Position numbers and translations under genes: made by a program | NCBI GenBank assembly: GCA_963700055.1 | Contig: CAVOWH010000001.1 | Span: 2,199 to 66,198, forward strand | Origin: an uncultured delta proteobacterium | GTDB taxonomy: Bacteria; Desulfobacterota; Desulfobacteria; Desulfobacterales; SpSt-501 | Direction of reading: 5' to 3' | Length of the DNA stretch: 64,000 nt | In this document: piece by piece, positions 1 to 64,000 of the stretch | How the letters are laid out: each line of letters starts with the position of its first letter | Position numbering within the stretch: the first letter of the stretch is position 1 | The notes under the pieces: model-generated | The model's input: only the letters and a program-made list of their open reading frames with translations | Told to the model about the DNA's origin: nothing | The model's database searches: none

Positions 1-808
1 ACTAAAGGATTGTGGAGCTCACAGATCGGATCCCACCCCAGTTGTTTATTCTTGACGCCTTCAATGGTTTTGTAGTAGCGTTCGATGATGGATGAAAAAT
101 GTCCCCAGCGCCGATCCTTTGCAGTTGGAGTCTCGTCTCTCGTGAAGAGATCCGTAATCAGCGGACCGATCCTCGCCGGGTTGTAGTACGGAGGGCCCTT
201 CGTTCCGCGAACCGCAATGGCCTTGAGGTTTTTCGAACCCATCACCGCTCCCATACCCAACCGGGCGGCGTGATGGTAAAAGTCATGAGAGATGGTGGCA
301 TTTCTGAACCCGATGCTCGCCCGCCGGGCCGATCGTGATAATCCTCAGATTTTTGATCTTCGAGGTCCTTTCGAATCTCTTCCCGGGAGGGCCTGTGGTG
401 CGGCAAGATTGGGTTTGCCCCAGAGATGGGAGGCATCCGGATTTGGACATGTCGTCCTTGAGAGAGATAGACGGTTCGGGCGATCTCCCGGTGAGAAGAA
501 GCCCCGCATTGTGGCCGGCATAGATCAGTTCGGTTCCAAAATGGCCATTCAGATTGGACTGACCTCGGAGAAGCGTCAGGGGAGATTTCGCACTAAAATT
601 CGTTACTCCCCGATGAACCCGGTGATCGGTCCCACCCCAATATAAAGAATATTTTCTTCTCCAAGGGGATCGGCACTTCCGGGACCCTCTCCCATAAGAG
701 CTTACCCCCGTATCCCCTGCCGCCCAGGTATTGCCTGAAATCCTGGGTGACATCAACAACCTTTTTTTCTCGGGTGGAGAGATTGACTTCCAGCAACCGG
801 AATTGCAT
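1..808 (-). pseudogene. Aldehyde:ferredoxin oxidoreductase (tungsten AOR family), N-terminal about 270 codons. It runs off the window start and its frame is broken several times.
   Basis: ORF 593..808 starts MQFRLLEVNLSTREKKV...LGGRGYGGKLLWE (AOR N-domain). The downstream motifs AKSPLT, IITIGPAGE and ASIGFRNATISHDFYHHAARLGMGAVMGSKNLKAIAVRG lie in three different frames. Confidence 0.7.
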
Positions 809-889
809 CTGACGTATCCTCCTTTAGACACGTCCCTAGGACCCATCTCAGGGATATCGAATCGTATAGAAAGAGTCTATATCATTTTT

Positions 890-920
890 CATTTTGCACT
901 TTGCATTTTGCACTTTGCAC
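890..920. repeat. 14-bp tandem repeat cattttgcactttg, 2.2 copies, between the TPP-enzyme stop and the AOR start
   Basis: Direct reading: cattttgcactttg cattttgcactttg cac. Confidence 0.8.
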
Positions 921-928
921 TGAGGTTT

Positions 929-2678
929 TTAACGCTGGGTGATCGTGTCGACCAATGCTGGCCGTCCCTCTTTCTTAATGACCTGGATCGCCCTCTTGAC
1001 CGCCTCCTGCACCCTGTCGCCGTCCTCGATCGGTCCTTCGGCGTACCAGCCAAATCCTTGAGCGATCTTCGCAAAATCAGGAGCAGGGCGATCAATCTCG
1101 GTCCCCAGATGGGCCCTCTCGATCGGATTGCCCCGGGCCTTCGCCAGCGTGATTTGGTGCTTCAGGCTGTTCTGGTAGGTCCTGTTATTGAGCATGACCA
1201 CCAGCATGGGGATCTGATGGTGAGCAGCGACCCAGAGAGCGGCGGGATCAAAAAGCAGATCGCCGTCCGGCTGGATATCCACGACGAGCTTGCCTGACCC
1301 TTTGTAAGCGAGAGCGACTCCAAGAGAGATGCTGACCTGTGTCCCGTGCCCAGACCCTCTCCCGGAAAACGATAGGGTTTATCCCAATCCCAGAGTTTTC
1401 TTGCCCACCCCTTCAGGCCATTGGTGCTAACCGTAAGGACCCAGTCCTCGTTCTTGATCACCTCCCAACTTCAGAGGTCATGCGCGGCACGGTCATCGGT
1501 TTTGCGTCCCAATTCTTGCGGGCCTCTTCCTTCCATCCATTTCTGATGGCGGCATGCTTTTCGTTCAGTCTCTTGAACCGCTGTTCTAATTCCGCTTTCC
1601 GGCCCCTATCGGCCGATAGTTTTTCCCTGCATCTCTTGATCAGTTCGGGAAGGGCAACCGATGTATCGCAGAGGATGGAGAGATCGGTCTCCTGGATCTT
1701 TTCATAGGCCATTGCGAAACTGGAGATGCCGAGATCGCCAAACCCCATGTCGATGATCCGGCAATCCTTCGGAAGAATCGACCGAGACCCCTGGCTCCGG
1801 TCTGAAGCGGAATTAGGTCTTGTCGTGGGCCCCGCGAGATCACGGACATCGAGGGCGAGAAGAAGGTCCGCCAATTCCAGGCAATCCGATTCCGAAAGAT
1901 CGAGTGGATGGGTGTTCGGGAAGTTGAACCGGTTCTCCTGATCCATCACCGGAAGTGCAAGGAGCTCGCTCAGTTCAACAAGCTTCTCCACAGAGGCCTT
2001 ATTTCTTCCAAGATAAGCCGCCAGGAGACGGGATTTTGGCCTTGACCAGAAAGTCTGCCGCCTTGTCAAGGGCCGCAGGGTCCGCCTGGATGGGCGACGG
2101 AGGCATCAACCTTTTACGTCCAAGAGAGGCACATCCTTCTCCAGAGGTTCCTCTTGAATGGGAACATCAAAACAGATGTAAGTGGGTCTCCTGGGGTTCC
2201 GTGTTCGCCACGCGATAAGCCCTGGCGAAGGAGTCCGGTACGGCGCCGGCGAAAAGGGCTGATCGTCCCATTTGACATAATCCCGGATGGCATTTCCCTG
2301 AACCAGCGCGGTATGAATCCAATCGATATGGGGACGTCTCTTCGCAATATCCATGGGACCGGTCGCGCCTCCAATCACCATCGGAACCCTATCTATGTAT
2401 GCATGGTAACTGGCCATGTTCGCGCAAGCAATCCGACCAGGTTATGGAGAATCACCAGCATCGGGCTCCCAGAAGCTTTGGCATACCCATGAGCGATCCT
2501 CACGGCTATCTCCTCGTGAGGACATTCGAATGATTTCCGGTTTTACATTCCCTCCGTAATTCACCAGGGAATCCTGTAACGCCCTGAAAGACGATCCGGG
2601 GTTGATGGCGACGTACTCAAACCCGTACTGTTTGATCACATCCACAATCAGATCAGAACCAAATCTCTGTTACGACAT
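929..2678 (-). pseudogene. Thiamine-diphosphate enzyme (acetolactate synthase / benzoylformate decarboxylase-like), split into at least 5 frame fragments
   Basis: Fragments 2442..2645 (VIKQYGFEYVAINPGSSFRALQDSL), 2106..2417, 1458..2069, 1162..1461 and 929..1282 (MLVVMLNNRTYQNS...GFGWYAEGP) are collinear with the N, middle and C TPP domains. The ATG at 2678 with an AAGGGG RBS is followed by an in-frame TAA at codon 3 (2670..2672). Confidence 0.75.
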
Positions 2679-3545
2679 TGTTGTCCCCTTTCTCTTCCGT
2701 TCGATTTAGCTGGACGAAAGATCACGCGTCTTACGGCTCGCACCTTGCGTTCTCACCGTCTCTCGGTATCAACGCTCCGTGGATCCTCTTCCATGCCGGG
2801 TCCCTGCTCCGACGGCAACCCTTTCACCTGGGTTTCTGGAAGGGAGAATGGGCTGGGATAAAAAGAGTGTAAATAATCATTGGAGTGTTCCGTGACGAAG
2901 AGAGAACTCACTCCTCCGGCTTGATGACCCGCTCAACAACGCAATCAGGGAATTTGATGCAGCTGGGCTGAAAGAAGATGAGAAAGAAACTCCTTCTTCC
3001 GGCAGTTCTTAATCGATGTATCTTCCTTCAACAAACGCAAAGAGAAGATAGCACACCCCAATAAGTATGTCAATGAAAAATAGACTGTTTTCGTAATCCC
3101 TCATGTTATGGCACGATATGCACCCGGCTTCCGAAGTGGGCTATTCACCCGGAGCGTTTCGGCGGCGCATCCTTTTATTCGCTGAAAATCCGCCTGTGAT
3201 GAATGGCCCTAAAGACAAAGCATCAGACGAACGGCTAGGGTCTTCGAAATCATGTCAGAGAAAGCGCCGTTCCGAAACGCGAGGACGGAATAGGCCGCTT
3301 CGGAGCCACCCCGCGCGAAACTGAGGGGATACCTGTTTTCTTGATACGCACGCCCCCTTTTTGCTATATTCACCTAGCCCGAAAACGAGTTTGTTCTGAA
3401 GCGAATCCCCGTGTTTTCTGTGGGCAGCCCCTACGAGAATGTCCTCGCTGGTGATGCGGGTGAACAGTAATCAAGGTTATTGCAGCAACCGGTGTATGAA
3501 ATTCAAGGGTTTATCAGAGCTGATTTCCTATCGGCGGAGGGTCAC

Positions 3546-4586
3546 ATGGAGAAGAAAAGGGTTTTGTTCGGCTATCATGGAGAACTCTTGACTTCGTTTG
3601 ATTTTTTGAAAGAGGTCGCCGTTATCGACTATAGGGCCGGACGGTTGAAATTTACGCCAGATCTTCTCAAGAAGTCCAAACCTCACATCGTTTCAGGCAT
3701 TGGGTTCGATAAGGTTACGAACCGCTTTGCGCTGACCGGCGATCTCATGGACGCCTGTGGAAACCTGGAGTTCATTCAGGTCTTGGCATGGGCTATGACT
3801 ATATCGATGTCAAGGCAGCGACGGAAAGGGGCATCCCTGTCTCCAATGTGGGGGGAGTAGGAATCTCATCGCAGTCGGTGGCCGAGCTGGCCTGGGCTCA
3901 CATTGCCCTCGCGAGAAGAATCCGCAGATGGATGCAGGCGTGAGGTCGGAGAGTTGTTGCATCCCGATCGGTTCAGGGCAACCCTGGAGAAGGACATGAT
4001 CTACTTTCGCGGAGGACCTGTGCTCCACGGTAAAACCCTGGGGGTCATTGGGCTGGGAAAAATTGGAAAGCGAAGCGCCCTGATCGGCCGTCTTGGGTTC
4101 AATATGAGCGTCCTCGCTTATGATCCCTATGTCGAGCCGGCCGATGCGGAGATGATCGGCGTGAAGCTGGTCGGACTCGATACGCTGCTTAAACAATCCG
4201 ATGTCATTGTGATCCACGCGGCATTGACCGATGAGAATACCGCATTGATCGGCGAACGCGAGATCAGTCTCATGAAGAAGACAGCGATGATCGTCAACGA
4301 TGCCAGGGGTCCCATGATCGACATGCCCGCCCTGGTAAAAGCTCTTGAACAAGGCAGGATCTATGGGGCCGGCATAGACGCCTGGCCCACGGAGCCGCCC
4401 GATCCCAGTGACCCGTGGGTTCAACGCCTGGTCAAGTCTGACCGGACGAGCCTCTCCTGTCACGTGGGGTCTTTAAATGAAGCCATGATTGAGAGACAGA
4501 AAGCAGGTTTCGAAAACATAGCGAGGTACTGTAGAGGGGAAAAGCCCTTTCGGGTCGTCAACCCCGGCGTGCATCAAAGCAAATGA
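3546..4586 (+). pseudogene. D-isomer-specific 2-hydroxyacid dehydrogenase, frameshifted at about 3785 and about 3930
   Basis: GKTLGVIGLGKIGKR Rossmann motif and the C-terminal catalytic domain lie in ORF 3903..4586. The N-terminal part is in ORF 3480..3860. 'ttggcatggg' at 3783 lacks one G relative to the expected LGMGYDYIDV reading. GGAGGG RBS precedes the ATG at 3546. Confidence 0.75.
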
Positions 4587-4644
4587 GATACTGGAGGCCG
4601 GGCGTTCATTGACGAACATGCTTCCAGATGAATTCCGGAAAGAA

Positions 4645-6153
4645 CTACTCTTCCTGCATCTCGATGGCCTTCTGTGCGACTTTCTTGCGAAACAACAGGG
4701 GTGAAATCAGAAAGACGAAGGCCACCAGCAGAAAGCAGGCTGAAAGGGGCCGCGTCATGAAGATCGAGAGACTTCCTTCAGAGAGCAAAAGCGATCTTCT
4801 CAGGGCATTTTCGAACATGGGACCCAGGACCAGACCCAGAATCAGGGGGGCGCCCTCGAATTCGTAGCGTTTTATAAGATAACCGATGAACGCAAAAATA
4901 TTGACAAGGAGCACGTCCTCAACAGCGTTGTTGACGCTATAGGCCCCGATCTGGCAGAAGAGGACGATGAGCACATAAAGGATGGAGTAAGGAATTCTGA
5001 GGATTTGGACCCATACCCCGATCAGGGGGAGATTAAGGATGACCAGCATAACGTTGCCAAGGTACATGCTGGCAACCACTCCCCAGAACAGATCGGGTTT
5101 GGAGCTAATCAGCAGTGGCCCCGGCTGAAGGCCAAGGATCATTAAGGCCCCCAGGATGACCGCTGTGGAGGGATTAGCGGGAATTCCGAGACTCAACAGA
5201 GGAATGAAGGTCCCGCTGGAGGCTGCATTGTTGGCTGCCTCGGGTCCAGCCACTCCTTCGATGACGCCTGTTCCGAACTTTTCCGGATGCTTCGATAACT
5301 TTTTCTCAAGGGCATAGGAGACGAACGTAGGGAGGACAGCCCCAAAACCGGGCAGTATGCCAAGAAAGAACCCGAGGACCGTCCCCCTGGCAATCGGTTT
5401 TGCAGAGGCCTTCCAGTCCTCACGGGTCGGAAAAAGATTTCTGATCTTGCCGGAAAATGTGTCTCGCTTCTGGAAGGGTTGACTCAAGTTCAGGAGAACC
5501 TCACTCATCCCGAACAACCCCATGGCCACATAAACCAGTTCAAAACCGTCCATCAGGTCCGGGATGCCGAACGTAAATCGAGTTCGGGAGGTCATCGGAT
5601 CCATCCCCACCGTGCTCATGATGATGCCGACGCAGGCCATGATGAGGCTTCGGAGGAGGGATCCCTTGCTCACGTAGGTCACCAGCGTCAGGCTCATCAC
5701 GGCAAGGGAAAAATACTCCGGAGGTCCGAACCGGAGCGCGAGACCGGCCAGAGTGGGCGCGAACAGCATCAACCCAATGACGCCGAACGTCCCCGCAATA
5801 AAAGATCCGAAGGCAGCGATGCCCAGGGCCGGTCCCGCCCTCCCCTTTCGGGCCATCTGATACCCGTCGATGCAGGTCACCACCGAGGCGGTTTCCCCGG
5901 GGATGTTGACCAGGATCGAGGTGGTCGAGCCCCCGTACATCGCTCCATAACAGATGCCCGACAACATGATCACAGAACCCACAGGAGGGGCATGGAAGAT
6001 CGTCGGCAGAAGAAGGGAAGTGGCTGCCGCCGGGCCCAGGCCGGGAAGAACTCCGACCAATGTTCCCATCAACACCCCGGCGAAACAATAGATCAGATTT
6101 TCAGGCTGAAGAAATACGCTGAAACCGTAAGCCAGGCTATGGAGCGCTCCCAC
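4645..6153 (-). CDS. tctA: Tripartite tricarboxylate transporter large permease TctA
   Basis: About 500-aa polytopic membrane protein with LPGLGPAAATSLLLP and GILPGFGAV motifs. The likely GTG start at 6153 has a GAGG RBS and lies just after the tctB stop. The ORF track extends to 6222. Confidence 0.85.
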   Translation of the reverse strand: MGALHSLAYGFSVFLQPENLIYCFAGVLMGTLVGVLPGLGPAAATSLLLPTIFHAPPVGSVIMLSGICYGAMYGGSTTSILVNIPGETASVVTCIDGYQMARKGRAGPALGIAAFGSFIAGTFGVIGLMLFAPTLAGLALRFGPPEYFSLAVMSLTLVTYVSKGSLLRSLIMACVGIIMSTVGMDPMTSRTRFTFGIPDLMDGFELVYVAMGLFGMSEVLLNLSQPFQKRDTFSGKIRNLFPTREDWKASAKPIARGTVLGFFLGILPGFGAVLPTFVSYALEKKLSKHPEKFGTGVIEGVAGPEAANNAASSGTFIPLLSLGIPANPSTAVILGALMILGLQPGPLLISSKPDLFWGVVASMYLGNVMLVILNLPLIGVWVQILRIPYSILYVLIVLFCQIGAYSVNNAVEDVLLVNIFAFIGYLIKRYEFEGAPLILGLVLGPMFENALRRSLLLSEGSLSIFMTRPLSACFLLVAFVFLISPLLFRKKVAQKAIEMQEE

Positions 6154-6172
6154 TGTTACCTCGTGCCCCTTC

Positions 6173-6601
6173 TTAGATTCCCAGGATTCCCCGCGGGAAA
6201 TAGACGTGCAGCAGCCGGCCAAAAATGAGATACGAGAGCAGCGTCACCAGCGCGCTCATCCCTATCAAAACCCACCACCGTCTGGCTTCCCCCAGGCGGA
6301 AGAGCACCGCCACCAGCAAGAAAGTCGCCACAATAAAACCGAGGGATTTAAAGACCAGGCTGTACGCAAAAAGGAAGATCAGTCCCAGGACAACCCGGAA
6401 AGAAAGAGGCTTTTGGGGCTCGTTGAGTTTCCAGCTTTGAACCGTGAGCAATAAAGAGAGGAAAGCAAGGATGATCGCTGTCCAGAAGGAGATGAACCCG
6501 GACCCCGGTTGGTGTGCCTTACCGAGGCCTACTCTTAAAGACTCCCAGATGACGAACAACGAGAGAGCGAAAAAGAAAAGGCCGCTTCTTAGTGAACGCA
6601 T
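6173..6601 (-). CDS. tctB: Tripartite tricarboxylate transporter small subunit TctB
   Basis: 142-aa, 4-TM protein immediately upstream of tctA, in the canonical tctC-B-A order. Confidence 0.7.
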   Translation of the reverse strand: MRSLRSGLFFFALSLFVIWESLRVGLGKAHQPGSGFISFWTAIILAFLSLLLTVQSWKLNEPQKPLSFRVVLGLIFLFAYSLVFKSLGFIVATFLLVAVLFRLGEARRWWVLIGMSALVTLLSYLIFGRLLHVYFPRGILGI

Positions 6602-6790
6602 GAAATCCCTTCTGACGCGATTACGAGGTCGCGGGAAGGTTCAGAATCCAACGATTTCACCCGTTCGACCGCGCAAAGCCCCCATCTTTCAGGATGGGAT
6701 GGAAGGCGCGGCTCAGGATGAACCTCAAGCCCTCGGCCTGAGCTCGCCCAAAGGCAGGCGTACCGTATTTGTGAAGCGAACTCGGGAGGT

Positions 6791-7745
6791 TCACTTCTCG
6801 ATCAGGCCGGCACCCTTGGCGACTTGTTGAATCACTTTCGCCTCTGCCTCCATGAACTTCCGGAATTCTTCCGGATTCTTATACTCCGGCGTGAACCCGG
6901 CATTGATGACACGCTGATTTACTTCCCGATTTTTGAAGGCCTTTTCTACCGAAGTAACCAGGATGTTCAAGGCTGTCTGCGGTGTCCCGGCTTGAGTAAA
7001 GAGGCCCCACCACGGGAAGATTCACATAGGGGTATCCTAATTCGGCGGTGGTAGGAATCGCTGGAAAATCCGGTGGCGTGTCTTGGAGGAGATGGCAGGG
7101 CCCTCAATTTCCCTGCGGTGATCTGGGGCCCGAGGGCTGCAAGGGTATTCGATGACATATCCACGTGCCCGCCCAGGAGTGCCGTCATCGATTCGGCCCC
7201 ACTCTTGAATGGGACTGAAGTGATCTTGATATTCTTGTTGTAGCACAGAATCTCCAGGGCAAAATGGCTGTCCGTTCCGAGCCCCCCGACCGAGTTCTTT
7301 ATCTTGCCAGGGTTCTTTCCGGCATACTCGACCAATTCATCCAGCGTCTTAAACGGAGAATCGCTTTTGACCGAGAAGATCATAGGGACGTTCGCAATGT
7401 GGGCCAGGGGGATTAATTCTTTCATCGCGTTGTAGGGGACCTCGTTGCTGACGATCGGCAGGTAAACGAGCCACGGGGTGGAGCCAACGAGGAGGGTGTA
7501 GCCATCCTTTTTGGCCCTGGTCACATAAGTCGTCCCTTGAATGCCTGTTCCACCGGCCCGGTTGACTGCATTGATCGGGACTTTCAGATCCCGCTTATTT
7601 CTTCAGCATAAATACGCCCGAGGACGTCTGTGGTCCCCCCCGGCCCCATCGGAATGACCAGTTCTATGATACGGTCAGGGTATTTTTCCTGAGCCTGGAT
7701 TCCATCCGAAAGTAACAATAGTGCGGCAAGCCCGCAAGCCAACAT
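6791..7745 (-). pseudogene. tctC: Tct/Bug-family periplasmic substrate-binding protein TctC, frameshifted
   Basis: Signal peptide MLACGLAALLLLSDGIQAQEKYPDRIIELVIPMGPGGTTD, then a stop. The continuation KKDGYTLLVGSTPWLV...GGLGTDSHF (ORF 6967..7524) and the C-terminus ...FRKFMEAEAKVIQQVAKGAGLIEK lie in other frames. Confidence 0.75.
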
Positions 7746-8889
7746 AATGACCTGTCTCTCATGGTCTCTCCTCTCGTTCCTATATCTCCAAAAAAATAAA
7801 CCCCCTTATACTGCTTTCTCCATTTCGTGTCAAAGTCCCGTGTGAGATGTTTGGATTCTTGTGCAGTGTTTCCAAGGACGAAAGATTTAAGGATCTTCCG
7901 GATATTGCCTTCAAAGATTTTTTGGTTGTCGGCCTCGCTGAACTTCAACTCCTGAATCACCCTGGGATAGTTCGTCAGCCGGAATTCACCCGTCCCCGGT
8001 CCCCACGGAGCGTCCGTGGCAAAGACAAGTTGGTCGACCCCGAAGACCTCGGCAGGCTATACCGGATGGCGGGTCCGCCCCCGCCGATGGCCGTATCGTA
8101 GAAGCTCGAGAAAATAATCGAACAGAGGCTTGGGCAGGGAGCGGCAAACCTCCCTGTCCCGTGCGCCCCTCGACGTTTGCGGAGGTTTCTTCAAGGCGGC
8201 CCCAGAAGAAAGGCAGGCCGCCGCCCAAATGGTGGCTGATGACTTTCAGGTCGCATACCGGGACATGATCCCCGAGAAGACGAGGTGGCACAATGCGAGC
8301 GCCGTTTCGGAAGGCTATCGAAACTGTGGGTCAGATCATAGGTCTTCTCATAGCTCCGATCCGGCCCGGTTCACAGGGCCTCCGGCAGGGTGAAGATAAA
8401 CCGGAATATCCATTTCGGCGGCGCGTGCCCAGAAAGGCTCGACTCCGGCAGATCAATGGGCGTGCCTCTCATGTTCGTCGGCACGCAGAGCGCTTTCAAG
8501 CCCAGGTCCTTCACCGCACGATGCATCTCCTTCAAATTTCCGCCGTCAGGGCTTCGGAGGGGACGTTGCCGACGGGGATCAGTCTTCCTCCGGACGCCTC
8601 CGTCAGCCTGGCCATGTTGTCATTGATCGCCTCGGCCACGCCGGAGCTGCGCAGCAGGCGGGCCCGGCAGGAAGATCACAGTCCACAGAATCGACCGGAT
8701 TGACCACTTGGAGGTCGATGCCGTTTCTGTCAAGGATCTCCAGACGTAGATCCACATCCAGGAGGTGCGGCTTTCTTTTTTGCATGCGCTCGAGGTAACG
8801 GATTCCATCTCTTGTCCAATCGCCGCCTGCGTGCCCAATTGATCGAGGTCGCCTCCGCAAAAACCGTGGGCATGTGCATCGATGATCAT
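7664..8889 (-). pseudogene. Amidohydrolase-2 (ACMSD/TIM-barrel metal hydrolase) family gene, fragmented; the 3' end is approximate
   Basis: GGAGGG RBS plus MIIDAHAHGF at 8889. The C-terminal ...SEADNQKIFEGNIRKIL lies in ORF 7664..7960, and the middle pieces are in other frames. Confidence 0.6.
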
Positions 8890-9062
8890 CCTGTCCCTCC
8901 AAAATGAACCCTTTAGGCACTGTAAATTCGGCTTTATCCTTATACTCCCTTCCCCGGGCCCTGTCAAGGCCCTTTCAGATTTGCAACCGGGGTGTGGCAC
9001 AAACTTCATCCATTGACTATGGGATAATCATGCCTTACATATAGGGCTAATTAACCTCAACG

Positions 9063-9262
9063 TTGCATTGAAAAGGCAGGTGAGTGTGCTTCCCAACCTT
9101 TAGAATGCGGGTTTCTGCCAATTTTTATGGGTAACATGCGATGCCACCGAGGGATAACTTTGGTCAATATGCCGGGAAACCGAGCAGCCTACGCTTAAAG
9201 GTGCCGCTCTAAAGGTTTCCCAGCACACCCACCCGCCTTTTGTTACGTTTTTTATGCAACTG
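9063..9262. repeat. 200-bp unit bounded by imperfect terminal inverted repeats of about 45 bp (MITE-like, or a long hairpin)
   Basis: 9063..9105 (TTGCATTGAAAAGGCAGGTGAGTGTGCTTCCCAACCTTTAGAA) matches the reverse complement of 9210..9262 (TTGCAT...AAAAGGCGGGTGGGTGTGCTGGGAAACCTTTAGAG). Identity is 28/35 in the core plus identical TTGCAT termini. Confidence 0.55.
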
Positions 9263-9457
9263 GCAGGTTAACATTCTCCGAGGCCTTTCTGTCCGGGGAT
9301 CGAGTTACGGAATCAAAGGCCATCTCAACCCGATGGCCATGTAAAAAGCATTACACTCCTCTTCGGGAAAACTCTCGTGCATTAAGACTTTGTTGACACT
9401 CCTTGTGCTAATCACACTTTTGAAAAGGAAAGCTATCCACGTTTCAGTATCCGACAC

Positions 9458-10940
9458 TTGTGTGAGTTTATCGCAGCGGTTGAGGAAATGAGGGAATTAT
9501 CAACGATCACCCGTGTCGATTGGAATGTGGAACTCGGGGAGATTACGGACGTCCTCGTTCATCAGCTCGACACGCCCATGGTCATGTTTGATGAGATCAA
9601 GGGGTATCCTCCCGGCTTCAGGGTCCTGGTCAATTTTACGGGAAGCTACAACCGCCTGGCCCTGCTTCTGGGCATGGACGAAAGTGGAAACGGGCGTGCC
9701 TCTGGTGAAGGCCTGGAGGGAATTGAGGGCCAAGAGACGTCTGCTTCCGCCCGAGACGGTGAGTGACAGCCCTGTGTTGGAGTGCGTCCGCGAAGGCAAG
9801 GACGTCAACCTTTTTGAACTGCCGGTCCCCCGTAAGTGGCACGCCCATGATGGCGGAAGGTATATCGGGACGGCCTCAATGACCATTACCCGGGGACCGG
9901 AAACCGGGGTGGTTAACCTGGGGACCTACCGCCACCAGGCCGTTGACGAGAAAACCCTGGGTTGTTTCTTCAACGAGTTCGGCAGGCACGCCGCGGGTCA
10001 CGCACGGAAGTACCACAAAAAGGGAGAGAGCTGCCCGGTGGCTGTCGTAGCGGGCGTTGACCCTCTGTTGTTCGTGTTCTCCCCTATGCACGTGGCGGAG
10101 ACGGTTTCGGAATATGACTGTGCCGGCGGGTTGAGAGATGAGCCTGTCCCTGTCTTCATCAGCGACCTGACGGGCCGCCCCTGCCCGCCTCTGCCGAGAT
10201 CATTGTGGAGGGAGAGATGAGGCCCGGGGACACGGTGGAAGAAGGACCCTTTGGCGAGTGGACGGGGTATTATGGCGCACCCGCCGCACAGAGGCCGGCC
10301 ATCCGCGTCCAAGGATCCTGTTTCGCCGCGATCCGATTCTCCTGGGCTACTCCCCGTGCCGTCCGCCATCGAACAACACCGTCCTTCGCAGTCTCCACAT
10401 TCTCGGCGACCGTCTGGGAGGCGCTCGAAGGTGCGGGGGTGACCGACGCCAAAGGCGTCTGGTGCCATGACAGCGGCGGCGGAAGGCTTTTCAATGTGGT
10501 TGCCATTGAACACATGTTTCCAGGTCATGCCCGGCAGGCCGAGTCCTATTGCCTCCCAATGCCGCGAAGCGATTCGCATGGGCCGCTATGTCGTGGTGGT
10601 CGATGAGGACATTGACATTGCCAACATCGACGAGGTCATCTGGGCCATGGCCACCCGATCCGATCCCAAACGCTCGATCGAGATCATCAGCCGCACATTG
10701 GGAGGCGATTTGAACACAGCTTCACCGCCTGAAGACCTTTATACCTCGAGGGCGATCATCGATGCCTGCAGGCCTTTTGAGTGGAAGGAGCAATTTGCCC
10801 GGACTGTCGGAGTGAGCAGTGAACGGGCCAGGGAGATCAGAAAGGCCTGGCCTAAACTTTTTGCTAGGAGTCTGTCGGAATACCCGGTCGAAAGTATTTT
10901 CCGGGGGTATTGGAACCCTTGGCCGCGCCAGGATCGTTGA
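9458..10940 (+). pseudogene. UbiD-family (prFMN-dependent) decarboxylase, split over at least 4 frames
   Basis: Collinear fragments 9458.., 9513..10220 (HAHDGGRYIGTASMTITRGPETGVVNLGTYR), 10205.. ([13 protein letters not shown]) and 10467..10940 ([28 protein letters not shown]). Confidence 0.8.
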
Positions 10941-11087
10941 TCCTGACGCATCGCGTGAACGCCGACCGGAGCGTCTGCATCGCGCAGAGGGCCGCCGCAG
11001 CAAGGACGGCATCACCATCCCACGACAACATGTCGAGTGGCGGATGGAGGATCCATGCGCGCGTTTGATAGGGCAAGGGTTGAAAGG

Positions 11088-11744
11088 TCAGGCTTGGCCG
11101 GTCAGCACGATGGACACGCGGCGGTTGGCGGCGGTGTCGGACGACACCGGGCAGCATTCTCCCATGCCCACGGCCGAGACTCGGGCAGGATCGATGCCCT
11201 TTTGGCTCAATGCATTCTTGACGGCATTGGCGCGGCGTTCGGAAAGCTGAAGGTTGTACTGTTCGCTGCCGGTCTGGTCCGTATGGCCCTCCACCCGGAT
11301 CGTCGTCTGCGGATATTGATTGAGAACGTTGGCGACCCGGTCCAACTCGGCATATCCGCCGGGCTTGATGGTGGCGGAGTTGACGTCGAAGAACAGGTCG
11401 CTCTTGAAGGTCGCCGTCAGCATCTGTTCGTTGTTGCGTTGGATCGTGGCGTTGTTCTGGGAAACCGTCGAGGCCATGGCGTTGCGCAGGTCTTGCTCCT
11501 GTTTGTCCATGTAAGCACCGACCCGGTTGCCGAGAACCCCGCCGATCAAGGCGCCCGTTGCCGCGCCGATGGCCACTTTTTCGCGCTGATTGTGCGTGCC
11601 GGTGGCGGCCCCGATCACCCCTCCGACCACAGCGCCCGCGCCTGCCCCGATCGCGGTGCCGGTCTGCTCCTTTTCACCCATGGAAGCGCAACCGAACGCC
11701 CCTAAAGTCACGAACACGACTCCAACTTTCAAAAGCTTCAGCAT
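11088..11744 (-). CDS. OmpA-domain lipoprotein with an N-terminal glycine zipper
   Basis: MLKLLKVGVVFVTLGAFGC lipobox, a GAGAGAVVGGVIGAATG zipper, and the OmpA C-domain TIRVEGHTDQTGSEQYNLQLSERRANAV. AGGAGGA RBS precedes the ATG at 11744; the longer 352-aa ORF is a GC artefact. Confidence 0.85.
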   Translation of the reverse strand: MLKLLKVGVVFVTLGAFGCASMGEKEQTGTAIGAGAGAVVGGVIGAATGTHNQREKVAIGAATGALIGGVLGNRVGAYMDKQEQDLRNAMASTVSQNNATIQRNNEQMLTATFKSDLFFDVNSATIKPGGYAELDRVANVLNQYPQTTIRVEGHTDQTGSEQYNLQLSERRANAVKNALSQKGIDPARVSAVGMGECCPVSSDTAANRRVSIVLTGQA

Positions 11745-11865
11745 GATAGGTTTTCCTCCTCGACTGAAAGGTTTTTCTGGCTTTCGATGGAATTTTAAAC
11801 CATCGACGGCTCTTTGGCAAATCAAACGTCGTGAAAAATCCGGATCGCTGTAGCTGAACGGCGGC

Positions 11866-12441
11866 CTAGTACCAACGCGGGGGCTGCCCCGGATAGTAGG
11901 CCGCTGCCGGCGGCGGCGGTGGTGGCGGCATAGGCACAGCCGATAAATAACGCCGCGGAGGAGGGGGCGGCGGGACATAGCGGCTGTGCGCGGTTCCCGA
12001 ATCAACAGCGGCCGGAATCTGGTTGCCTTTGGCATACATGCATTGCTGATAAGCGTTGTCGTAACGCCGCTGAACCTCCCACCCGGCCCCGTAAGCGCGG
12101 TTGTGGGCCATGGCGGAGCCTGCCAGAAGACCAGCGCCCGCGCCAATGGCGGCCCCCGGACCGACGTTTCCGGACGCCGCCCCGATCAAGGCACCTGCCG
12201 CAGCCCCCAGCAGGCCGCCTGCGACCGCCCCGCCGGCAAGGTTCTGGTTCACGGTTTCATTCGCTTGCCAACCAGTCTGGGTCTGCGCCCATTCCCGGCA
12301 GGTATAATCGTCGGCCTGAAACGCCTCGAACGATTTCCCCTGGCCGGGCATCACCATAACACTCGGGCCGGGCGGGATCGTCGCACACCCGCTGACCGCG
12401 AGCACGGCCAGCAGCAAAGCTATCCATAGCGTCCGTTTCAT
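11866..12441 (-). CDS. Glycine-zipper lipoprotein with a proline-rich C-terminus
   Basis: MKRTLWIALLLAVLAVSGC lipobox, GGAVAGGLLGAAAGALIGAASG, and C-terminal PPPPPP runs. Confidence 0.7.
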   Translation of the reverse strand: MKRTLWIALLLAVLAVSGCATIPPGPSVMVMPGQGKSFEAFQADDYTCREWAQTQTGWQANETVNQNLAGGAVAGGLLGAAAGALIGAASGNVGPGAAIGAGAGLLAGSAMAHNRAYGAGWEVQRRYDNAYQQCMYAKGNQIPAAVDSGTAHSRYVPPPPPPRRYLSAVPMPPPPPPPAAAYYPGQPPRWY

Positions 12442-12466
12442 TTTGCCCCCCTCTCTTTGAAACCTG

Positions 12467-12832
12467 TCAGCGGTCGGGAGGAACCGTTTCCGGGACCACT
12501 TTCATCCAACCCCCCGGGCAGGACTTGATATACGGGTAATACCCTTGGGGGTTGTCGCAATAATACCAAAAGTCGGACTCTGCCTGTCCGCGCTGGACGT
12601 AAACCTGCGGCTGCGAAACGATCACCGCAGGTGGGCCGTAATAGGCCGGTGCGCCGTAATAGTATCGAGGACCCCAGGCCGGCGGACCCCAATACGGCGG
12701 CGGGCCGAACCAGAAGCTGCCGCCGATGAAAACTCGCGTATTGCCATGATGTCCATTCCCGGCATGGCTGGACCAAGGCATGGCCAGGAGCAGCGCCAGC
12801 AAAAGGATGAATGCTGCAATCGCTCTTTTCAT
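12467..12832 (-). CDS. Secreted Pro/Tyr/Gly-rich small protein with the conserved C-terminal YYC...YYPY...CPGGW motif
   Basis: Signal peptide MKRAIAAFILLLALLLAMPWSSHA; FWYYCDNPQGYYPYIKSCPGGWMKVVP. Confidence 0.6.
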   Translation of the reverse strand: MKRAIAAFILLLALLLAMPWSSHAGNGHHGNTRVFIGGSFWFGPPPYWGPPAWGPRYYYGAPAYYGPPAVIVSQPQVYVQRGQAESDFWYYCDNPQGYYPYIKSCPGGWMKVVPETVPPDR

Positions 12833-13110
12833 ATCATCCGCCCTCGGGGTTTTTGCCTGGTAAGTTGCCTGACTTGCTTTTAAACCGATTAGACGAATGA
12901 ATCTGAAAAGGGTTTACAGCCTATTTGGAGGTTCATTTGATTTCAGTACGGGATTGAATCCTACGCTTTGATACCTTTCCGAAACTACCCATTACAGGGT
13001 ATGGCGAAAGCCAAAATAAAATGCTAAAATACCCAATACGTGCTGCGCATCGATCGCTCTTCGCCCGTCACGGAATTAAACTTTTTTAGAAAATAACAAA
13101 TAATAACAGA

Positions 13111-13884
13111 ATGTTGGGAAAAATAACCGGCGCCTTGATCCGCAGAGAAGCCGACGCTTACCGCTCCCAGGGGCTCCACGAGGAAGCGCTGGCGATCTTC
13201 AAGAAGAATCTCAACTCCACGCTCCAGCTTCCTGCAGATGTCAAGGAATCATTTGAGCAGCAGATTCGGCAGATCGAAGCCGAAATGGTTGGTTCTGCCG
13301 CCGATGAGCACGAGGCGCTATCTGGTGAACAAATCGCCGTTATAAGGCAGGGATGGTCTGACGATGCCTCGTTGGAAGATCTGGCTGTTTCGGCCCATGC
13401 CCTTCATGCAATGGGCTGCTGCAGCAACGCACTCGAGGAGTTCAGTTTGTTGATCCGGCGGGGATATTCCGCCCATCGCATCATTGGAGCGATGGCCCAA
13501 TGCCTGGCCAAACTGAACTCGCCTCCCAAATTGGTGGAGGCTGTCGATTGCCTGGCGGCGGAACTTTTTCAGGATGCAAAGAACAACTTCGCCTTCAAAC
13601 TCTCCCTGGCGGAGGAGATGATCAAAGCTCGATTTGTCTATCATTCGATGGTACTTAGCCGTCACTTAAGCTGCTGCACCGGCATATCCGTTTCCTATCA
13701 GGTCCGTTTGCAAGCGCTGGCGAAAAATCTCAAGTCTGTATCCCGCAAGAGACTCCTCCCGCCAGCGCGAAAAAAGGATTCTCCGCCCGCAGCCGGTCCG
13801 GCTGCCCCCTCTGGCGTTCGGCGGATCTGGGCCGCGGTCAAGGCGATCCCCGCTCGGGTGCGGTTCCCGAAAAGCGGAAGATAA
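13111..13884 (+). CDS. Hypothetical protein (helical, TPR-like)
   Basis: 257-aa ORF in an AT-rich leader context. No motif recognised. Confidence 0.45.
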   Translation: MLGKITGALIRREADAYRSQGLHEEALAIFKKNLNSTLQLPADVKESFEQQIRQIEAEMVGSAADEHEALSGEQIAVIRQGWSDDASLEDLAVSAHALHAMGCCSNALEEFSLLIRRGYSAHRIIGAMAQCLAKLNSPPKLVEAVDCLAAELFQDAKNNFAFKLSLAEEMIKARFVYHSMVLSRHLSCCTGISVSYQVRLQALAKNLKSVSRKRLLPPARKKDSPPAAGPAAPSGVRRIWAAVKAIPARVRFPKSGR

Positions 13885-13922
13885 ACCGGTTACCAACCGT
13901 CTTCCTTCCCCCGGGCCGCATT

Positions 13923-15245
13923 TCAGATTTTCTTGAAAGCCGATTTCGGGAAAAAACAATACGGGCATTCTTCCGGAGGCGTATTCCCGTAGTGCACGTG
14001 GCCGCAGATGCGGCAGCGCCAGGCGGTTACGCCTGGTTCAATGTTTACGGTGTCATGGTCGAGATGAATGGGAAGGTCCTCCAGCGGCGGCATCACCGGC
14101 TTGTAAGCGTCTAAGGCAAAGCCTGACAGAATGAGGCGCTGAACCTCGCTGGTGCCCTCGTAGATGCGGAACAATCGGCAGTCGCGCAGGATTTTCTCGA
14201 TCGGAAACATCTTGGTGTAGCCGTATCCGGCAAAGACCTGGAGCGCCTCGTTGGCCACCTCGATGGCGATTTCGGTGGCATAGAGTTTGGAAACGGAGGC
14301 GGCGATGGTGGGGTCCCGGGCCTGGTCGGCCTCCCAGGCGGCTTTCCAGACCAGTAGCCGCGCGGTTTCGACCTTCTGGTACATGTCGGCGATCTTGTGC
14401 TGAATGGCCTGGAAGTTGGCGATGGTGGTGCCGAAGGCCTGCCGCCGCTTGGCGTAGTCGATGGCGAACTCCATGGCCGAGCGTGCCGCACCCACGGCAA
14501 AGGCGCCGATCGCCGGCCGGGTGCGCGCGAAGGTCTTCATGGCCAGCGCAAACCCTTCTCCGGGAGGGGCCAGCACATTTTCCTTTGGGACCCGCACGTT
14601 CTCGAGGTGGATGCCCACCGTGTTCGACCCGCGCTGGCCGAGCTTGGGGATGCGGCGCCCGATCGAAACCCCCTGCCAGGCTTTTTCGACGATGAACGCG
14701 CAGATCCCGTCGTGTTTCTGCGCCGGGTCGGCCGTGGCGAAGATGGACATGTAGTCGGCCAGCCCGCCGTTGGTGATCCAGTATTTGGTCCCGTTGAGGA
14801 CATAGTCATCGCCGTCGCGTCGGGCGAGGCAGCGGATGCCGGAGACATCCGAGCCCATGGTGGGCTCGGAGGTGGCAAAGCAAATGAGTTTGAAGTTTTT
14901 TACGATCGCGCCGAAGTATTTCTTCTTGAGTTCGGTATTGGCCGAAAGACGCAGAGGCTCCATGCCGAGCGAGTTGTCGAAGATGGAGGTGGCCATCCCG
15001 GCGCAGGCGGCGGCCAGCTCCTCGGTGATCAGGACGTACTCCACCAGGCCATAGCCCCTGCCGCCGTATTCCTTCGGGATATCGGCGTTCATGATGCCCG
15101 CCTCCCACGCCTTGCGCAGGACGGGCAGGGGCGTGTCGTCGACCGCATCGTAATGCCAGGCGACGGGCAGAATTTCCCTCAACGCAAACTCCCGAGACGT
15201 TTTCCGGATTTCGAGCTGTTCCGGCGTCAAATCAAAACCAAGCAT
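13923..15245 (-). CDS. Acyl-CoA dehydrogenase with a C-terminal rubredoxin-like 4-Cys domain
   Basis: ACAD motifs (FATSEPTMGSDVSG, IYEGTSEVQRLIL), then WRCRICGHVHYGNTPPEECPYCFFP. GGAGGG RBS precedes the ATG at 15245 (MLGFDLTPEQ). Confidence 0.85.
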   Translation of the reverse strand: MLGFDLTPEQLEIRKTSREFALREILPVAWHYDAVDDTPLPVLRKAWEAGIMNADIPKEYGGRGYGLVEYVLITEELAAACAGMATSIFDNSLGMEPLRLSANTELKKKYFGAIVKNFKLICFATSEPTMGSDVSGIRCLARRDGDDYVLNGTKYWITNGGLADYMSIFATADPAQKHDGICAFIVEKAWQGVSIGRRIPKLGQRGSNTVGIHLENVRVPKENVLAPPGEGFALAMKTFARTRPAIGAFAVGAARSAMEFAIDYAKRRQAFGTTIANFQAIQHKIADMYQKVETARLLVWKAAWEADQARDPTIAASVSKLYATEIAIEVANEALQVFAGYGYTKMFPIEKILRDCRLFRIYEGTSEVQRLILSGFALDAYKPVMPPLEDLPIHLDHDTVNIEPGVTAWRCRICGHVHYGNTPPEECPYCFFPKSAFKKI

Positions 15246-15409
15246 GGCGATTCCCTCCGGTAGCGTGATTGGAAAATATGTCTCGCATTTATATCGAATG
15301 GATATGAGCAACGCAAGGCCGCTGCCGCGGAGCGGGCGCCGGGATGGACAACCTGCGAGGTTCGTGTTACACACTCGCGCTCGCGAGTTTGACGCTCCGG
15401 AATCCTCTG

Positions 15410-16291
15410 ATGCTTATCACCTATATCAAGCTTTTGTTGATGGCTGTCTTTTGGGGCGGAACCTTCATCGCCGGAAGAAGACTGGCTGCGGAGGTCGGGC
15501 CTTTTTCCGGCGCATTCCTGCGGTTTCTGATCGCCTCGATCTTCCTGGTTGCGTTTACCTTCCGGATCGAACGGAGACTTCCCCTACCGAAGCAGCGTCA
15601 TCTCATCCCGCTTTTCGTCATGGGCATGACCGGGGTTTTTCTGTACAACGTATTCTTCCTGAAAGGGCTCAAACTGATCGAGGCCGGCCGCGCCTCGATC
15701 ATCATTGCCAATAACCCGATCTTCATCGCGGTCATGTCCGCCTTGATTTTTGGCGACCGCCTCAACCTGCTGAAGGTGGCGGGCATCCTGGTCTCGGTCA
15801 GCGGCGCCGTCACCGTGATCACGCGCGGTGAGTTTTTAGCGGGGCTGGGGGGCGGCGTGGGGTGGGGGGAGCTGTTCATTTTCGGGTGCGTGGCCAGCTG
15901 GGTGGCCTATTCCCTGCTCGGCAAGTCCGTGATGTCCGACCTGTCGCCGCTGGTGGCGGTGACTTACAGTTCGGTGATCGGTGCGGTGTGTCTTTTCCCT
16001 TCAGCGGTGATGGAAGGCCTTCGGGATTGCGGGGGCTATTCGTTGGCGGCGTGGGCCAGCGTCTTCTACTTGGGTTTTTTTGGGACCGTGCTCGGCTTTG
16101 TCTGGTACTATGAGGGAATAAAGCGCATCGGGCCGGTGCGGGCGGGGCTTTTTATTAATTTCGTACCGGTCAGTGCCGTCTTGCTGGCGTTTCTGATCCT
16201 GGACGAACCGCTCTCGCTTTCACTTTTAATCGGGACCGTTCTCGTGTCTTCAGGCGTGTACCTGACCACCCTCGGATCCCGCCGCGCCTAA
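15410..16291 (+). CDS. EamA/DMT-family transporter
   Basis: 10-TM protein with two EamA halves. Start taken at MLITYIKLLLMAVFWGGTFIAGR. Confidence 0.8.
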   Translation: MLITYIKLLLMAVFWGGTFIAGRRLAAEVGPFSGAFLRFLIASIFLVAFTFRIERRLPLPKQRHLIPLFVMGMTGVFLYNVFFLKGLKLIEAGRASIIIANNPIFIAVMSALIFGDRLNLLKVAGILVSVSGAVTVITRGEFLAGLGGGVGWGELFIFGCVASWVAYSLLGKSVMSDLSPLVAVTYSSVIGAVCLFPSAVMEGLRDCGGYSLAAWASVFYLGFFGTVLGFVWYYEGIKRIGPVRAGLFINFVPVSAVLLAFLILDEPLSLSLLIGTVLVSSGVYLTTLGSRRA

Positions 16292-16351
16292 CTTATACTC
16301 CTCGGGTCGTGAGGACCGCGCTTCCGCGGGGAAGCGCAAGGAATACACCTG

Positions 16352-16699
16352 TCAGGAGCGGCAGCTCACTGCGATCACATATACGATTCGATGGACCTTC
16401 TGATCTCCTCGCGTCCCCGGAAGACCCCGAAATGCCACCACCTTGCAGCCATAGCGACGGCGCACGGCCTCGGCCCCACCGGTGTGATCGAAATGCGAGT
16501 GGGTGAGGAAGAGGCGGGTGATCGGCGCATTTCCCGGAATGGCCCCGGCGATATGATCAAACAAAGCCTGGCTGCCGCTCACGCAGCCGGCGTCGATCAG
16601 GGCCGCCGCCTCGCCAAAGCGGATCAGGTAAATCGTCGCGTCCTCGACCGCGGTCAGCCCCGAGCCTCCCACCTGCCACACCCTCTCCGTAATTTGCAT
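16352..16699 (-). pseudogene. MBL-fold metallo-hydrolase, truncated to about 115 codons
   Basis: MQITERVWQVGG...ALIDAGC...LFLTHSHFDHTGGAEAV (HxHxDH motif), then loss of similarity and a stop abutting the EamA gene end. Confidence 0.55.
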
Positions 16700-16781
16700 C
16701 GTTCCTCCGATGGCGCTTTGCATTTCAAGCATGTGTATTATATTGGATGGCCAAGTTGAGACGCAAGACCATTGAAGGAGG

Positions 16782-17168
16782 ATGAACCCCATGACGTTGA
16801 GAGGCTACTTTGAAGATAAAAAGGGTATAGGGGTTTTGGCAACGGCCGACAGCACCGGCAAGGTGGATGCCGCCATCTACTCGCGTCCACATTTCATGGA
16901 GGACGGCAGCATCGCATTCATCATGCGCGACCGGCTGACCCACCATAACCTGCAGTCCAACCCCCACGCCACATTTCTTTTCATCGAAAAGGGACCCGGC
17001 TACGAGGGCAAGCGGTTGTTTCTCAAAAAAGTGCGCGAAGAGCAGAACCCCGAGCTGATCCAAGAGATCAAACGCAGGAAGTACACCGACGATAACGAGG
17101 AGCCCAAATTTCTGGTTTATTTCAAACTGGAAAAAGAGCTGCCGCTGATCGGGGGCGGCCCGCAGTGA
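16782..17168 (+). CDS. Pyridoxamine 5'-phosphate oxidase-like FMN-binding protein
   Basis: GVLATADSTGKVDAAIYSRPHF...THHNLQSNPHATFLF; GAAGGAGG RBS. Confidence 0.7.
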   Translation: MNPMTLRGYFEDKKGIGVLATADSTGKVDAAIYSRPHFMEDGSIAFIMRDRLTHHNLQSNPHATFLFIEKGPGYEGKRLFLKKVREEQNPELIQEIKRRKYTDDNEEPKFLVYFKLEKELPLIGGGPQ

Positions 17169-17174
17169 TACGAG

Positions 17175-17636
17175 GAGTTTCCGTTGGGCCGATTTCATCC
17201 CCTTCGCGCACGGCATCGGTCTGATCGGCCAAGTATACAACGATCGGCTCCAGCCGGACGACCCTTATGATTTTGCGGGCCTGTTGACCCATACCGACAT
17301 GGCGAGCCTGGAGCGCAACCGGCCGCACGAGGCGTTGGCGGATCAGGTGCGGCGCAGGCCCGATCTGGCCGATTGCCTGAGGATGCGCGACGACGACAAC
17401 ATCCATCTCGGTCGGATCGAATCCCACCTGGCTGCGGCCGTATGACGTTCGTGGTGCCGTTGGCTGCCGCCGTGGTGGAGCGCCGCGGCGGCATGCTGAT
17501 CCACGGGGCGATCATCGCCAGGGAGTACGGCCTGCCCTGCGTCACCGGAATCCCCGCTTCCACCTCCCTGGTTCAGACCGGGGACCTGCTCACGGTGAAC
17601 GGGTATCTGGGCATCGTCACCATCGGATCCGGGTAA
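17175..17636 (+). pseudogene. Remnant of a PEP-utilising enzyme (mobile-domain C-terminus only)
   Basis: GGMLIHGAIIAREYGLPCVTGIP in ORF 17373..17636. The upstream piece is in another frame, and the N-terminal ATP-grasp part is absent. Confidence 0.6.
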
Positions 17637-17648
17637 CTTTGACGGGCT

Positions 17649-18077
17649 TCATGCAAGGGTGGCGTGATGGGCTTCGGTCAGCCCCTTGAGCAGTAGGAAG
17701 GATCTGATCGATACACGAAGAATCCCGTTGTCGATGTGCGCGAGGAAGTCTTTGAGATGGGGGTGAATCGACAGCAGTCGGGTCCGGGCGAGCTGTTTCT
17801 GGGAGTCATCTTCGATCAACGCGCAGGTCCCCTCGACGGTGAGCGCCCGGGCCCGGGAGCGGGGGGCGTCTTCGCGGGTGTCGATCATGAGGCTCACGGC
17901 CGGGTTTTCCAACAGGTTCCTGAACTTCTTCGTCGAACGGTGGGTCGCCATGTAGATCTCGGTGCAATCGTCATTCGCGGCGTAGGCCATGAGCGAGCAG
18001 TAAGGCTTGTTGCCGGCGATGGTCGCCAGAACACATATGTTTCTTTCCTTTACCAACTGCTTCATTTCTGCCAACAT
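17649..18077 (-). CDS. Pyridoxamine 5'-phosphate oxidase family protein
   Basis: ICVLATIAGNKPYCSLMAY...NPAVSLMID; GGGAGG RBS precedes the ATG at 18077. Confidence 0.65.
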   Translation of the reverse strand: MLAEMKQLVKERNICVLATIAGNKPYCSLMAYAANDDCTEIYMATHRSTKKFRNLLENPAVSLMIDTREDAPRSRARALTVEGTCALIEDDSQKQLARTRLLSIHPHLKDFLAHIDNGILRVSIRSFLLLKGLTEAHHATLA

Positions 18078-18245
18078 GACCGCCTCCCGGGTTTTAGATG
18101 ATGCTATCCTTTTTAGCACCTTTCTGCTATCGATGGAACGCCCATCCCGGTGACGCTCGTCGCCCGTCTCTCCGGTCGTTGACGTTCAATCGATTGACCG
18201 GTGGCGGGCCGGCCTGCAACTTGTTGTCTCCCAAGGAGCCTTATC

Positions 18246-19196
18246 ATGGAAAACCGGATCAGGATCGGAGTCAGCGCATGCCTTCTCGGCCAGCCGGTGC
18301 GTTTCGACGGCAGCCACAAACACGACCGCTACCTCACGGGTACGCTCGGTGAATACCTGGAGTTCGTGCCGGTGTGCCCCGAGGTGGAGGCCGGCTTCCC
18401 CATCCCTCGTGAAACCTTCCGCCTGGTGGGCGATCCGGAAAACCCGCGTTTCGTCACCACGCGCAGCCAGGTGGACCACACCGAGCGTATGGCCGCCTGG
18501 GCCGAGAAGCGCGTCCGTGAGCTTGAAAAGGAAAACCTGTGCGGATTTATCTTCAAAAGCGATTCCCCGAGCAGCGGCCTGGAACGAGTCAAGGTTTACA
18601 ACGCCAAGGGCATGGCGGAAAAGAAAGGCGTGGGCATGTTTGCCCGCGCGTTCACACGGCACTTTCCCATGCTGCCGGTGGAAGAGGAGGGCCGTCTCAA
18701 CGACGCCAAGCTCAGGGAGACCTTCATCGAACAGATCTTCACCCTGAAGCGCTGGCGAGAGACGCTGGCCCAGCCGGCGAACATGAAAAACCTGGTCGAT
18801 TTCCACACCCGCCACAAGTTGCTTGTCCTGGCGCACAGCCCGGCGCATGCCAAGCTCATGGGGAAGCTGGTCGCCGAGGGCAAGCGCATGCCGATCCGGG
18901 CGGTCTACACCGACTACGAGCGGTTGCTCATTGAAGCCCTGCGGTTGAAGACCACTCTCAAAAAGAATATGAACGTCCTGCAGCACATCATGGGCTACTT
19001 CAAGCAGCAGCTCACCGCCGACGAAAAGCAGGAGTTGCTGGAGGTCCTGGACCAATACCGCAAGGAGAATCTCCCGCTGATCGTGCCGGTCACCCTGCTG
19101 AACCACTACGTGCGCAAGTACGACCAGCCCTACCTCAAACAGCAGGTCTACCTGAACCCGCACCCGGTGACGCTGAAACTGAGAAATCATGCCTGA
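18246..19196 (+). CDS. DUF523-DUF1722 (YbgA-like) fusion protein
   Basis: IRIGVSACLLGQPVRFDGSHK (DUF523) and HKLLVLAHSP...YMGYFK-type C-half (DUF1722). This family is classically linked to photolyase genes, and one lies 4 kb downstream. Confidence 0.75.
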   Translation: MENRIRIGVSACLLGQPVRFDGSHKHDRYLTGTLGEYLEFVPVCPEVEAGFPIPRETFRLVGDPENPRFVTTRSQVDHTERMAAWAEKRVRELEKENLCGFIFKSDSPSSGLERVKVYNAKGMAEKKGVGMFARAFTRHFPMLPVEEEGRLNDAKLRETFIEQIFTLKRWRETLAQPANMKNLVDFHTRHKLLVLAHSPAHAKLMGKLVAEGKRMPIRAVYTDYERLLIEALRLKTTLKKNMNVLQHIMGYFKQQLTADEKQELLEVLDQYRKENLPLIVPVTLLNHYVRKYDQPYLKQQVYLNPHPVTLKLRNHA

Positions 19197-19211
19197 CATG
19201 GAGCGTGCCGA

Positions 19212-19518
19212 ATGATTGATATTTTTCTGGGCCCCAAGCGGTATGTGCAGCGTCCCGGGGCCCTGGCCGACGCGGGCACGGAGCTGAAGGCCTTCGGCCG
19301 CCGGCCCATGATCCTGGCGGACGCGCTCGTTGGCTCTATCCTGCGCCCCTGGAGGAGCTGGGGATTGACGGCGTGGAGGAGCCGCTTTTTAGGGAAGGGC
19401 TCCGCCGGACCTGCGCCAAGGGAAGCTCCGCCCACCGCCTGCCCCTCCCGGTCGACGAAAAGAGACTTCTGCGCGCCATCCGGGAAGGGGAGGAGCGGGT
19501 AAGGCAAATGAGAAAATG
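19212..19518 (+). pseudogene. Glycerol-dehydrogenase-like (Fe-ADH family) gene with a large internal deletion
   Basis: N-terminus PKRYVQRPGALADAGTELKAFGRRPMILADALV is joined (with a frame change) to a C-terminal tail LEELGIDGVEEPL...LPLPVDEKRLLRAIREGE. Its TGA overlaps the next gene's ATG (ATGA at 19516). Confidence 0.5.
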
Positions 19519-21069
19519 AATTCATCCGCACCCATTCTCGTCACCGGCGCCACCGGGTACGTCGGCGGGCGCCTGATTCCGGCCCTGCTTCAGGCAGGCT
19601 ATCGCGTGCGGGCCATGGGCCGGTCGGTCGAAAAACTGGCCATCCGCCCCTGGGCCCGCCATCCCAACGTGGAAGTTGTCAAGGGCGACGTGCTCGACGC
19701 TGCCTCCCTTGAGGTTGCCGCCGCCGGCTGCGGCGTCGTCTACTATCTGGTGCATTCGATGATCGCCCAGAAGGGCCGGTTCGCGGAGGCTGACCGTGCC
19801 GGTGCACGTAACATGGTGGCGGCGGCAGAAGCCGCGGGCCTCCAGCGCATAATCTACCTGGGCGGGCTGGCCGAAGCGAAACACGGGAGCCTGAGCGAGC
19901 ACCTCGCCTCGCGCATCGAAGTGGCCAGGATCCTGCAATCCGGCCGGGTGCCGACCACCGACCTGCGTGCGCCCATGATCGTCGGCTCGGGCAGCGCCTC
20001 CTTTGAAATCATGCGCTACCTGGTCGAGCACCTTCCGATCATGACCACGCCCCGCTGGGTGCGATCTCTGAACCAGCCGATCGCCATCAGCAACGTCATC
20101 GGGTACCTGGCCGGCTGCCTGGAGCACCCGGAGACCACCGGGGAAGCTTACGACATCGGCGGGCCCGACATCATGACCTATCAGCGGCTGCTCGAGATCT
20201 ACGCCGAGGAGGCCGGTCTGCGGAAGCGGGTCATCATCCCGGTGCCGGTGTTGACGCCGACCCTGAGCGCCTACTGGATCCGATTCATCAGCCCGGTGCC
20301 GACCGCGATTGCGCTGCCGCTGACCGAGGGGTTGACCAGCGATGCCGTGTGCCGCGACGAGCGCATCCGCGGGATCATTCCCCAGCAGCTGCTCACCTGC
20401 CGGGAGGCCATCCGCATTGCCTTGCAGCGGGTCAAGCAGGAACGATTGGACACCTGCTGGTCGGAGAGCGGCACGCTTCTGCCCTTTGAGTGGCCCTATC
20501 GCGGAGACGCAGACTATGCCGGCGGTACGCGCTTTGTTGCCGCTTATCGGGTTGTCGCTGCCGCCGCCGCCGAGGACATCTGGCGGCATGTCGGTCGTAT
20601 CGGTGGGAAGAACGGGTATTACTACGCCGACACGCTTTGGCGACTGCGGGGATTGATCGACCGTATTTTCGGCGGCCGGGGCATCCAAGCCGCCCGGCCG
20701 CCCGGGAATGAGCTGCGGGCGGGGGACACCCTGGACTTCTGGCGGGTGCTGGAAACGGAACCGCCGCGTCATTTGCAGCTTTTGTCGGAGATGAAAGCGC
20801 CGGGTGACGCATTGCTTGATTTCACGATCAATCCGCTCGGCGAAAAGCGCTGCGAACTCCAGCTGACGTCGCGTTTCCTGCCCCGGGGTCTGGCTGGCAT
20901 TCTCTATTGGTATGCATTTTTCGCTTTTCATCACATGATTTTCCGCGGCATGCTGGCGGGAATCATTCGCGTTGCCGGCACCCCCCTGACACGAGGACCG
21001 GAGCGCTGGCAGCCGCCGGAGAAAGACGCGTGTTTCCTGACGAAAACCCATCCCACATTCAAGATCTGA
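19516..21069 (+). CDS. NAD(P)-binding SDR-family protein with a DUF2867-like C-terminal domain
   Basis: ILVTGATGYVGGRLIPALLQAGYRVRAMGRS Rossmann N-terminus; 517 aa, intact. Confidence 0.75.
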   Translation: MNSSAPILVTGATGYVGGRLIPALLQAGYRVRAMGRSVEKLAIRPWARHPNVEVVKGDVLDAASLEVAAAGCGVVYYLVHSMIAQKGRFAEADRAGARNMVAAAEAAGLQRIIYLGGLAEAKHGSLSEHLASRIEVARILQSGRVPTTDLRAPMIVGSGSASFEIMRYLVEHLPIMTTPRWVRSLNQPIAISNVIGYLAGCLEHPETTGEAYDIGGPDIMTYQRLLEIYAEEAGLRKRVIIPVPVLTPTLSAYWIRFISPVPTAIALPLTEGLTSDAVCRDERIRGIIPQQLLTCREAIRIALQRVKQERLDTCWSESGTLLPFEWPYRGDADYAGGTRFVAAYRVVAAAAAEDIWRHVGRIGGKNGYYYADTLWRLRGLIDRIFGGRGIQAARPPGNELRAGDTLDFWRVLETEPPRHLQLLSEMKAPGDALLDFTINPLGEKRCELQLTSRFLPRGLAGILYWYAFFAFHHMIFRGMLAGIIRVAGTPLTRGPERWQPPEKDACFLTKTHPTFKI

Positions 21070-21083
21070 ATATTCTCATCACC

Positions 21084-21120
21084 AAAAGGCAACCCGTTAT
21101 GCGTTGCCTTTTTTGTTTTC
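21084..21120 (+). terminator. Rho-independent terminator
   Basis: AAAAGGCAAC-ccgttatgc-GTTGCCTTTT followed by TTGTTTTCTTTT. Confidence 0.75.
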
Positions 21121-21186
21121 TTTTGCCAGAATACCCGCAGCCGTGCCCGTGCCCCTAAAAACCTCGTTCGCTGTGATACGCCGGTC

Positions 21187-21654
21187 ATGAAACTTTACAG
21201 CTTGGTTCGGACTCAACATCTGCCGATCCTCCTCGATCAGGCGTGGCTGTTTTTTACCGATCCCTACAACCTGCTCAAGATCACCCCCGCCTGGCTCGAC
21301 TTCCGCATCGTCAGCGGCTCGGGGGCAAGGCTTTATCCCGGGATGATCATCTCGTTCCATGTCAGCCCGCTTTTCAACTTTAAATACTTATGGGTTACGG
21401 AGATCACCCAGGTCAATGCGCCGCATTTCTTCGTGGATGAAATGCGCTTTGGACCTTACCGATTCTGGCATCACCAACACCGCTTCTCCAAAAATCAAAA
21501 CGGCGTGACCGTCGAAGACATCATTCATTACGCCATAAAGGGATGGCCCTTCGGGCAACTGCTGAACCGCGTGCTCGTTCGACCGAAGTTGAACGAGATA
21601 TTCGCTTTCCGGAGCCGCACGCTTGATATGCTCTTTGCTTCCCAATCTCAATGA
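21187..21654 (+). CDS. SRPBCC (cyclase/dehydrase-like) family protein
   Basis: 155 aa; FGPYRFWHHQHRF motif typical of the SRPBCC family commonly found beside DUF2867/SDR genes. Confidence 0.6.
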   Translation: MKLYSLVRTQHLPILLDQAWLFFTDPYNLLKITPAWLDFRIVSGSGARLYPGMIISFHVSPLFNFKYLWVTEITQVNAPHFFVDEMRFGPYRFWHHQHRFSKNQNGVTVEDIIHYAIKGWPFGQLLNRVLVRPKLNEIFAFRSRTLDMLFASQSQ

Positions 21655-23177
21655 AAGGATGGTCGAACATGAAGCTCATCATGGTACTGGCAGCGGCAGG
21701 GTCGGTCTTTCTAAGCCAGAGGGTGCTCGCGGCCGCTGAGGTGAATTCGAGCGAAGCCACCCAGGCATGCATCGAATGCCACCAGATCATCCATCCGGGC
21801 ATCGTCGCGGAATGGCAGCGCAGCCGTCACGCCCAGGTCACCCCCAAGGCGGCCATGGCGGTGACCGGGCTCGGGCTCAAGGTTTCGAGCCCCTCGGTGC
21901 CGGAGGATCTGCGGGACACCGTGGTCGGCTGCGCCGAGTGCCACACCCTGCGGCCCAAGGAGCATGCCGATAGCTACGAGCACAACGGCTTCGAAATTCA
22001 CACCGTCGTCACCCCCGGCGACTGTCGCACCTGCCATGCTCAGGAGGCCGATCAGTATTCCAAAAACATCATGGCGCACGCTTACAAGAACCTTGCCGGT
22101 AACAAGCTGTACAACGATCTGGAGAATACCATCCTGGGCGGCATCCAGCGCAAAGACGGCAAGATCGTCATTCAGCCGGCCCATGCGGCCACCAGGGCCG
22201 AGGCCTGCTATTATTGCCATGGGACCCGGTTGAAGGTGACGGGCAAGGAGATCCGCAGCACCGAACTGGCCGGCGAGCTCGAGTTTCCAAAGATCGACGG
22301 CTGGCCGAACCAGGGTGTCGGTCGCGTCAACCTGGACGGCACCCTGGGCTCCTGCGCCGCCTGCCACACCCGGCACCAGTTTTCGATCGAGATGGCGCGC
22401 AAGCCTTACACCTGCAAGGAGTGCCATGTCGGACCGGACGTGCCGGTCGCGAAGGTCTACGAAGCGAGCAAGCACGGCAACCTCTTTTCGACCCACAACA
22501 AGGACTGGGAGTTCAAGGCGGTGCCCTGGACCATCGGCAAGGATTTTACGGCGCCGACCTGCGCGGCCTGCCATGTCAGCCTGGTGGTCAACACCGAGGG
22601 CGACGTGGTGGCCCGTCGCTCGCACCAGATGAACGACCGCCTGCCCTGGCGGATGTTCGGCCTGATCTACGCGCATCCCCACCCGATTGAGCCGGACACC
22701 ACCATCATCCGCAACAAGAGCGGGCAGCCGCTGCCGACCGATCTCGGCGGCGGGTTTGCAACCAAGTACCTGATCGACCCGGCGGAGATGGACAAGCGTC
22801 GCCGGACGCTCCAGGCCGTGTGCCTGAGTTGCCACGGGACCTCCTGGGTGAACGGGCAGTGGGCGCGCTTCGAAAACACCATTCGCGAGACCAATGCTAA
22901 GACCTTGACGGCGACGCAAATTTTGATGGACGTCTGGGCGGCGGGATACGCCACCGGCCCGGCCAAGGGCGGCAGCCCCTTCGACGAGGCGGTCGAGCGC
23001 CGCTGGGCCGACACCTGGCTGATGTACGCCAACACCATGCGATTTTCCTCGGCCATGGGCTGCGGCGGCGACTACGGGGTGTTCGCCGACGGCCGCTACC
23101 AGCTGAACAAGGCCATCATGGACCTGCGCGACTGGCTGGAATTGCGTAACCAATTGCCGCCCCAAAAAAAACCGTGA
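21651..23177 (+). CDS. Octaheme c-type cytochrome, hydroxylamine-oxidoreductase-like
   Basis: Eight CxxCH motifs (CIECH, CAECH, CRTCH, CYYCH, CAACH, CKECH, CAACH, CLSCH) and signal peptide MKLIMVLAAAGSVFLSQRVLAAAE. The start overlaps the previous stop (ATGA). Confidence 0.8.
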   Translation: MKGWSNMKLIMVLAAAGSVFLSQRVLAAAEVNSSEATQACIECHQIIHPGIVAEWQRSRHAQVTPKAAMAVTGLGLKVSSPSVPEDLRDTVVGCAECHTLRPKEHADSYEHNGFEIHTVVTPGDCRTCHAQEADQYSKNIMAHAYKNLAGNKLYNDLENTILGGIQRKDGKIVIQPAHAATRAEACYYCHGTRLKVTGKEIRSTELAGELEFPKIDGWPNQGVGRVNLDGTLGSCAACHTRHQFSIEMARKPYTCKECHVGPDVPVAKVYEASKHGNLFSTHNKDWEFKAVPWTIGKDFTAPTCAACHVSLVVNTEGDVVARRSHQMNDRLPWRMFGLIYAHPHPIEPDTTIIRNKSGQPLPTDLGGGFATKYLIDPAEMDKRRRTLQAVCLSCHGTSWVNGQWARFENTIRETNAKTLTATQILMDVWAAGYATGPAKGGSPFDEAVERRWADTWLMYANTMRFSSAMGCGGDYGVFADGRYQLNKAIMDLRDWLELRNQLPPQKKP

Positions 23178-23334
23178 GGGCGGAAATTGTGTGGCTTTTC
23201 GTCGTCTTGTCTGATGATGTGGTAATCAATCCTTCAGTAACAGATAATCTTCGGCGCGACCGATCCGCCGAAAGAGGTTTGATCCGAGCGGAGATGTCGA
23301 CAGCATGGGCGCATCAAGTGTTCAGGACACGCGG

Positions 23335-24684
23335 ATGAAGCCCTTGAATGACCGCGAGGTCGTTCAGGGCCGCTATGTGCTCTATTGGATGCAGCAGTCC
23401 CAGCGCGCGGAGATGAATCATGCGCTGGAATTCGCGGCGCTTGAGGCAAACCGCCTGGGGCAGGGAGTGGTGGTTGCCTTTGGTCTCACGGACGATTACC
23501 CCGAGGCCAACCTGCGGCATTATACGTTCATGCTGGAAGGCCTGCAGGAGACCGAGCGGGCCCTTAAAAATCGCGGCATCCGGATGATGGTTAGGCGCGG
23601 CTCACCGCCGGAGGTCGCCCTGGCGCTGGGGCGCGAGGCCAGCCTCATCATCTGCGACTGCGGCTACCTCCGGCATCAGAGGCAATGGCGGCAAGCGGTG
23701 GCGCGCAAGGCCGCCTGCCGGGTCGTACAGGTCGAAAGCGACCTGATCGTGCCGGTGGAGACCGCCTCCGTCAAGGCGCAGATCGGCGCCCGCACCCTCC
23801 GGCCGAGGATCCATCGGCAGCTGGCCGAATACCTCAAGGCGCTTTCCCCCGTGCCCCTGGGCACGCCGACGGTCAAACTCAAGGCCGATGGTATCTGCAT
23901 CGCGGACCCGGTGGCGGTGCTCAAAACCCTCCGGATCGACCGCAGCGTCTCGCCCGTTTCGGGGAGGTTCAAGGGTGGGACCCCCGAGGCCAAACGGCGT
24001 TTTGCCGAATTCCTCAATACACGCCTGGCACGGTACGACCAGAACCACAACCAGCCCCAGACCGGCGATACTTCGCTCATGAGCCCTTACCTGCACTTCG
24101 GCCAGATTTCCCCGCTTTATATGGCTCTCGAGGTCATGCAGACACCCGGGCCGAAAGCGGCCAAGGACGCCTTCTTGGAGGAAATGATCGTCCGGCGCGA
24201 GCTGGCCTGCAACTTCACGCACTACACGCCGGATTACGATTCGTTTGCCTGCATCCCGGGTTGGGCGCGGATAAGCCTGGCCGAGCACCGCCGCGACCGC
24301 CGCCCTTATGTGTATTCGGCAGAGCAATTCGAGAATGCCGCTACCCACGACCCCTACTGGAACGCCGCCATGCGCGAGATGGCCTGCACCGGCTTCATGC
24401 ACACCTACATGCGCATGTACTGGGGGAAAAAGATCCTGGAGTGGTCGCGGACCGCGGAGGAAGCCTTCGCGACGACCTTGGCGCTCAACAACAAATACTT
24501 CATCGACGGACGTGACCCCAACTCCTACACCGGGGTGGCCTGGGTCTACGGGGTACACGATCGAGCCTGGCCGCAGCGGGCGATCTTCGGCAAAGTGCGC
24601 ACCATGATGGCCTCGGGGCTGGAGCGCAAGTGCGACATCCAGGGTTACGTGAAAAAGGTGGATGCCCTCTGTGAAGGGCCTTGA
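23335..24684 (+). CDS. phr: Deoxyribodipyrimidine photolyase, class II-like
   Basis: GRYVLYWMQQSQRAEMNHALEFA N-terminus; C-terminal FAD-binding region HTYMRMYWGKKILEW...DPNSYTGVAWV. Confidence 0.8.
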   Translation: MKPLNDREVVQGRYVLYWMQQSQRAEMNHALEFAALEANRLGQGVVVAFGLTDDYPEANLRHYTFMLEGLQETERALKNRGIRMMVRRGSPPEVALALGREASLIICDCGYLRHQRQWRQAVARKAACRVVQVESDLIVPVETASVKAQIGARTLRPRIHRQLAEYLKALSPVPLGTPTVKLKADGICIADPVAVLKTLRIDRSVSPVSGRFKGGTPEAKRRFAEFLNTRLARYDQNHNQPQTGDTSLMSPYLHFGQISPLYMALEVMQTPGPKAAKDAFLEEMIVRRELACNFTHYTPDYDSFACIPGWARISLAEHRRDRRPYVYSAEQFENAATHDPYWNAAMREMACTGFMHTYMRMYWGKKILEWSRTAEEAFATTLALNNKYFIDGRDPNSYTGVAWVYGVHDRAWPQRAIFGKVRTMMASGLERKCDIQGYVKKVDALCEGP

Positions 24685-24834
24685 AAATTTTTCTTATGGC
24701 AGTACCCGGCCGGACACAAAAAAGCCTAATCCGATTGGAGCCCGAAGCAGGCAAATAGGTTGGGTATTGTGGCCGCTGGCCAGGTGAAAGATCGGATTTC
24801 TTCAATCCGCTGTGAGCTCGTTCAAGCCGGAATA

Positions 24835-25368
24835 TCACCCCGAGAACTTGCGGCGCAGTCGCAGAATCAGGCTAAGACTCAGGGCGCGAGCCAAGCGGTG
24901 GGCCATGATGACGGCGGCAGCGCCCAGGATAATCCACGCATCCTGAGCGTTCCCTTTCAGAACCATGCCGAAAACATCCTTCCAGCCGCTGTGCCCGGTT
25001 GACCAGTTGGTTTCGAGGGGCCAGAAGAAAGACACGGCCGAAGTCGAAAGCAGCGCGTCGGCCGCCACGTGGGATAGAATCAATGTGAAACAGCTCAAAA
25101 ACCCCAATCGCGGGAGCCATGTCCATTTTCTGGCAGCCCTGGATCCCACCAGACCCATCACCAGCGCGAACAACAGGCCGTGGCTAGGTCCGCGGTGGAA
25201 AGCGCTGCCGTTCCATTGCAGCAGGAGGCCGAAAACGACGTCGAGGTCGGACAGGTTGGACAGGACGAGGATGGCCGCCAAAAGCTTCCAGCGGCCGAAG
25301 GCGGATCGGTCCGAACTCAATTCATGGGTGGCCAATCCAATCGCGAGGTGTCCCATAGGCAGGGGCAT
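24835..25368 (-). CDS. YdjM-like membrane-bound metal-dependent hydrolase (DUF457)
   Basis: 177 aa with multiple TM segments; GHLAIG...HRGPSHGLLFAL...SHVAADAL motifs. Confidence 0.6.
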   Translation of the reverse strand: MPLPMGHLAIGLATHELSSDRSAFGRWKLLAAILVLSNLSDLDVVFGLLLQWNGSAFHRGPSHGLLFALVMGLVGSRAARKWTWLPRLGFLSCFTLILSHVAADALLSTSAVSFFWPLETNWSTGHSGWKDVFGMVLKGNAQDAWIILGAAAVIMAHRLARALSLSLILRLRRKFSG

Positions 25369-25628
25369 ATCTTCTTCTTTCTCAAAATAATAACGCCGTC
25401 AATTTGGCTGCGGCATGAAATCGTTTGAACCCTCCGCCTTAAGCAGAACTCATGCCAATATTGATAATGAGCGCAGATATTTATTAATTTTATTTAATAT
25501 CAATAAGTTGAATTCGGGATGGGCGACCGGCCCGCAGCGCTTGCACAACCGATAGATATTGCTTTTCCACGCATTTGATTCCTATATTCCCCACATCCCG
25601 GCAACATCACCGCCAGAATGGTGCACGG

Positions 25629-25880
25629 ATGAACATTCAGAAAAAATTGGAAATATTGGCCGGCGCCGCCAAATACGATGTTTCCTGCAGCTCAAGCGGC
25701 AGCCGGCGTGAAAACCGGGGAGGGCGTTTTGGAAACGCAGCCCCCAGCGGCATCTGCCACTCCTTCACCGAGGACGGCCGCTGCGTGTCTCTGCGGAAAG
25801 TCCTCTTCACCAACTTCTGCATCTACCACTGCGCCTAATGGGCCAACCGCGCGAGCAACGACATCCCCCGCGCGGCCTTC
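25629..25880 (+). pseudogene. Putative DNA modification/repair radical SAM protein, N-terminal about 85 codons only, with an in-frame stop
   Basis: MNIQKKLEILAGAAKYDVSCSSSG...LFTNFCIYHCA-TAA-W-ANRASNDIPRAAF. The TAA at 25846..25848 sits where the third Cys-motif residues (CxxxCxxC) are expected. The rest of the gene is deleted. Confidence 0.7.
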
Positions 25881-25884
25881 CCGG

Positions 25885-26110
25885 CTGGTCTATTTAACCG
25901 ACGGAACTTTTGAAGGTTTGCTGACGGCCGTATTTGAAAAGGACTGGTCCGTTTCACAAAAGTTGAAGATGATCGCTATTTGGCCTTGATCAAGCCTCGT
26001 TTTGACGTCCTGCCGCTCGTGCGTCGGCATTTCGAAAAACGCTATGCCGACCAGCGCTGGACCTTCTTCGATAGGCGATATTCTACGGATAGCTGGAAAT
26101 TTTCAGAAGC
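25885..26110 (+). pseudogene. Remnants of the partner DUF4130-type DNA-repair protein (two short fragments)
   Basis: LTDGTFEGLLTAVFE (N-terminus) and FDVLPLVRRHFEKRYADQRWTFFDRR (C-terminal part) lie in different frames, about 60 nt apart. Confidence 0.55.
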
Positions 26111-26223
26111 GAGTTGCAAGTTGATACGCTGTCACTGTACGTAATAAAACGATGATTGACGGATTTGCGTAAGAAGTTCATCATCTGCCTGTTTTTTCTA
26201 CAAAAACAAGAAAGGAGGCAGAG

Positions 26224-27327
26224 ATGAACCTTGAAGTTGTTTCTGTAGAAAGTCCCCGTTTAGTCCCCTCGCAACCAAGTGCCCCCGATGAGTTGAGACG
26301 AAAAACGGCTTTCGGCAACGATGGCCGTGACACAGCCGAACGGAACACATCCGAGGTCTTGCTCAAACAAATCATGATCGAGATCGCGCTGGAGAAGATT
26401 GCCGCCCATGGACTATGCGGCCGTGAGTATGTCCAGCAGTACTTGATGGACCTCTACCGGCGCAATTGTCGGCCCAACACCATTCGTTCGCGTTTTGCTT
26501 TAATTTTTCTGTTTCTGAAGTACTTGAAAGCCCAGGGTCGGCATTTGATCGAGCTTGTCAGGCGCGAGGACGTTTGTGGCTTTATCGAGCACGAGCAGGA
26601 CCGCGGGCTGAGCCCGGCTTCGGTTAGCTGTTGCGTGGATGCTCTTTATGCCTTCATCGGGTTTTTTGTCAATCGGGAAGTCCTCAGCCCCGATCTACTC
26701 AAACGCAAGCTGCGCGTCAAGGTCCCCGACAGTCTGCCGCGGGCCATTGATCCGGACGATGTGCGGCGGCTGCTCGCGGTGATCCGGCGCCCGCGGGACC
26801 GGGCGCTGGTGTTGGTCTTGTTGAGGACCGGCATGCGTATCGGGGAGCTGTTGAACACAACGCTTTCCGATGTGAACCTGGCCGAGAAGCGCATCGAAAT
26901 CTTTGAGACCCAAAAGAACCGCGTGGGCCGCGTCGTTTATCTGGCCAACGACGCCTGCCAGGCGCTCGAAGACTGGCTTGAGGTCAGGCGCTGGAAAACG
27001 GAGTTGATCTTCAGTGGCCAGCACGGCGGTCCGCTGAGCTATGAGGTGGCGCGCTCGCGTTTTGTAATGCTCTTGGATCAGGCGGATCTCGTGCACAAGG
27101 GCTACACGCTGCACTGCCTGCGGCACACCTTTGCCAGCGAGCTGCTCAACGCCGGCATGCGGCTGGAGTGTTTGCAGCAGCTTTTGGGACACAGCTCGAT
27201 TGAGATGACCCGGCGCTACGCCCGGCTGACCGACATCACCCGCAAAGAGGAGTACTTCCGGGCGATGGCCAAAATCGAAAAGGAAGGCGTCCATGGCGAT
27301 TACCGATGCCATCATCAACTACCGTAG
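26224..27327 (+). CDS. Tyrosine recombinase / phage-type integrase
   Basis: Catalytic set LRTGMRIGEL ... HCLRHTFAS ... LGHSSIEMTRRYARL. The true start may be internal. Confidence 0.85.
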   Translation: MNLEVVSVESPRLVPSQPSAPDELRRKTAFGNDGRDTAERNTSEVLLKQIMIEIALEKIAAHGLCGREYVQQYLMDLYRRNCRPNTIRSRFALIFLFLKYLKAQGRHLIELVRREDVCGFIEHEQDRGLSPASVSCCVDALYAFIGFFVNREVLSPDLLKRKLRVKVPDSLPRAIDPDDVRRLLAVIRRPRDRALVLVLLRTGMRIGELLNTTLSDVNLAEKRIEIFETQKNRVGRVVYLANDACQALEDWLEVRRWKTELIFSGQHGGPLSYEVARSRFVMLLDQADLVHKGYTLHCLRHTFASELLNAGMRLECLQQLLGHSSIEMTRRYARLTDITRKEEYFRAMAKIEKEGVHGDYRCHHQLP

Positions 27328-27796
27328 GTTCCTGAAGCGTCGCAACTGCTCCCGGTGCACGTTGCGAAACTACATGAACACGCTCAAGCACTTTGTCATC
27401 TGGCTCTCTGAGCCGATCGAGGAGGTCTCCTCTCGCAGCGTGCTCGCCTTCATCGACCACCTGCTGGATCGGCGCTTGAGTCCTAAAACCATCAACTGCT
27501 ATCTGGACGGCATCCGCGGCTTTTACGACTATCTGATCCACGAGGAAAACGTGCCGATCGCAAACCCGGTCAAGCGCGGTTATGTGCTCAAGCTCTCCCG
27601 GCCGCTGCCGCGGTATCTGCGGGATGAAGAGATCCCGCGGCTGTTTGCCGAGATCGATCACAAGCGGGATCGGGCGATCTTCATGCTGATGCTGCGCTGC
27701 GGGCTGCGGGTTGAGGAGGTCGCCCAGCTGACGCTGAGCGCGCTGGACTTGCCCCGCTCACAGCTGTTCGTTTACCACCGGTGGGTGTCAAGATAG
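27293..27796 (+). pseudogene. Second tyrosine recombinase, overlapping the first by 35 nt and truncated by an IS3 insertion
   Basis: SAM-like N-domain plus the first catalytic Arg (MLRCGLRVEEV). Reading ends inside the IS left inverted repeat, and the HxxR/Y part is absent downstream. Confidence 0.75.
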
Positions 27797-27815
27797 ATGT
27801 CACCTGAACCATAGG

Positions 27816-28853
27816 TTAAGCCGCCTTTTGTTGAAGGTTAGTTTGTGACATCTCTTTTTTCTTCTCCGGGTTGAGCCACACGAGCCGCACCGGGTTCCAG
27901 TTGCGGGTTTGCCGCGTCCAACGCTCCGGGTGGCGACGTCGGGCCTTTTGGTAAACGCTATGGCGGTTGGATAGGATGGTCTGCTCGTGGCCATAGTGGC
28001 GGTCATCGGGGGATACGAAGCGGATCGCGCTGTGAAGATGCACGGTATTGTACCAGATGACGAACTCATCGACCCAGGACTGCGCTTCTTCCAGACTCGA
28101 AAAGGCCCGGGGCGGATACTGCGGCCGGTACTTCAGGGTTCGGAAGAGGGCCTCCGAGTAGGGGTTGTCATCACTGACGCGAGGACGCGAGAAGGAGGGC
28201 ACTACGCCCAGCTTTTGCAAGGTGGCCAGCATGGTGGAGCCCTTCATCGGTCCACCGTTGTCGGAATGCAGCACGAGGCTCTCGGGGCGGAGCGTATGGG
28301 TCAAGCAGGCCTTCTGGAAGAGCCTGGCGCTATGCTCCATGGACTCCTGTGCGAAGACCTCGGCGGCCATGATTTTGCGGCTCCAGACATCGACGAACAG
28401 GTACAGATAATAAAACATACCCTGAACCGATGTTCGCAGAAACGTAATGTCCCAGCTCCACACTTGACAGGGCCCGGTGGCGACGTGAGCCTGCGGCGGC
28501 CGGGTCGTGGCGGGTCTTGAAGCGTGGCGATGGGTGAGCATCTGGTGTTCTTTTAAAACCCGATAGAAGCTTGATTCGGAGCCGAAGTAGCGGCCTTGGT
28601 CGGCGAGCTTGGGGACGATCTGCTTGGGGGACAGATCCCGGAACGCGGGGCTGGTGGCCACGGAGATAATTTTCTCTCGTTCCTCTGGGTTGAGTTTATT
28701 GGCCGCTGCCCGCTTGACTTCGTGACGCTGATCCTCTCCGCAGGCGGTTTGGCTCCAGCGGATGAGCGTGCGTGCGCTGAGTCCGAGGCAGGCCGCGGCC
28801 TTTTTAAGCCGCGCCCCGTTGGTGATCGCTTTGTCGATGAGCCCAAGGATCAT
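27816..28853 (-). CDS. IS3 transposase OrfB (DDE/rve)
   Basis: WSWDITF ... HSDNGGPM ... SEALFRTLKY DDE triad context; overlaps the orfA stop. Confidence 0.9.
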   Translation of the reverse strand: MILGLIDKAITNGARLKKAAACLGLSARTLIRWSQTACGEDQRHEVKRAAANKLNPEEREKIISVATSPAFRDLSPKQIVPKLADQGRYFGSESSFYRVLKEHQMLTHRHASRPATTRPPQAHVATGPCQVWSWDITFLRTSVQGMFYYLYLFVDVWSRKIMAAEVFAQESMEHSARLFQKACLTHTLRPESLVLHSDNGGPMKGSTMLATLQKLGVVPSFSRPRVSDDNPYSEALFRTLKYRPQYPPRAFSSLEEAQSWVDEFVIWYNTVHLHSAIRFVSPDDRHYGHEQTILSNRHSVYQKARRRHPERWTRQTRNWNPVRLVWLNPEKKKEMSQTNLQQKAA

Positions 28854-29395
28854 TTGCCGTTGCTCCCGGCCGTGGTCTCGTCCGCGTCCCCCCAGATCTC
28901 CAGGACTTTTTTTTTGAGCACCAGAAGCGCGGCGGTTTCGGCCAGGGCCTTGTCCTTGCGTCGCAGCTCGTGTTCGAGAGCGCGGATGCGCTTTAGATCG
29001 CCGAGCTGACTCTGGGGCTTTTTCGCCGGCGGTTTCAGTTGCAGCCCCTGGATCATCTGCTGACGCCAGCGCTGCAGATGGGCTTCGTGCAGGCCCTTTT
29101 GGCGCAGGAAGACCCCGAGCTGCTCATCGGAGAGGCCTTGGGCTTCCAGGACCGTCTTAAGTTTTTCTTCGGCGGGCCACTCTTCGGATCGGCGCGGCTT
29201 CATGGAGTTCACCTGGACGAATCGATTGGGGTCGTTGGGAAAGACATAAGTGGCTTTTGTCCCGGCCAACCGCAGCCATTTGGAAAGCGTCGTCTGCGGG
29301 ACATCGACTTGCTTGGCGAGAACCGTGGCCGAAATAGGCTCGGGGCCGCTCATGCGTTGCACCATTTTTCTTTTGAACATGTCAGAATAGGGCAT
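28850..29395 (-). CDS. IS3 transposase OrfA (HTH)
   Basis: ISATVLAKQVDVPQTTLSKWLR HTH and the leucine-zipper tail RALEHELRRKDKALAETAALLVLKKK. Confidence 0.9.
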   Translation of the reverse strand: MPYSDMFKRKMVQRMSGPEPISATVLAKQVDVPQTTLSKWLRLAGTKATYVFPNDPNRFVQVNSMKPRRSEEWPAEEKLKTVLEAQGLSDEQLGVFLRQKGLHEAHLQRWRQQMIQGLQLKPPAKKPQSQLGDLKRIRALEHELRRKDKALAETAALLVLKKKVLEIWGDADETTAGSNGK

Positions 29396-29634
29396 GTCAA
29401 GCTCCTGCGCCCCCGCACATCGGGTTAGGGGTTGCGCCGAGTGGAGGCACCCCGCAAGGGGGCTCCTCCACTCGGCGCTTCATAAGGGCTGCAGGTGACA
29501 ACTATCCTGACACAGGGGGGTGACGCTCTAATCCCTTTTTTAATGCGGCCGCTTCAACGCTTGCAGGTGCGATTTCCTCTTACTCTGCCCTGAGCCAGCT
29601 GCTCCTTCTTTGACTGGAAAAGGGTTGAAAATCG

Positions 29635-29925
29635 CTACGGCATCTTGCCGATAATCTTTTTCATTTCCTCCAAAGAGAAGCCCCGCAACGTTTCTGACCG
29701 CACGTTGCCAAGCGAACCCACCTTCAGCATGGCCGCCATAGCCGCTTCATCGCTTCCTTCCATGATCACCACCATATCGTAATGCCCCATGGTGTAGTAA
29801 ACACCCTTTAGCGTTCCTCCCAACTTTTCAGCCATCGCCTTGAATGCTGCGAAACGATCCGGTGAGTCCTTAACGTTCTGGATTCCCTGATCTGTAAAGT
29901 TCACAAGACTAATAAAGGTCGCCAT
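29635..29925 (-). CDS. GYD-domain protein
   Basis: MATFISLVNFTDQG...GVYYTMGHYDMVVIMEGSDEAAMAAMLK. Confidence 0.8.
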   Translation of the reverse strand: MATFISLVNFTDQGIQNVKDSPDRFAAFKAMAEKLGGTLKGVYYTMGHYDMVVIMEGSDEAAMAAMLKVGSLGNVRSETLRGFSLEEMKKIIGKMP

Positions 29926-30349
29926 GGTTTACCTCCTTCTCTAAGCGATCCGCTACTTGCGGTCGCCGACTTATCGATCCGCAAGAAGACCGCCATTCTT
30001 CCAAAGCCCTGTATGCCCAACCGTCTGCCAGATTCCAACTGCCTTTTGAATTAATTCGCCCCCCTTCGGCTTTCATTAAGCCCTTGGGAGGCTGGAGGCA
30101 GGTACTTTGAGCAATTTCCTGTTCATGGTGAACCACAAATACCAAGCAAAAAATTGAACGCTTAAAGTAGATATTTGGAAACCGAGCAGGATGAGTGAGG
30201 ATCGAACCCGTAAAGAAATTATCGTTCGCTTCAGGTCCGGTGGAATGGTAAAAAGGCCAACTATGATATGAAAGATAAGTGGTCCTATGCCAAAAATCAA
30301 ATTAAATTGGCCCGGCGGTAGAGCCTATATCACAAGGAACCACCATGTT

Positions 30350-30470
30350 GTGATTTGTCGGATGGTATTTAGAGCATCCAACAACTTAAAATTATTGCAG
30401 ATTTATTCCGTATATCTCATGCTTACTTCTGATGCACTGTCCATGTCAAATCCAAACTAAATGTGCAATC
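30350..30470. repeat. Conserved intergenic motif, copy 1
   Basis: GTGATTTGTCGGATGGTATTTAGAGCATCCAACAACTTAAAATTATTGCAGATTTATTCCGTATATC...GTCCATGTCAAATCCAAACTAAAT. See copies at 52579 and 54207. Confidence 0.7.
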
Positions 30471-30550
30471 CCTTTATAGTCTCCATCGCTTTGATTGGAG
30501 CATTTGTACCTTATCAGCAGACCTGCATAGCGGCCTCATACCTCCGCGGT

Positions 30551-31495
30551 TCAGTGCTTAGCGGCTGGCGGCCCGTCAGTACCGGCCGCGATGCCGGCCA
30601 GATCAAAGCCAGCCATTAAATATTCGATGTCGTCGTCGACCTCCAGCATCGTGTTCAGCCGCAGGTCGGATAGGTTCAGCCCCGGCTCGATGGCGAGTGC
30701 CGCTGTCACGGCGGCGGTGGCCCGGGCCGTATCGCCGAGTTGGGCACTGCCGCGGCGAGGAGCAGTTGCTCAGCCATGTGGAGGGTGCCGCAGTTGACCT
30801 GCAGCGCTTCAATTGTCTCCTGATATCCACGCAGTAAGTAGTGCGCGCGGGCACAGATCTCCCGGTAGCCGGCCGGATCGGCGCCGGCTTTGAGTTGGCG
30901 GTTGGCGATTTCAAGCGCCTCGCGGCAACTATCGGCGCCCATATGCGAGCGGCATTCGGCCATCGCGCGCAGGTCGTAGGCGTTTTCGCCTTCAGCGCCC
31001 AGTTTGAACATAAGCTCGACACAGATATCGCTGTAGCGGCGCCGGTCGGAGTATGGATCGACTTTGAAGCTCAGGAGATATTCGGCGTCTTCTTTGGCGC
31101 GGCGGCTCAGGCGATGGTAGCGCGGGTCAAAGCCGTCCATCGGCACTTCGAGCCCAGGTTGGTCACTCGGCCCCGCCAGGATGCCCCATCGGCCGCGGCG
31201 CAGCATCTGTACCATGTATTCGCGCACCAGGCTTTCGTAGACCTCGTAAGGCGGCGCACCCGGCATTCCACGGCTTTGCGACTCAAACCCCCAGGGAGTG
31301 CGTTTCGGCGGCGGGTAGAGCCGGCGCAGGGGTAATCCGGGCAAGCAGGGCCGAGGCGGCCCTGTATTCCTCAGGAACGACGAGTTTTGAGTCCACTACC
31401 GGTAATTCTCCGAGGGGTGCATGCGGGTCTGCTGCTTCTACAGGTGAAGCGAGCAACACCATCAAAAGAATCAATCGCTTGAAACGGTCAATCAC
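30551..31495 (-). pseudogene. Secreted hypothetical protein, two frameshifts
   Basis: Signal peptide MIDRFKRLILLMVLLASPVEA (31495..), body in ORF 30706..31344, and C-terminal ...AQLGDTARATAAVTAALAIEPGLNLSDLRLNTMLEVDDDIEYLMAGFDLAG in a third frame ending at 30551. Confidence 0.5.
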
Positions 31496-31537
31496 TAGTT
31501 TTCCCGCAGAGCGGTCTGGCGCAATCGGCCAGTGTGC

Positions 31538-31945
31538 TCAGTCACAGGTGCGGCGCCCGGTTCGCTTCAGACGCTCGGCCCGCATTTCCTCCATGCTCTT
31601 GGCGACCGCTTCTTCGGCTTCAGCGGCGGCCTTAGCGTCTACACTCCAGCGTTTGTTCCGCTCTGCCATAGCAGCATTAGCTTCCGACGTGCGTCCGGCA
31701 TCGCGCAGGATCACGACGCGTTGAAGGTCGCCTATGGAGGCTCCCAGCCCTCCGCCCCCCGACGCGCGATCAACGGCCGCGAGCGCCTCGTTGGTCTTGC
31801 AGGCAATGGCCAGTTCGTTCGCCTCTTTCACAGCCCCCACCTCGCCGAATTTAAGGCCGGCGCCACAACCCGAGAGCAAGTAGGCCGATGCACCAAGAAG
31901 CAAAACGGTCAACAGGAGCCTCATGGTCGTGTTGTTCATTTTCAT
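31538..31945 (-). CDS. Lipoprotein, function unknown
   Basis: LLLTVLLLGASAYLLSGC lipobox. Confidence 0.55.
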   Translation of the reverse strand: MKMNNTTMRLLLTVLLLGASAYLLSGCGAGLKFGEVGAVKEANELAIACKTNEALAAVDRASGGGGLGASIGDLQRVVILRDAGRTSEANAAMAERNKRWSVDAKAAAEAEEAVAKSMEEMRAERLKRTGRRTCD

Positions 31946-31969
31946 CCTTGCGAGGAGGCAACGTAACCC

Positions 31970-32419
31970 TCAACTGACAGAATTCGCATTGGTTTCATCT
32001 CTTCGGTCCTCATTTTCAGGAGTTATCGGTAAAGCAGCGTCCTTGTGATTTCGTGCCAATAGCTTGAACCCGATCCATAGCAGGACTGCGCCCGCTGGAC
32101 CTATCGCCAGAAGGTTCCAAATCGGCATGACAAGCAGGCCGAGTGCCGCAGTCGACCCCTTTGGCGCAATGAACGCGGAATAATGCATGTAGATGTCTGC
32201 GAGCAATGAGGCCGCGGCTCCACCCAACCCCAGCAGCCTGCCACGGCGACTTAGTGCCAGCACGGCTGCAATGACGTACGATGAGCAGGACAACAGCACC
32301 AGACCGATGAGAAATGCGTTTGCGCCCCCCTCGGCCCTAAACATGGCAGTGTACAGGTGCAAGATCACTCCGGTGCAGCAAATGGTCAATGCGAGTTTGG
32401 TAATCGATTTCGCTGCCAT
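31970..32419 (-). CDS. Small integral membrane protein (4 TM)
   Basis: Hydrophobic 149-aa ORF, same strand as and adjacent to the lipoprotein gene. Confidence 0.5.
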   Translation of the reverse strand: MAAKSITKLALTICCTGVILHLYTAMFRAEGGANAFLIGLVLLSCSSYVIAAVLALSRRGRLLGLGGAAASLLADIYMHYSAFIAPKGSTAALGLLVMPIWNLLAIGPAGAVLLWIGFKLLARNHKDAALPITPENEDRRDETNANSVS

Positions 32420-32532
32420 GCGCTTGAGCTCCCCATATCAGCTGCCGAGGCGTGTAGTAGAGGTTAATCCAAGTGTCAAAGACAGTTCACGGATACCGCC
32501 ATGCAGGATCCTTGAGGTGCCTAAACAACCGA

Positions 32533-33273
32533 TCAGCCGCCGTTGATCACCGCTTCGGGTATGACATAATAATGGAAATCGTTGACGTTGATCGACCACT
32601 CGTCACTCTGCTTCTCGAATGTCACCTTCTCATTGGGGTCGGAGCTAGTCACCTTGCCGCCGGCGAATTTGAGGACGCGCAGCTTGTCCTTGTGCAAGGT
32701 AACGTCATATCCGGGTGATGCTAGATGGACCTCGGCTTGTCCGGGCGCACTGCGAATGACGCCGAATGAACACTGCGCCGAGCCTTTCGGGTCCGTTCCG
32801 ACCGAGCAGGGCACGTTGCCGGTTGCGTGATAGGGCGTTCCCGCCACTTTGGCATCCGCACGCCCGGTGATGCCGACCGACAAGGTGTAATTCGCAGTTT
32901 CGTTGCGCCGCGCGGCACTGCGCATCAGGTAGACGCGAACCCTGTAGTCGCCATCAACAGGCAGGGTGCCCGTCCACTTGTTGCCGAGGATCTCGCCCGT
33001 GGCGATCGCAGCATCCGAGCCTGGCGGCAGCACATTGAAGTAGTTGGCGCCGTTGTTGGTCTTCAGATTGACGCTCATAGTCTGGCCGGCATTGGCGCCG
33101 AGCAGATAGTCAACGACCTCGTAACCTTTTATTCGGTTCTTGATAGTGGCTTCCGCCGAGCCCTTCTTGAACTGTACCCGCTCGGTGCGGATCTCGTCCT
33201 TTGCGAGCACATGCGAACTGCCCATAAAAATAGAAAAAGCTATTACGGCAAAGACAATCTTTTTTGGATTCAT
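32533..33273 (-). CDS. Secreted two-domain hypothetical protein
   Basis: Signal peptide MNPKKIVFAVIAFSIFMGSSHVLA. The block VVDYLLGANAGQTMSVNLKTNNGANYFNVLPPGS...DGDYRVRVYLMRSAARRNETANYTL recurs in many proteobacterial periplasmic proteins of unknown function. Confidence 0.6.
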   Translation of the reverse strand: MNPKKIVFAVIAFSIFMGSSHVLAKDEIRTERVQFKKGSAEATIKNRIKGYEVVDYLLGANAGQTMSVNLKTNNGANYFNVLPPGSDAAIATGEILGNKWTGTLPVDGDYRVRVYLMRSAARRNETANYTLSVGITGRADAKVAGTPYHATGNVPCSVGTDPKGSAQCSFGVIRSAPGQAEVHLASPGYDVTLHKDKLRVLKFAGGKVTSSDPNEKVTFEKQSDEWSINVNDFHYYVIPEAVINGG

Positions 33274-33715
33274 CTATACCTCCAATAAAAATTTGCGGTT
33301 GCAGTATCTGGTGCAAGAAAACTAATCGGAACCTCAGGCTATTCCGGCTAAAATTCAACAAAGGTAGACATTAACTTCGCTCCCTGAATTGTTAATGTTC
33401 GATAGGGGTGTGCAACGGGGTAAATTTGAGCAAATTCCAAGGTTGTTTGATTATGAGTTTCGTGCATTTATCGCACCCTGACTCTAGGCAGAAGGGGATT
33501 GGGATTAACAGATCAAAGGTATCGTTTCAGGGAATTGCAGATTTGTTTCGGCTTCGGAGGATTCGGAGGGCTATAGTCTCCTGGGATTGGCTTAAACTAT
33601 CTCAGAAATGGTCGTTCGGAGTAACGTCGGATGATATAGAGAGTATCCAACCAATTGAGATCATAACAGATTAGCCCTTCATATCCAATGACCGAGAGAA
33701 AGGCGGGTCATCTGG

Positions 33716-33786
33716 CTTGCAGGGGTAATGGGGACGTTCCTCAGTTTTCCGTTTTGTCAAAAAATCCGAGAAACCAAGGAACGTCC
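33716..33786. repeat. 71-bp hairpin repeat, copy A
   Basis: TAATGGGGACGTTCCT-34 nt-AGGAACGTCCCCAACAACCC with a 12-bp perfect stem. Near-identical to 36710..36780. Confidence 0.85.
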
Positions 33787-33827
33787 CCAACAACCCGCGC
33801 TTTTGAATCACAGCTACTCGGTCCTGT

Positions 33828-34043
33828 TTAATCTTCGTATTTCTTCATCAAGGTTTTTCTGGCTTCTTTATATTCCTTTTCGCTCAGAAGCCCTTTTTTA
33901 TAGGCATCATCTAAATCCTGTAACTCCTTGCCCAACGTCGTAGTAGTTGTTTGTTGTTTAACATCAGTTCCACCTCCGCATCCAAGCATGGCACCCGAAT
34001 AGGTGAGCAGGAGCAAAACCGCAAGAATCCTCATCAGTTTCAT
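33828..34043 (-). CDS. SHOCT-domain lipoprotein
   Basis: MKLMRILAVLLLLTYSGAMLGC lipobox; C-terminal KKGLLSEKEYKEARKTLMKKY (SHOCT); AAGGAGGAAAG RBS. Confidence 0.7.
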   Translation of the reverse strand: MKLMRILAVLLLLTYSGAMLGCGGGTDVKQQTTTTTLGKELQDLDDAYKKGLLSEKEYKEARKTLMKKYED

Positions 34044-34085
34044 CCCTTCTTTCCTCCTTTTTATATTAAAGGTGTGGCCACGACA

Positions 34086-34131
34086 ATAATGTGGCACCCA
34101 CATTATCTGTGAAGCCAGGAGTAAAAGTCAA
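34086..34131 (-). promoter_or_regulatory. Sigma70-like promoter (TTGACT-18-GATAAT) with a perfect 9-3-9 palindrome over the -10 element
   Basis: Minus strand TTGACT (34126..34131), GATAAT (34102..34107). Palindrome ATAATGTGG-CAC-CCACATTAT at 34086..34106. Confidence 0.4.
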
Positions 34132-34336
34132 GACATAGAGAGTATCTCAAAAACCATAATAATACAGGCATGTCGGATGGTATCACCACCCGCTAAAAGA
34201 CACAAACCCGGCAAGACCCGGAAGCCTCAGCTTCGGGGTTTCTTATTGGATTTTATAAGTGGGGACTATGTGGGGGCAGGCTGAGACTAAAAAAGAAAGA
34301 GGCTACAGACGATAATCTGCAACCCCTTGATTTAAC

Positions 34337-34381
34337 TGGTGCGCCCGGCGTGATTCGAACACGCGACCTACGGATTCGTAG
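34337..34381 (-). tRNA. Partial tRNA-Arg(ACG): anticodon loop to the CCA end only (45 nt)
   Basis: Minus strand CTACGAA-TCCGT-AGGTC-GCGTG-TTCGAAT-CACGC-CGGGCGC-ACCA. The T-arm and acceptor 3' strand are canonical, but the 5' partner of the anticodon stem, the D-arm and the acceptor 5' strand are absent. Confidence 0.7.
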
Positions 34382-34576
34382 TCATAACCCCTGAGTTTCC
34401 TAACTTCCTCAAATTAGGATATCTTATTGAAATCGTTAGATCCGGGGTTGTCAGATTTTCGACGCTGGTCCACGTTTTAGCAGATTTTGGAAAGTTTTTC
34501 ACACACAGATTCACACACAGCGTGTTAACATTTGTTTACACGCTATCCAAATCTCCCAGCTCGTTCTCGGCTGCCT

Positions 34577-34993
34577 TCAGGAACAAGGGGCCTCCCAATC
34601 GCGCTGTTTAATATAGCATTTGTGCAGGTAAATGTTCAGCCGCCTGATGAAGTTCACTGAAGCCACTTGGGACTTGAAGCGTACGATGATGGCGTCTTGT
34701 GCAGACAGGTTCGTGTCGGAGTCGCGTATAACATGGGCCTGGATAAGATCGTTGGCGAGTATATCGTTCGAGTGGTACCTCTGAAAAAGCGGATGGCAGG
34801 CCTTGATCAGGTTCGTGTCGAACTCAAAAGAGGTTCTGCCAACACCGGCAGGAATTTCATATATGTCTTCGGTGCTGAACTGGGGCTCATCGGAAAGGCT
34901 GATCATCAGGATTCCTTTTTTTGTAGCATGGCGCATGAAACACCTACATATCACAGAATGGGGGAACAATAAAGCCCAGGAAACCATGCGCAA
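34577..34993 (-). CDS. Hypothetical protein (start uncertain)
   Basis: ORF only; AT-richer context; no motif recognised. Confidence 0.3.
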   Translation of the reverse strand: MRMVSWALLFPHSVICRCFMRHATKKGILMISLSDEPQFSTEDIYEIPAGVGRTSFEFDTNLIKACHPLFQRYHSNDILANDLIQAHVIRDSDTNLSAQDAIIVRFKSQVASVNFIRRLNIYLHKCYIKQRDWEAPCS

Positions 34994-35781
34994 GCTGGGG
35001 CGCCCTTGGTGAAAAGTGTCTTATATTGAGCCACCACCCTCCTGACCTCAATCTCCGTGTATGGATTCATACGGGAGGCCTGTACAAGAAACTGCCTAAA
35101 ATAGTAACCTGCCTCATGACCTCCAACCTCCACCAACTCCTTTTCGACCGCCTTCGGCAACAAGGGATCAACACCGAAGAAGCTCCCGCCTGCTTCGTGA
35201 TCTGGTCAAAATCCTGGACTCAAACCCTGGAATTGACCCGGCGGCGGCAAGCTCAAAACTTCAGCTGTTGGGATGGAACGGTGTGACGCTGGAGTATCAA
35301 TCGTTGCAACTGGCACTGGTGTGGATGAACCTAATCGAAAAACAGATTCACAGCGAAGCTTCCTAAACCACCGATGAGGATCATGCTGACTACGATTACA
35401 GTTAGAGAAAAGCCATTCTGTTTGGTAGGATTCATAAGCAGGGATTTTTCGAGATTTTGAAGGATATCTTTAGGGGGCGGCGGCTGGGTTGGAGGTTTTA
35501 GCCTATTTTACCCAAATGGCAACCATCAACCATGAAAGGAAAAGCGTTATTATCAACGTTATTCGTTTCAGGGAAGATTCCAAACGCCGCCCCCATGTTT
35601 TCAATATCGGCAAATTGGATGAAACTTTAGGCAAAAAAACCAAGCGGTCGGGGTTGGACGCCCGGTCGGAGGATAGGAGTAACAAGGGAAAGGATAGTGA
35701 ACCCTTGTTGGGTGCGAGGTACGGCGGTGGGTGAATTTAACAAATAAGGGCAAACCTGTATTTTTAGCGTAAGGGGGAGTC

Positions 35782-36129
35782 ATGGCGATCCTGGCAGATA
35801 ATGAATCCAAGGCAACAATCATGATGCTTGTAATAGGAATTTTTATGGGCCTGATAGCAGGGCAGCTAGCTTGGGATCGCTCTGAAAAACATCCTGATTA
35901 TGTAATGCCTGTTAGTGATCGAGTGATAGTGGTGATTGAAGAATACGGAAAATCCGCATACGTTTACACCAAGAGGAAAGATCATTTTGATTTCGAGGCA
36001 GAACTAAAACCAAGCTCCCCGTATTATCCTGTCCCAGAAAAAGAGATCATCGGGCATAAAGCATATCCTTTCAATCCTAAGTTTAATGAATGGGTTGAGG
36101 ATTGGAAAAAAATAAACAAGGTTGATTAG
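35782..36129 (+). CDS. Hypothetical membrane-anchored protein
   Basis: 115 aa with one TM (IMMLVIGIFMGLIAGQLAW); GGGGGAG RBS. Confidence 0.45.
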   Translation: MAILADNESKATIMMLVIGIFMGLIAGQLAWDRSEKHPDYVMPVSDRVIVVIEEYGKSAYVYTKRKDHFDFEAELKPSSPYYPVPEKEIIGHKAYPFNPKFNEWVEDWKKINKVD

Positions 36130-36237
36130 GCGTAAGGAGCGAGATGGGTGTGATCATTTAAAGAGCGTAGACGAAGTGAATCCCCCGGTTTCTGAATTCG
36201 TGTCTCAATAGTGGGTTTGAATTACGCTACATGGTAT

Positions 36238-36709
36238 AATCCAGCCGCTGGGCAACGGAGGGAGCCCGGAGGCCATCTCGGCCACGGCGCTGTCCAAACA
36301 GGTCGATGTGCCGCAGACGACCCTTTCCAAGTGGCTGCGACGGGCCGGGGCGAAGGCCGCGTATGTATTCCCAAACGACCCGAATCGATCTGTCCAGGTG
36401 ACCCCCATGAAGCCTCGCCGACCCGAAGAGTGGCCCGCCGAAGAAAAGCTTAAGACCGTGCTGGAAGCCCAGGGCCTCCACGATGAAGAGCTCGGCGTCT
36501 TCCTGCGCCATAAGGGGCTGCACGAAACCCACCTGCAGCGCTGGCACCAACAGATGATCGAGGGGCTGCAAGGGAAACCGGCGGTAAAAAAGACCCCGGC
36601 TCATCCCGGCGATGTAAAACGCATCCGCGCCCTCGAACAAGAGCTGCGGCGCAAGGACAAGGCCTTGGCTGAAACCGCGGCCCTGCTGGTGCTTAAGAAA
36701 AAGTCCAGA
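36238..36709 (+). pseudogene. IS3 orfA remnant, paralog of 28850..29395
   Basis: VDVPQTTLSKWLRRAG...EEWPAEEKLKTVLEAQGL...RALEQELRRKDKALAETAALLVLKKK. It lacks the first codons and the whole orfB, and ends at the hairpin repeat. Confidence 0.85.
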
Positions 36710-36800
36710 TAATGGGGACGTTCCTCAGTTTTGCGTTTTATCAAAAAATCCGAGAAACCAAGGAACGTCCCCAACAACCCAAGGAACGTCCCCAACAACC
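36710..36800. repeat. Hairpin repeat copy B plus a 20-bp tandem duplication of its 3' arm
   Basis: 36710..36780 matches 33716..33786. AAGGAACGTCCCCAACAACC occurs twice in tandem (36761..36780 and 36781..36800). Confidence 0.85.
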
Positions 36801-37039
36801 TGGTTCTGATGATTCCGCCGAAGGTATCGATATCCGAGTTGCTGGGCCGGTTGAAGGGTCAGACATCGATGAAGCTGTTCCACAATTTCCGGTTCTTGAA
36901 GAAGAAGCCGTATTTGGGGAATCAATTTTGGGCCAAGGGTTATAGTGTGGAGACGGTGGGATTGGATGCAGACATGATATGCAAGTATGTTCGCTACCAG
37001 GAGAAGCAAGAGCAGGAGTTGGAGCAACTGCAATTGTGA
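36800..37039 (+). pseudogene. IS200/IS605-type Y1 transposase TnpA, C-terminal about 80 codons only
   Basis: LVLMIPPKVSISELLGRLKGQTSMKLF...NQFWAKGYSVETVGLDADMICKYVRYQE. The HUH N-terminal half is missing. Confidence 0.75.
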
Positions 37040-37087
37040 GATTAGGATTGACCATAGCGGCACAACTTAGCGGGCCCGCCCCCTATG

Positions 37088-37127
37088 GGGGCAGGACCTT
37101 GTTCCCCCATATGGGGGGATTATCAAA
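37088..37127. repeat. Two short GC palindromes downstream of the tnpA remnant (possible IS200 right-end hairpins or a bidirectional terminator)
   Basis: GCCCCCTATGGGGGC (37088..37102) and CCCCCATATGGGGG (37114..37127). Confidence 0.5.
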
Positions 37128-37172
37128 GCCGCACGCCCTTTGGTTGCGGATTCTTTACTCTTTGTCCTTTGA

Positions 37173-38648
37173 TCAGGGACTACGCATTATGTTTTTTAGC
37201 TCCACAGAGTAGATGTAATCTTTTTTGAGAGAAAGGCAATTTAGGCTATCAGATGAGTCAAAAGCAACCTTCCCAAGAATCGGAAATATCAAACCTAACT
37301 GGCCATCATACTGTTTTATTTCTTTATCATCAACGACCACGAACCAATTATTATCAACCATCGCCGTATAAGCTATGCGCTTGCTGTCTGGGCTGAAAGC
37401 AGGCGGTCCCGTGTTATCGTATTGCTTTCCTTCTTTCCCATCGACGACTATAAACGCCTTATTACCCGCTTTAGCTGAATACATCAAACGGCTGCCATCC
37501 GGGCTGAAAATAGGTAAACCGATGAGGTCGTATTTTTTCTCATCTTTTCCATCAATGACAATAAAATATTTGTTGCCTGTTTTAGCACAAAACGCCAAGC
37601 TCCTGCTGTCTGGGCTAAAAACTAAAGAGCCTTTCGCAATAGCATCGTATTTCTTTCCCTCTTTTCCAACAACGACTACAACCAACTTATTACCCACCTT
37701 AGCCAGGTATGCTAATCGTTGGCTATCCGGGCTAAAAACAGGAGTTACATCACCAGCGAGACCGTATTTTTTTCCCTCTTTTTCATCAACGACAACAATC
37801 ACTTTGTCATCCACTCCAGTAAAATATGCTATACGCTTGCTATCCGGGCTAAAAACTAAAGAGCCTTCCGCAATGATATTATATTTTTTTCCCTCTTTTT
37901 CATCAACGACTACAAACCACTTATTGTCTGCTTTAGCTCGATAAGCCATACGCATGCCGTCGGGACTGAAAATAGGAGATTCGATTGCATCGTATTTTTT
38001 TCCCTCTTTTTCATCAACGACTACGAACCATTTATTATCTTTTTTAGCAATATACGCCATACGCTTTCCGTCAGGACTGAAAATAGGAGATTCGATCGCA
38101 TCGTATTTCTTTCCCTCTTTTTCATCAACGACTACGAACCATTTATTATCTTTTTTAGCAATATACGCCATACGCTTTCCGTCAGGACTGAAAATAGGAT
38201 TGCCCGTCAAATCGTAGTGCTCTCCCTCTTTTTCATCAACGATTACAAAATACTTTTTTATTTTAATTCGCCTTTCTTCTGAAGCTTTGTTTTTTGATGC
38301 ACTAACACTTCCAGGGTCTATCTGATGAATTTCAACTTCAGCTGTTGAAGCTACGTAGGCAATGCGTTTGCTGTCAGGACTGAAAACCAAGGTATGGTCC
38401 CAAATGAAATCATATTCTTTTTCTTTTTTTTCATTAACAACTACAAATTGCTTTTTTTCATTATAACTCATATAGGCAATGCGCTTTTTGTCTTGGCTTA
38501 GCCTGATAGACCTTGATGATAACGGGGTAATTAATTGAGTAAAAGCCCTCTCGGAACCATCCCAATTAGCGGGAGGCTCATCAGCAAAGGCTAAAATTGA
38601 AAGAAAAAGAAAGCCCAAAATCCCTGAGGTTGAAAATTTCTTAATCAT
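37173..38648 (-). CDS. Secreted PD40/TolB-like beta-propeller repeat protein (about 11 repeats of about 37 aa)
   Basis: Signal peptide MIKKFSTSGILGFLFLSILAFA; repeated FSPDGKRMAYIAKKDNKWFVVVDEKEGKKYD units; AT-rich. Confidence 0.8.
   Translation of the reverse strand: MIKKFSTSGILGFLFLSILAFADEPPANWDGSERAFTQLITPLSSRSIRLSQDKKRIAYMSYNEKKQFVVVNEKKEKEYDFIWDHTLVFSPDSKRIAYVASTAEVEIHQIDPGSVSASKNKASEERRIKIKKYFVIVDEKEGEHYDLTGNPIFSPDGKRMAYIAKKDNKWFVVVDEKEGKKYDAIESPIFSPDGKRMAYIAKKDNKWFVVVDEKEGKKYDAIESPIFSPDGMRMAYRAKADNKWFVVVDEKEGKKYNIIAEGSLVFSPDSKRIAYFTGVDDKVIVVVDEKEGKKYGLAGDVTPVFSPDSQRLAYLAKVGNKLVVVVVGKEGKKYDAIAKGSLVFSPDSRSLAFCAKTGNKYFIVIDGKDEKKYDLIGLPIFSPDGSRLMYSAKAGNKAFIVVDGKEGKQYDNTGPPAFSPDSKRIAYTAMVDNNWFVVVDDKEIKQYDGQLGLIFPILGKVAFDSSDSLNCLSLKKDYIYSVELKNIMRSP
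37944..38165. repeat. Two near-identical 111-bp tandem units inside the propeller gene
   Basis: 37944..38054 and 38055..38165 differ at only a handful of positions. Confidence 0.85.
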
Positions 38649-38883
38649 TTCACCAAATCCTTGTTGAGTCGTTTTAAATGAATTTCTTATCAATTTTGGG
38701 CTTGGTCGTCAATAGTGGACACCCTTGGCTGTGATGAGACCAGCCCCTTCTCGGCCAGGTAAGCTGTGTGAATCGGCATGCAATAATGACCCACCTTTAA
38801 GGCGAAACGGCATCCAAAATTGACCCACCCCCCTGTGGCTCTCTACACTGCCAGCAATCGGGCAGAAGGAGGGCTGAGGGGAG

Positions 38884-39297
38884 ATGCTTATCGTGGAGAC
38901 CATTCGCAAGATCCGCTTATCGATTCACCGGGACGGCAAGTCGATTCGACAAACAGCCAAAGAGCTTCGCATTTCCCGCAACACCGTGCGCAAGGTCGTA
39001 CGCAGTGAGCAGACGGCATTTACCTATCGACGCAGCTCTCAGCCCCGGCCAGTCTTGGGGGCATTTGTAGAGCGTTTAGATGAGGCCTTGGCTGAGGACA
39101 AGAAGCTTGCCAAACGGCAACGTCGAACCGGCATCATGCTTTTTGAGCAGCTGCAGACTGAGGGCTACGCGGGCAGCTATGACAGCGTTCGGCGGCATGT
39201 CCGGCAGTGGCGCAGGCGGCAGAGCAACTTGGCCTCTGAGGTCTTTATCCCGCTGGTGTTTGATCCTGGTGTTAGCGGCGGCATGAAAATGCATTAA
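38884..39297 (+). pseudogene. istA: Outer IS21 IstA, N-terminal HTH fragment
   Basis: MLIVETIRKIRLSIHRDGKSIRQTAKELRISRNTVRKV... Similarity stops at FIPLVFDPG (about 39270). Confidence 0.8.
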
Positions 39298-39392
39298 AAT
39301 CGCCGGTCTAAAATTGCGCCGTTTTTTTAATGGAGCGATAGATGTGCCGGGGGTCTTGTTGGGTGCCCCCAGCACAAGGAGGTAGGTGGTCG

Positions 39393-40139
39393 TCACGGCT
39401 CGATGCTGTCCTTCATGCGATAGCTTTTTCCCTCGACGATGACAGTTTCCGCGTGATGCAGCAGGCGATCGAGGATAGCGGAAGTGAGGGTGCTGTCGTT
39501 GTTGAAGATTTCCGGCCAATCCTTGAAGGCCCGGTTGGAGGTGATCACCAAGGCGCCCTGCTCATAGCGCTGGCTGATGACTTGGAAGAGCAGATCGGCG
39601 CCGGTCTTGTCGATGGGCAGGAAGCCGAGTTCATCGAGGATCAAGACCGCGGGGCGGGTGTATTTTTTAAGCTCGGCTTTCATGCGGCCGGCGGCTTGGG
39701 CCGCGGTGAGGGTGTTGATGACATCGATGGCGGTGGCAAACAGAACGCAGTAACCCTCCAGGCAGGCCTGGTATCCGAGGGCGGCGGCCAGATGGGTTTT
39801 TCCCAGCCCGACACCGCCCAGGAAGATGACGTTGGCCTTATCGGCTACAAACTGCAGGCGGAAGAGGTTTTTGACCTGCAGGCGGTTTACTTTTTTGGGC
39901 CAGCTCCAGTTGAACTGATCGAGAGTCTTGATCACCGGGAAGCGGGCCTGTTGAATGCGGCGTTGGATGGAGCGATCGCGGCGGAAGGCGGCCTCGCCGT
40001 CGGCGAGTTTTTCGAGGTAGTCGACGTGGGCAAGCTGTTTTTCGGCGGCCTGGGTGGCAAGGCTTTGGTAGTGCTCGCGGATAAAGGGCAGCTTGAGGTA
40101 TTTGAGGTGCTCATCGAGTCGGGGGTTATCCTTCGTCAT
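39393..40139 (-). CDS. istB: IS21 helper ATPase IstB (inner copy)
   Basis: Walker A FLGGVGLGKTHLAAAL, Walker B LILDELGF. Confidence 0.9.
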   Translation of the reverse strand: MTKDNPRLDEHLKYLKLPFIREHYQSLATQAAEKQLAHVDYLEKLADGEAAFRRDRSIQRRIQQARFPVIKTLDQFNWSWPKKVNRLQVKNLFRLQFVADKANVIFLGGVGLGKTHLAAALGYQACLEGYCVLFATAIDVINTLTAAQAAGRMKAELKKYTRPAVLILDELGFLPIDKTGADLLFQVISQRYEQGALVITSNRAFKDWPEIFNNDSTLTSAILDRLLHHAETVIVEGKSYRMKDSIEP

Positions 40140-41602
40140 CGCTCATCCTTTCGTAGACGGACAGATCCGGGTGTTCCAGGCGGATATCGAGCAGGTCTTC
40201 GCGCCGGGTGAGGTGAAGCGCTGCGGGCTCTTTGTGGAAGCGAGCGCGCTGTTGAAGCAGATTGGCGATGTACTCGCAGGAGAAGGCTTCAAAGACGAAG
40301 GCATCCTCGATGGCGCGTGCGACGGGCTCATGTCCGTAGATTTCACTTAAGGCGACGATCTTGCGCACGTGCTCCTGGGGGTTCAGGCGGCGCTCTTGCA
40401 GCTTGCGGTAATAAAGGTCGGCCTTGGGCGAAAGGGATAGAAAGCGCATGAAGATTTTCTGGTCGAGGGCCTTTTTGCGTTGGGAGAGAAGCGCCTTGGG
40501 GTGGTCGGGGTCCTCGAAGTCCTGGTAGCGCTCATAGCTGCGGATATGCCGTGCGATCAGGTTGTCGCCTGCGTAGATACAAATCCGCTCGGGATCGGTT
40601 TTGACCGTAAGCGCTCTTCCCGCATGTTCAGCGGGCACCGAGTAGCGGTTGGTGTCAAGGGTGATGCGGAACTGACTGGAGGCGCGCTGGGGGTTTACGG
40701 TGGCAATATCGAAGTCGTTTATCGGAAGCGGCAGCAGACAGGGCCGCTCGGCTTCGAAGAGCTCAACGGGTTTTTTGCGGGTCTCGCCGTGGATGCGCAC
40801 GTTGGCAACCGTCTCAAGCCAGTTTCTTGCGGCCGGAGCGATGGCGGCAAAATCCGGGATATCGAGTCCGGCGAGAAAGTTCTTTTTGACATAGCCGACC
40901 GCGTTTTCCACCCGGCCCTTTTCGTTGCCGCGGCCCACGTTGCAGGCGGCGATGGTAAAGCCGCAGTGGTTGGCAAAGTCGAGGTATTTGGGGTTGAACA
41001 CCGGCGGCCGGCCGAGAATACGCCTCAAGACCGCGGACTTGAGATTGTCGACCATGATTTTTTTGGGGACACAACCGAAGAAGTCAAACGCGTTTTTATG
41101 GCAGCACAGGAAGTGCTCCATGCTCTGGCTGACGGTGAACTCGCAATAGAGCATGCGGCTGTAGCAGAGCACCATCACAAAGAAGCTCAAACGCCTGCGG
41201 GTGTTGCCCACGGTAACCGAGCCGTAGGAGCCCCAGTCGACCTGGGCGCACTCGCCGGGGGCAAAGGCAAGGGTCAAGTAGGCGGGGCTCTTCGGTGGCC
41301 GGATGCTTCTCACGTAGTCTTTTACGATACTGTAGCCTCCGGCAAAGCCCTGCCCGCGGATGCGCACAAGGATCTGGGCGGCGGTAAACGTATGGGTTTG
41401 GAGCATGCGCGGCGATCTCGTTTTTGAAAGGGTCCAGCTTGCTTGATCGCAGCCGGGCTTTGCGCGGGCAGAAGCGCTCGCGGGTGAGCCACTTGGCAAC
41501 GGTGCGCGGATCCATCGCGAGTTCGCCTGCGATTTGATGGGCGTTTAAGGCTTCGTGTTCTTTGAGATGCCGGATTTTGCAAAAAAGCTCGTAGTCGATC
41601 AT
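40126..41602 (-). pseudogene. istA: IS21 transposase IstA (inner copy), one frameshift near 41415
   Basis: N-terminus MIDYELFCKIRHLKEHEALNAHQIAGELAMDPRTVAKWL (ORF 41096..41602), then the DDE core AQVDWGS...CYSRMLY...GNEKGRVENAV in ORF 40126..41499. Confidence 0.85.
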
Positions 41603-41976
41603 GCGGCGCCTCCCAGCTGTTTGAAGATTTCTTTGATCGAACAGATCCCCCCGCCGCGTTCAGAGGAAAGCAGCGACCCATCGAGCGAGAGCACCTGATA
41701 GAGGGGATTTTGGTAGGCGATCAGATCAGCGCGCAGAAGTTCCTTCCGGGCGTTATCCAGGCGATCGGCGGCCATGGTCAGGTATCTGCCGATGGAGCGC
41801 TCGGAGTAGAAGCTCAAGCCCCTGGCGTCGGCCACGGTGACCAGAAACAGATAAAGGGCTGCCGCCGCGTGGCTCAAGCGCTCGATGTGGTGCTCGCGCA
41901 CCAGGCGCTGATCGATCCAGCTGAACTGCGGGGGGATTTTTCGTAACCTCTCGGGGTCAAGCAGATGTTTTTCCAT
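41599..41976 (-). CDS. Winged-helix-like small protein whose stop overlaps the inner istA start
   Basis: MEKHLLDPERLRK...LSHAAAALYLFLVTVADARGLSFYSERSIGRYL. AAAGGAGG RBS; the stop overlaps the istA ATG (ATGA). Confidence 0.55.
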   Translation of the reverse strand: MEKHLLDPERLRKIPPQFSWIDQRLVREHHIERLSHAAAALYLFLVTVADARGLSFYSERSIGRYLTMAADRLDNARKELLRADLIAYQNPLYQVLSLDGSLLSSERGGGICSIKEIFKQLGGAA

Positions 41977-41989
41977 GGGGCGGCCTCCT

Positions 41990-42457
41990 TTATACCGGTG
42001 GGTAGAGGATATCGTTTCCCAATTGTTGCATACGGCGGGCGGCCCTGGCGATGTCATCTTGTAACGCAAAACCGGTCAGTTGGGCGATTAGCCCAACCAT
42101 AACAGCCGGTTGCATGATTAAGGCATCTTGTAACGCAGCCGTTCCGGGCTTAGCGTTATTCAGATTGTTTACAGATAGTTGCTCGATTAAGGGATCTTGT
42201 AACGCAACGGGGCTGCGTTGAGCTCTTCGCCAGTAGCCGGGGTGCGCCTTTCGCCACTGCTGGACCCGGAGCACATGCTCGGCTCCGCGAAAGTAGTCGC
42301 GGTTCTCCTCTTTTTGCAGCCACCGCTTCTGGCTTTCGGCCTTGCTATGCTTGCGGCAGGCGGGCTTTGAGCAGTACCGCTGGCGGGTGGCATTGCGGGC
42401 ATCGGGGGTGAACAACTGCTGGCAATGAGGACATTTTATTCGGGTTATCCCTGACAT
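41990..42457 (-). CDS. Zinc-ribbon protein upstream of the winged-helix ORF
   Basis: IKCPHCQQLFTPDARNATRQRYCSKPACRK (CxxC...CxxxC). Confidence 0.5.
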   Translation of the reverse strand: MSGITRIKCPHCQQLFTPDARNATRQRYCSKPACRKHSKAESQKRWLQKEENRDYFRGAEHVLRVQQWRKAHPGYWRRAQRSPVALQDPLIEQLSVNNLNNAKPGTAALQDALIMQPAVMVGLIAQLTGFALQDDIARAARRMQQLGNDILYPPV

Positions 42458-42601
42458 CGGCCGGCGATCTCCTTTGGCCGATGCTACCGGATGAATCGGT
42501 CAGGGCGGAATAAAATCTTTGGAAGAAGACGGAGGGAAGAAAACCAGAAGAAGGGGATTTAAAAAGGGCTTTGGGGAAGAAGACGGAGCAGGGAAAACGG
42601 C

Positions 42602-43417
42602 ATGTTCAAACCGCCAGGATTAAAGCATTTCTATAACACCGCTGGAAACCAGGTGGGCACCGTGCGTCGTCGTTTCTTCGTGCCCCGGCCGAAGGTCAAC
42701 GACTATGCCGAACTCAATGAGCATCTCAAAGAACGTTGTCTGCAATGGGCGAGATCTCACCCGCATCCGGATCTTGCCGGGCAGAGCGTGTGGGAGGCCT
42801 ATGAAGCCGAGCGGCCGCACTTGATCCCCTTGCCGCCTCGCTTTGACGCTTATGCGGAGCGTCCGGCCGGGGTCAGCACCAGCAGCCTGGTACGCTTCGA
42901 CGGCAACCGCTACAGCGTGAACGGTGAACATGCGGGGATCGTACACGCCGAGCGCATTGTGATGGTCTGCGAGGGTCAGGTGATCGGAGATCACCAGCGG
43001 CATTTTGGCAGAGGTAAGACGATCTTCGATCCCTGGCATTACCTGCCTGCGCTGGAGCGAAAGCCGGGCGCATTGCGCAACGGGGCTCCGTTCAAGCACT
43101 GGGATCTTCCGCAGGCCCTTGGGCGCATCGGCGAGCAGTTGCAGCGCCGCTATGCGGATTGGGACCGGCAGTATGTGGGTATCCTGCAGGCCGTTCCCCT
43201 TTACGGGCTGGATGCGGTGGATCTTGCCTGTCGCGAGGCCCTGGAGATGGGAGCCTTCAGCAAGGAGGTCGTGCTCAACCTGCTCAACCGCAGCCGGGAC
43301 GATGCGGCAGCCGCGTCGATCGAGCCTGCAGAGCACCTGCGTCTCAAGCAGCCGCCGGTTGCCGATTGCCAGCGCTACGACCGCTTGCGGAAGGAGGTGG
43401 CCTATGCTGCGCCATGA
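42602..43417 (+). pseudogene. istA: Outer IS21 IstA, C-terminal fragment
   Basis: Resumes at GNQVGTVRRRFFVPRPKVNDYAELNEHL and runs to the C-terminus. About 170 codons (the DDE core) are missing between the two halves. Confidence 0.8.
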
Positions 43418-44135
43418 GGTGCTTGGTCTGATGGAAGCCCTCAAGCTCCGAGGCATGCAGGCGGTCTACGACGAAGTGCTCGCAAGCGGCCGCAAGCAAC
43501 GCGCCATTCCGGAGAAGGTAGTCCTGGAGCTGCTCAAGGCCGAGACCGCTGAACGCAAGCTACGCAGCATCCGCTATCGCCTTGGGCAGGCCCGCTTCCC
43601 CATGCTCAAGGACCTCGACAGTTTTCGGTTCGCAGACTCAGCCATCGATGAAGCCCAGATCCGCTCGTTATACGAGGGGGGCTTTCTCGAAGAACACAGC
43701 AATCTGATCTTCGTCGGCGGCACCGGTACCGGCAAGACGCATCTGGCCATCGCCATCGCGGCCAATCTCGTGCGCCAAGGATCACGAGCTCGTTTTTACA
43801 ACCTGGTGGATCTGGCCAACGATCTGGAACAGGAGAATCTAGCCGGTCGTGGGGGCAGGCTTACTGCCAGCTTGTCACGCTTCAACCTGGTGCTGCTCGA
43901 TGAGTTGGGCTACCTGCCGTTCTCCAAAAACGCCAGCCAGCTGCTCTTCCACCTGATCTCCAAGCTCTACGAGCAGACCTCAGTGATCATCACCACCAAT
44001 CTCGCCTTCGGGGAATGGCCCCAGGTCTTCGGCGACAAGAAAATGACCACCGCCATGCTCGACCGCATCACGCATCATTGCGAAATCATCGAAACCGGCA
44101 ACGACTCCTGGAGAATGAAACACAGATCCTCCTGA
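43404..44135 (+). CDS. istB: IS21 helper ATPase IstB (outer copy)
   Basis: [18 protein letters not shown]...[16 protein letters not shown]...VLLDELGY; overlaps the istA end. Confidence 0.9.
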
Positions 44136-44351
44136 AACGATTGCCCAGGACGGATCTCAACTGAAAACTTCTATGCGCGGGGGTGGGTCAAAATTGGATG
44201 CCGATAGTGGGTCAACTTTCGATGCCGATTGACAGTTACTATGCGGCAAGATCTGGATGGATTATCACCGGTCCCATTCAAAAAAAACACCTTGCGATAC
44301 TTTGAAAGACTGACGTCTTTACGGATCGGTTCAGCCATAAACGAATGTTAT

Positions 44352-46889
44352 TCAGTTATTTGCAAGCATCTTCATCAGATTGGGCATGCCGTGTCCCTGG
44401 ATGTACACATCACGGTTGAGATCGGTGCAGTTGTCCAGAAGGATCCTTTTTACCCGGTTTGGATAGCCGATGAATTCACGTCTCACGGAAAGGAATGCGG
44501 CCAACAGTCCCGACACATGTGGAGCTGCCATACTTGTACCACTCATCTCAATATACAGGTCATTAAGGGTCCTCTGATCTTCCGGCTTGTTTTTGTCATA
44601 GGCGTGGTAAGCGGACAGAACCTGCTCGCCCGGGGCTACAAGATCGGGCTTTTTTCGTCCGTCAGCCGTAGGTCCTCTCGAAGAGAAGTAAGAAACCCCG
44701 TATGTATGCGGATTAGACTTATGTATTGACCCTACGGCTATTGCCTCTTCGAGATTAGCCGGATCTCCGATTGAGAGGTCCATATTGGACGGAACTTGTC
44801 CTCCCAGAGCTTGAAGGACAGCGTATCCTTCATTGCCTGCCGCCAGACAAACCAGAACCCCCTGACCCCACAATCGACGCAACTCCTGGCATACTGGAGT
44901 ATGACCGCAGCCATACACGCTTGAATCAAATGATCCCCCAAGGCTTAGGTTCACTCCCTGGACTACCAGCTTACCCGCATTTTCATTGAGATCGGCAATG
45001 CAAGTGAGGGCTTTGATAACGTATGAGTCCTGACCATTGCCCTGATCATCGAGTACTTTTAATCCATATAGTTTTGTTTCTGGAGCCATTCCGCTAAAGA
45101 TGTCATCGGGTGCTCCGGATTTGTCCATAGACTTGTGCCATCCGGCAATGATTCCCGCCACATGTGTACCGTGCCCGTTTTTGTCTGCCGTTTTACTCTC
45201 ATCCTCATTTATTTCCTCTGGCTCTCCACGCTTCGTACAGTCCCACTGGCGTGCGACGTTTCTGTGCTTCTTGAAATGGGGGTGATCCGCACAGATTCCT
45301 GTATCGAGTATTGCCCACACAATGTCCCTGCCCAAGGCTTCATAGCTCAAATTTGCCGGACGAGCCTGAACGGTGATAGTAGATCGATTTATCAATGCCT
45401 TCTTTGATGCATCCCGCCACACCTTCTCGATCATCAAGTCTTTGTATCGGGTACGCAGCCGCTCGATTTCGAGTCGTGTGAGCTTTGCCGACATCCACCT
45501 TCTGAGTGGATCAATTGCGGCATCCTCCACACTGTCGCCGCTCTGAGTGACCATCTCCTCGATTGTCTCTCTCAGTTTGGCGCCAACATCGGAGAGATTT
45601 TCCTGATCGAGTGGCCCTCTACCGGCATGGGTCGTCAGTTGAATCAATACCGTGTGCCGTTCCTTTCGAAAGCTATCCTCCAGCCCTTCGACCAGATCCT
45701 TCACGATAATGGATTTGGCCACCGCTTGAGAGAATCCATTGCCCGCCGTTTCACGCACCGCGGTGCGGACCGGGATGCTGCGAAGATAGCCCGTAGCTGA
45801 ATGAGGGTGTAGCGGCGCATCAGGATTCAAGAGAAGCTCGCTGTAATTCTCAATTCTTTCTTTTGGAGAGAAATCGTTTCCTACATCATGATCGGCCGCC
45901 ACGGGGTCGAGCCACTCAGATACATTGATCCACCTCGAAACGCAGGCAGGCACACTGAGAACTCCATCGGGTGCCCAGCCCCGAAAAATGTCCTTCACTT
46001 GCGGGAGCCCAAGAGGCGAACCGATTGTCAGGAAGAGCCGCACATCACATTCAGCTTGGGAAAGCTGACGCAGAACGTTGTATGCGATCATCGATCCCTG
46101 GCTGTGGGCTATCACAATAAACGGCCCGCCACCAGCATTGAGACGATCCACCAAGCTCTGCTCCATGGCCTGTCTTCTATCGGGATGGAAAAAGAAGTCG
46201 TTCAAATCCCTGAGAAACGCACGGGTGAGCTTTTGTGTGACAAGTCGCATGAGAAAGGAGTCCAGAGGCACAAATCTGATGCGTGCGTTAGCAGCCTTTA
46301 GGACCCGATCATCTATGTTACTTTCCTTGAGCAATCCCCGTCTGGTCATGTCCTCAGCCATCTTACGCAGCCAAACACGCTGGGCTTCGTTTCTGGTAAG
46401 GGCTTTTATTTCCGACTCAATTGCCTTCCGCTCGTCTGTGGGCTTCTTTGAAGCAAGGGCTATTGTGGATTTGGGCGTTACCTCATCGTCATCTATTTTA
46501 ATCGTGTCTTCGTGGGCGCACGTTTCATTGGACGGGACAGGATAATATTCTCTATTGACCCAGTAAGCCATGCGGCTGCGGTCGCCAAGTTGCACTCCAA
46601 ACAATGCGGAATCCCACTGGCACTTCAGGACAGATGCAGGTGGTTTATTTCCGATACCGTGGACATATATGATGGTTTCAATTTGAGAAGGTGCACCTCG
46701 AGCAACCGTGAGCGGTGCTCTTTCTTTTGGTCTTGGTGGGCTAATTGAAATAGGCCCGGGTGGTTCAATCTTCAAAGCCGTCTTGAATGATGAAGCCCTC
46801 TTGCCTGCAACGGATGCACTTTCTGCGGCGCTCCTGTCGGTTGGTTCCGTCTGCTTCTGCTTCCTCGGAGGCTTCGTTCGCTTAGCCAT
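44352..46889 (-). CDS. Fusion protein: basic disordered N-terminus, alpha/beta-hydrolase-like domain, C-terminal subtilisin-like S8 peptidase; no signal peptide
   Basis: IIYVHGIGNKPP and FIVIAHSQGSMIAYN (nucleophile elbow). S8 triad contexts WAILDTGICADHPHF, NGHGTHVAGIIAG, MSGTSMAAPHVSGLLAAF. GAGGAG RBS. Confidence 0.85.
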   Translation of the reverse strand: MAKRTKPPRKQKQTEPTDRSAAESASVAGKRASSFKTALKIEPPGPISISPPRPKERAPLTVARGAPSQIETIIYVHGIGNKPPASVLKCQWDSALFGVQLGDRSRMAYWVNREYYPVPSNETCAHEDTIKIDDDEVTPKSTIALASKKPTDERKAIESEIKALTRNEAQRVWLRKMAEDMTRRGLLKESNIDDRVLKAANARIRFVPLDSFLMRLVTQKLTRAFLRDLNDFFFHPDRRQAMEQSLVDRLNAGGGPFIVIAHSQGSMIAYNVLRQLSQAECDVRLFLTIGSPLGLPQVKDIFRGWAPDGVLSVPACVSRWINVSEWLDPVAADHDVGNDFSPKERIENYSELLLNPDAPLHPHSATGYLRSIPVRTAVRETAGNGFSQAVAKSIIVKDLVEGLEDSFRKERHTVLIQLTTHAGRGPLDQENLSDVGAKLRETIEEMVTQSGDSVEDAAIDPLRRWMSAKLTRLEIERLRTRYKDLMIEKVWRDASKKALINRSTITVQARPANLSYEALGRDIVWAILDTGICADHPHFKKHRNVARQWDCTKRGEPEEINEDESKTADKNGHGTHVAGIIAGWHKSMDKSGAPDDIFSGMAPETKLYGLKVLDDQGNGQDSYVIKALTCIADLNENAGKLVVQGVNLSLGGSFDSSVYGCGHTPVCQELRRLWGQGVLVCLAAGNEGYAVLQALGGQVPSNMDLSIGDPANLEEAIAVGSIHKSNPHTYGVSYFSSRGPTADGRKKPDLVAPGEQVLSAYHAYDKNKPEDQRTLNDLYIEMSGTSMAAPHVSGLLAAFLSVRREFIGYPNRVKRILLDNCTDLNRDVYIQGHGMPNLMKMLANN

Positions 46890-47147
46890 TAGAGTGCTCC
46901 TCGGTAATTGAATTTACAGAAGATGCTCATCCTCTTTCGAGTGCGCATGCTGTTTGATAAATCAGAACTCTCTCCAACAGGAGCTTCGCAAGTTGACTCA
47001 TTCCGTCTTCCCGCCAAAAGCAGGCAGATATGACGGAAGAATGAATTCTGTGGGCAATGTGATTGGCAATGGGCTGTTCTTCCATCCTGGATCGCTACCA
47101 ATCCGCCCAGTGCTTTGGAAATTTGGCTCTCCAGACAGCTACTGGCT

Positions 47148-47942
47148 CTATCCTCGGCTAATAGCCTCCCTTGCCCAATCACCCAGCACGGAGAGTCGAG
47201 CATAGAGGCCGGGCAACTCTGGTCTCGCACAGCCAATGCCCCAACTAGTAGCTCCGACGAGGATCTTTTGACCTTTCTGCACAGCTATTAAAGGTCCCCC
47301 AGAGTCTCCCTGACATGCGTCTTTTCCACCCTCTGGGTAGCCTGCTGAAAGCATGTTTTCAGTCACTACGGCCCCATGTCGACCATATGCTTCTTTAGCC
47401 TGGTTATATGAGACAACAGGCACTTCCACATGCCTCAAAATTTTAGTCCCCGGACCACCTTCGAAGGTAGCCCCCCATCCTATGGCTATTACTTGCCTTT
47501 CAGGGTCAGTCAGTCCTTCCGGATCACCGCTTGAGATGATTGATACCGGCTGTTTTTGGGAAGCTTTTGAAAGACGCAAAAGTGCAAGATCGCAGTCGGA
47601 GGTGTTAGGGTCATATTGAGGATGGATTATGATTTCCGCCACAGCAATTCGCTCTTCCGGTGTTTCGCGGCGGAAATCGATTATCCCTAGAACAACATCA
47701 AAATCATCCGGATCATTCCCATAGGGGCAGTGAGCTGCGGTCAGGACCCAGTTTGGGGCAATGAGAGCGCCACCACAAAACTGGCCTCTATCCGCACTGA
47801 CACCGTGAGCTACAAGTGCTGTCATCCATGGATATGCGTTTCTATCCTTTACTTCGTCTCCACCTACGATCTTGGGGCGATAAATGGTTTGTCTCCCAAA
47901 ATTAAGTGGGCTGGTTTGGGGCAATTGATTCAAAGCTTTCAT
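47148..47942 (-). CDS. Trypsin-like S1 serine peptidase with a 24-aa pro-segment and no signal peptide
   Basis: MKALNQLPQTSPLNFGRQTIYRPK-IVGGDEV; CGGALIAPNWVLTAAHC (His), DCDLALLRL (Asp), KDACQGDSGGPL (Ser; Asp at the S1 specificity position). Confidence 0.9.
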   Translation of the reverse strand: MKALNQLPQTSPLNFGRQTIYRPKIVGGDEVKDRNAYPWMTALVAHGVSADRGQFCGGALIAPNWVLTAAHCPYGNDPDDFDVVLGIIDFRRETPEERIAVAEIIIHPQYDPNTSDCDLALLRLSKASQKQPVSIISSGDPEGLTDPERQVIAIGWGATFEGGPGTKILRHVEVPVVSYNQAKEAYGRHGAVVTENMLSAGYPEGGKDACQGDSGGPLIAVQKGQKILVGATSWGIGCARPELPGLYARLSVLGDWAREAISRG

Positions 47943-48214
47943 GATTCCTCCTTTCGATTTGACAGAGTCACTTGGTTGTCTTTAATCACATAGATCATCT
48001 GGTGCAGTCCGAAGTCCTCGGTTCTCCGATCAATCACATTGAACCGGACCTTGCCCCTGAACGAGATGACCTCCCTGCCGCCAACACTTTCTTTTTGCGA
48101 AACAGGAGGGAAGATTATCGTGCTGCGTAAGCTGAACCTGTCGCCGTACTTCTCGCGAAGGTAATTAGTAATCAGCTCTTTATAGTTTTCAGGAAATCCA
48201 GCAGAGTTCGTCAT
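47939..48214 (-). CDS. Small (91 aa) protein of unknown function whose stop overlaps the S1 peptidase start
   Basis: ATG at 48214 (an alternative TTG lies at 48226). Its TGA overlaps the peptidase ATG (ATGA at 47939..47942). Confidence 0.6.
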   Translation of the reverse strand: MTNSAGFPENYKELITNYLREKYGDRFSLRSTIIFPPVSQKESVGGREVISFRGKVRFNVIDRRTEDFGLHQMIYVIKDNQVTLSNRKEES

Positions 48215-48307
48215 GATCTCAACCAAAGCCAGGTAAAGGTACTGCCTTGACTTGTACTTAAACTCTTTTCAAATCGTAAAGAATCTGCATCCCTAGGTTG
48301 CGAAATC

Positions 48308-49324
48308 TTAACTTATTCTCCCGATGCTGCTGAGATTATCGCACTTGTATAGGTCGCCTGGTGTAACGAAATCGGCGACCGTCCTCAGGAGGTGGTCCAA
48401 GACCGACGGGATATCCTTTTCGAGCGATCGGGGCGCCCTAGCTGTATTTCCAACCGCGGTAACAGCATAAAAAGATTTGCTGAATTCATATATGCTTTGA
48501 AGCAGTTGGGGACTTCTGAGAGAAGCCTCCAGTTCCAGGGAACGTGTCTTTGGCTTTTTAACTTCTTTAAGGTAGTTGCTGGCAAGATCATCGATCGACA
48601 TCTTAGCCATCCGCTTCTCTTCGGCAGAAAGCGCTCTTTGGCTTCTTTTCCCCGATGACTGGGACAAAAAATCGGACAAAAAGGACCGGGAGCCGGCAAC
48701 ATTACCGGCCCAAACAAGGAGGCTGTCACGATGAATGTTACTGGACGCTGGAGCTTTTTTTGAACCTCTGACTCCTTGAATAGCGTCTCTCATTAAACCC
48801 GGGAAAGGAGCGATATCAAGGCAGTAAGGATCATGAGCCACAGGCAGAGCTTCGTCATAACACCGGTATACGAATTCGGAACAGATCATCGGTTGCCGAT
48901 CACCCTGCTTCATGAGTATGTCGGCAGCCTGGTCGAATATTTTCCGAAGCAGCCAGGAAAGGTAATTATTAACTTGTAGCTTTCGAGTGAGACCGAGTAT
49001 CGCCAGCAGCACGAGTTGCTCATACCCATAACGGTTCCCAATCTGAAGATACCAATTTGCCTTATCCACCACAGGCTGCATCGTTCCTGGATCTGTTTTC
49101 ATTCGTCGAACGATGGCGTATTCAGCATCGTGAATGCTGCCCCTAATGGTATTGCACTTTATACCCGCACCCACTGCTTCGACAACCTTCCCATCTCCTA
49201 TACAGACCGAAGCATGGTTTACTTCGGTTCCGTCAAAAAATTGGATTAAGTTGGCCAACAAACTGTTGCTGTGATATAGAATAATGTCTCCTGCTGAAAT
49301 TTCCTGCATTCCCATCGTATTCAT
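48308..49324 (-). CDS. Permuted papain-fold (YiiX/C92-like, NlpC/P60 superfamily) enzyme with a C-terminal extension of about 170 aa
   Basis: GDIILYHSNSLLANLIQFFDGTEVNHASVCIG...VVEAVGAG...AIVRR...PMICSEFVYRCY (His before Cys gives the permuted order). GGAGGG RBS. Confidence 0.65.
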   Translation of the reverse strand: MNTMGMQEISAGDIILYHSNSLLANLIQFFDGTEVNHASVCIGDGKVVEAVGAGIKCNTIRGSIHDAEYAIVRRMKTDPGTMQPVVDKANWYLQIGNRYGYEQLVLLAILGLTRKLQVNNYLSWLLRKIFDQAADILMKQGDRQPMICSEFVYRCYDEALPVAHDPYCLDIAPFPGLMRDAIQGVRGSKKAPASSNIHRDSLLVWAGNVAGSRSFLSDFLSQSSGKRSQRALSAEEKRMAKMSIDDLASNYLKEVKKPKTRSLELEASLRSPQLLQSIYEFSKSFYAVTAVGNTARAPRSLEKDIPSVLDHLLRTVADFVTPGDLYKCDNLSSIGRIS

Positions 49325-49405
49325 ACGCCCTCCTTTGTTGGTCTATAGAAAAATAAATTCATAACCGGCTGCCATGGACGGTGATACTTTTCGTCAACCT
49401 CGCGT

Positions 49406-49445
49406 CTTCAAAAACCTGATACGGTGTGAGTTGCTGTCACTGTAT
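49406..49445 (-). terminator. Possible intrinsic terminator between the TIR-TPR gene and the C92 gene
   Basis: Minus strand GATACAGTG-acagcaactca-CACCGTATC (one mismatch) followed by AGGTTTTTG. Confidence 0.35.
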
Positions 49446-49506
49446 CGTGGCTTTTATCGAGGTCGAATTTACGGCGATATTTTCAACATCCGCGTTCACA
49501 CAGTTT

Positions 49507-51177
49507 TTAGTGACTTTTATTTATTGTTGTCATTTTTCTCAAACAGCCTGGCTTAAGATGCTTTGTGCGTTGTCTCTCATTCAGTTGGAGGAGCCGCTGA
49601 ATCCAAGAAGTAGAAATTGCTGCTTCGAGTCCCAATGGCTGACGTCGGGTTGTCTTCCTTGATTGGTCTTTAAATAAATATTTGTAGTCTGGCCAAGAAC
49701 CAATAATGTTGTCTCTTTCTGCTTGGATGCGCTCCTCCTCAGCGGCTTCTCGCTTTCCCAGAATAAAAAACGCGAGCCCTCGGTAGTATCGGTCCTGCGC
49801 CGTGTTTGGTTTAAGATCGCGGCATCGTTTTGCATATAAAACCGCTTCATCCATGTCCCCTATGCAGTACTTGATTGAGGCGAGCTCGGCGAGATCTTGA
49901 ATAGATTCCGGCTCAAGATCTACTGCTTTCTTGAGAAAAGTCATAGCTTTCTCATAGTCGCGAAAGTGAAGTGCAAACTCCGCAAGTTTTCGACAGAAGG
50001 CAGCGTCCTTCTCGCAGGCCGAAATATTCCGGAAAAGCACCCTCAATGCGTCGTGAACCCGTCCTAATGCAAGATAGCAGTCCGCAAGATCGCATACGTA
50101 TGACAGAGGCTGGGTCTGTTCGTTGAGGTACGGCCACACAGCCTGCTCAAAGTAACCGACGGCATCATAGGGCCGCTTCTGGGCAAATAAGATCTTTCCT
50201 CGCAACGCCAAGATATTCGGCTCGCGGCTTTCCTTTTCAGAAAGAGCGTCAAGTTCCACCCATGCCTGTTCCGGTTTACCCAATGCAAGTAGTACTCGCC
50301 CAATGTTGTGAATGACATCGACGATGTGCGAAGAACGTTGAAGCTCACTACCCTCATTCAAGAGTCGCTTGCACCGCTCATAAGCGGCCAATGCTTTCGT
50401 GCACTCACCCAAATGGAACAGAGCACCACCTAAACCATGCCATGCCCGGGGATCTTCCGGATTCATCTCAACCAAGCTCCCAAATGTTTTCGCAGCGGCC
50501 TCATGACGGCCCATTTCCGCCTGGAGCACGCCCAGTGCGAAATAGGGAGAAATCACGTCCGTGGCATCCAGGCACTCCAATTTGTCTATTAGTACCCAGA
50601 TATACTTCTCCGCAACCTCTTTGTGAGTTTGGTATTTCCTCCGAAATTCCGCGTAAAAATCGACAAGCCATTTGATTTCGTGCTTCGGGATCTTGCTGGC
50701 GAACAATTCCTTCTTAAAATCCTGGTCGCGAGGGACTCGAAAGTCGGGGCAGTAGGTGATTTCAAGGTAATGACAAAGCTCCTGAATACCGGTATCGTAA
50801 TCTGTCAGGTCTATGTATGAAAGTCGGTTTTGCCCCTCAAACAGTTCAGTCTTTCTCCAATCATCGATGGCTGGTTCTACAATGCAAATGACCAAGTCCG
50901 GCAGTCCATCAATCGCCTGTCGTTCGCGCATGATTTGACACTCTTTCATAACGTACTGCGACCTTCTTGCAGCCTTGCTGTCGAGAAGGCAAAACCAACG
51001 CGAATCTCGTATTCTCTCCTCGAACTCTCGCTGGAAATCCACACCAATCTGGCGGTCGGCCTCATAGCGCCAAACACGTAGGCCCGAGCGTCGCAGGTCC
51101 TCGCTGATGCGCATTGCCACAACCCCGTCGGAGCTCGCGTAGCTCACAAACACATCGTGCGAAGCAACACTTTTCAT
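49507..51177 (-). CDS. TIR-domain protein with a C-terminal TPR array
   Basis: HDVFVSYASSDG...GLRVWRYEADRQIGVDF...IRDSRWFCLLDSKAARRSQYVMKECQ (TIR betaA, and a Glu at the position of the NADase catalytic residue), followed by about 10 TPR-like repeats. Start taken at MKSVASHD, 8 nt after the upstream stop. Confidence 0.8.
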   Translation of the reverse strand: MKSVASHDVFVSYASSDGVVAMRISEDLRRSGLRVWRYEADRQIGVDFQREFEERIRDSRWFCLLDSKAARRSQYVMKECQIMRERQAIDGLPDLVICIVEPAIDDWRKTELFEGQNRLSYIDLTDYDTGIQELCHYLEITYCPDFRVPRDQDFKKELFASKIPKHEIKWLVDFYAEFRRKYQTHKEVAEKYIWVLIDKLECLDATDVISPYFALGVLQAEMGRHEAAAKTFGSLVEMNPEDPRAWHGLGGALFHLGECTKALAAYERCKRLLNEGSELQRSSHIVDVIHNIGRVLLALGKPEQAWVELDALSEKESREPNILALRGKILFAQKRPYDAVGYFEQAVWPYLNEQTQPLSYVCDLADCYLALGRVHDALRVLFRNISACEKDAAFCRKLAEFALHFRDYEKAMTFLKKAVDLEPESIQDLAELASIKYCIGDMDEAVLYAKRCRDLKPNTAQDRYYRGLAFFILGKREAAEEERIQAERDNIIGSWPDYKYLFKDQSRKTTRRQPLGLEAAISTSWIQRLLQLNERQRTKHLKPGCLRKMTTINKSH

Positions 51178-51185
51178 GTCACCAC

Positions 51186-52313
51186 TCAATGCTTCCTGCT
51201 CCAAGAAGTCGGCGTGACTATATGCGGTAAGGGCCGGATTGCGTTCACCTCTTGCAGGAATGTGGCCCATGCTCTCTGATTGGTCTTCTTCACATACCTG
51301 AAAAACGCCGCATATTTCATCGTGGACTTAGCGGCATCGTATACTTGCGGATTAAGCTTTCGCATATCGCCGCTGATCGACTTGACCCCTGCAGTTAAGT
51401 TCTTGACCTCAGTAACCTTCGGTTCTAAGGAGTTGATCTGCATCGCCACCCTGTTATATTCCTTCATATTTCCGGCCACCCTCAGAGCGTTCGCCTGCTC
51501 CACCAGAGTGCTCCAGGTGCGTTTGTAACCATCGAAATCGGAGGTCCAGAAATAGTAGTAGGGTTCCCCAGCAATATGCAGTCTTCCCTCCTCATGTGTT
51601 GTAAATATTATTGTAGCCTCTTGGTCCGTGAGTACCCACGATTGGAAGGAGACATTTCTCAGAACTGACATGACCTTGTTCGCGCTATCCCGAGCCAGTC
51701 CGGTGGGCTCGGATTCGCCTTTGCCGAGCACCACCTTCCCTTCAAAGGCTGGAAGACGCCACATGTTGGCAATGTCGAAGAGGAGGATGTCGGCCTGTAA
51801 AAGGCGGAGGCCCAGAAGCGTGTTCTGAAAGGCTGGGTGATACACAATGTCGTAAAATGTATCATTCGTACGCTCCCCGAAAAGCGATACACATGCGTTA
51901 TAGTCAGAGTCCGCGTATTTCGAGATCGGCACGAGCAGCCAGTCGGGAAGGGCCTGCGTGTACACCGAGTCTCCTATTCGTACGCTTAGACGGTTCCCGT
52001 CGGCTTTGCCGCTGTCATAGGCAAGGCTGACGGACTTCGAATCAAGCAGTCTGCCGGGCGACGCCATTCCACCGAATGCGACGCCGCCGACCTTGCCGAC
52101 GAACCCGTACGATCCCAGGCTGCCGGATCCCATCTTGGAAAGGAGAGGCCCGCTTGGCGAGCCGTTGACAAATTGGTATGGTCCAAGGTCCCAGGTGCTG
52201 CCTTGCGCCAACGCGATGGCTCCAACCAGCACCACGACGATAGAAACCGAGAGTCCTCGCAACCAATGGCAAGCACGATTTCGGCATGTAGCAGCTTCAT
52301 ATGGCGTCGGCAT
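51186..52313 (-). CDS. Membrane-anchored protein of unknown function, first gene of the island
   Basis: One N-terminal TM (LSVSIVVVLVGAIALA) and a large extracytoplasmic part. The ATG at 52313 is preceded by GGAGGA; the ORF track starts 12 nt upstream. Confidence 0.6.
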   Translation of the reverse strand: MPTPYEAATCRNRACHWLRGLSVSIVVVLVGAIALAQGSTWDLGPYQFVNGSPSGPLLSKMGSGSLGSYGFVGKVGGVAFGGMASPGRLLDSKSVSLAYDSGKADGNRLSVRIGDSVYTQALPDWLLVPISKYADSDYNACVSLFGERTNDTFYDIVYHPAFQNTLLGLRLLQADILLFDIANMWRLPAFEGKVVLGKGESEPTGLARDSANKVMSVLRNVSFQSWVLTDQEATIIFTTHEEGRLHIAGEPYYYFWTSDFDGYKRTWSTLVEQANALRVAGNMKEYNRVAMQINSLEPKVTEVKNLTAGVKSISGDMRKLNPQVYDAAKSTMKYAAFFRYVKKTNQRAWATFLQEVNAIRPLPHIVTPTSWSRKH

Positions 52314-52578
52314 GTCGTCCTCCATTTGACGCTGACAAGAGTTATCGTTTGTTGCCGTGCCCTCTTCACTGCATCATGCTACTGGACGACCAGAAACTCT
52401 ACTCTCTTTTCCCGCGAACAAATAGCGCTTTGTCCCTTATCCCTTAGGATGAAAGTCTAAAGAGGCATGTGATACGGTTGAGCATTGGTGTAGCAAAGAG
52501 ACTTAAGGGATGATGGATAAAATGTTGTTGAACCGATCCGAGTTCCATCTATTGAAGTATCACGGATTTGCCGATCCG

Positions 52579-52640
52579 GTGATTTGTCGGATGATATTTA
52601 GGATACTCAACAATCTAAAACCACAACACATATTTTCCGC
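52579..52640. repeat. Conserved intergenic motif, copy 2 (shorter)
   Basis: GTGATTTGTCGGATGATATTTAGGATACTCAACAATCTAAAA..., about 265 nt upstream of the island's first gene. Confidence 0.6.
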
Positions 52641-52678
52641 CTACCTCACGCCTTTATAAAGTCGATATGTTGCCCCGG

Positions 52679-53125
52679 CTATCTTCTCCGAGGGCGAGGC
52701 TGTATTCTTCCCGGACGGTCCCCCACTTTGCCCGGTTCATTATTGTCGAGCCGTTCATCTCTTCTTTCATACTGTCTTAGCGTCCGTCTGTAAGGGTCAC
52801 CGGCGTAATCGTACTCGATATTATCGCCCGCATCCTCGGAGGCAATGGCGGTGCTGACGCTACTCCCGGGTTGCTCGCCCCCTTGATTCGGATTTCCCTG
52901 CTGCTGATTCGGCCGATCGCTCGCTGTCGATTGACGGACGGGCCGGTTTGGTTGTGGTGAATAATCAATAGTGTCAACAGCCTTGGCCGTGTCTGGTGGC
53001 GGGTCTTGGGTGATATGGGTCACCCCTTTGGCATCCGTCCACGTGAAAAGACGGTCTGCGTAACCGTTCAGCACCCAACAAAGCCAAAGCACCAAAATTA
53101 TGAGTACCGTTTTGAATAGTTTCAT
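52679..53125 (-). CDS. DUF4124-domain protein
   Basis: Signal/TM segment then LFTWTDAKGVTHITQDPPP; low-complexity C-terminus. Confidence 0.65.
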   Translation of the reverse strand: MKLFKTVLIILVLWLCWVLNGYADRLFTWTDAKGVTHITQDPPPDTAKAVDTIDYSPQPNRPVRQSTASDRPNQQQGNPNQGGEQPGSSVSTAIASEDAGDNIEYDYAGDPYRRTLRQYERRDERLDNNEPGKVGDRPGRIQPRPRRR

Positions 53126-53156
53126 CCTGCTATTCCTCGTTTCCAGTCGCAGGTTA

Positions 53157-54131
53157 TTATTCTGCGGCCAGTTGATCAGTCGCCTGCTTCAGCACGGCGG
53201 CCGAAGCATGAAGCGCGGCAAGTTCATCTTCTGGAAGGCGGCTCTCGACGATCTTCTCCACTCCCTTAGCCGAGACGATACATGGGACGCTAAGGCAGAC
53301 ATCCTGAAGGCCGTACTCGCCGTTAAGCATCGTTGAAACCGGGAGCACGCTGTTTTGCGAGCGCAAAATAGCGCTCGTAATTCGGACCAGTGCGAGGCCC
53401 ACCGCAAAGCAGGTGGTTCCCTTGTAGTCGATGATATGGTAGGCAGAGTCTCGCACCTGCTGCACAATTCGGCTGCGCTCTGCCCTCCAGTCGGCGCAGT
53501 GACCACAATCAGGGCAGAATGCTTCGATCTGCATGCCGCCAATGTGAGTCATCGACCAAGCTGCAAATTCCGTATCGCCATGTTCACCGAGAATATACCC
53601 GTGCACGTTGTGAACGTCGACCCCGCAATGCGCACTAAGAAGATAGCGGAGTCGAGCACTGTCCAAAACAGTGCCTGATCCTAAAATGCGGTGTCTGTCC
53701 CACCCTGTAAACTTAAGCGCGACGTAGGTCATAACGTCCACAGGATTGGTGACGACCAGCATCACGGCAGATGATTGTTGGTCCATGACTTCCGTAACTA
53801 CGGCGCGAACGACGGCCGCGTTTTTTTTAAGTAGTTGGAGTCGTGTCTCACCAGGACGTTGGGCAGCACCTGCGGTAATGACGATCAGATGCGCGTTAGC
53901 GTAGTCGGATAGATCGCCAACATGGATGGACACGGCGGGGAAATATGGCTGTCCATGGACCAGATCCATGACCTGCCCTCGTGCGAGGCTCTCGTTCTTA
54001 TCGATAATTGCGATCTCGTCGGCCAGACCACTTTGAGCAAGCGAATATGCGAACGTTGCGCCTACAGCGCCCGCGCCAACCACGACAACTTTGCGCCGAT
54101 TAACCGATGAGGTCTTCGTCATTTTCCCCAT
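53157..54131 (-). CDS. ldh: L-lactate dehydrogenase
   Basis: KVVVVGAGAVGATFAYSL, ITAGAAQRPGETRLQL, GYILGEHGDTEFAAWS. Confidence 0.85.
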   Translation of the reverse strand: MGKMTKTSSVNRRKVVVVGAGAVGATFAYSLAQSGLADEIAIIDKNESLARGQVMDLVHGQPYFPAVSIHVGDLSDYANAHLIVITAGAAQRPGETRLQLLKKNAAVVRAVVTEVMDQQSSAVMLVVTNPVDVMTYVALKFTGWDRHRILGSGTVLDSARLRYLLSAHCGVDVHNVHGYILGEHGDTEFAAWSMTHIGGMQIEAFCPDCGHCADWRAERSRIVQQVRDSAYHIIDYKGTTCFAVGLALVRITSAILRSQNSVLPVSTMLNGEYGLQDVCLSVPCIVSAKGVEKIVESRLPEDELAALHASAAVLKQATDQLAAE

Positions 54132-54206
54132 GCCGGACAAAATTGGATTCGCACAAGAAGAAGTATCTCGCTTTTATGTCTGAGCGAAACGCAATCACAA
54201 AACTGG

Positions 54207-54338
54207 TGATCTGTTGATACGTCGGATGGTATTTGGACTATTCAACGGCAGAAAATCATTGCAGATTAATTCTGCATATCCTTTTTTTACCCCCGTCGGC
54301 CCGTCTATGTCAAACCCAAACTGAATTTATGGTCAATT
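54207..54338. repeat. Conserved intergenic motif, copy 3
   Basis: GTGATCTG..TCGGATGGTATTTGGACTATTCAACGGCAGAAAATCATTGCAGATTAATTCTGCATATC...GTCTATGTCAAACCCAAACTGAAT, 76 nt upstream of ldh. Confidence 0.7.
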
Positions 54339-54585
54339 ATTTGACGATTGGGAAGTAGGCCAAGATTCTTCTGCCGATCGACATCTCCGATAACGTTTTG
54401 TATCAATTATAAATAAATTACTTCATAGATTTGGCCTAAATTATGCATTTTGGGAAGTAAAAGGACCAAGAAAAAACTACCAATAGACGTGGTGATTGAT
54501 TGGGCTCTTGTGACACGGCCATTTGGTTGCTTGTATTTTTACAAACTGGTCTGACAGCATTTGATTTTGTGGACAGGAGGCTGTC

Positions 54586-54900
54586 ATGGATAAGAGGTCT
54601 AATTCCCGCCGTGAAATCAACACATCAATCGCTTGCAAACGATATATTTCGTTAAACGGCGAAGTCTCAATCGACGGCAACATTAAAAACTGCTGCCCGG
54701 CCGGTTTTTACGCTGAACTGAAAGAGCATGTTGCAGCGGGAACGATCCTGGTTGTCCGAATGACTGGCAGTTCGTGGGGATACTCTGCGGATGATGGGCT
54801 TCGCTCTATGGCGCTGGCGGAGGTTCGGTGGTCAAAACCGATGTCAGTCGAGGGGAAACCCTGTTACGCCACCGGGCTGAAGTACCTAATCGCCTATTGA
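54586..54900 (+). CDS. PilZ-like domain protein
   Basis: 104 aa with N-terminal RSNSRRE (RxxxR-like) and a beta-barrel-type pattern. Weak. Confidence 0.4.
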   Translation: MDKRSNSRREINTSIACKRYISLNGEVSIDGNIKNCCPAGFYAELKEHVAAGTILVVRMTGSSWGYSADDGLRSMALAEVRWSKPMSVEGKPCYATGLKYLIAY

Positions 54901-54971
54901 AATTGAATTTTCGTTTGATGTCACTATTTCCGCCGGCCGAAACTACCAGGCTCATCCGCTGCCAATCAAAC

Positions 54972-55886
54972 TCAAGCCAGGGGCGGCGGTGGCGGCGGCA
55001 GCTCTCCACGCTCCAAGGCTTCCCGGGCGGCTCTGACAGGGATGCCCGCCTCGCAGGGCACACCCACCTGGCACAACCCACAGCCATAGCCTTCGAACGC
55101 ATAGGTCTTTTTCACATGCGCTCTGGAGCGAGCCAGGTGCTGCCGACACTTCTCCTTGTCGTGGCCGGCCTTGGTGATCGCGCGAGCCGGGCAACGATCC
55201 ATGCATTTGCCACACGTACCATCGGTGAAGAAGAGGCAATAGGCCCGATGGTTGGAATAAGGCCGGGGAGTGGGTTCGATCGATATCTTGGCCACTACCG
55301 ATCCCACCCGCATGGCCTTGCCCCTTGCCGTGATAAGGCCGTCGCACAGGCCGAACGTGCCTAACCCGGCCGCATGGGCGGCATGGCGCTCGGACCAGGA
55401 AGATGCATAGGAGAATCGCTCCGATCGGACGATGGCCCAGTTGGAAACCAGCATCGGCGCGATGGCGGCATGGCCAACCCGTATAAGGCGATGGGCCACG
55501 TGACGACGCAGGGCGGCATTGAACTCCTCCCCGTAGACCCTTATCCGGGCCCATTCTTCGGATGGATACTTCTTCGCCCTGCGGTTGGCTTTGCGCACCG
55601 CCTCGCGCTGCGGCAAGACCCATGAAATGACGGTCAACTCTGCAGCGCCTGCGGATTCCTTGGGGCAGTGTTGGTTGAAAACTTCCCACGGGGTCCAGTG
55701 GAAGGGACCGACATATTCCTTGTACTGCTGCCAAATCGGGTCGGCACCCGAGGCGAAGCCGACCAGGGCATCGTCCCAGGCTGGGTCTTCATTTTTGTTC
55801 TTCATGCTGTTGTGGGGTGAAGTGGCGATGAAAGCACGGATCAGACCTCTTATCCAATCAGCTGAAATAGTAGGGCTATTTTTCAC
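54972..55886 (-). CDS. QueG / reductive-dehalogenase-like Fe-S protein
   Basis: TDGTCGKCMDRCPARAI and GYGCGLCQVGVPCE cluster motifs in the C-terminal third. Confidence 0.45.
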   Translation of the reverse strand: MKNSPTISADWIRGLIRAFIATSPHNSMKNKNEDPAWDDALVGFASGADPIWQQYKEYVGPFHWTPWEVFNQHCPKESAGAAELTVISWVLPQREAVRKANRRAKKYPSEEWARIRVYGEEFNAALRRHVAHRLIRVGHAAIAPMLVSNWAIVRSERFSYASSWSERHAAHAAGLGTFGLCDGLITARGKAMRVGSVVAKISIEPTPRPYSNHRAYCLFFTDGTCGKCMDRCPARAITKAGHDKEKCRQHLARSRAHVKKTYAFEGYGCGLCQVGVPCEAGIPVRAAREALERGELPPPPPPLA

Positions 55887-56008
55887 GGCAGACCTCTCTA
55901 TCGGGAAGTCAGCGCTTCCCGGATATATGGGATTCTCAAGAACCGTTTAGGCAACTTCCCGCTCCCGCTTGCGTTCCCTGCCGACTCCCTCGGATGGAAG
56001 CCATGGTT

Positions 56009-56530
56009 TCATTCAGGGCCGGAAGCCAACCGACCCTCCAGCAGAATGGCGTCGACCCGGTTGCGGATGTAGCGGCCCAGCGCTTCGGTCTTTTCACGGG
56101 TGATGGCCGGCACGCGGACGGCCAGGGACGCGACTTTCTCCTCATCGATGTCGGTCATCTTGTTGACCAAGAAGGCATCGATCTCGCTGTCCTCGAACTT
56201 CATGCCGCAGGCGCCGACGGCGCCGACAAACTCGTCCCCCGCGAAAATCGGCACCACCAGCTTGATCATGCCTGCGTCGCACTCTTCGATCAGCGTATCG
56301 CCGGAGCGCATGGCCTGGGCGGCGATGTTCATGTGCGCCGGGGCGCAGATGAAGCTCTGGCCCTTGTCGGTGTCCTTGATCGCCGGGCAGAGTTCGTTGG
56401 CCCAGTGTTTCTGCGGCGAAATGCGATAGCCCTTGGTGTCGAAGACGTTCGCATCCATGCCCGAGCGGGTGTTGATGTCGTTTTCCAAATCCATCCAGCG
56501 CTCCAGCGGAGCGATATCCGTCAGCTTCAT
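56009..56530 (-). CDS. Stand-alone PocR ligand-binding-domain protein
   Basis: 173 aa; FICAPAHMNIAAQAM...ECDAGMIKLVVPIFAGDEFVGAVGACG is typical of PocR domains. Its ATG overlaps the oleD stop (ATGA at 56527..56530). Confidence 0.6.
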   Translation of the reverse strand: MKLTDIAPLERWMDLENDINTRSGMDANVFDTKGYRISPQKHWANELCPAIKDTDKGQSFICAPAHMNIAAQAMRSGDTLIEECDAGMIKLVVPIFAGDEFVGAVGACGMKFEDSEIDAFLVNKMTDIDEEKVASLAVRVPAITREKTEALGRYIRNRVDAILLEGRLASGPE

Positions 56531-57555
56531 TCCTTCGCGTTTCCTCCTTCTTTGAGTTGCAGCCAGGCTTTCAGCCGGTGAAGCCCTTCAGCGGTGGACA
56601 CGATGGGTGCATATCCCAAATCCCGCCGCGCGGCGCCGATGTCGAACCAGTGCGACTTCGCAAGCGCATCAGCCACAAAACGCGTCATCGGCGGTTCACC
56701 GGGCAGACGCAAAACGCCATAGATCTTTTCGAACACGAGTCCCATCGCCCGGGCGAAGCGGTGCGGAACCTGTCCCTTTACGGGCCCGAGGCCGGCCGCC
56801 TGGAGGATGGCGTCGATCATGTCCCAGGCTGGGACCGGTTCACCCTGGCTGATGAAATAAACCCGGCCGGCGAGAGACGGGTTTGCCTTGAGCGCATCGG
56901 CCGCCAGCAGGTGGGCATCCGCAGCATTGTCGATATAGGTTGTGTCCACCCGGTTGCGGCCGTCGCCAATGCGCCGGAGCCTGCCCGCCCGGGCGATGAT
57001 GCGCGGGACGAAATGCGGGTCTCCGGGCCCCCAGATTTCGTGGGGCCTTAAAACGATGGTGCTGAGTTGAGCGTCCGCGGCCCCGATAACGGCCTGTTCG
57101 GCAAGGGCCTTGGTCGAAGCATAGGCGGCCGTGTAGCGCGCCGGGTAGGGCACCGATTCGTCCACACCTTCAAGATCGCAGCCGTCGAAGATCACGCTGG
57201 GCGTGCTGGTGTGGATGAGGCGGCCAACGCCCTTCTTGCGGCAGGCCGCGATCACGTTTTGCGTGCCGAAGACATTGGTGCGGTGGTAATCCCTGTTTTT
57301 CCCCCAGGGCGGCGGCTTTGCGGCCGTGTGAAAGACCGCGTCCATGCCGGCGCAGGCGGATTCCAGCGCCTGCCGGTCGGCAATATCGCCACGCACATGC
57401 TCGACGCTCAAGGCTTGCAGATCCTCATGGGCGTTGCGCGAGAAGCTGCGAACCCGGTCCCCGCGCGCTGCCAACGCCCGCACCACGGCCCGTCCGAGAA
57501 AACCGCCGCCGCCCGTGACCAGCACGGCCTCAGGGGTGTGTTCGCGGAGGATCAT
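56527..57555 (-). CDS. oleD: OleD, NAD(P)H-dependent 2-alkyl-3-oxoalkanoate reductase (3beta-HSD/epimerase family)
   Basis: VLVTGGGGFLGRAV Rossmann motif, YAAYASTKALAE (YxxxK). Position after oleC with an ATGA overlap. The longer 554-aa ORF is a GC artefact. Confidence 0.8.
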   Translation of the reverse strand: MILREHTPEAVLVTGGGGFLGRAVVRALAARGDRVRSFSRNAHEDLQALSVEHVRGDIADRQALESACAGMDAVFHTAAKPPPWGKNRDYHRTNVFGTQNVIAACRKKGVGRLIHTSTPSVIFDGCDLEGVDESVPYPARYTAAYASTKALAEQAVIGAADAQLSTIVLRPHEIWGPGDPHFVPRIIARAGRLRRIGDGRNRVDTTYIDNAADAHLLAADALKANPSLAGRVYFISQGEPVPAWDMIDAILQAAGLGPVKGQVPHRFARAMGLVFEKIYGVLRLPGEPPMTRFVADALAKSHWFDIGAARRDLGYAPIVSTAEGLHRLKAWLQLKEGGNAKE

Positions 57556-59261
57556 CTTCCCTCCGCGTGGCGCTGACCATGAGCGCGTGCAGGTTTCACC
57601 CGACGGGCGGCCCAGACCGCCAGGCGCTCGCGGAAGATCTTGGCGTTGTGGCGGATGTCCACCGGGAATGAATCGTGGAAGAGAAGAATCTTGATGTCCC
57701 GCGTCAGATCGTGGCGCGCGGCCAGGTCCAGGAGTTCCGCCCGGACGGTTTTGCGGTGGATCCGACCTTTTGTTTTTTTGAGCTCGATGCAGACCACCGG
57801 CAGCTGAGAGGTGGGGGGGCCGATGCCCACCAGCGCACTGCGGTGAACCAGGGGGTGCGTGTTGAAAATGGATTCGCAGGGAATGGTGTACAGCGTTTCT
57901 CGGGAGCTGACCACCCGGTGGCTCTTGCGGCCGCAAAACCAGATGCGCCCCTTCTTGTCCATCCACCCCAGGTCGCCCATGCGATGCCAGAATCCGGTGC
58001 GGTCGGGGATCTTGGCCAAAGAGTCGGCCAGGGGGTTTTCGAAGTAGCTTCGGCTGACGAGGTCGCCCTTGACGACGATTTCCCCGATCTCCCCCTGGGG
58101 CACCACCAGCGCTTCCTTCCAGCGGCGGATGGGGTCGTCGCTGATCGCGATGATGCGGACGGGGATGTCGTTGATCGGTCGCCCCACGCAAATTCCATGG
58201 CCTTTGTCCGTGAGGAGCCGCGTTTCAGACAGGATTTCACTGCCGCGGATAGAGGCGATCGGGACGGCCTCGGTGGCGCCGTAAGGGGTGTGGATGTCAG
58301 CATCTTCAGACAGAACGGGCGCGAAGAGCTCGATCGTGCGCGCCGGCACCGGCGCGCCGGCTGAGATGACACGCTTGAGCGAGGCAAGCACCACCCCGCG
58401 CGAGCGGGCGTAGGCTCCGACGCGCTCCAGCAGCGCCGGGGAAGCGAACATGTTGGTGACCCCCTGGTTGACGACGGCTTCGATGATGCGCTCCGGGTTG
58501 ACACGCGCCGGCCGGGTAGGGTCCATGTCCGGCACCACGGCCGTGACACCGAGAGCCGGATAGAAAAGGGCAAAGAGCGGAAAGGTCGATAGATCGACCT
58601 CGTCCGGTTCGAACTCGAGATGGGCTGCGATTTGCTGCAGCTGGGCGTCGAAATTGCCGTGGGTGTAGACCGCCCCCTTGGCGGGGCCGGTGCTGCCGGT
58701 GGTGAACAGGATGGCGGCCGTCTCCTCCCGGCCGGTTTGCGCAGCCTCGAATGGCTTCCAGGCGGCCGCACGCAGCTTCTTCAGGCTATGGCCGCCCCAA
58801 AACGCGCGCCGGCCGACCGTGACCCAAACCTTAACCGTTTGGAAGTATTTTGGAAAGAAGGTGCGCACGGCATGGGCCAGGGGGACGCCGATAAACGCCT
58901 GCGGCCGGGTCGAACGAAAGCAAGTGAGCATCCGTCGGATGCCCATGCCGGGGTCCACGACCACCGGGACCGCGCCGACTTTGAAAATGGCGAAAATGAG
59001 CTCGAAGAACTCGATGCTGGGGCGAACCATCAAAATCGTGCGGACGCCCCGGCCGATGCCGGCACACAGCAGGCCATGCGCGAGGCGGTCCGATTCGCGG
59101 TCGAGCTGCTGAAAAGTGAGCTGGGCATAGATCACGCGGCCGTAATGGTCGCGGCCGGACGGGCACACGACCGCCCGTTTGAAGGGTCGGCGTTCTGCTG
59201 CGCGCTTCAGATGCGAAGCCACGTTCACATGAACCGGGTCGTTATCGGCCGGATCCGACAT
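57552..59261 (-). CDS. oleC: OleC, beta-lactone synthetase (AMP-dependent synthetase/ligase family)
   Basis: ILFTTGSTGPAKGAVYTHGNF AMP-binding motif; 569 aa; gene order. Confidence 0.85.
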   Translation of the reverse strand: MSDPADNDPVHVNVASHLKRAAERRPFKRAVVCPSGRDHYGRVIYAQLTFQQLDRESDRLAHGLLCAGIGRGVRTILMVRPSIEFFELIFAIFKVGAVPVVVDPGMGIRRMLTCFRSTRPQAFIGVPLAHAVRTFFPKYFQTVKVWVTVGRRAFWGGHSLKKLRAAAWKPFEAAQTGREETAAILFTTGSTGPAKGAVYTHGNFDAQLQQIAAHLEFEPDEVDLSTFPLFALFYPALGVTAVVPDMDPTRPARVNPERIIEAVVNQGVTNMFASPALLERVGAYARSRGVVLASLKRVISAGAPVPARTIELFAPVLSEDADIHTPYGATEAVPIASIRGSEILSETRLLTDKGHGICVGRPINDIPVRIIAISDDPIRRWKEALVVPQGEIGEIVVKGDLVSRSYFENPLADSLAKIPDRTGFWHRMGDLGWMDKKGRIWFCGRKSHRVVSSRETLYTIPCESIFNTHPLVHRSALVGIGPPTSQLPVVCIELKKTKGRIHRKTVRAELLDLAARHDLTRDIKILLFHDSFPVDIRHNAKIFRERLAVWAARRVKPARAHGQRHAEGR

Positions 59262-59316
59262 GCCATCGCTCTCCTTGACTGGGTGCCGTAAAACCTACAC
59301 CAATCAACGCAGATTT

Positions 59317-60231
59317 TCAATGCGGGAGCGGATGCCGTTTCAGGAAGGCTGCCAGCAATTCCAGGATGCGGTCGGGGACGTCTTCGAGAACATAATGCCC
59401 GGCTTCCGGGAAACGATGGACTTCGGCCAGCGGGAAGCGCCGACACCACTCGGCGAGGTAGTCGCGGTCGAAGACGAAATCCCGCTCTCCCCAGCAAATC
59501 AGCATCGGCTGAGCGCCGAACCGATGGAGGCGTTGGTCGACCTGCTCCAGGATCGCGTAGCCGGAATCTTCCGGCGACAGCGGGATGTCCTGCACGAACC
59601 GGAGGGTAGCCAGCCGGTTGCGCCAGCTGTTGTAGGGAGCGAGAAGACCCTTGCGCACGTCGGATCGGAGCCCCTTGGCGCAAGCCGTCCAGGCGGCCCC
59701 GCGGGCAAACAAATTCAGCCCCAGCAGGCCCGGAGTCGCCAGGAGCGGAAAGTTGCGGACCAATTTGAGCGCCAGGGGCAGCGGCTTGCCCGCGGGTTTC
59801 CGGAAAGCGGCCGTGTTCAGCAGAACCAGGCGGGCGATGCGCTCGGGATGGCGCACCGCCAGGGCCATACCGATCATGCCGCCCCAGTCGTGGAGCACCA
59901 GGGTCAAGTTGCGATCGACGCCTAAATGGCCGAGCAGCGCTTCGAGATCGTCAATCCGGTTTTGAAGGCGGAAGCCGTATTCGGAAGGACCGGGTCGGGC
60001 GGACAGACCGCAGCCGATATGGTCCGGAGCGATCGTACGGTAATCCCGCGAAAGCCCGCTGATCAATTTCCGAAAATAGAACGACCAGGTGGGGTTGCCG
60101 TGCACCATCACGATCGGCTCGCCACGGCCCTCATCCACATAATGCATCCGCCAGCCGTTCACTTCCGCATAACGCGAAGCGAAAGGGTAGAGGTGCCGAA
60201 ACGGGGTAATGTCTATGCACCGATGTTTCAC
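59317..60231 (-). CDS. oleB: OleB, beta-lactone decarboxylase (haloalkane-dehalogenase-like alpha/beta hydrolase)
   Basis: MHYVDEGRGEPIVMVHGNPTWSFYFR and LVLHDWGGMIGM (Asp nucleophile). Confidence 0.85.
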   Translation of the reverse strand: MKHRCIDITPFRHLYPFASRYAEVNGWRMHYVDEGRGEPIVMVHGNPTWSFYFRKLISGLSRDYRTIAPDHIGCGLSARPGPSEYGFRLQNRIDDLEALLGHLGVDRNLTLVLHDWGGMIGMALAVRHPERIARLVLLNTAAFRKPAGKPLPLALKLVRNFPLLATPGLLGLNLFARGAAWTACAKGLRSDVRKGLLAPYNSWRNRLATLRFVQDIPLSPEDSGYAILEQVDQRLHRFGAQPMLICWGERDFVFDRDYLAEWCRRFPLAEVHRFPEAGHYVLEDVPDRILELLAAFLKRHPLPH

Positions 60232-61268
60232 CAGTTGATTCCCAGCATCAGGCAGTTCAACCCGCTGCCGATGCCCAGGAAGCCCACCAGGTCCCCGGCT
60301 CTCAGAAATCCGCGTTCATCGGCGATGGCGGCGGTGATCGGAAGCGAAACGGTGCCGATGTTGCCCAGGTGCCGGAATGTCGTGAAATCGCGTTCCGCCG
60401 GCAGGCCGATCGCGTCCAGAATGGCACGCTGGTGGGTGGCACCCACCTGGTGGCAGATGATCTTGTCTATCCGGCCTTCGGCGAGTGCCAGCGTTCGCCG
60501 GAACTCGTGAAAGGTTTCAATTCCGAGGGCCACGCCGTTTTGCAGCACCCGGACCGAATCGGTTTCGGCCATGTGGCGAGTGCCGCCGGGAATGCCGGTG
60601 TCCGGCCCCCATACGCATAAGCGGTGATGCTGGGGTGCGCTGCGCGCCACTCCGCCGAGAAGGCGGTGCCCGTTGGGGGCCCGATCGGCGCCGGTCAAAA
60701 GAACCGCCACGGCGCCGGATCCGCCGGTCAAGGTGGCCACCGTCTTGCGCAGGACTTCCATGTTTTTCTCTTGGTTCAGCCGTTCGATCGTGAGGTCCAC
60801 AATCTCGCGAGCGGATTCGCAGGCCACCACGAGGCCGGCCTGAATCTGGCCGAGCTCGATGGCGTTGGCCACGTTGACCATGCCGTTCAGAACCCCCAGG
60901 CAGGCATTGGACACATCGTAGATCTGGCACTCGGGCGGAAGACCCAAAGCGTCCGCCACGGCGCAGGCCGATGCCGGTTCAAGGTTTTCACGGCACACCG
61001 CGCCGTAGATCAGCATGCCGATGCGGTCCTGCGAAAGCGTTGCGGCTTCGATGGCTTTGCGGCCGGCTTGCGCCGCCCCCCGGCTCAGCTGAAAGCCGGG
61101 GTCCCAATAGCGGCGTTCGCGAATGCCGGTGATGGCCTCGAGCTGGCCTTTCTGAATCTTGAGCGCTGCGTACATCGGCGCCAGACGGTGTTCGATGTCC
61201 TCGGAGCTCACCACGTTCGGCGGCAGCTCGTAGCCGAAGGATGCAATGCAAACCCGAGTGTAGTTCAT
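60228..61268 (-). CDS. oleA: OleA, non-decarboxylative Claisen-condensing thiolase (FabH-like)
   Basis: MNYTRVCIASFGYELPP..., active-site Cys in YDVSNACLGVLNG, C-terminal GIGSGLNC. The stop overlaps the oleB start. Confidence 0.85.
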   Translation of the reverse strand: MNYTRVCIASFGYELPPNVVSSEDIEHRLAPMYAALKIQKGQLEAITGIRERRYWDPGFQLSRGAAQAGRKAIEAATLSQDRIGMLIYGAVCRENLEPASACAVADALGLPPECQIYDVSNACLGVLNGMVNVANAIELGQIQAGLVVACESAREIVDLTIERLNQEKNMEVLRKTVATLTGGSGAVAVLLTGADRAPNGHRLLGGVARSAPQHHRLCVWGPDTGIPGGTRHMAETDSVRVLQNGVALGIETFHEFRRTLALAEGRIDKIICHQVGATHQRAILDAIGLPAERDFTTFRHLGNIGTVSLPITAAIADERGFLRAGDLVGFLGIGSGLNCLMLGINW

Positions 61269-61288
61269 GTGATGGTGAAAGCCTTTCT

Positions 61289-64000
61289 TTATTCTGGATC
61301 GTGGACCGGCAGCAACCGGATCCCGAAATCCTGCATATGGTAGATGGGAAGTCCGTCCACGCTGAGATACCCATCGGCCCAGATGACCGGGTGCGGTGCT
61401 GCAACAATTTCGGTGACCGACGCCTCCACCGTCACCCGGCGGTTGGAAGGCAGGATCTGGCCGCGATAGGTCCAGCGGTGGGCACGGTCGATGGCCGGCG
61501 CGAAGCGATGCGAATCGGCCAGCTGCGGCCAGCGTTGTCGGGCCGCGAACTTCAAGAGCTGAAGGAACGATTCCAGGCCGAGGGATCCGGGCCAGACCGG
61601 GTCTTGAAAAAAATGAGCCCGAAAAAACCAATCCGCCGGGTCGACCTCCTTGGATCCGCGGATGAAGCCGAGCCGCTGGGAGCCTCCCTCCGGCAGAAAA
61701 AGATCGATGCGGTCGATCATGCGCAGCGTGGCGGCCGGATAGGCCATTCCGGAAGCACGGCTGCGGTTGCAGTCCTCGGGGGTCAAGGGCGGCTCTTGCG
61801 GAAAGAAAAAGCCGTCGCCTGCGGGGGTCCCGGACCCGGATGCCAAGGCCTTATGCCGGGCATCGCGGATGCCCTCCTGGCGTTCGAGCGCGGCCGGCGT
61901 GAAGAATCCGAAATAGGTGGAGCCGCTGTAGGCGAGTCCCCGGTCCGAGAGGATTTCGAAGTCGAAGTGCTCGATAATCATGTCGGCCACTTCCGAGGCG
62001 TGCGTCATGCGGATGCGGGAGCGCAGGGTTCCGACCTCGGCGGGCACCGCGGCGTGCAACGTGGCGTTGCCGCCGAGGTTGCGGAAGCGGAGCGGCTTTT
62101 CGCTTTTGAGCGCCGAGCCCATGAAGGCCGCCAGCCAGCCGCAGGGCTGCAATGCGGCCTCCAGCAGGACACAATAGGGTACCGCCGCGCTGCGCTCGGC
62201 CGCAATGTACCAGGCGTCCGGCGGTATATCCACCTCGGCTTCGACCCAGCCGCCGGGCCGCACCACCCAGGGTTCGGGCTCGACCCGGGTGATCCGGTCG
62301 ATAAAAAGGTAGGGCGGCGAGGGCAGCCGCGCGATGAAACGGCCGGAGTCAAAGGGCGCGTAGGGCTCGCCGAAGGCCAGCGAGGGGCGTTCGCATGCAA
62401 ACGCCTCCAAATGAGCGCGATTGAAGACGGCGGCCGGCCGCTGACCGGGAGCGTCCGCCGGGGGTGCGTTGCGCCGCCGCTCCCAATAGGATTCGATATC
62501 CGCGCGCGTGACGCCCGTCAGCTGCAGCGACATGTCCTGGAAACGCACGATGTGGCGGCCGTCGGCATACATATTGGCGTCGGCGATGACGAACGGCTGC
62601 GGCCCGTAGCCCAGCTCCTTGATGTCGACCTCGTAGACCACTCGCCGCGTCGCCGGGGTCACCGGGCCGCGGCATTTCAGCGTCGCCTTGACGCCCGGCA
62701 GCGGTTCGAAGCGGGCCTGCGGCCGGTCGCTGACCCAGCCCATGCGCTGGACCATCACCCGCAGCGCATGCGCGCAGCACTCGTACATCAGGGTGCCGGG
62801 CATGACCATGTCGTCCGCGAAATGGCAGGTCAAAAACCAATCGTCCGGACGAATATCGGCCTCGGCCCGGATCCGGCCCAGCCCGTAGCGGCCGCCGTCG
62901 GGCTCCAGCCCGATCACACGGTCGATTAAGCGCATGCGTCCGCCCGGCAGCCGCAGGGATCCGGCCAGCGCTACGCCTGCAAAGCGCGCTCCGAAGCAGG
63001 CGGCCAAATCGCCCGCCCGCAAAGCTTCGACGGCCCGGTCATCGTAGGTTTCGCGGGCCATGCCGACCGGTGGCTTCCAGTCCGCCGGCGTGCGGCCTGC
63101 CGCCGGCTGAAGTTCCTGATCGGTTGGGATGATTCCGCCGGAACGGGCGACCTCTTCGGGTGTGAAAAAGCCGGCGCAGCCGTTGGTCATGGAGATGAAC
63201 GGGGCGCCCGCGATGGTTCCCTCGAAGTGAAACAGAAAAAGATAGGTTTCGCCCTGACGCAGGAATTTTTCGATTGCGATGGAGTAGCGGATGGTTTCGC
63301 CGGGCCGCGGCCGCTCGCGGTGGAACTCCACGGTGGCATCCAGCAACCGATAGGTGCGCCGGCCGCGGACGGCGAGATCGATGCCGAGATAAGCGCAAAG
63401 AAATAGGTCGGCCTGTCCGGCCTCCACTGAAATGCACACCGGCGCGCGCCCGCCATCCAAATACCAGGCGCCGGGGAGCACGTCGTGCTCGGTGATGATC
63501 CGGCCGGCGCCCAGCGAGGCTTTGACGCCGTGGATCTCCAGGATGCGGTCCACCAACATGAGCGGTTCATCCGGAAGCCGCACCCGGGCGGGGAAAGCGT
63601 CCGCTTCAGCGAACTGCGGGCCCAGCACCCGGGCGGCCGACCCGCGCGCGAATTCGAGGCATTGCTCGCGGCTGAAAGCCGGGGCGGGGACCGGTGCGGC
63701 CGCGAACGGGGAATCCGCTGCTTGAAGGCCGGCGGTTTCAAGGAGCCGGCGGTGAAGCTGGACGGACTCGGCCAACGCCCGGGTCATTGCGGTGGTCTTC
63801 TCAAGAAAAGCTTGGTGCACCCGGGCCGTGGTTTCAGAAACGGTTGCCAGTCGGTGCATGCACTCCGCGACCACGCCTTTGTTCGCAGGCGGTTGACCCG
63901 GGAATAGGGTCTGTAAAAAGGTGGGTGCCGGTGTCTCCGGGCGGGGTGCCGGCGGCAGGATCAGCTTTTTTCCGGCGACGGGGATGCGGATCCATTCCTT
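61289..64000 (-). CDS. PUFA-synthase PfaC-like protein, C-terminal FabA-type dehydratase region; partial, open to the window edge
   Basis: Hot-dog DH motifs DDWFLTCHFADDMVMPGTLMYEC and ADWFFRAHFFQDPVWPGSLGLES. The frame stays open from 63874 to 64000. Confidence 0.75.
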   Translation of the reverse strand, partial: KEWIRIPVAGKKLILPPAPRPETPAPTFLQTLFPGQPPANKGVVAECMHRLATVSETTARVHQAFLEKTTAMTRALAESVQLHRRLLETAGLQAADSPFAAAPVPAPAFSREQCLEFARGSAARVLGPQFAEADAFPARVRLPDEPLMLVDRILEIHGVKASLGAGRIITEHDVLPGAWYLDGGRAPVCISVEAGQADLFLCAYLGIDLAVRGRRTYRLLDATVEFHRERPRPGETIRYSIAIEKFLRQGETYLFLFHFEGTIAGAPFISMTNGCAGFFTPEEVARSGGIIPTDQELQPAAGRTPADWKPPVGMARETYDDRAVEALRAGDLAACFGARFAGVALAGSLRLPGGRMRLIDRVIGLEPDGGRYGLGRIRAEADIRPDDWFLTCHFADDMVMPGTLMYECCAHALRVMVQRMGWVSDRPQARFEPLPGVKATLKCRGPVTPATRRVVYEVDIKELGYGPQPFVIADANMYADGRHIVRFQDMSLQLTGVTRADIESYWERRRNAPPADAPGQRPAAVFNRAHLEAFACERPSLAFGEPYAPFDSGRFIARLPSPPYLFIDRITRVEPEPWVVRPGGWVEAEVDIPPDAWYIAAERSAAVPYCVLLEAALQPCGWLAAFMGSALKSEKPLRFRNLGGNATLHAAVPAEVGTLRSRIRMTHASEVADMIIEHFDFEILSDRGLAYSGSTYFGFFTPAALERQEGIRDARHKALASGSGTPAGDGFFFPQEPPLTPEDCNRSRASGMAYPAATLRMIDRIDLFLPEGGSQRLGFIRGSKEVDPADWFFRAHFFQDPVWPGSLGLESFLQLLKFAARQRWPQLADSHRFAPAIDRAHRWTYRGQILPSNRRVTVEASVTEIVAAPHPVIWADGYLSVDGLPIYHMQDFGIRLLPVHDPE

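Follow-up and report, generated by a model that had tools for sequence, protein, structure and literature searches.

The window, the whole 64,000-nucleotide stretch of DNA analyzed here, carries six co-directional ORFs on the minus strand at 44352-52313. The positions and shared strand of these genes, first reported in the initial annotation, were confirmed from the ORF translations. The resulting 8-kb block is flanked by host genes for lipid metabolism on one side and by a nested IS21 element on the other. It had been described as tightly packed, which held for two junctions but not for the others, where gaps of 182, 81-93, and 258 nt were found; the 182- and 258-nt gaps fall between the modules defined below. 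The block had also been called compositionally foreign. Its low GC content was confirmed (0.45-0.53 over 44-52 kb vs 0.60-0.69 at 55-64 kb), but the window is a mosaic elsewhere too, with a GC content of 0.42-0.47 at 33-39 kb. One edge of the block adjoins the right end of an IS21-family element (38808..44243), as previously proposed. This boundary was established from IstB (about 43.4-44.1 kb), inverted repeats at 38808-38832 and 44179-44203, and further terminal repeats extending to about 44243. IstB is intact, and another transposase gene (40126-41499) splits IstA. At the opposite edge, just upstream of the first gene, lies a copy of a dispersed intergenic repeat, termed D5 (52570..52699).

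The first gene (51186..52313, minus strand) encodes a 375-aa protein composed of a Sec signal peptide and a conserved domain of unmatched fold. The ATG at 52313 was preferred as its start codon. An in-frame ATG upstream at 52325 is less likely because a GGAGGA ribosome-binding site lies directly before 52313. This protein was initially considered membrane-anchored. Instead, it begins with a classical Sec signal peptide that ends ALA-QG (...GAIALA-QGSTWDLG, with the hyphen at the cleavage site), and signal peptides were predicted in 123 of 131 N-complete homologues. Since the signal peptide is cleavable, the protein is exported rather than anchored. One search returned 222 homologues and another about 900 clusters; a single homologue carries a T9SS sorting domain. 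Many polar residues are invariant, including D109, R112, S147, H163, R174, D179, E204, and D234. The AF2 model was confident (pLDDT 93.7) and gave no structural match in PDB or BFVD, and no profile match to a Pfam, NCBIfam, or PADLOC family was obtained. The family was not found in IMG/VR or PLSDB, making its mobility less obvious than that of typical defence genes.

The second gene (49507..51177, minus strand) starts with an ATG at 51177, 8 nt after the stop codon of the first, a spacing verified at the junction. Its 556-aa product is a cytoplasmic protein with an N-terminal TIR_2 domain (Pfam, 6.7e-17) and matches to TPR families, with repeats spanning about residues 210-490. A catalytic-type Glu is located at residue 79 in the motif SQYVMKEC. 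This Glu was invariant in all 15 full-length TIR-TPR homologues, none of which has a signal peptide. Beyond weak TIR domain hits, neither member of the pair matched PADLOC, and the two-gene unit was absent from every library searched. At every locus, the exported protein was more conserved than its TIR-TPR partner (e.g., 53 vs 43% and 37 vs 25%).

The remaining four genes encode proteins without signal peptides, as does the TIR-TPR gene, in agreement with the earlier reading of these five translations. The third gene (48308..49324, minus strand) encodes a stand-alone C92-like protein of 338 aa with a permuted NlpC/P60 (YiiX/YaeF-like) N-terminal domain (Peptidase_C92, 7e-9), in which His37 and Cys148 are invariant. 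Foldseek matched its N-terminal half to 2if6 and 3kw0 and returned no structural match for the helical C-terminal half. Next is a putative 91-aa ORF (47939..48214, minus strand), which had no homologue in Pfam, NCBIfam, PADLOC, or PLSDB. Its TGA overlaps the ATG of the S1 peptidase gene (47148..47942, minus strand), and this ATGA overlap was confirmed. The S1 peptidase is a trypsin-like protein of 264 aa (Trypsin, 7e-56) with the catalytic H/D/S triad and a trypsin-type Asp in KDACQGDSGGP; its PADLOC matches were at the domain level only (LmuA, Avs1b). A zymogen-like N-terminal extension of 24 residues ends in ...RPK before IVGG. The last gene (44352..46889, minus strand) encodes a stand-alone fusion of 845 aa. 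Its lipase-like alpha/beta-hydrolase domain matched Abhydrolase_6 weakly, has an AHSQG elbow at about residues 261-265, and is weakly similar to the LCAT/LPLA2 type. The C-terminal S8 subtilase domain (residues 520-834; Peptidase_S8, 1e-48) retains the D/H/S triad. The domain calls of the initial annotation hold in Pfam (S8, a weak Abhydrolase_6, Trypsin, Peptidase_C92, and TIR_2 with TPRs), and so does its view that no named system is present, as PADLOC gave no full match to any.

The initial annotation had united all six genes in one system, in which sensing through the TPR array would switch on the TIR domain and trigger a zymogen cascade of the three peptidases (S1, S8, and C92), with abortive infection as the outcome. 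Adjacency, common orientation, and the five proteins without signal peptides agree with this proposal. Activation of the S1 peptidase by cleavage is also conceivable, given its extension with a Lys before IVGG and its trypsin-type specificity. Co-occurrence was examined by tblastn with all six proteins as queries against 34 distinct other loci encoding the exported protein, within 10 kb. TIR-TPR was recovered, but no homologue of the S8 fusion, the S1 peptidase, the C92-like protein, or the small ORF was found in any of the 34 loci. Close relatives gave the same picture, with homology stopping at module borders. Two loci (L043 and L044) align at 87% nucleotide identity over window positions 49486-52368 and carry the pair, followed by an intergenic segment X and then D5; they lack C92. 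A third (L039) shares only 48299-49494, at 90% identity, and has the C92-like gene alone between TerC and DUF5658 genes. A fourth (L038) shares 44244-47699 at 97% identity and contains the S1 and S8 genes, followed by D5. This was the only locus with the S1 gene beside S8, and its homology ends exactly at the right end of IS21, 108 nt beyond the S8 stop codon. Segment X (49380..49494, minus strand) is common to the relatives with the pair alone and the relative with C92 alone; in the latter, it lies upstream of C92. The pair module and the C92 module meet at this segment, and D5 marks module boundaries in this lineage.

The cargo genes behaved similarly in unrelated contexts, although these samples were small (five loci for the S8 fusion and three for C92). 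None of the other block genes accompanied the S8 fusion in these five contexts or the C92-like gene, which was solo in L039 and two further loci. The pair, C92, and S1 with S8 are thus carried separately, and the 182- and 258-nt gaps also set them apart. A single six-gene system is therefore very improbable. Two observations still speak for it. Caspase and CHAT peptidases adjoin the pair in other lineages, and the S8 fusion matches a PADLOC model, with IetS as an example of an S8 peptidase from a known defence system. Peptidases recur beside the pair as a class, but they are not homologous to S1, S8, or C92. Given this recurrence, the pair and the peptidases adjoining it in this window might still be loosely connected in function, though the chance is slim.

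Multi-gene conservation elsewhere is restricted to the exported protein and TIR-TPR pair (module 1, 49507-52313); the C92-like gene is outside it. The TIR-TPR gene adjoins the exported-protein gene in 18 of 29 evaluable loci from at least eight phyla, and in 17 of these 18 it lies directly downstream, often with an overlap of 4-13 nt. Order and strand were kept in these 17 loci in Acidobacteriota, Nitrospirota-like, Bacteroidota, Desulfobacterota, Cyanobacteria-related, and Proteobacteria MAGs at protein identities of 24-43%. Many hosts of the exported protein are filamentous or social (cyanobacteria, Saprospiraceae, Polyangiaceae). Chance or lineage-restricted adjacency of two genes that work independently could account for the loci without a TIR-TPR gene and for one locus with two small ORFs between the two genes. 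It is hard to reconcile with an arrangement preserved across several phyla at such low identity, with start and stop codons overlapping in several loci, and with a tandem duplication of the whole pair in another locus (L010). We give this explanation almost no weight.

A TPR-containing partner was present in 23 of the 29 evaluable loci, and its identity varied. The exported protein was paired with TPR-CHAT in one locus, with EAD10-NB-ARC-TPR in three, and elsewhere with a TPR-only protein. Caspase genes were adjacent in three loci and TIR-WD40 in two, including L010. Among 102 nearest neighbours of exported-protein genes were five TIR_2, four caspase, three NB-ARC, two CHAT, and two Shedu SduA proteins, none of which occurred among 67 more distant proteins of these loci, taken as a control. 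This enrichment is only qualitative, because PADLOC matches at 1e-5 were also present among the control proteins, where they were generic helicases. Partner swapping of this kind is a signature of conflict systems. In the remaining six loci, the exported protein has no TPR or TIR neighbour, and some are longer solo forms, indicating that the family has a function of its own.

Together, these results probably describe a variable accessory island of at least three independently inherited modules, comprising one two-gene TIR conflict or abortive-infection module and uncoupled solo cargo. The pair has the look of a previously undescribed conflict or immunity module of bacteria. Its involvement in conflict or defence is plausible because its neighbourhoods are rich in effectors (TIR, caspase, CHAT, NB-ARC) and the catalytic-type Glu is kept; this part of the original proposal survives without its S1, S8, and C92 components. 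In module 1, the operon would produce the exported protein and, 8 nt downstream, the cytoplasmic TIR-TPR protein. The fast-evolving TPR array may serve as the sensing and regulatory part, and the activated TIR domain, through Glu79, would consume NAD+ or make an NAD-derived signal. The exported partner would be functionally tied to the TPR protein, either as a monitored ligand (e.g., an unexported precursor or the product of a periplasmic activity) or as an envelope-acting executioner. This link is speculative because it couples a secreted protein to a cytoplasmic effector with no obvious signalling route. Modules 2 and 3 would be solo cargo with no mechanistic coupling to the pair, namely, a cytoplasmic YiiX-like C92 enzyme and the lipase-like/S8 fusion preceded by the zymogen-like S1 peptidase.

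The pair may alternatively serve a non-immune function, with the exported protein as a housekeeping or developmental enzyme of the envelope or extracellular space and TIR-TPR serving it in the cytoplasm as a chaperone, regulator, or scaffold. Suitable settings would be interactions between cells or the programmed cell death of multicellular bacteria, in keeping with the lifestyle of many hosts. The TIR would then mediate interactions or bind nucleotides instead of acting as an anti-phage NADase. The invariant polar residues give the exported protein an enzyme-like character, and its higher conservation, its six loci without a TPR partner, and its absence from phage and plasmid collections fit this possibility. 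TPR modules are also like secretion chaperones at the repeat level. However, the invariant catalytic-type Glu argues for an enzymatically active TIR. Swaps among CHAT, caspase, and STAND-type partners are typical of conflict systems and not of chaperones (PMC8195603). The flanks of the pair also vary among close relatives, and its surroundings are a variable region of low GC beside IS elements. A non-immune role is consequently unlikely, though less so than the other alternatives, and we favor the conflict module.

Four neighbours of the exported protein matched the PADLOC caspase model and the S8 fusion matched the subtilase model (PDLC03014, 1e-75, full model covered), both of which we take to belong to the gasdermin system. 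In bacterial gasdermin operons, bGSDM is followed by a caspase, CHAT, or subtilase protease with TPR, LRR, or WD40 repeats (bioRxiv 10.1101/2021.06.07.447441). The pair is similar in having a non-enzymatic-looking gene of about 300-400 aa before a repeat-bearing death effector, and the partner elsewhere is TPR-CHAT or a caspase. The exported protein differs in having a signal peptide and, judged from its model, in lacking structural likeness to PDB entries, gasdermins included; the PADLOC bGSDM models matched none of the six genes. Thoeris (ThsA/ThsB) and other TIR anti-phage systems share a TIR_2-type domain with a conserved catalytic-type Glu, and TIR-TPR weakly matched ThsB and the type III ThcB4 in PADLOC/NCBIfam. 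By analogy, similar chemistry (NAD+ cleavage or signal production) would be expected. Unlike Thoeris, the locus has no ThsA-type effector (SIR2/SLOG, Macro, or TM) and carries the TIR and a TPR array in one protein, the conserved partner of which is exported and without a PADLOC match. The BcTir/BcTpr operon of Bacillus cereus, for which anti-phage activity and NAD+ depletion were reported (bioRxiv 10.1101/2023.05.26.542521), also combines TIR chemistry and a TPR array in two genes, as compared by description. That operon keeps the TIR and the TPR-bearing NADase on two cytoplasmic proteins, whereas here TIR and TPR form one protein and the other gene product is secreted and belongs to a different family that has no annotation.

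The conflict systems that Kaur, Burroughs, Iyer, and Aravind described in multicellular bacteria (EADs, STAND NTPases, TPR-CHAT; PMC8195603) have an effector vocabulary in common with the surroundings of the exported protein (TIR, caspase, CHAT, trypsin, alpha/beta-hydrolase, and cyanobacterial EAD10-NB-ARC-TPR). The window differs from the systems described there in having no NTPase, EAD, or Death-like adaptor, and a term search of the paper found no such exported partner protein. For the cargo, the C92-like protein matches YiiX/YaeF (MEROPS C92) over its N-terminal 165 residues in Pfam, NCBIfam, and Foldseek, with His and Cys conserved. It differs in its extra conserved, unmatched helical C-terminal half of about 170 residues and in scoring below the YaeF equivalog cut-off (43 vs 279 bits). 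The S8 domain of the fusion matched the PADLOC models of IetS, the peptidase that acts with the ATPase IetA in IetAS, at 1e-12. However, no IetA ATPase is present here, the NCBIfam IetS score was 29.9 vs a cut-off of 900, and the fusion has a lipase-like N-terminal domain. At least 930 homologues of the fusion were found; the matches listed were 54-69% identical, except for one near-identical copy at 97%, and in two loci the homologue was next to a P4-type integrase.

The six co-directional minus-strand ORFs were present where the initial annotation had placed them. They encode the first protein of the block (375 aa, 51186-52313, no Pfam match), a TIR-TPR protein (556 aa, 49507-51177, Pfam TIR_2 7e-17 plus TPR families), a C92-like protein (338 aa, 48308-49324, Peptidase_C92 7e-9), a small ORF (91 aa, 47939-48214, no Pfam match), a trypsin-like S1 peptidase (264 aa, 47148-47942, Trypsin 7e-56), and an alpha/beta-hydrolase-S8 subtilase fusion (845 aa, 44352-46889, Peptidase_S8 1e-48 over residues 520-834 and a weak Abhydrolase_6 match over residues 241-336). 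The tight packing attributed to these genes was found at two junctions, namely between the first-protein and TIR-TPR genes, which lie 8 nt apart, and between the small ORF and the S1 gene, which overlap by ATGA; elsewhere the gaps were 182, 81-93, and 258 nt. The block has a GC content of 0.45-0.53 vs 0.60-0.69 in the 55-64 kb flank, which carries lipid genes (AMP-ligase, 3-beta-HSD-type, KAS-III-like, and FabA-like). Overall, the earlier observation of the block was largely correct.

The block also abuts an IS21 element as described, with the element end ~108 nt beyond the S8 stop codon. IstB is present, inverted repeats lie at 38808-38832 and 44179-44203, and IstA is split by another transposase gene. 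The resulting nested insertion sequence (38808-44243) retains an intact IstB at ~43.4-44.1 kb and the IstA HTH N-terminus at 38884-39297. The interruption at 40126-41499 is a second rve/Mu-transposase-C gene, encoded on the opposite strand, and tandem terminal repeats extend the right end of the IS21 to ~44243. An integron or CALIN origin of the cassette-like borders was considered and dropped, since reading the intergenic sequences of the block revealed no attC-like sites (R''/R', GTTRRRY-type) and no integrase adjoins it. A promoter and terminator scan gave counts not above those of shuffled sequence.

The initial annotation read the six genes as one defence system with a peptidase cascade, and co-occurrence in other genomes spoke against it. 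The first protein had 222 homologues in a word-indexed search and 900 clusters in an exhaustive profile search. We searched 31 first-protein loci from one-genome-per-species contigs, together with further contexts taken from assemblies, with all six window proteins. TIR-TPR homologues recurred across these loci, and no homologue of the S8 fusion, S1, C92, or small ORF protein was found in any of them. S8-fusion homologues numbered at least 930 and, among the matches listed, were 54-69% identical across phyla, plus one near-identical copy (97%). In the small samples of contexts viewed, S8-fusion homologues had unrelated surroundings (a Blastocatellia MAG, two metagenome contigs, and two IMG/VR contig ends by P4-type integrases), and the C92-like homologues, 414 in total, were solo in 3 of 3 cases.

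In contigs from close relatives, the block is divided along its module borders. L043 and L044 share window 49486-52368 at 87% identity and carry the pair of first-protein and TIR-TPR genes, then a ~115-nt intergenic segment (window 49380-49494) and a copy of the dispersed repeat D5, without C92. L039 shares 48299-49494 at 90% identity and contains the same intergenic segment and C92, flanked by TerC and DUF5658 genes. L038 shares 44244-47699 at 97% identity, with S1 and S8 followed by D5, and its homology to the window ends exactly at the IS21 end. Because these relatives divide the block in this way, the window order reads as a juxtaposition of, in turn, the pair, C92, and the small ORF together with S1 and S8, truncated by the IS21. 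The six-gene interpretation is thus not supported, and a narrower one is better supported, namely that an exported protein and a TIR-TPR protein form a pair that is widespread and unannotated. When TIR and peptidase genes neighbour each other on a low-GC island, they can resemble one system; here they are independently inherited cargo placed side by side.

The pair has an operon structure, and the adjacency of its two genes was conserved beyond the window. Among 29 distinct loci with enough flank, the TIR-TPR gene adjoined the first-protein gene in 18, and in 17 of these it came immediately after that gene in the same orientation, often overlapping it by 4-13 nt; L028 was the sole locus with the TIR-TPR gene upstream. 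Five more of the 29 loci had another TPR neighbour, the alternatives being a TPR-CHAT protein in L031, a TPR-only protein in L029, and, in three cyanobacteria, a convergent EAD10-NB-ARC-TPR STAND protein. The surrounding genes were variable and rich in effectors. Caspase (C14) genes lay beside the pair in three loci (L011, L017, and L021), and TIR-WD40 genes followed it in two (L010 and L016). The two nearest genes per side (102 proteins) included 5 TIR_2, 4 caspase, 3 NB-ARC, and 2 CHAT proteins, together with 3 ThsB-type TIR, 2 PLD, and 2 Shedu SduA matches. None of those effector classes appeared in a distal control of 67 proteins from the same loci, which gave only generic helicase-type PADLOC matches. 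This effector enrichment around the pair is qualitative. In a Bacteroidetes MAG (L010, 6917-12585), the whole pair is tandemly duplicated ahead of the TIR-WD40 gene. Upstream of the pair in a metagenome contig (L001, 1-9938) are very large proteins without Pfam domains and a 945-aa Tubulin_2 (PF13809) protein.

The first protein is exported, judging from its N-terminus, in which a basic stretch, a hydrophobic core, and ALA|QG lead directly into a conserved mature N-terminus (W-D-L-G). The same signal-peptide pattern was found in 123 of 131 N-complete family members, and one homologue ends in a C-terminal T9SS sorting domain. An AlphaFold2 model built with 35 homologues was of high confidence, with a pLDDT of 93.7 and a pTM of 0.87. 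The model had no structure match in the PDB (Foldseek, best E 0.38) or among the predicted viral structures of BFVD, a profile search of PDB sequences returned nothing, and the sequence matched no entry in Pfam, NCBIfam, or PADLOC. The family of ~900 clusters at 50% identity is thus unannotated in those three libraries and unmatched in both structure collections. Checking ten longer members for domain fusions yielded coiled-coil noise only. Searches of PLSDB and IMG/VR gave no matches for the exported protein or for the C92, small ORF, and S1 region. Many polar residues are invariant in the family, among them S147, H163, D179, E204, and D234, and the exported protein was always more conserved than its partner, which points to an enzyme or to a structure under tight constraint. 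A non-immune role, in which the pair would be an envelope enzyme with a cytoplasmic TPR regulator, is a serious rival to an immune function.

The TIR-TPR protein begins at TIR strand A and has no signal peptide, which places it in the cytoplasm by prediction. Glu79 (SQYVMKEC; motif S-x-[WY]-V-x-x-E) forms an invariant column in 15 of 15 homologues, at what we take to be the catalytic Glu position of TIR NADases (AbTIR and SARM1; WxxxE-type motif after strand C). It is the motif from which we infer that Glu79 corresponds to that residue in both enzymes; the alignment with the AbTIR sequence in the PDB spanned the first half of the TIR domain and ended before Glu79. On this reading, the protein would carry the catalytic Glu of the TIR-domain NADase class.

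In agreement with the initial annotation, no named system was recognized, and PADLOC gave no complete match for any gene set here. The window TIR resembles ThsB (PADLOC 2.5e-4) and ThcB4 (NCBIfam 1e-3) of Thoeris only weakly, far below the cut-off; it is a TIR_2 domain that by score falls outside the ThsB family, and the seven proteins scanned with PADLOC included no ThsA-type effector (SIR2/SLOG, Macro, or TM). For the gasdermin system, no gene scanned matched a PADLOC gasdermin (bGSDM) model, and the exported-protein model had no Foldseek PDB match (best E 0.38). The window S8 scored 29.9 bits vs the IetS cut-off of 900, with no ATPase gene within 44-53 kb of the window. S1 matched only the protease portion of LmuA (4.5e-10) and Avs1b (1.4e-5), and the block holds no SMC (LmuB/LmuC-type) or STAND gene, in contrast to Lamassu and AVAST. 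The match to SAVED_TIR models covered the TIR region only (3e-7), and no cyclase is present in the block, unlike CBASS. The pair would share its chemistry with Thoeris and the BcTir/BcTpr operon, and its operon grammar is that of gasdermin-protease operons. In domain vocabulary it is akin to the conflict systems described for multicellular bacteria; the window locus has no STAND or EAD. Because it lacks ThsA, gasdermin, cyclase, STAND/EAD, and IetA, the pair is not a member of any named system tested.

TIR-based immunity is common to bacteria, plants, and animals. To our knowledge, the companion of the TIR in most bacterial systems is an effector or sensor located in the cytoplasm, whereas the conserved partner of the TIR here is a secreted protein. 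If the pair is an immune module, the TPR array would be its sensing or regulatory part, the TIR domain would cleave NAD+ or produce a signal, and growth arrest or death would follow. Two roles for the exported partner seem most compatible with the data: a monitored component, read as its unexported precursor or as the product of a periplasmic activity, or an envelope-acting effector. Such a module would couple envelope or protein-export events to NAD+-based cell death and add a new defence fold. A broader proposal, which we consider rather unlikely, is that the exported family, together with the TPR effectors that partner it in the cytoplasm (TIR, CHAT, caspase, and STAND), forms a new immune class linking the envelope or secretion to a death effector. 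In one version, the TPR protein would guard export: an infection that perturbs Sec or the proton-motive force would leave unexported precursor to accumulate, and the TPR protein would sense it. In another, the exported protein would act in the periplasm, as executioner or as sensor, and the cytoplasm would read out its state. The fold of the exported protein would then be new.

The remaining proteins of the block have features of their own. Conservation of the S8 fusion is extreme over its N-terminal 420 residues, which carry an AHSQG nucleophile elbow; around the elbow there is weak similarity to LCAT-type phospholipase A2, and a complete subtilase follows. The protein spans the whole PADLOC 'subtilase' model (PDLC03014, 1e-75), which is numbered near a 'caspase' model; both may be gasdermin-associated protease models, and a literature search returned nothing usable on the parent system of the 'subtilase' model. 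Plasmid matches in PLSDB covered the S8 domain only. In rhizobial and Burkholderia plasmids (L041, 5563-8508; L042, 5422-8592), the gene for a shorter S8 protein (534-602 aa, 41% identity to the S8 domain alone) always has a gene for a ~443-aa hypothetical protein directly after it, and this may be another conserved two-gene S8 unit. In two predicted viral contigs of IMG/VR (L046, 6080-10421; L047, 5948-10301), S8-fusion homologues (50% identity) adjoin a P4-type tyrosine integrase at the contig end, a placement typical for prophage or satellite cargo genes. At 2 kb from an S8-fusion homologue, L049 (10587-12962) encodes a protein of 375 aa with a signal peptide and, after it, a caspase-TPR protein. 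It was rejected as a parallel of the pair, the 375-aa protein not being homologous to the exported family and the caspase-TPR protein having a lipoprotein-type signal (..IVFGC); the arrangement may be an analogue of the exported-protein/TPR-effector layout that lies wholly outside the cytoplasm.

The S1 peptidase lacks a signal peptide, and 24 residues, the last of them Lys, precede its IVGG. With its complete catalytic triad and the trypsin-type Asp, it looks on these features like an intracellular zymogen. An exact-sequence look-up of S1 returned no record, and its plasmid matches in PLSDB were generic trypsins of at most 38% identity. In the C92-like protein, the N-terminal half is YiiX-like and contains the invariant residues His37 and Cys148, and the C-terminal half is helical and without a match. 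The protein scored 36.4 bits against PF05708 (27-bit cut-off) and matched 2if6 and 3kw0 in Foldseek with a probability of 1.00, which identifies the permuted NlpC/P60 fold of MEROPS C92 (YiiX/YaeF). The 91-aa ORF, a putative gene, had no homologue in any library searched.

D5 is a dispersed intergenic repeat of ~75-125 nt with four window copies (30343-30468, 33610-33729, 52570-52699, and 54205-54329) and further copies in the close-relative contigs L043 (3348-3493) and L038 (3446-3567). Its copies mark where variable modules begin or end: in the window they lie upstream of the pair and of an ldh/mdh gene, whereas in L043 a copy follows the pair and in L038 one follows S8. As an RNA candidate, it was rejected, with no Rfam match (gathering score or E<=1) and folding z-scores of -0.6 to +0.3; D5 is probably a DNA-level dispersed repeat. 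A 506-aa PD40 (WD40-like beta-propeller) repeat protein is encoded on the minus strand at 37173-38693 (39% GC), and its gene contains ~10 DNA repeats of 111-117 nt that are up to 100% identical. Two 71-nt direct repeats (33726-33796 and 36710-36780, 97% identical), each with a hairpin (GGGGACGTTCC...GGAACGTCCCC), enclose ~2.9 kb of low-GC DNA, and a further small mobile element may end at these repeats. Between two D5 copies, the minus strand of 52679-54140 carries a DUF4124 signal-peptide protein and an L-lactate/malate dehydrogenase gene at an intermediate GC content of 0.54-0.55, and this segment may have been inserted as a further module and not belong to the core genome.

Follow-up and report, generated by a model that had tools for sequence, protein, structure and literature searches.

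The window, by which the entire 64-kb stretch of DNA analysed is meant, contains on its minus strand the gene of a trypsin-type protease, preceded by a small gene that overlaps its start codon and flanked by further hydrolase and conflict-type genes. The features discussed in the following are:

44352..46889, minus strand: leaderless fusion of 845 aa, composed of an alpha/beta-hydrolase-like module and an S8 subtilase (Pfam Peptidase_S8 1e-48, Abhydrolase_6 1e-4)
47148..47942, minus strand: leaderless S1A (chymotrypsin-fold) peptidase precursor of 264 aa (ORF, Pfam Trypsin, PDB sequence matches at 1e-44, member of the leaderless clade)
47301..47303, minus strand: codon of the catalytic Ser214 in GDSGGP (column invariant in the family alignment)
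47319-47321, minus strand: codon of the S1-pocket Asp208 (invariant column)
47589-47591, minus strand: codon of the catalytic Asp118 (invariant column)
47730-47732, minus strand: codon of the catalytic His71 (invariant column)
47868-47870 (I25) and 47871-47873 (K24), minus strand: predicted scissile bond K24-I25 (alignment, counts of the P1 residue)
47871..47942, minus strand: codons 1-24, non-hydrophobic pro-segment, MKxL...LN....R..P[KR] (motif conserved in the family alignment)
47947..47951, minus strand: GGAGG ribosome-binding site, 5 nt before the trypsin ATG and within the end of the partner gene (sequence reading)
47939..48226, minus strand: small partner protein, longest ORF 95 aa, likely start ATG 48214 (ORF listing)
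48308..49324, minus strand: leaderless permuted papain-like enzyme of the C92/YaeF type (Pfam 7e-9, NCBIfam YaeF 3e-11)
49507..51270, minus strand: TIR-TPR protein (Pfam TIR_2 7e-17 plus TPR families; PADLOC TIR effector models weak)

The protease and its leaderless relatives

The gene at 47148..47942 encodes a genuine trypsin-type S1A protease precursor that lacks an export signal. In the ORF listing, the 264-aa translation opens with MKALNQLPQTSPLNFGRQTIYRPK, directly followed by IVGG, and the ATG is the first start codon past an upstream in-frame stop, which makes a longer N-terminus impossible. Residues 25-256 match Pfam Trypsin (PF00089) over model positions 1-219 of 220 with 189.9 bits (E 7e-56) against a curated cut-off of 20.6 bits, and 36-45% identity is shared with secreted S1A enzymes. 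Upon sequence search of the PDB, Ile25 aligned with the first position of mature chains, among them those of a bacterial trypsin-like protease (4m7g_A), the kallikrein light chain (2any_A), the enteropeptidase light chain (4dgj_A/1ekb_B) and factor XIa, and K24-I25 is therefore positioned exactly at the canonical activation bond. Equally, H71, D118 and S214 line up with the triad His57/Asp102/Ser195 of crayfish trypsin and kallikrein. The RPK-IVGG junction behind a 24-residue segment, as pointed out in a preliminary description of the locus, has thus been confirmed by translation of the minus strand, a strand left unspecified there, and by alignment with mature chains.

The absence of a leader, another feature of that description that holds, was judged by hydropathy and by comparison with relatives. 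The maximum Kyte-Doolittle value of any 11-mer within the 24 N-terminal residues is -0.18 as compared to 2-3.6 in signal-bearing bacterial homologues, and a Tat-type RR followed by a hydrophobic stretch, looked for in the same residues, was not found. The secretion signal usual for S1A enzymes, which is common in the family without formally defining it, is consequently missing from the window trypsin, and no N-terminal hydrophobic or Tat-like signal is present in any of 43 members of its clade. Two specialized leader types were considered and rejected. An RR pair occurs in some pro-segments of the clade with no hydrophobic region behind it, which discards a Tat leader, while a double-glycine leader is discarded as IVGG constitutes the N-terminus of the protease and the residues upstream do not match LSxxELxxIxGG.

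A search of 5.8 billion proteins identified approximately 46 close relatives with 45-98% identity, nearly all of them 250-265 aa in length, and those of full length all open with a short polar segment that precedes I[VIF]GG. This pro-segment, typically MKxLxxxxx(A/S)GxLN(A/V)xxxxRxxP[RK], is conserved and spans 15-27 residues in the clade. From about the 47th match downward, homologues possess obvious signal peptides. As a contrast set served 80 genome loci from a search of genome contigs with the family alignment, which among the matches listed returned only ordinary secreted trypsins of at most 45% identity, with signal peptides in nearly all trypsin genes at the 80 bacterial loci. The layout of pre- and pro-segment followed by IVGG, found in nearly all trypsins at these loci, is the norm for bacterial S1A enzymes, so that 'eukaryote-style', as the architecture had initially been called, is a misnomer and the unusual trait is the missing leader. 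In a maximum-likelihood tree of 109 protease domains, the 43 leaderless sequences form one clade (ultrafast bootstrap 100, SH-aLRT 96) which is nested among signal-bearing bacterial S1A enzymes and splits into two subclades, A and B. As the leaderless proteins make up a single clade within signal-bearing enzymes, loss of the leader can be considered a single, maintained event.

Conservation within this clade covers both the catalytic and the activation machinery. Invariant in 35 aligned members are I25, G27 and G28, the catalytic H71, D118 and S214, D208 at the position of Asp189 and D213 at the position of Asp194; the intact triad and the Asp at the S1 specificity position, noticed beforehand in the window protein, are thus features of the entire alignment. 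As far as the sequence can tell, the protease lacks none of the residues required for catalysis or for the classical switch, in which the Ile16 N-terminus is placed beside Asp194 upon activation. The equivalents of D189, G216 and G226 in the S1 pocket predict Arg/Lys specificity, in support of the specificity first proposed. The residue preceding the junction (P1) is R in 32, K in eight, E in two and P in one of 43 clade members, and together with the invariant I25 and Asp194 position this comparison, with R or K in 40 of 43, favours the zymogen reading of the preliminary description. The E or P in three members is not cleavable by trypsin, a point against a general K24-I25 type of activation. 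One group within subclade A displays R-[KR]-[FY]-R ahead of IVGG, which resembles the minimal R-x-x-R convertase site.

Of the conserved disulfide cysteines previously proposed, C56/C72 and C210/C238, which correspond to the canonical pairs 42-58 and 191-220, are invariant in the 35 aligned members, while the 168-182 pair is absent. The Cys within 'DCDLALL' is not conserved. Members of subclade B possess an extra Cys pair, of which both residues have been lost together in P0024 and P0039. The clade consists almost entirely of stand-alone proteins of 250-265 aa, the additions being a C-terminal SPOR peptidoglycan-binding domain (P0022, locus L090), a hydrophobic C-terminal extension (P0036) and two fusions to the partner protein described below.

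The small partner and the gene neighbourhood

A tiny partner gene accompanies the trypsin almost without exception. In the window its TGA stop overlaps the trypsin ATG (ATGA), and of 13 distinct loci, 12 have the partner upstream of the trypsin, that is the window and 11 others, one of these a fusion. Separate partner homologues were found in L001 (frameshifted), L002, L005/L006, L007, L088, L089, L091, L093, L094 and L095; the 4-nt ATGA overlap recurs in L001, L005, L007, L091 and L093, and a gap of at most 20 nt separates the two genes in L002, L088, L089 and L095. Two proteins, P0033 (L003/L004) and P0044, are in-frame fusions in which the partner forms the N-terminal part ahead of the protease and the complete pro-segment is kept in between. 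The sole locus of the 13 devoid of a partner is L090, which encodes the SPOR-fused member. None of the 80 genome loci listed for ordinary trypsins shows the partner next to the protease. Furthermore, in the loci examined the type of partner (approximately 88 aa or approximately 70 aa) tracks the protease subclade. The leaderless trypsins represent a small, undescribed bacterial family which nearly always occurs with a tiny partner. This translationally coupled and sometimes fused partner, absent from the preliminary description, is the most informative feature of the locus.

Members of the partner family are scarce: 1.84 billion representative proteins, scanned in full with an HMM, contain 23 matches. 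Approximately 16 of these are separate proteins with lengths of 70-114 aa, most of the others being spurious matches to repeat proteins; P0144, P0145, P0147 and P0157 (DUF7104 repeats) as well as P0152 (DUF7487 repeats) were treated as such and rejected as homologues. A pattern scan retrieved one 1.1-kb contig among metagenome contigs and none among viral contigs. Single and multi-member scans of 17 partners against a 2025 copy of Pfam-A, in which the Trypco1/2 models are presumably contained, yielded nothing above noise with E up to 10. Equally, no match was found in PADLOC, PHROG and NCBIfam. In the AlphaFold prediction, a helix at the N-terminus packs against an antiparallel sheet of four to five strands, with a mean pLDDT of 80 for the window protein (AF2) and of 80-92 for the partner domain in the P0033 fusion, a model with a confident partner domain and a protease part below 50 (protease depth of the alignment 2). 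A Foldseek search with the partner against the PDB (up to April 2026) and BFVD gave nothing significant; the only matches, to RAD52 ring subunits and NTF2-like proteins, had E >= 0.02 and TM < 0.6 and were not counted as significant. Membership of Trypco1/Trypco2 (Pepco) was equally rejected, as neither the 17-member Pfam scan nor the PDB structure comparison gave a match. Within the family, Arg R34 is invariant, and subclade-A partners end in an acidic tail, while subclade-B partners have no C-terminal tail.

Apart from the partner, no neighbouring gene is universal across the 13 loci, which defines the core as a two-gene cassette, and as the copies in L088 and L003 sit among housekeeping genes, trypsin and partner can be regarded as a self-contained unit. 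The remaining neighbours nevertheless recur in type. In the window, the 845-aa hydrolase-S8 fusion (PADLOC 'subtilase' 1e-75), with an S8 domain 42% identical to the S8 of L091, is located 259 nt downstream of the trypsin and is a candidate either for the activator of the trypsin or for a separate protease-effector unit. An S8 gene is found at most 10 kb from the trypsin in five of 13 distinct loci: directly downstream in the window and L007, at a distance of 7.5 kb in L091, and adjoining in divergent orientation in L089 and L095, each with its own 92-aa partner. A protein of approximately 600 aa with HExxH and no Pfam match is encoded in L001, L005 and L091, and is fused to S8 in L007. MBL-like genes are present in four of 13 loci (L005, where the gene lies one gene upstream, L007, L091 and L093), and an Amidase_2 gene directly follows in L001, L091 and L094. 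Other hydrolases among the neighbours are PG_binding_1, M15_4, GH108, GDSL and patatin proteins, and the neighbouring hydrolases are mostly leaderless too. Conflict-type neighbours comprise NACHT, SIR2 plus DUF87, TIR and caspase in L002, CHAT-STAND in L094, MoxR in L090 and the TIR-TPR gene in the window, which is an island neighbour not conserved with the trypsin-partner module; L091 contains MBL-like, SIR2-like and patatin genes.

The island in the window, approximately 44.3-52.3 kb, has a GC content below that of most of the 64-kb window, and genes that by eye look like those of the IS21 type lie beside it. The C92/YaeF-type enzyme of the window has no homologue in the other loci, the proteins of the island share no adaptor domain, and a comparison of the 259-nt spacer between trypsin and S8 gene with the spacers of equal size in L005 and L007 revealed no conserved element. 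A scan for promoters and terminators remained at background level.

Proposed mode of action, rival explanations and related systems

The combined features can be integrated into the picture of a cytoplasmic latent protease with a trans-acting, prodomain-like partner, which is activated at K24-I25 and takes part in a conflict or abortive-infection response, a reading to which we assign a probability of roughly 0.55. In this model the trypsin would remain in the cytoplasm as an inactive zymogen, and the partner would act on the zymogen or its pro-segment like a detached prodomain, be it as inhibitor, chaperone or sensor; it is read in this way because it takes the position of a prodomain when fused, is made in step with the enzyme and is of a type that tracks the subclade. 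Upon a trigger, K24-I25 would be cut, either autocatalytically or by a protease encoded nearby, for instance the S8 subtilase. Activation by the trypsin itself or by a sister molecule is chemically plausible since the S1 pocket predicts Arg/Lys specificity and P1 is mostly R or K, and the recurrence of S8 genes together with the R-[KR]-[FY]-R sequence keeps alive, as indirect support, the initial idea that the S8 subtilase may be the activator. The freed trypsin might then cut cellular or invader proteins in a general proteolysis or, alternatively, target adjacent latent effectors, for example the S8-fused alpha/beta-hydrolase. As judged by gene-neighbourhood association, an intracellular action of the trypsin module with a role in conflict or defence is the likeliest reading.

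Several observations are at odds with this main reading. The protease has no fused sensor domain and no universal neighbour beyond the partner, which in turn matches no defence or inhibitor family. Both canonical cysteine pairs are invariant, which is more expected of an extracytoplasmic enzyme, one member bears a SPOR domain and several neighbours are peptidoglycan hydrolases or lipases. The latter features also nourish the main rival explanation, according to which the protease would work outside the cytoplasm after a Sec- and Tat-independent exit, either by holin- or lysis-dependent release along with the leaderless peptidoglycan hydrolases and lipases or as injection or vesicle cargo, and would be activated like an ordinary secreted trypsinogen, with the partner as intracellular inhibitor, immunity protein or export chaperone. 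Invariance of Cys56/72 and Cys210/238, pairwise loss of the extra subclade-B cysteines, nesting of the clade inside secreted enzymes, the SPOR fusion on P0022, the leaderless Amidase_2, PG_binding_1, M15_4, GH108, GDSL and patatin neighbours and the hydrophobic C-terminal extension of P0036 are all in line with such unconventional export. On the other hand, none of the 43 sequences has an N-terminal signal, the loci compared show no conserved gene for a transporter, holin or injection system beside the pair, the partner pattern scan of viral contigs was empty, and genes of cytoplasmic conflict proteins (TIR, SIR2, NACHT, CHAT-STAND, MoxR) are frequent nearby. Moreover, cytoplasmic defence proteases have been reported that use peptidoglycan-binding domains as sensors (PMC12642450). 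On balance, unconventional export appears rather unlikely.

Equally to be weighed is whether the partner, instead of controlling the protease, is its substrate, a latent death effector such as a pore former or toxin in the style of Pepco/EACC1 that would be cleaved by a licensing trypsin. The order of genes, in which the trypsin is directly preceded by a small gene, is as in Pepco-Avs4 (PMC12642450), and the predicted fold with its amphipathic-looking N-terminal helix and long beta-hairpins, the weak and non-significant best Foldseek matches to ring-forming RAD52 subunits, the invariant R34 and basic loop residues as possible trypsin sites, and the acidic C-terminal tail of subclade-A partners can be seen in this light. 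Such a role is nevertheless doubtful, given that the 17 members scanned have no Trypco1/Trypco2 match, subclade-B partners lack a removable C-terminal tail, the cleavage after Ile reported for Pepco is incompatible with an Asp189 pocket, fusion to the N-terminus of the zymogen is more prodomain-like, and no hydrophobic surface or transmembrane segment is seen in the partner. That the gene is an artefact, namely a secreted trypsin whose start was mis-called, a truncated gene or a pseudogene in decay that has lost its leader, can practically be dismissed. Frameshifts do occur in two related loci, in the partner gene of L001 and in the trypsin gene of L094, but a strong ribosome-binding site precedes the ATG with no in-frame start further upstream, 43 independent leaderless sequences of one clade have a pro-segment that is conserved and catalytic residues that are intact, a 98%-identical copy of the trypsin exists in other samples, and many metagenomes from sediments and wetlands contain the region.

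Among published systems, the Trypco1/Trypco2 (= Pepco)-trypsin modules known from prokaryotic conflict systems (Kaur et al. 2020, PMC7159879; Evans et al. 2025 preprint, PMC12642450) come closest, but the window pair is not detectably one of them. There as here, the gene of a small uncharacterised protein adjoins and is co-inherited with that of a trypsin-fold protease within islands that also harbour TIR, STAND, caspase/CHAT, MBL and alpha/beta-hydrolase genes, and the logic of a latent activity released by proteolysis, proposed for the present pair, would be shared. Precedents for the proposed mode of action are published protease-effector defence modules, among which are trypsins with small Trypco/Pepco proteins, alpha/beta-hydrolase and MBL effectors, and proteases that bear fused peptidoglycan-binding sensors (PMC12642450, PMC7159879), alpha/beta-hydrolases being known protease-activated effectors (PMC12642450). 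In contrast to these modules, the partner described here has no detectable Trypco/Pepco similarity and in many cases no C-terminal tail, the predicted specificity is for Arg/Lys while cleavage after Ile is reported for Pepco, and the protease, instead of being a domain fused to a sensor, stands alone as an S1A enzyme with pro-segment and Ile16 site; apart from the one SPOR fusion, fusions to STAND, FGE, PG-binding or other sensors that characterize Trypco/Pepco modules are missing from the clade. In the MBL-trypsin nuclease-protease pairs of Hachiman, AVAST and Lamassu (PMC12799240; bioRxiv 2025.09.03.673762), a cytoplasmic trypsin-fold protease also licenses a latent effector, and MBL-like genes are, as mentioned, found at some of the present loci. 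In those pairs, however, the protease is contained in HamA, Avs1a or LmuA as their N-terminal domain and hence has no pro-segment, and an MBL gene, located directly upstream of the protease there, is absent from the window, to which PADLOC LmuA and Avs1b gave weak (1e-5 to 5e-10) and partial matches.

'System 3' of Kaur et al. (PMC7159879), in which a NucA endonuclease is accompanied by peptidases and by effectors that hydrolyse peptidoglycan, likewise brings trypsin and S8 peptidases together, with papain-like and lysozyme-like peptidoglycan hydrolases as co-effectors and a proposed proteolytic cascade. System 3 is, however, mostly alphaproteobacterial, and its core component NucA/Endonuclease_NS is missing from the Pfam annotations of the loci compared and of the window island. 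With a partner that is not Trypco/Pepco, no sensor fusion, no NucA and no obligatory MBL, the module is thus set apart from the published systems. Both with secreted bacterial S1A trypsins (Streptomyces trypsin-like, PDB 4m7g/5dj7) and with trypsinogen, kallikrein and enteropeptidase of animals, its protease has in common the fold, triad, Asp189, Ile16/Asp194 switch and the cysteine pairs 42-58 and 191-220, whereas the signal peptide and the 168-182 disulfide of secreted S1A enzymes are absent here and the small partner gene is absent beside theirs. As in type II toxin-antitoxin operons, a small upstream gene is translationally coupled to, and runs into the start of, a larger gene whose enzyme product is potentially toxic, and the N-terminal position in fusions is that of trans-acting protease prodomains (subtilisin I9, alpha-lytic protease Pro), although the partner fold is not I9-like and the partner matches no known inhibitor or antitoxin family.

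A literature search revealed neither a paper on a stand-alone S1A zymogen of the Ile16-activated type from a prokaryotic conflict setting nor a report on the textbook zymogen mechanism, N-terminal cleavage with insertion of Ile16, inside a bacterial cell; the published protease-effector defence modules compared here employ trypsin-fold domains that are switched on by a fused sensor. If the clade works as proposed, genuine activation of a zymogen, perhaps as part of a cascade that includes S8 proteases, would be a second layer of control in prokaryotic immunity or programmed death, executed by a compact module of two genes and approximately 1.1 kb, and a new small regulatory protein family would be added. 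Equally, the question is raised why a cytoplasmic enzyme should keep both structural cysteine pairs. A more elaborate version, which we consider improbable, is an intracellular cascade based on the classical chymotrypsinogen switch, in which a leaderless S8 subtilase or the first active trypsin would cut R/K-IVGG of a zymogen held by its dedicated, prodomain-like partner of a new fold and the trypsin would license neighbouring latent effectors (alpha/beta-hydrolase, MBL, peptidoglycan amidase), with peptidoglycan fragments as input at loci with PGRP-type Amidase_2 or SPOR. Should such a cascade with peptidoglycan input exist, it would be a prokaryotic counterpart of the insect cascade from PGRP to clip proteases.

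As for expression, four metatranscriptomes contain short contigs that extend over parts of the trypsin and the partner gene, a weak indication that the two genes are transcribed.

Subtilases and an HExxH-like family next to the partner-trypsin pair

In several of the loci fetched for homologues of the trypsin (L numbers, with coordinates within the locus), the two-gene module of partner and trypsin is accompanied by genes for further leaderless proteins, including S8 subtilases and a family of about 600 aa with the HExxH-like motif IVAHETGHAILDG, with members in L001, L005, L091 and L007.

Genes for leaderless proteins beside the partner-trypsin pair
L089:7646-9518, leaderless S8 subtilase, divergent from the pair
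L095:508-2392, leaderless S8 subtilase, divergent from the pair
L001:7700-9421, HExxH-like family member, adjoining the pair
L005:5464-7299, HExxH-like family member, adjoining the pair
L091:8122-9939, HExxH-like family member, adjoining the pair
L007:5760-9356, HExxH-like region (residues ~530-980) fused to an S8 subtilase

The subtilases of L089 and L095 show, by eye, an I9-type propeptide-like region and are followed by a conserved 92-aa protein, the two copies of which are 73% identical. Together with the partner-trypsin pair, these loci thus hold two units that combine a protease with a small protein, the subtilase and its 92-aa protein being the second. The HExxH-like family, for which comparison with Pfam and PHROG gave no match, may represent a third protease type in the partner-trypsin islands. 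For the window's 845-aa alpha/beta-hydrolase-S8 fusion (44352-46889), PADLOC gives a match at 1e-75 to PDLC03014, its 'subtilase' model. The profile spans 391 positions, and the fusion protein contains a long stretch inserted into the aligned region.

Amidase genes, C-terminal additions and partner profile matches

A leaderless Amidase_2 gene (PGRP/AmpD/T7-lysozyme type) is located immediately 3' of the trypsin gene in L001, L091 and L094, each of which belongs to subclade A. Two members of the trypsin clade carry additions at the C-terminus.

Clade members with C-terminal additions
P0022 (L090:6017-7111), SPOR peptidoglycan-binding domain
P0036, tail of roughly 165 residues with two hydrophobic segments at its end

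Among the loci, the partner is absent from L090 only, where an unrelated 128-aa protein takes the upstream position. The partner HMM also matched P0144, P0145, P0147 and P0157 partially and in multiple stretches. These matches, which fall on DUF7104 repeats of NACHT/NPHP3-type STAND proteins, were taken as spurious, though the repeat may resemble the motif xYGDxI that the partner has at its helix/first strand.

Transcripts, frameshifts and a peptidase gene series

Short contigs from four environmental metatranscriptomes are 97-100% identical to window positions 47308-47652 and 48073-48374. They partly cover the genes for trypsin and partner as well as the spacer that precedes the partner gene. 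The partner gene of L001 (9773-10004) and the trypsin gene of L094 (9821-10527) are frameshifted, which could reflect assembly errors or real decay. L089 also harbours a series of leaderless peptidase genes (4965-7301; M14 carboxypeptidase and M10/astacin-like) with small ORFs of 75-105 aa between them, and an 857-aa protein weakly similar to the caspase of L002.
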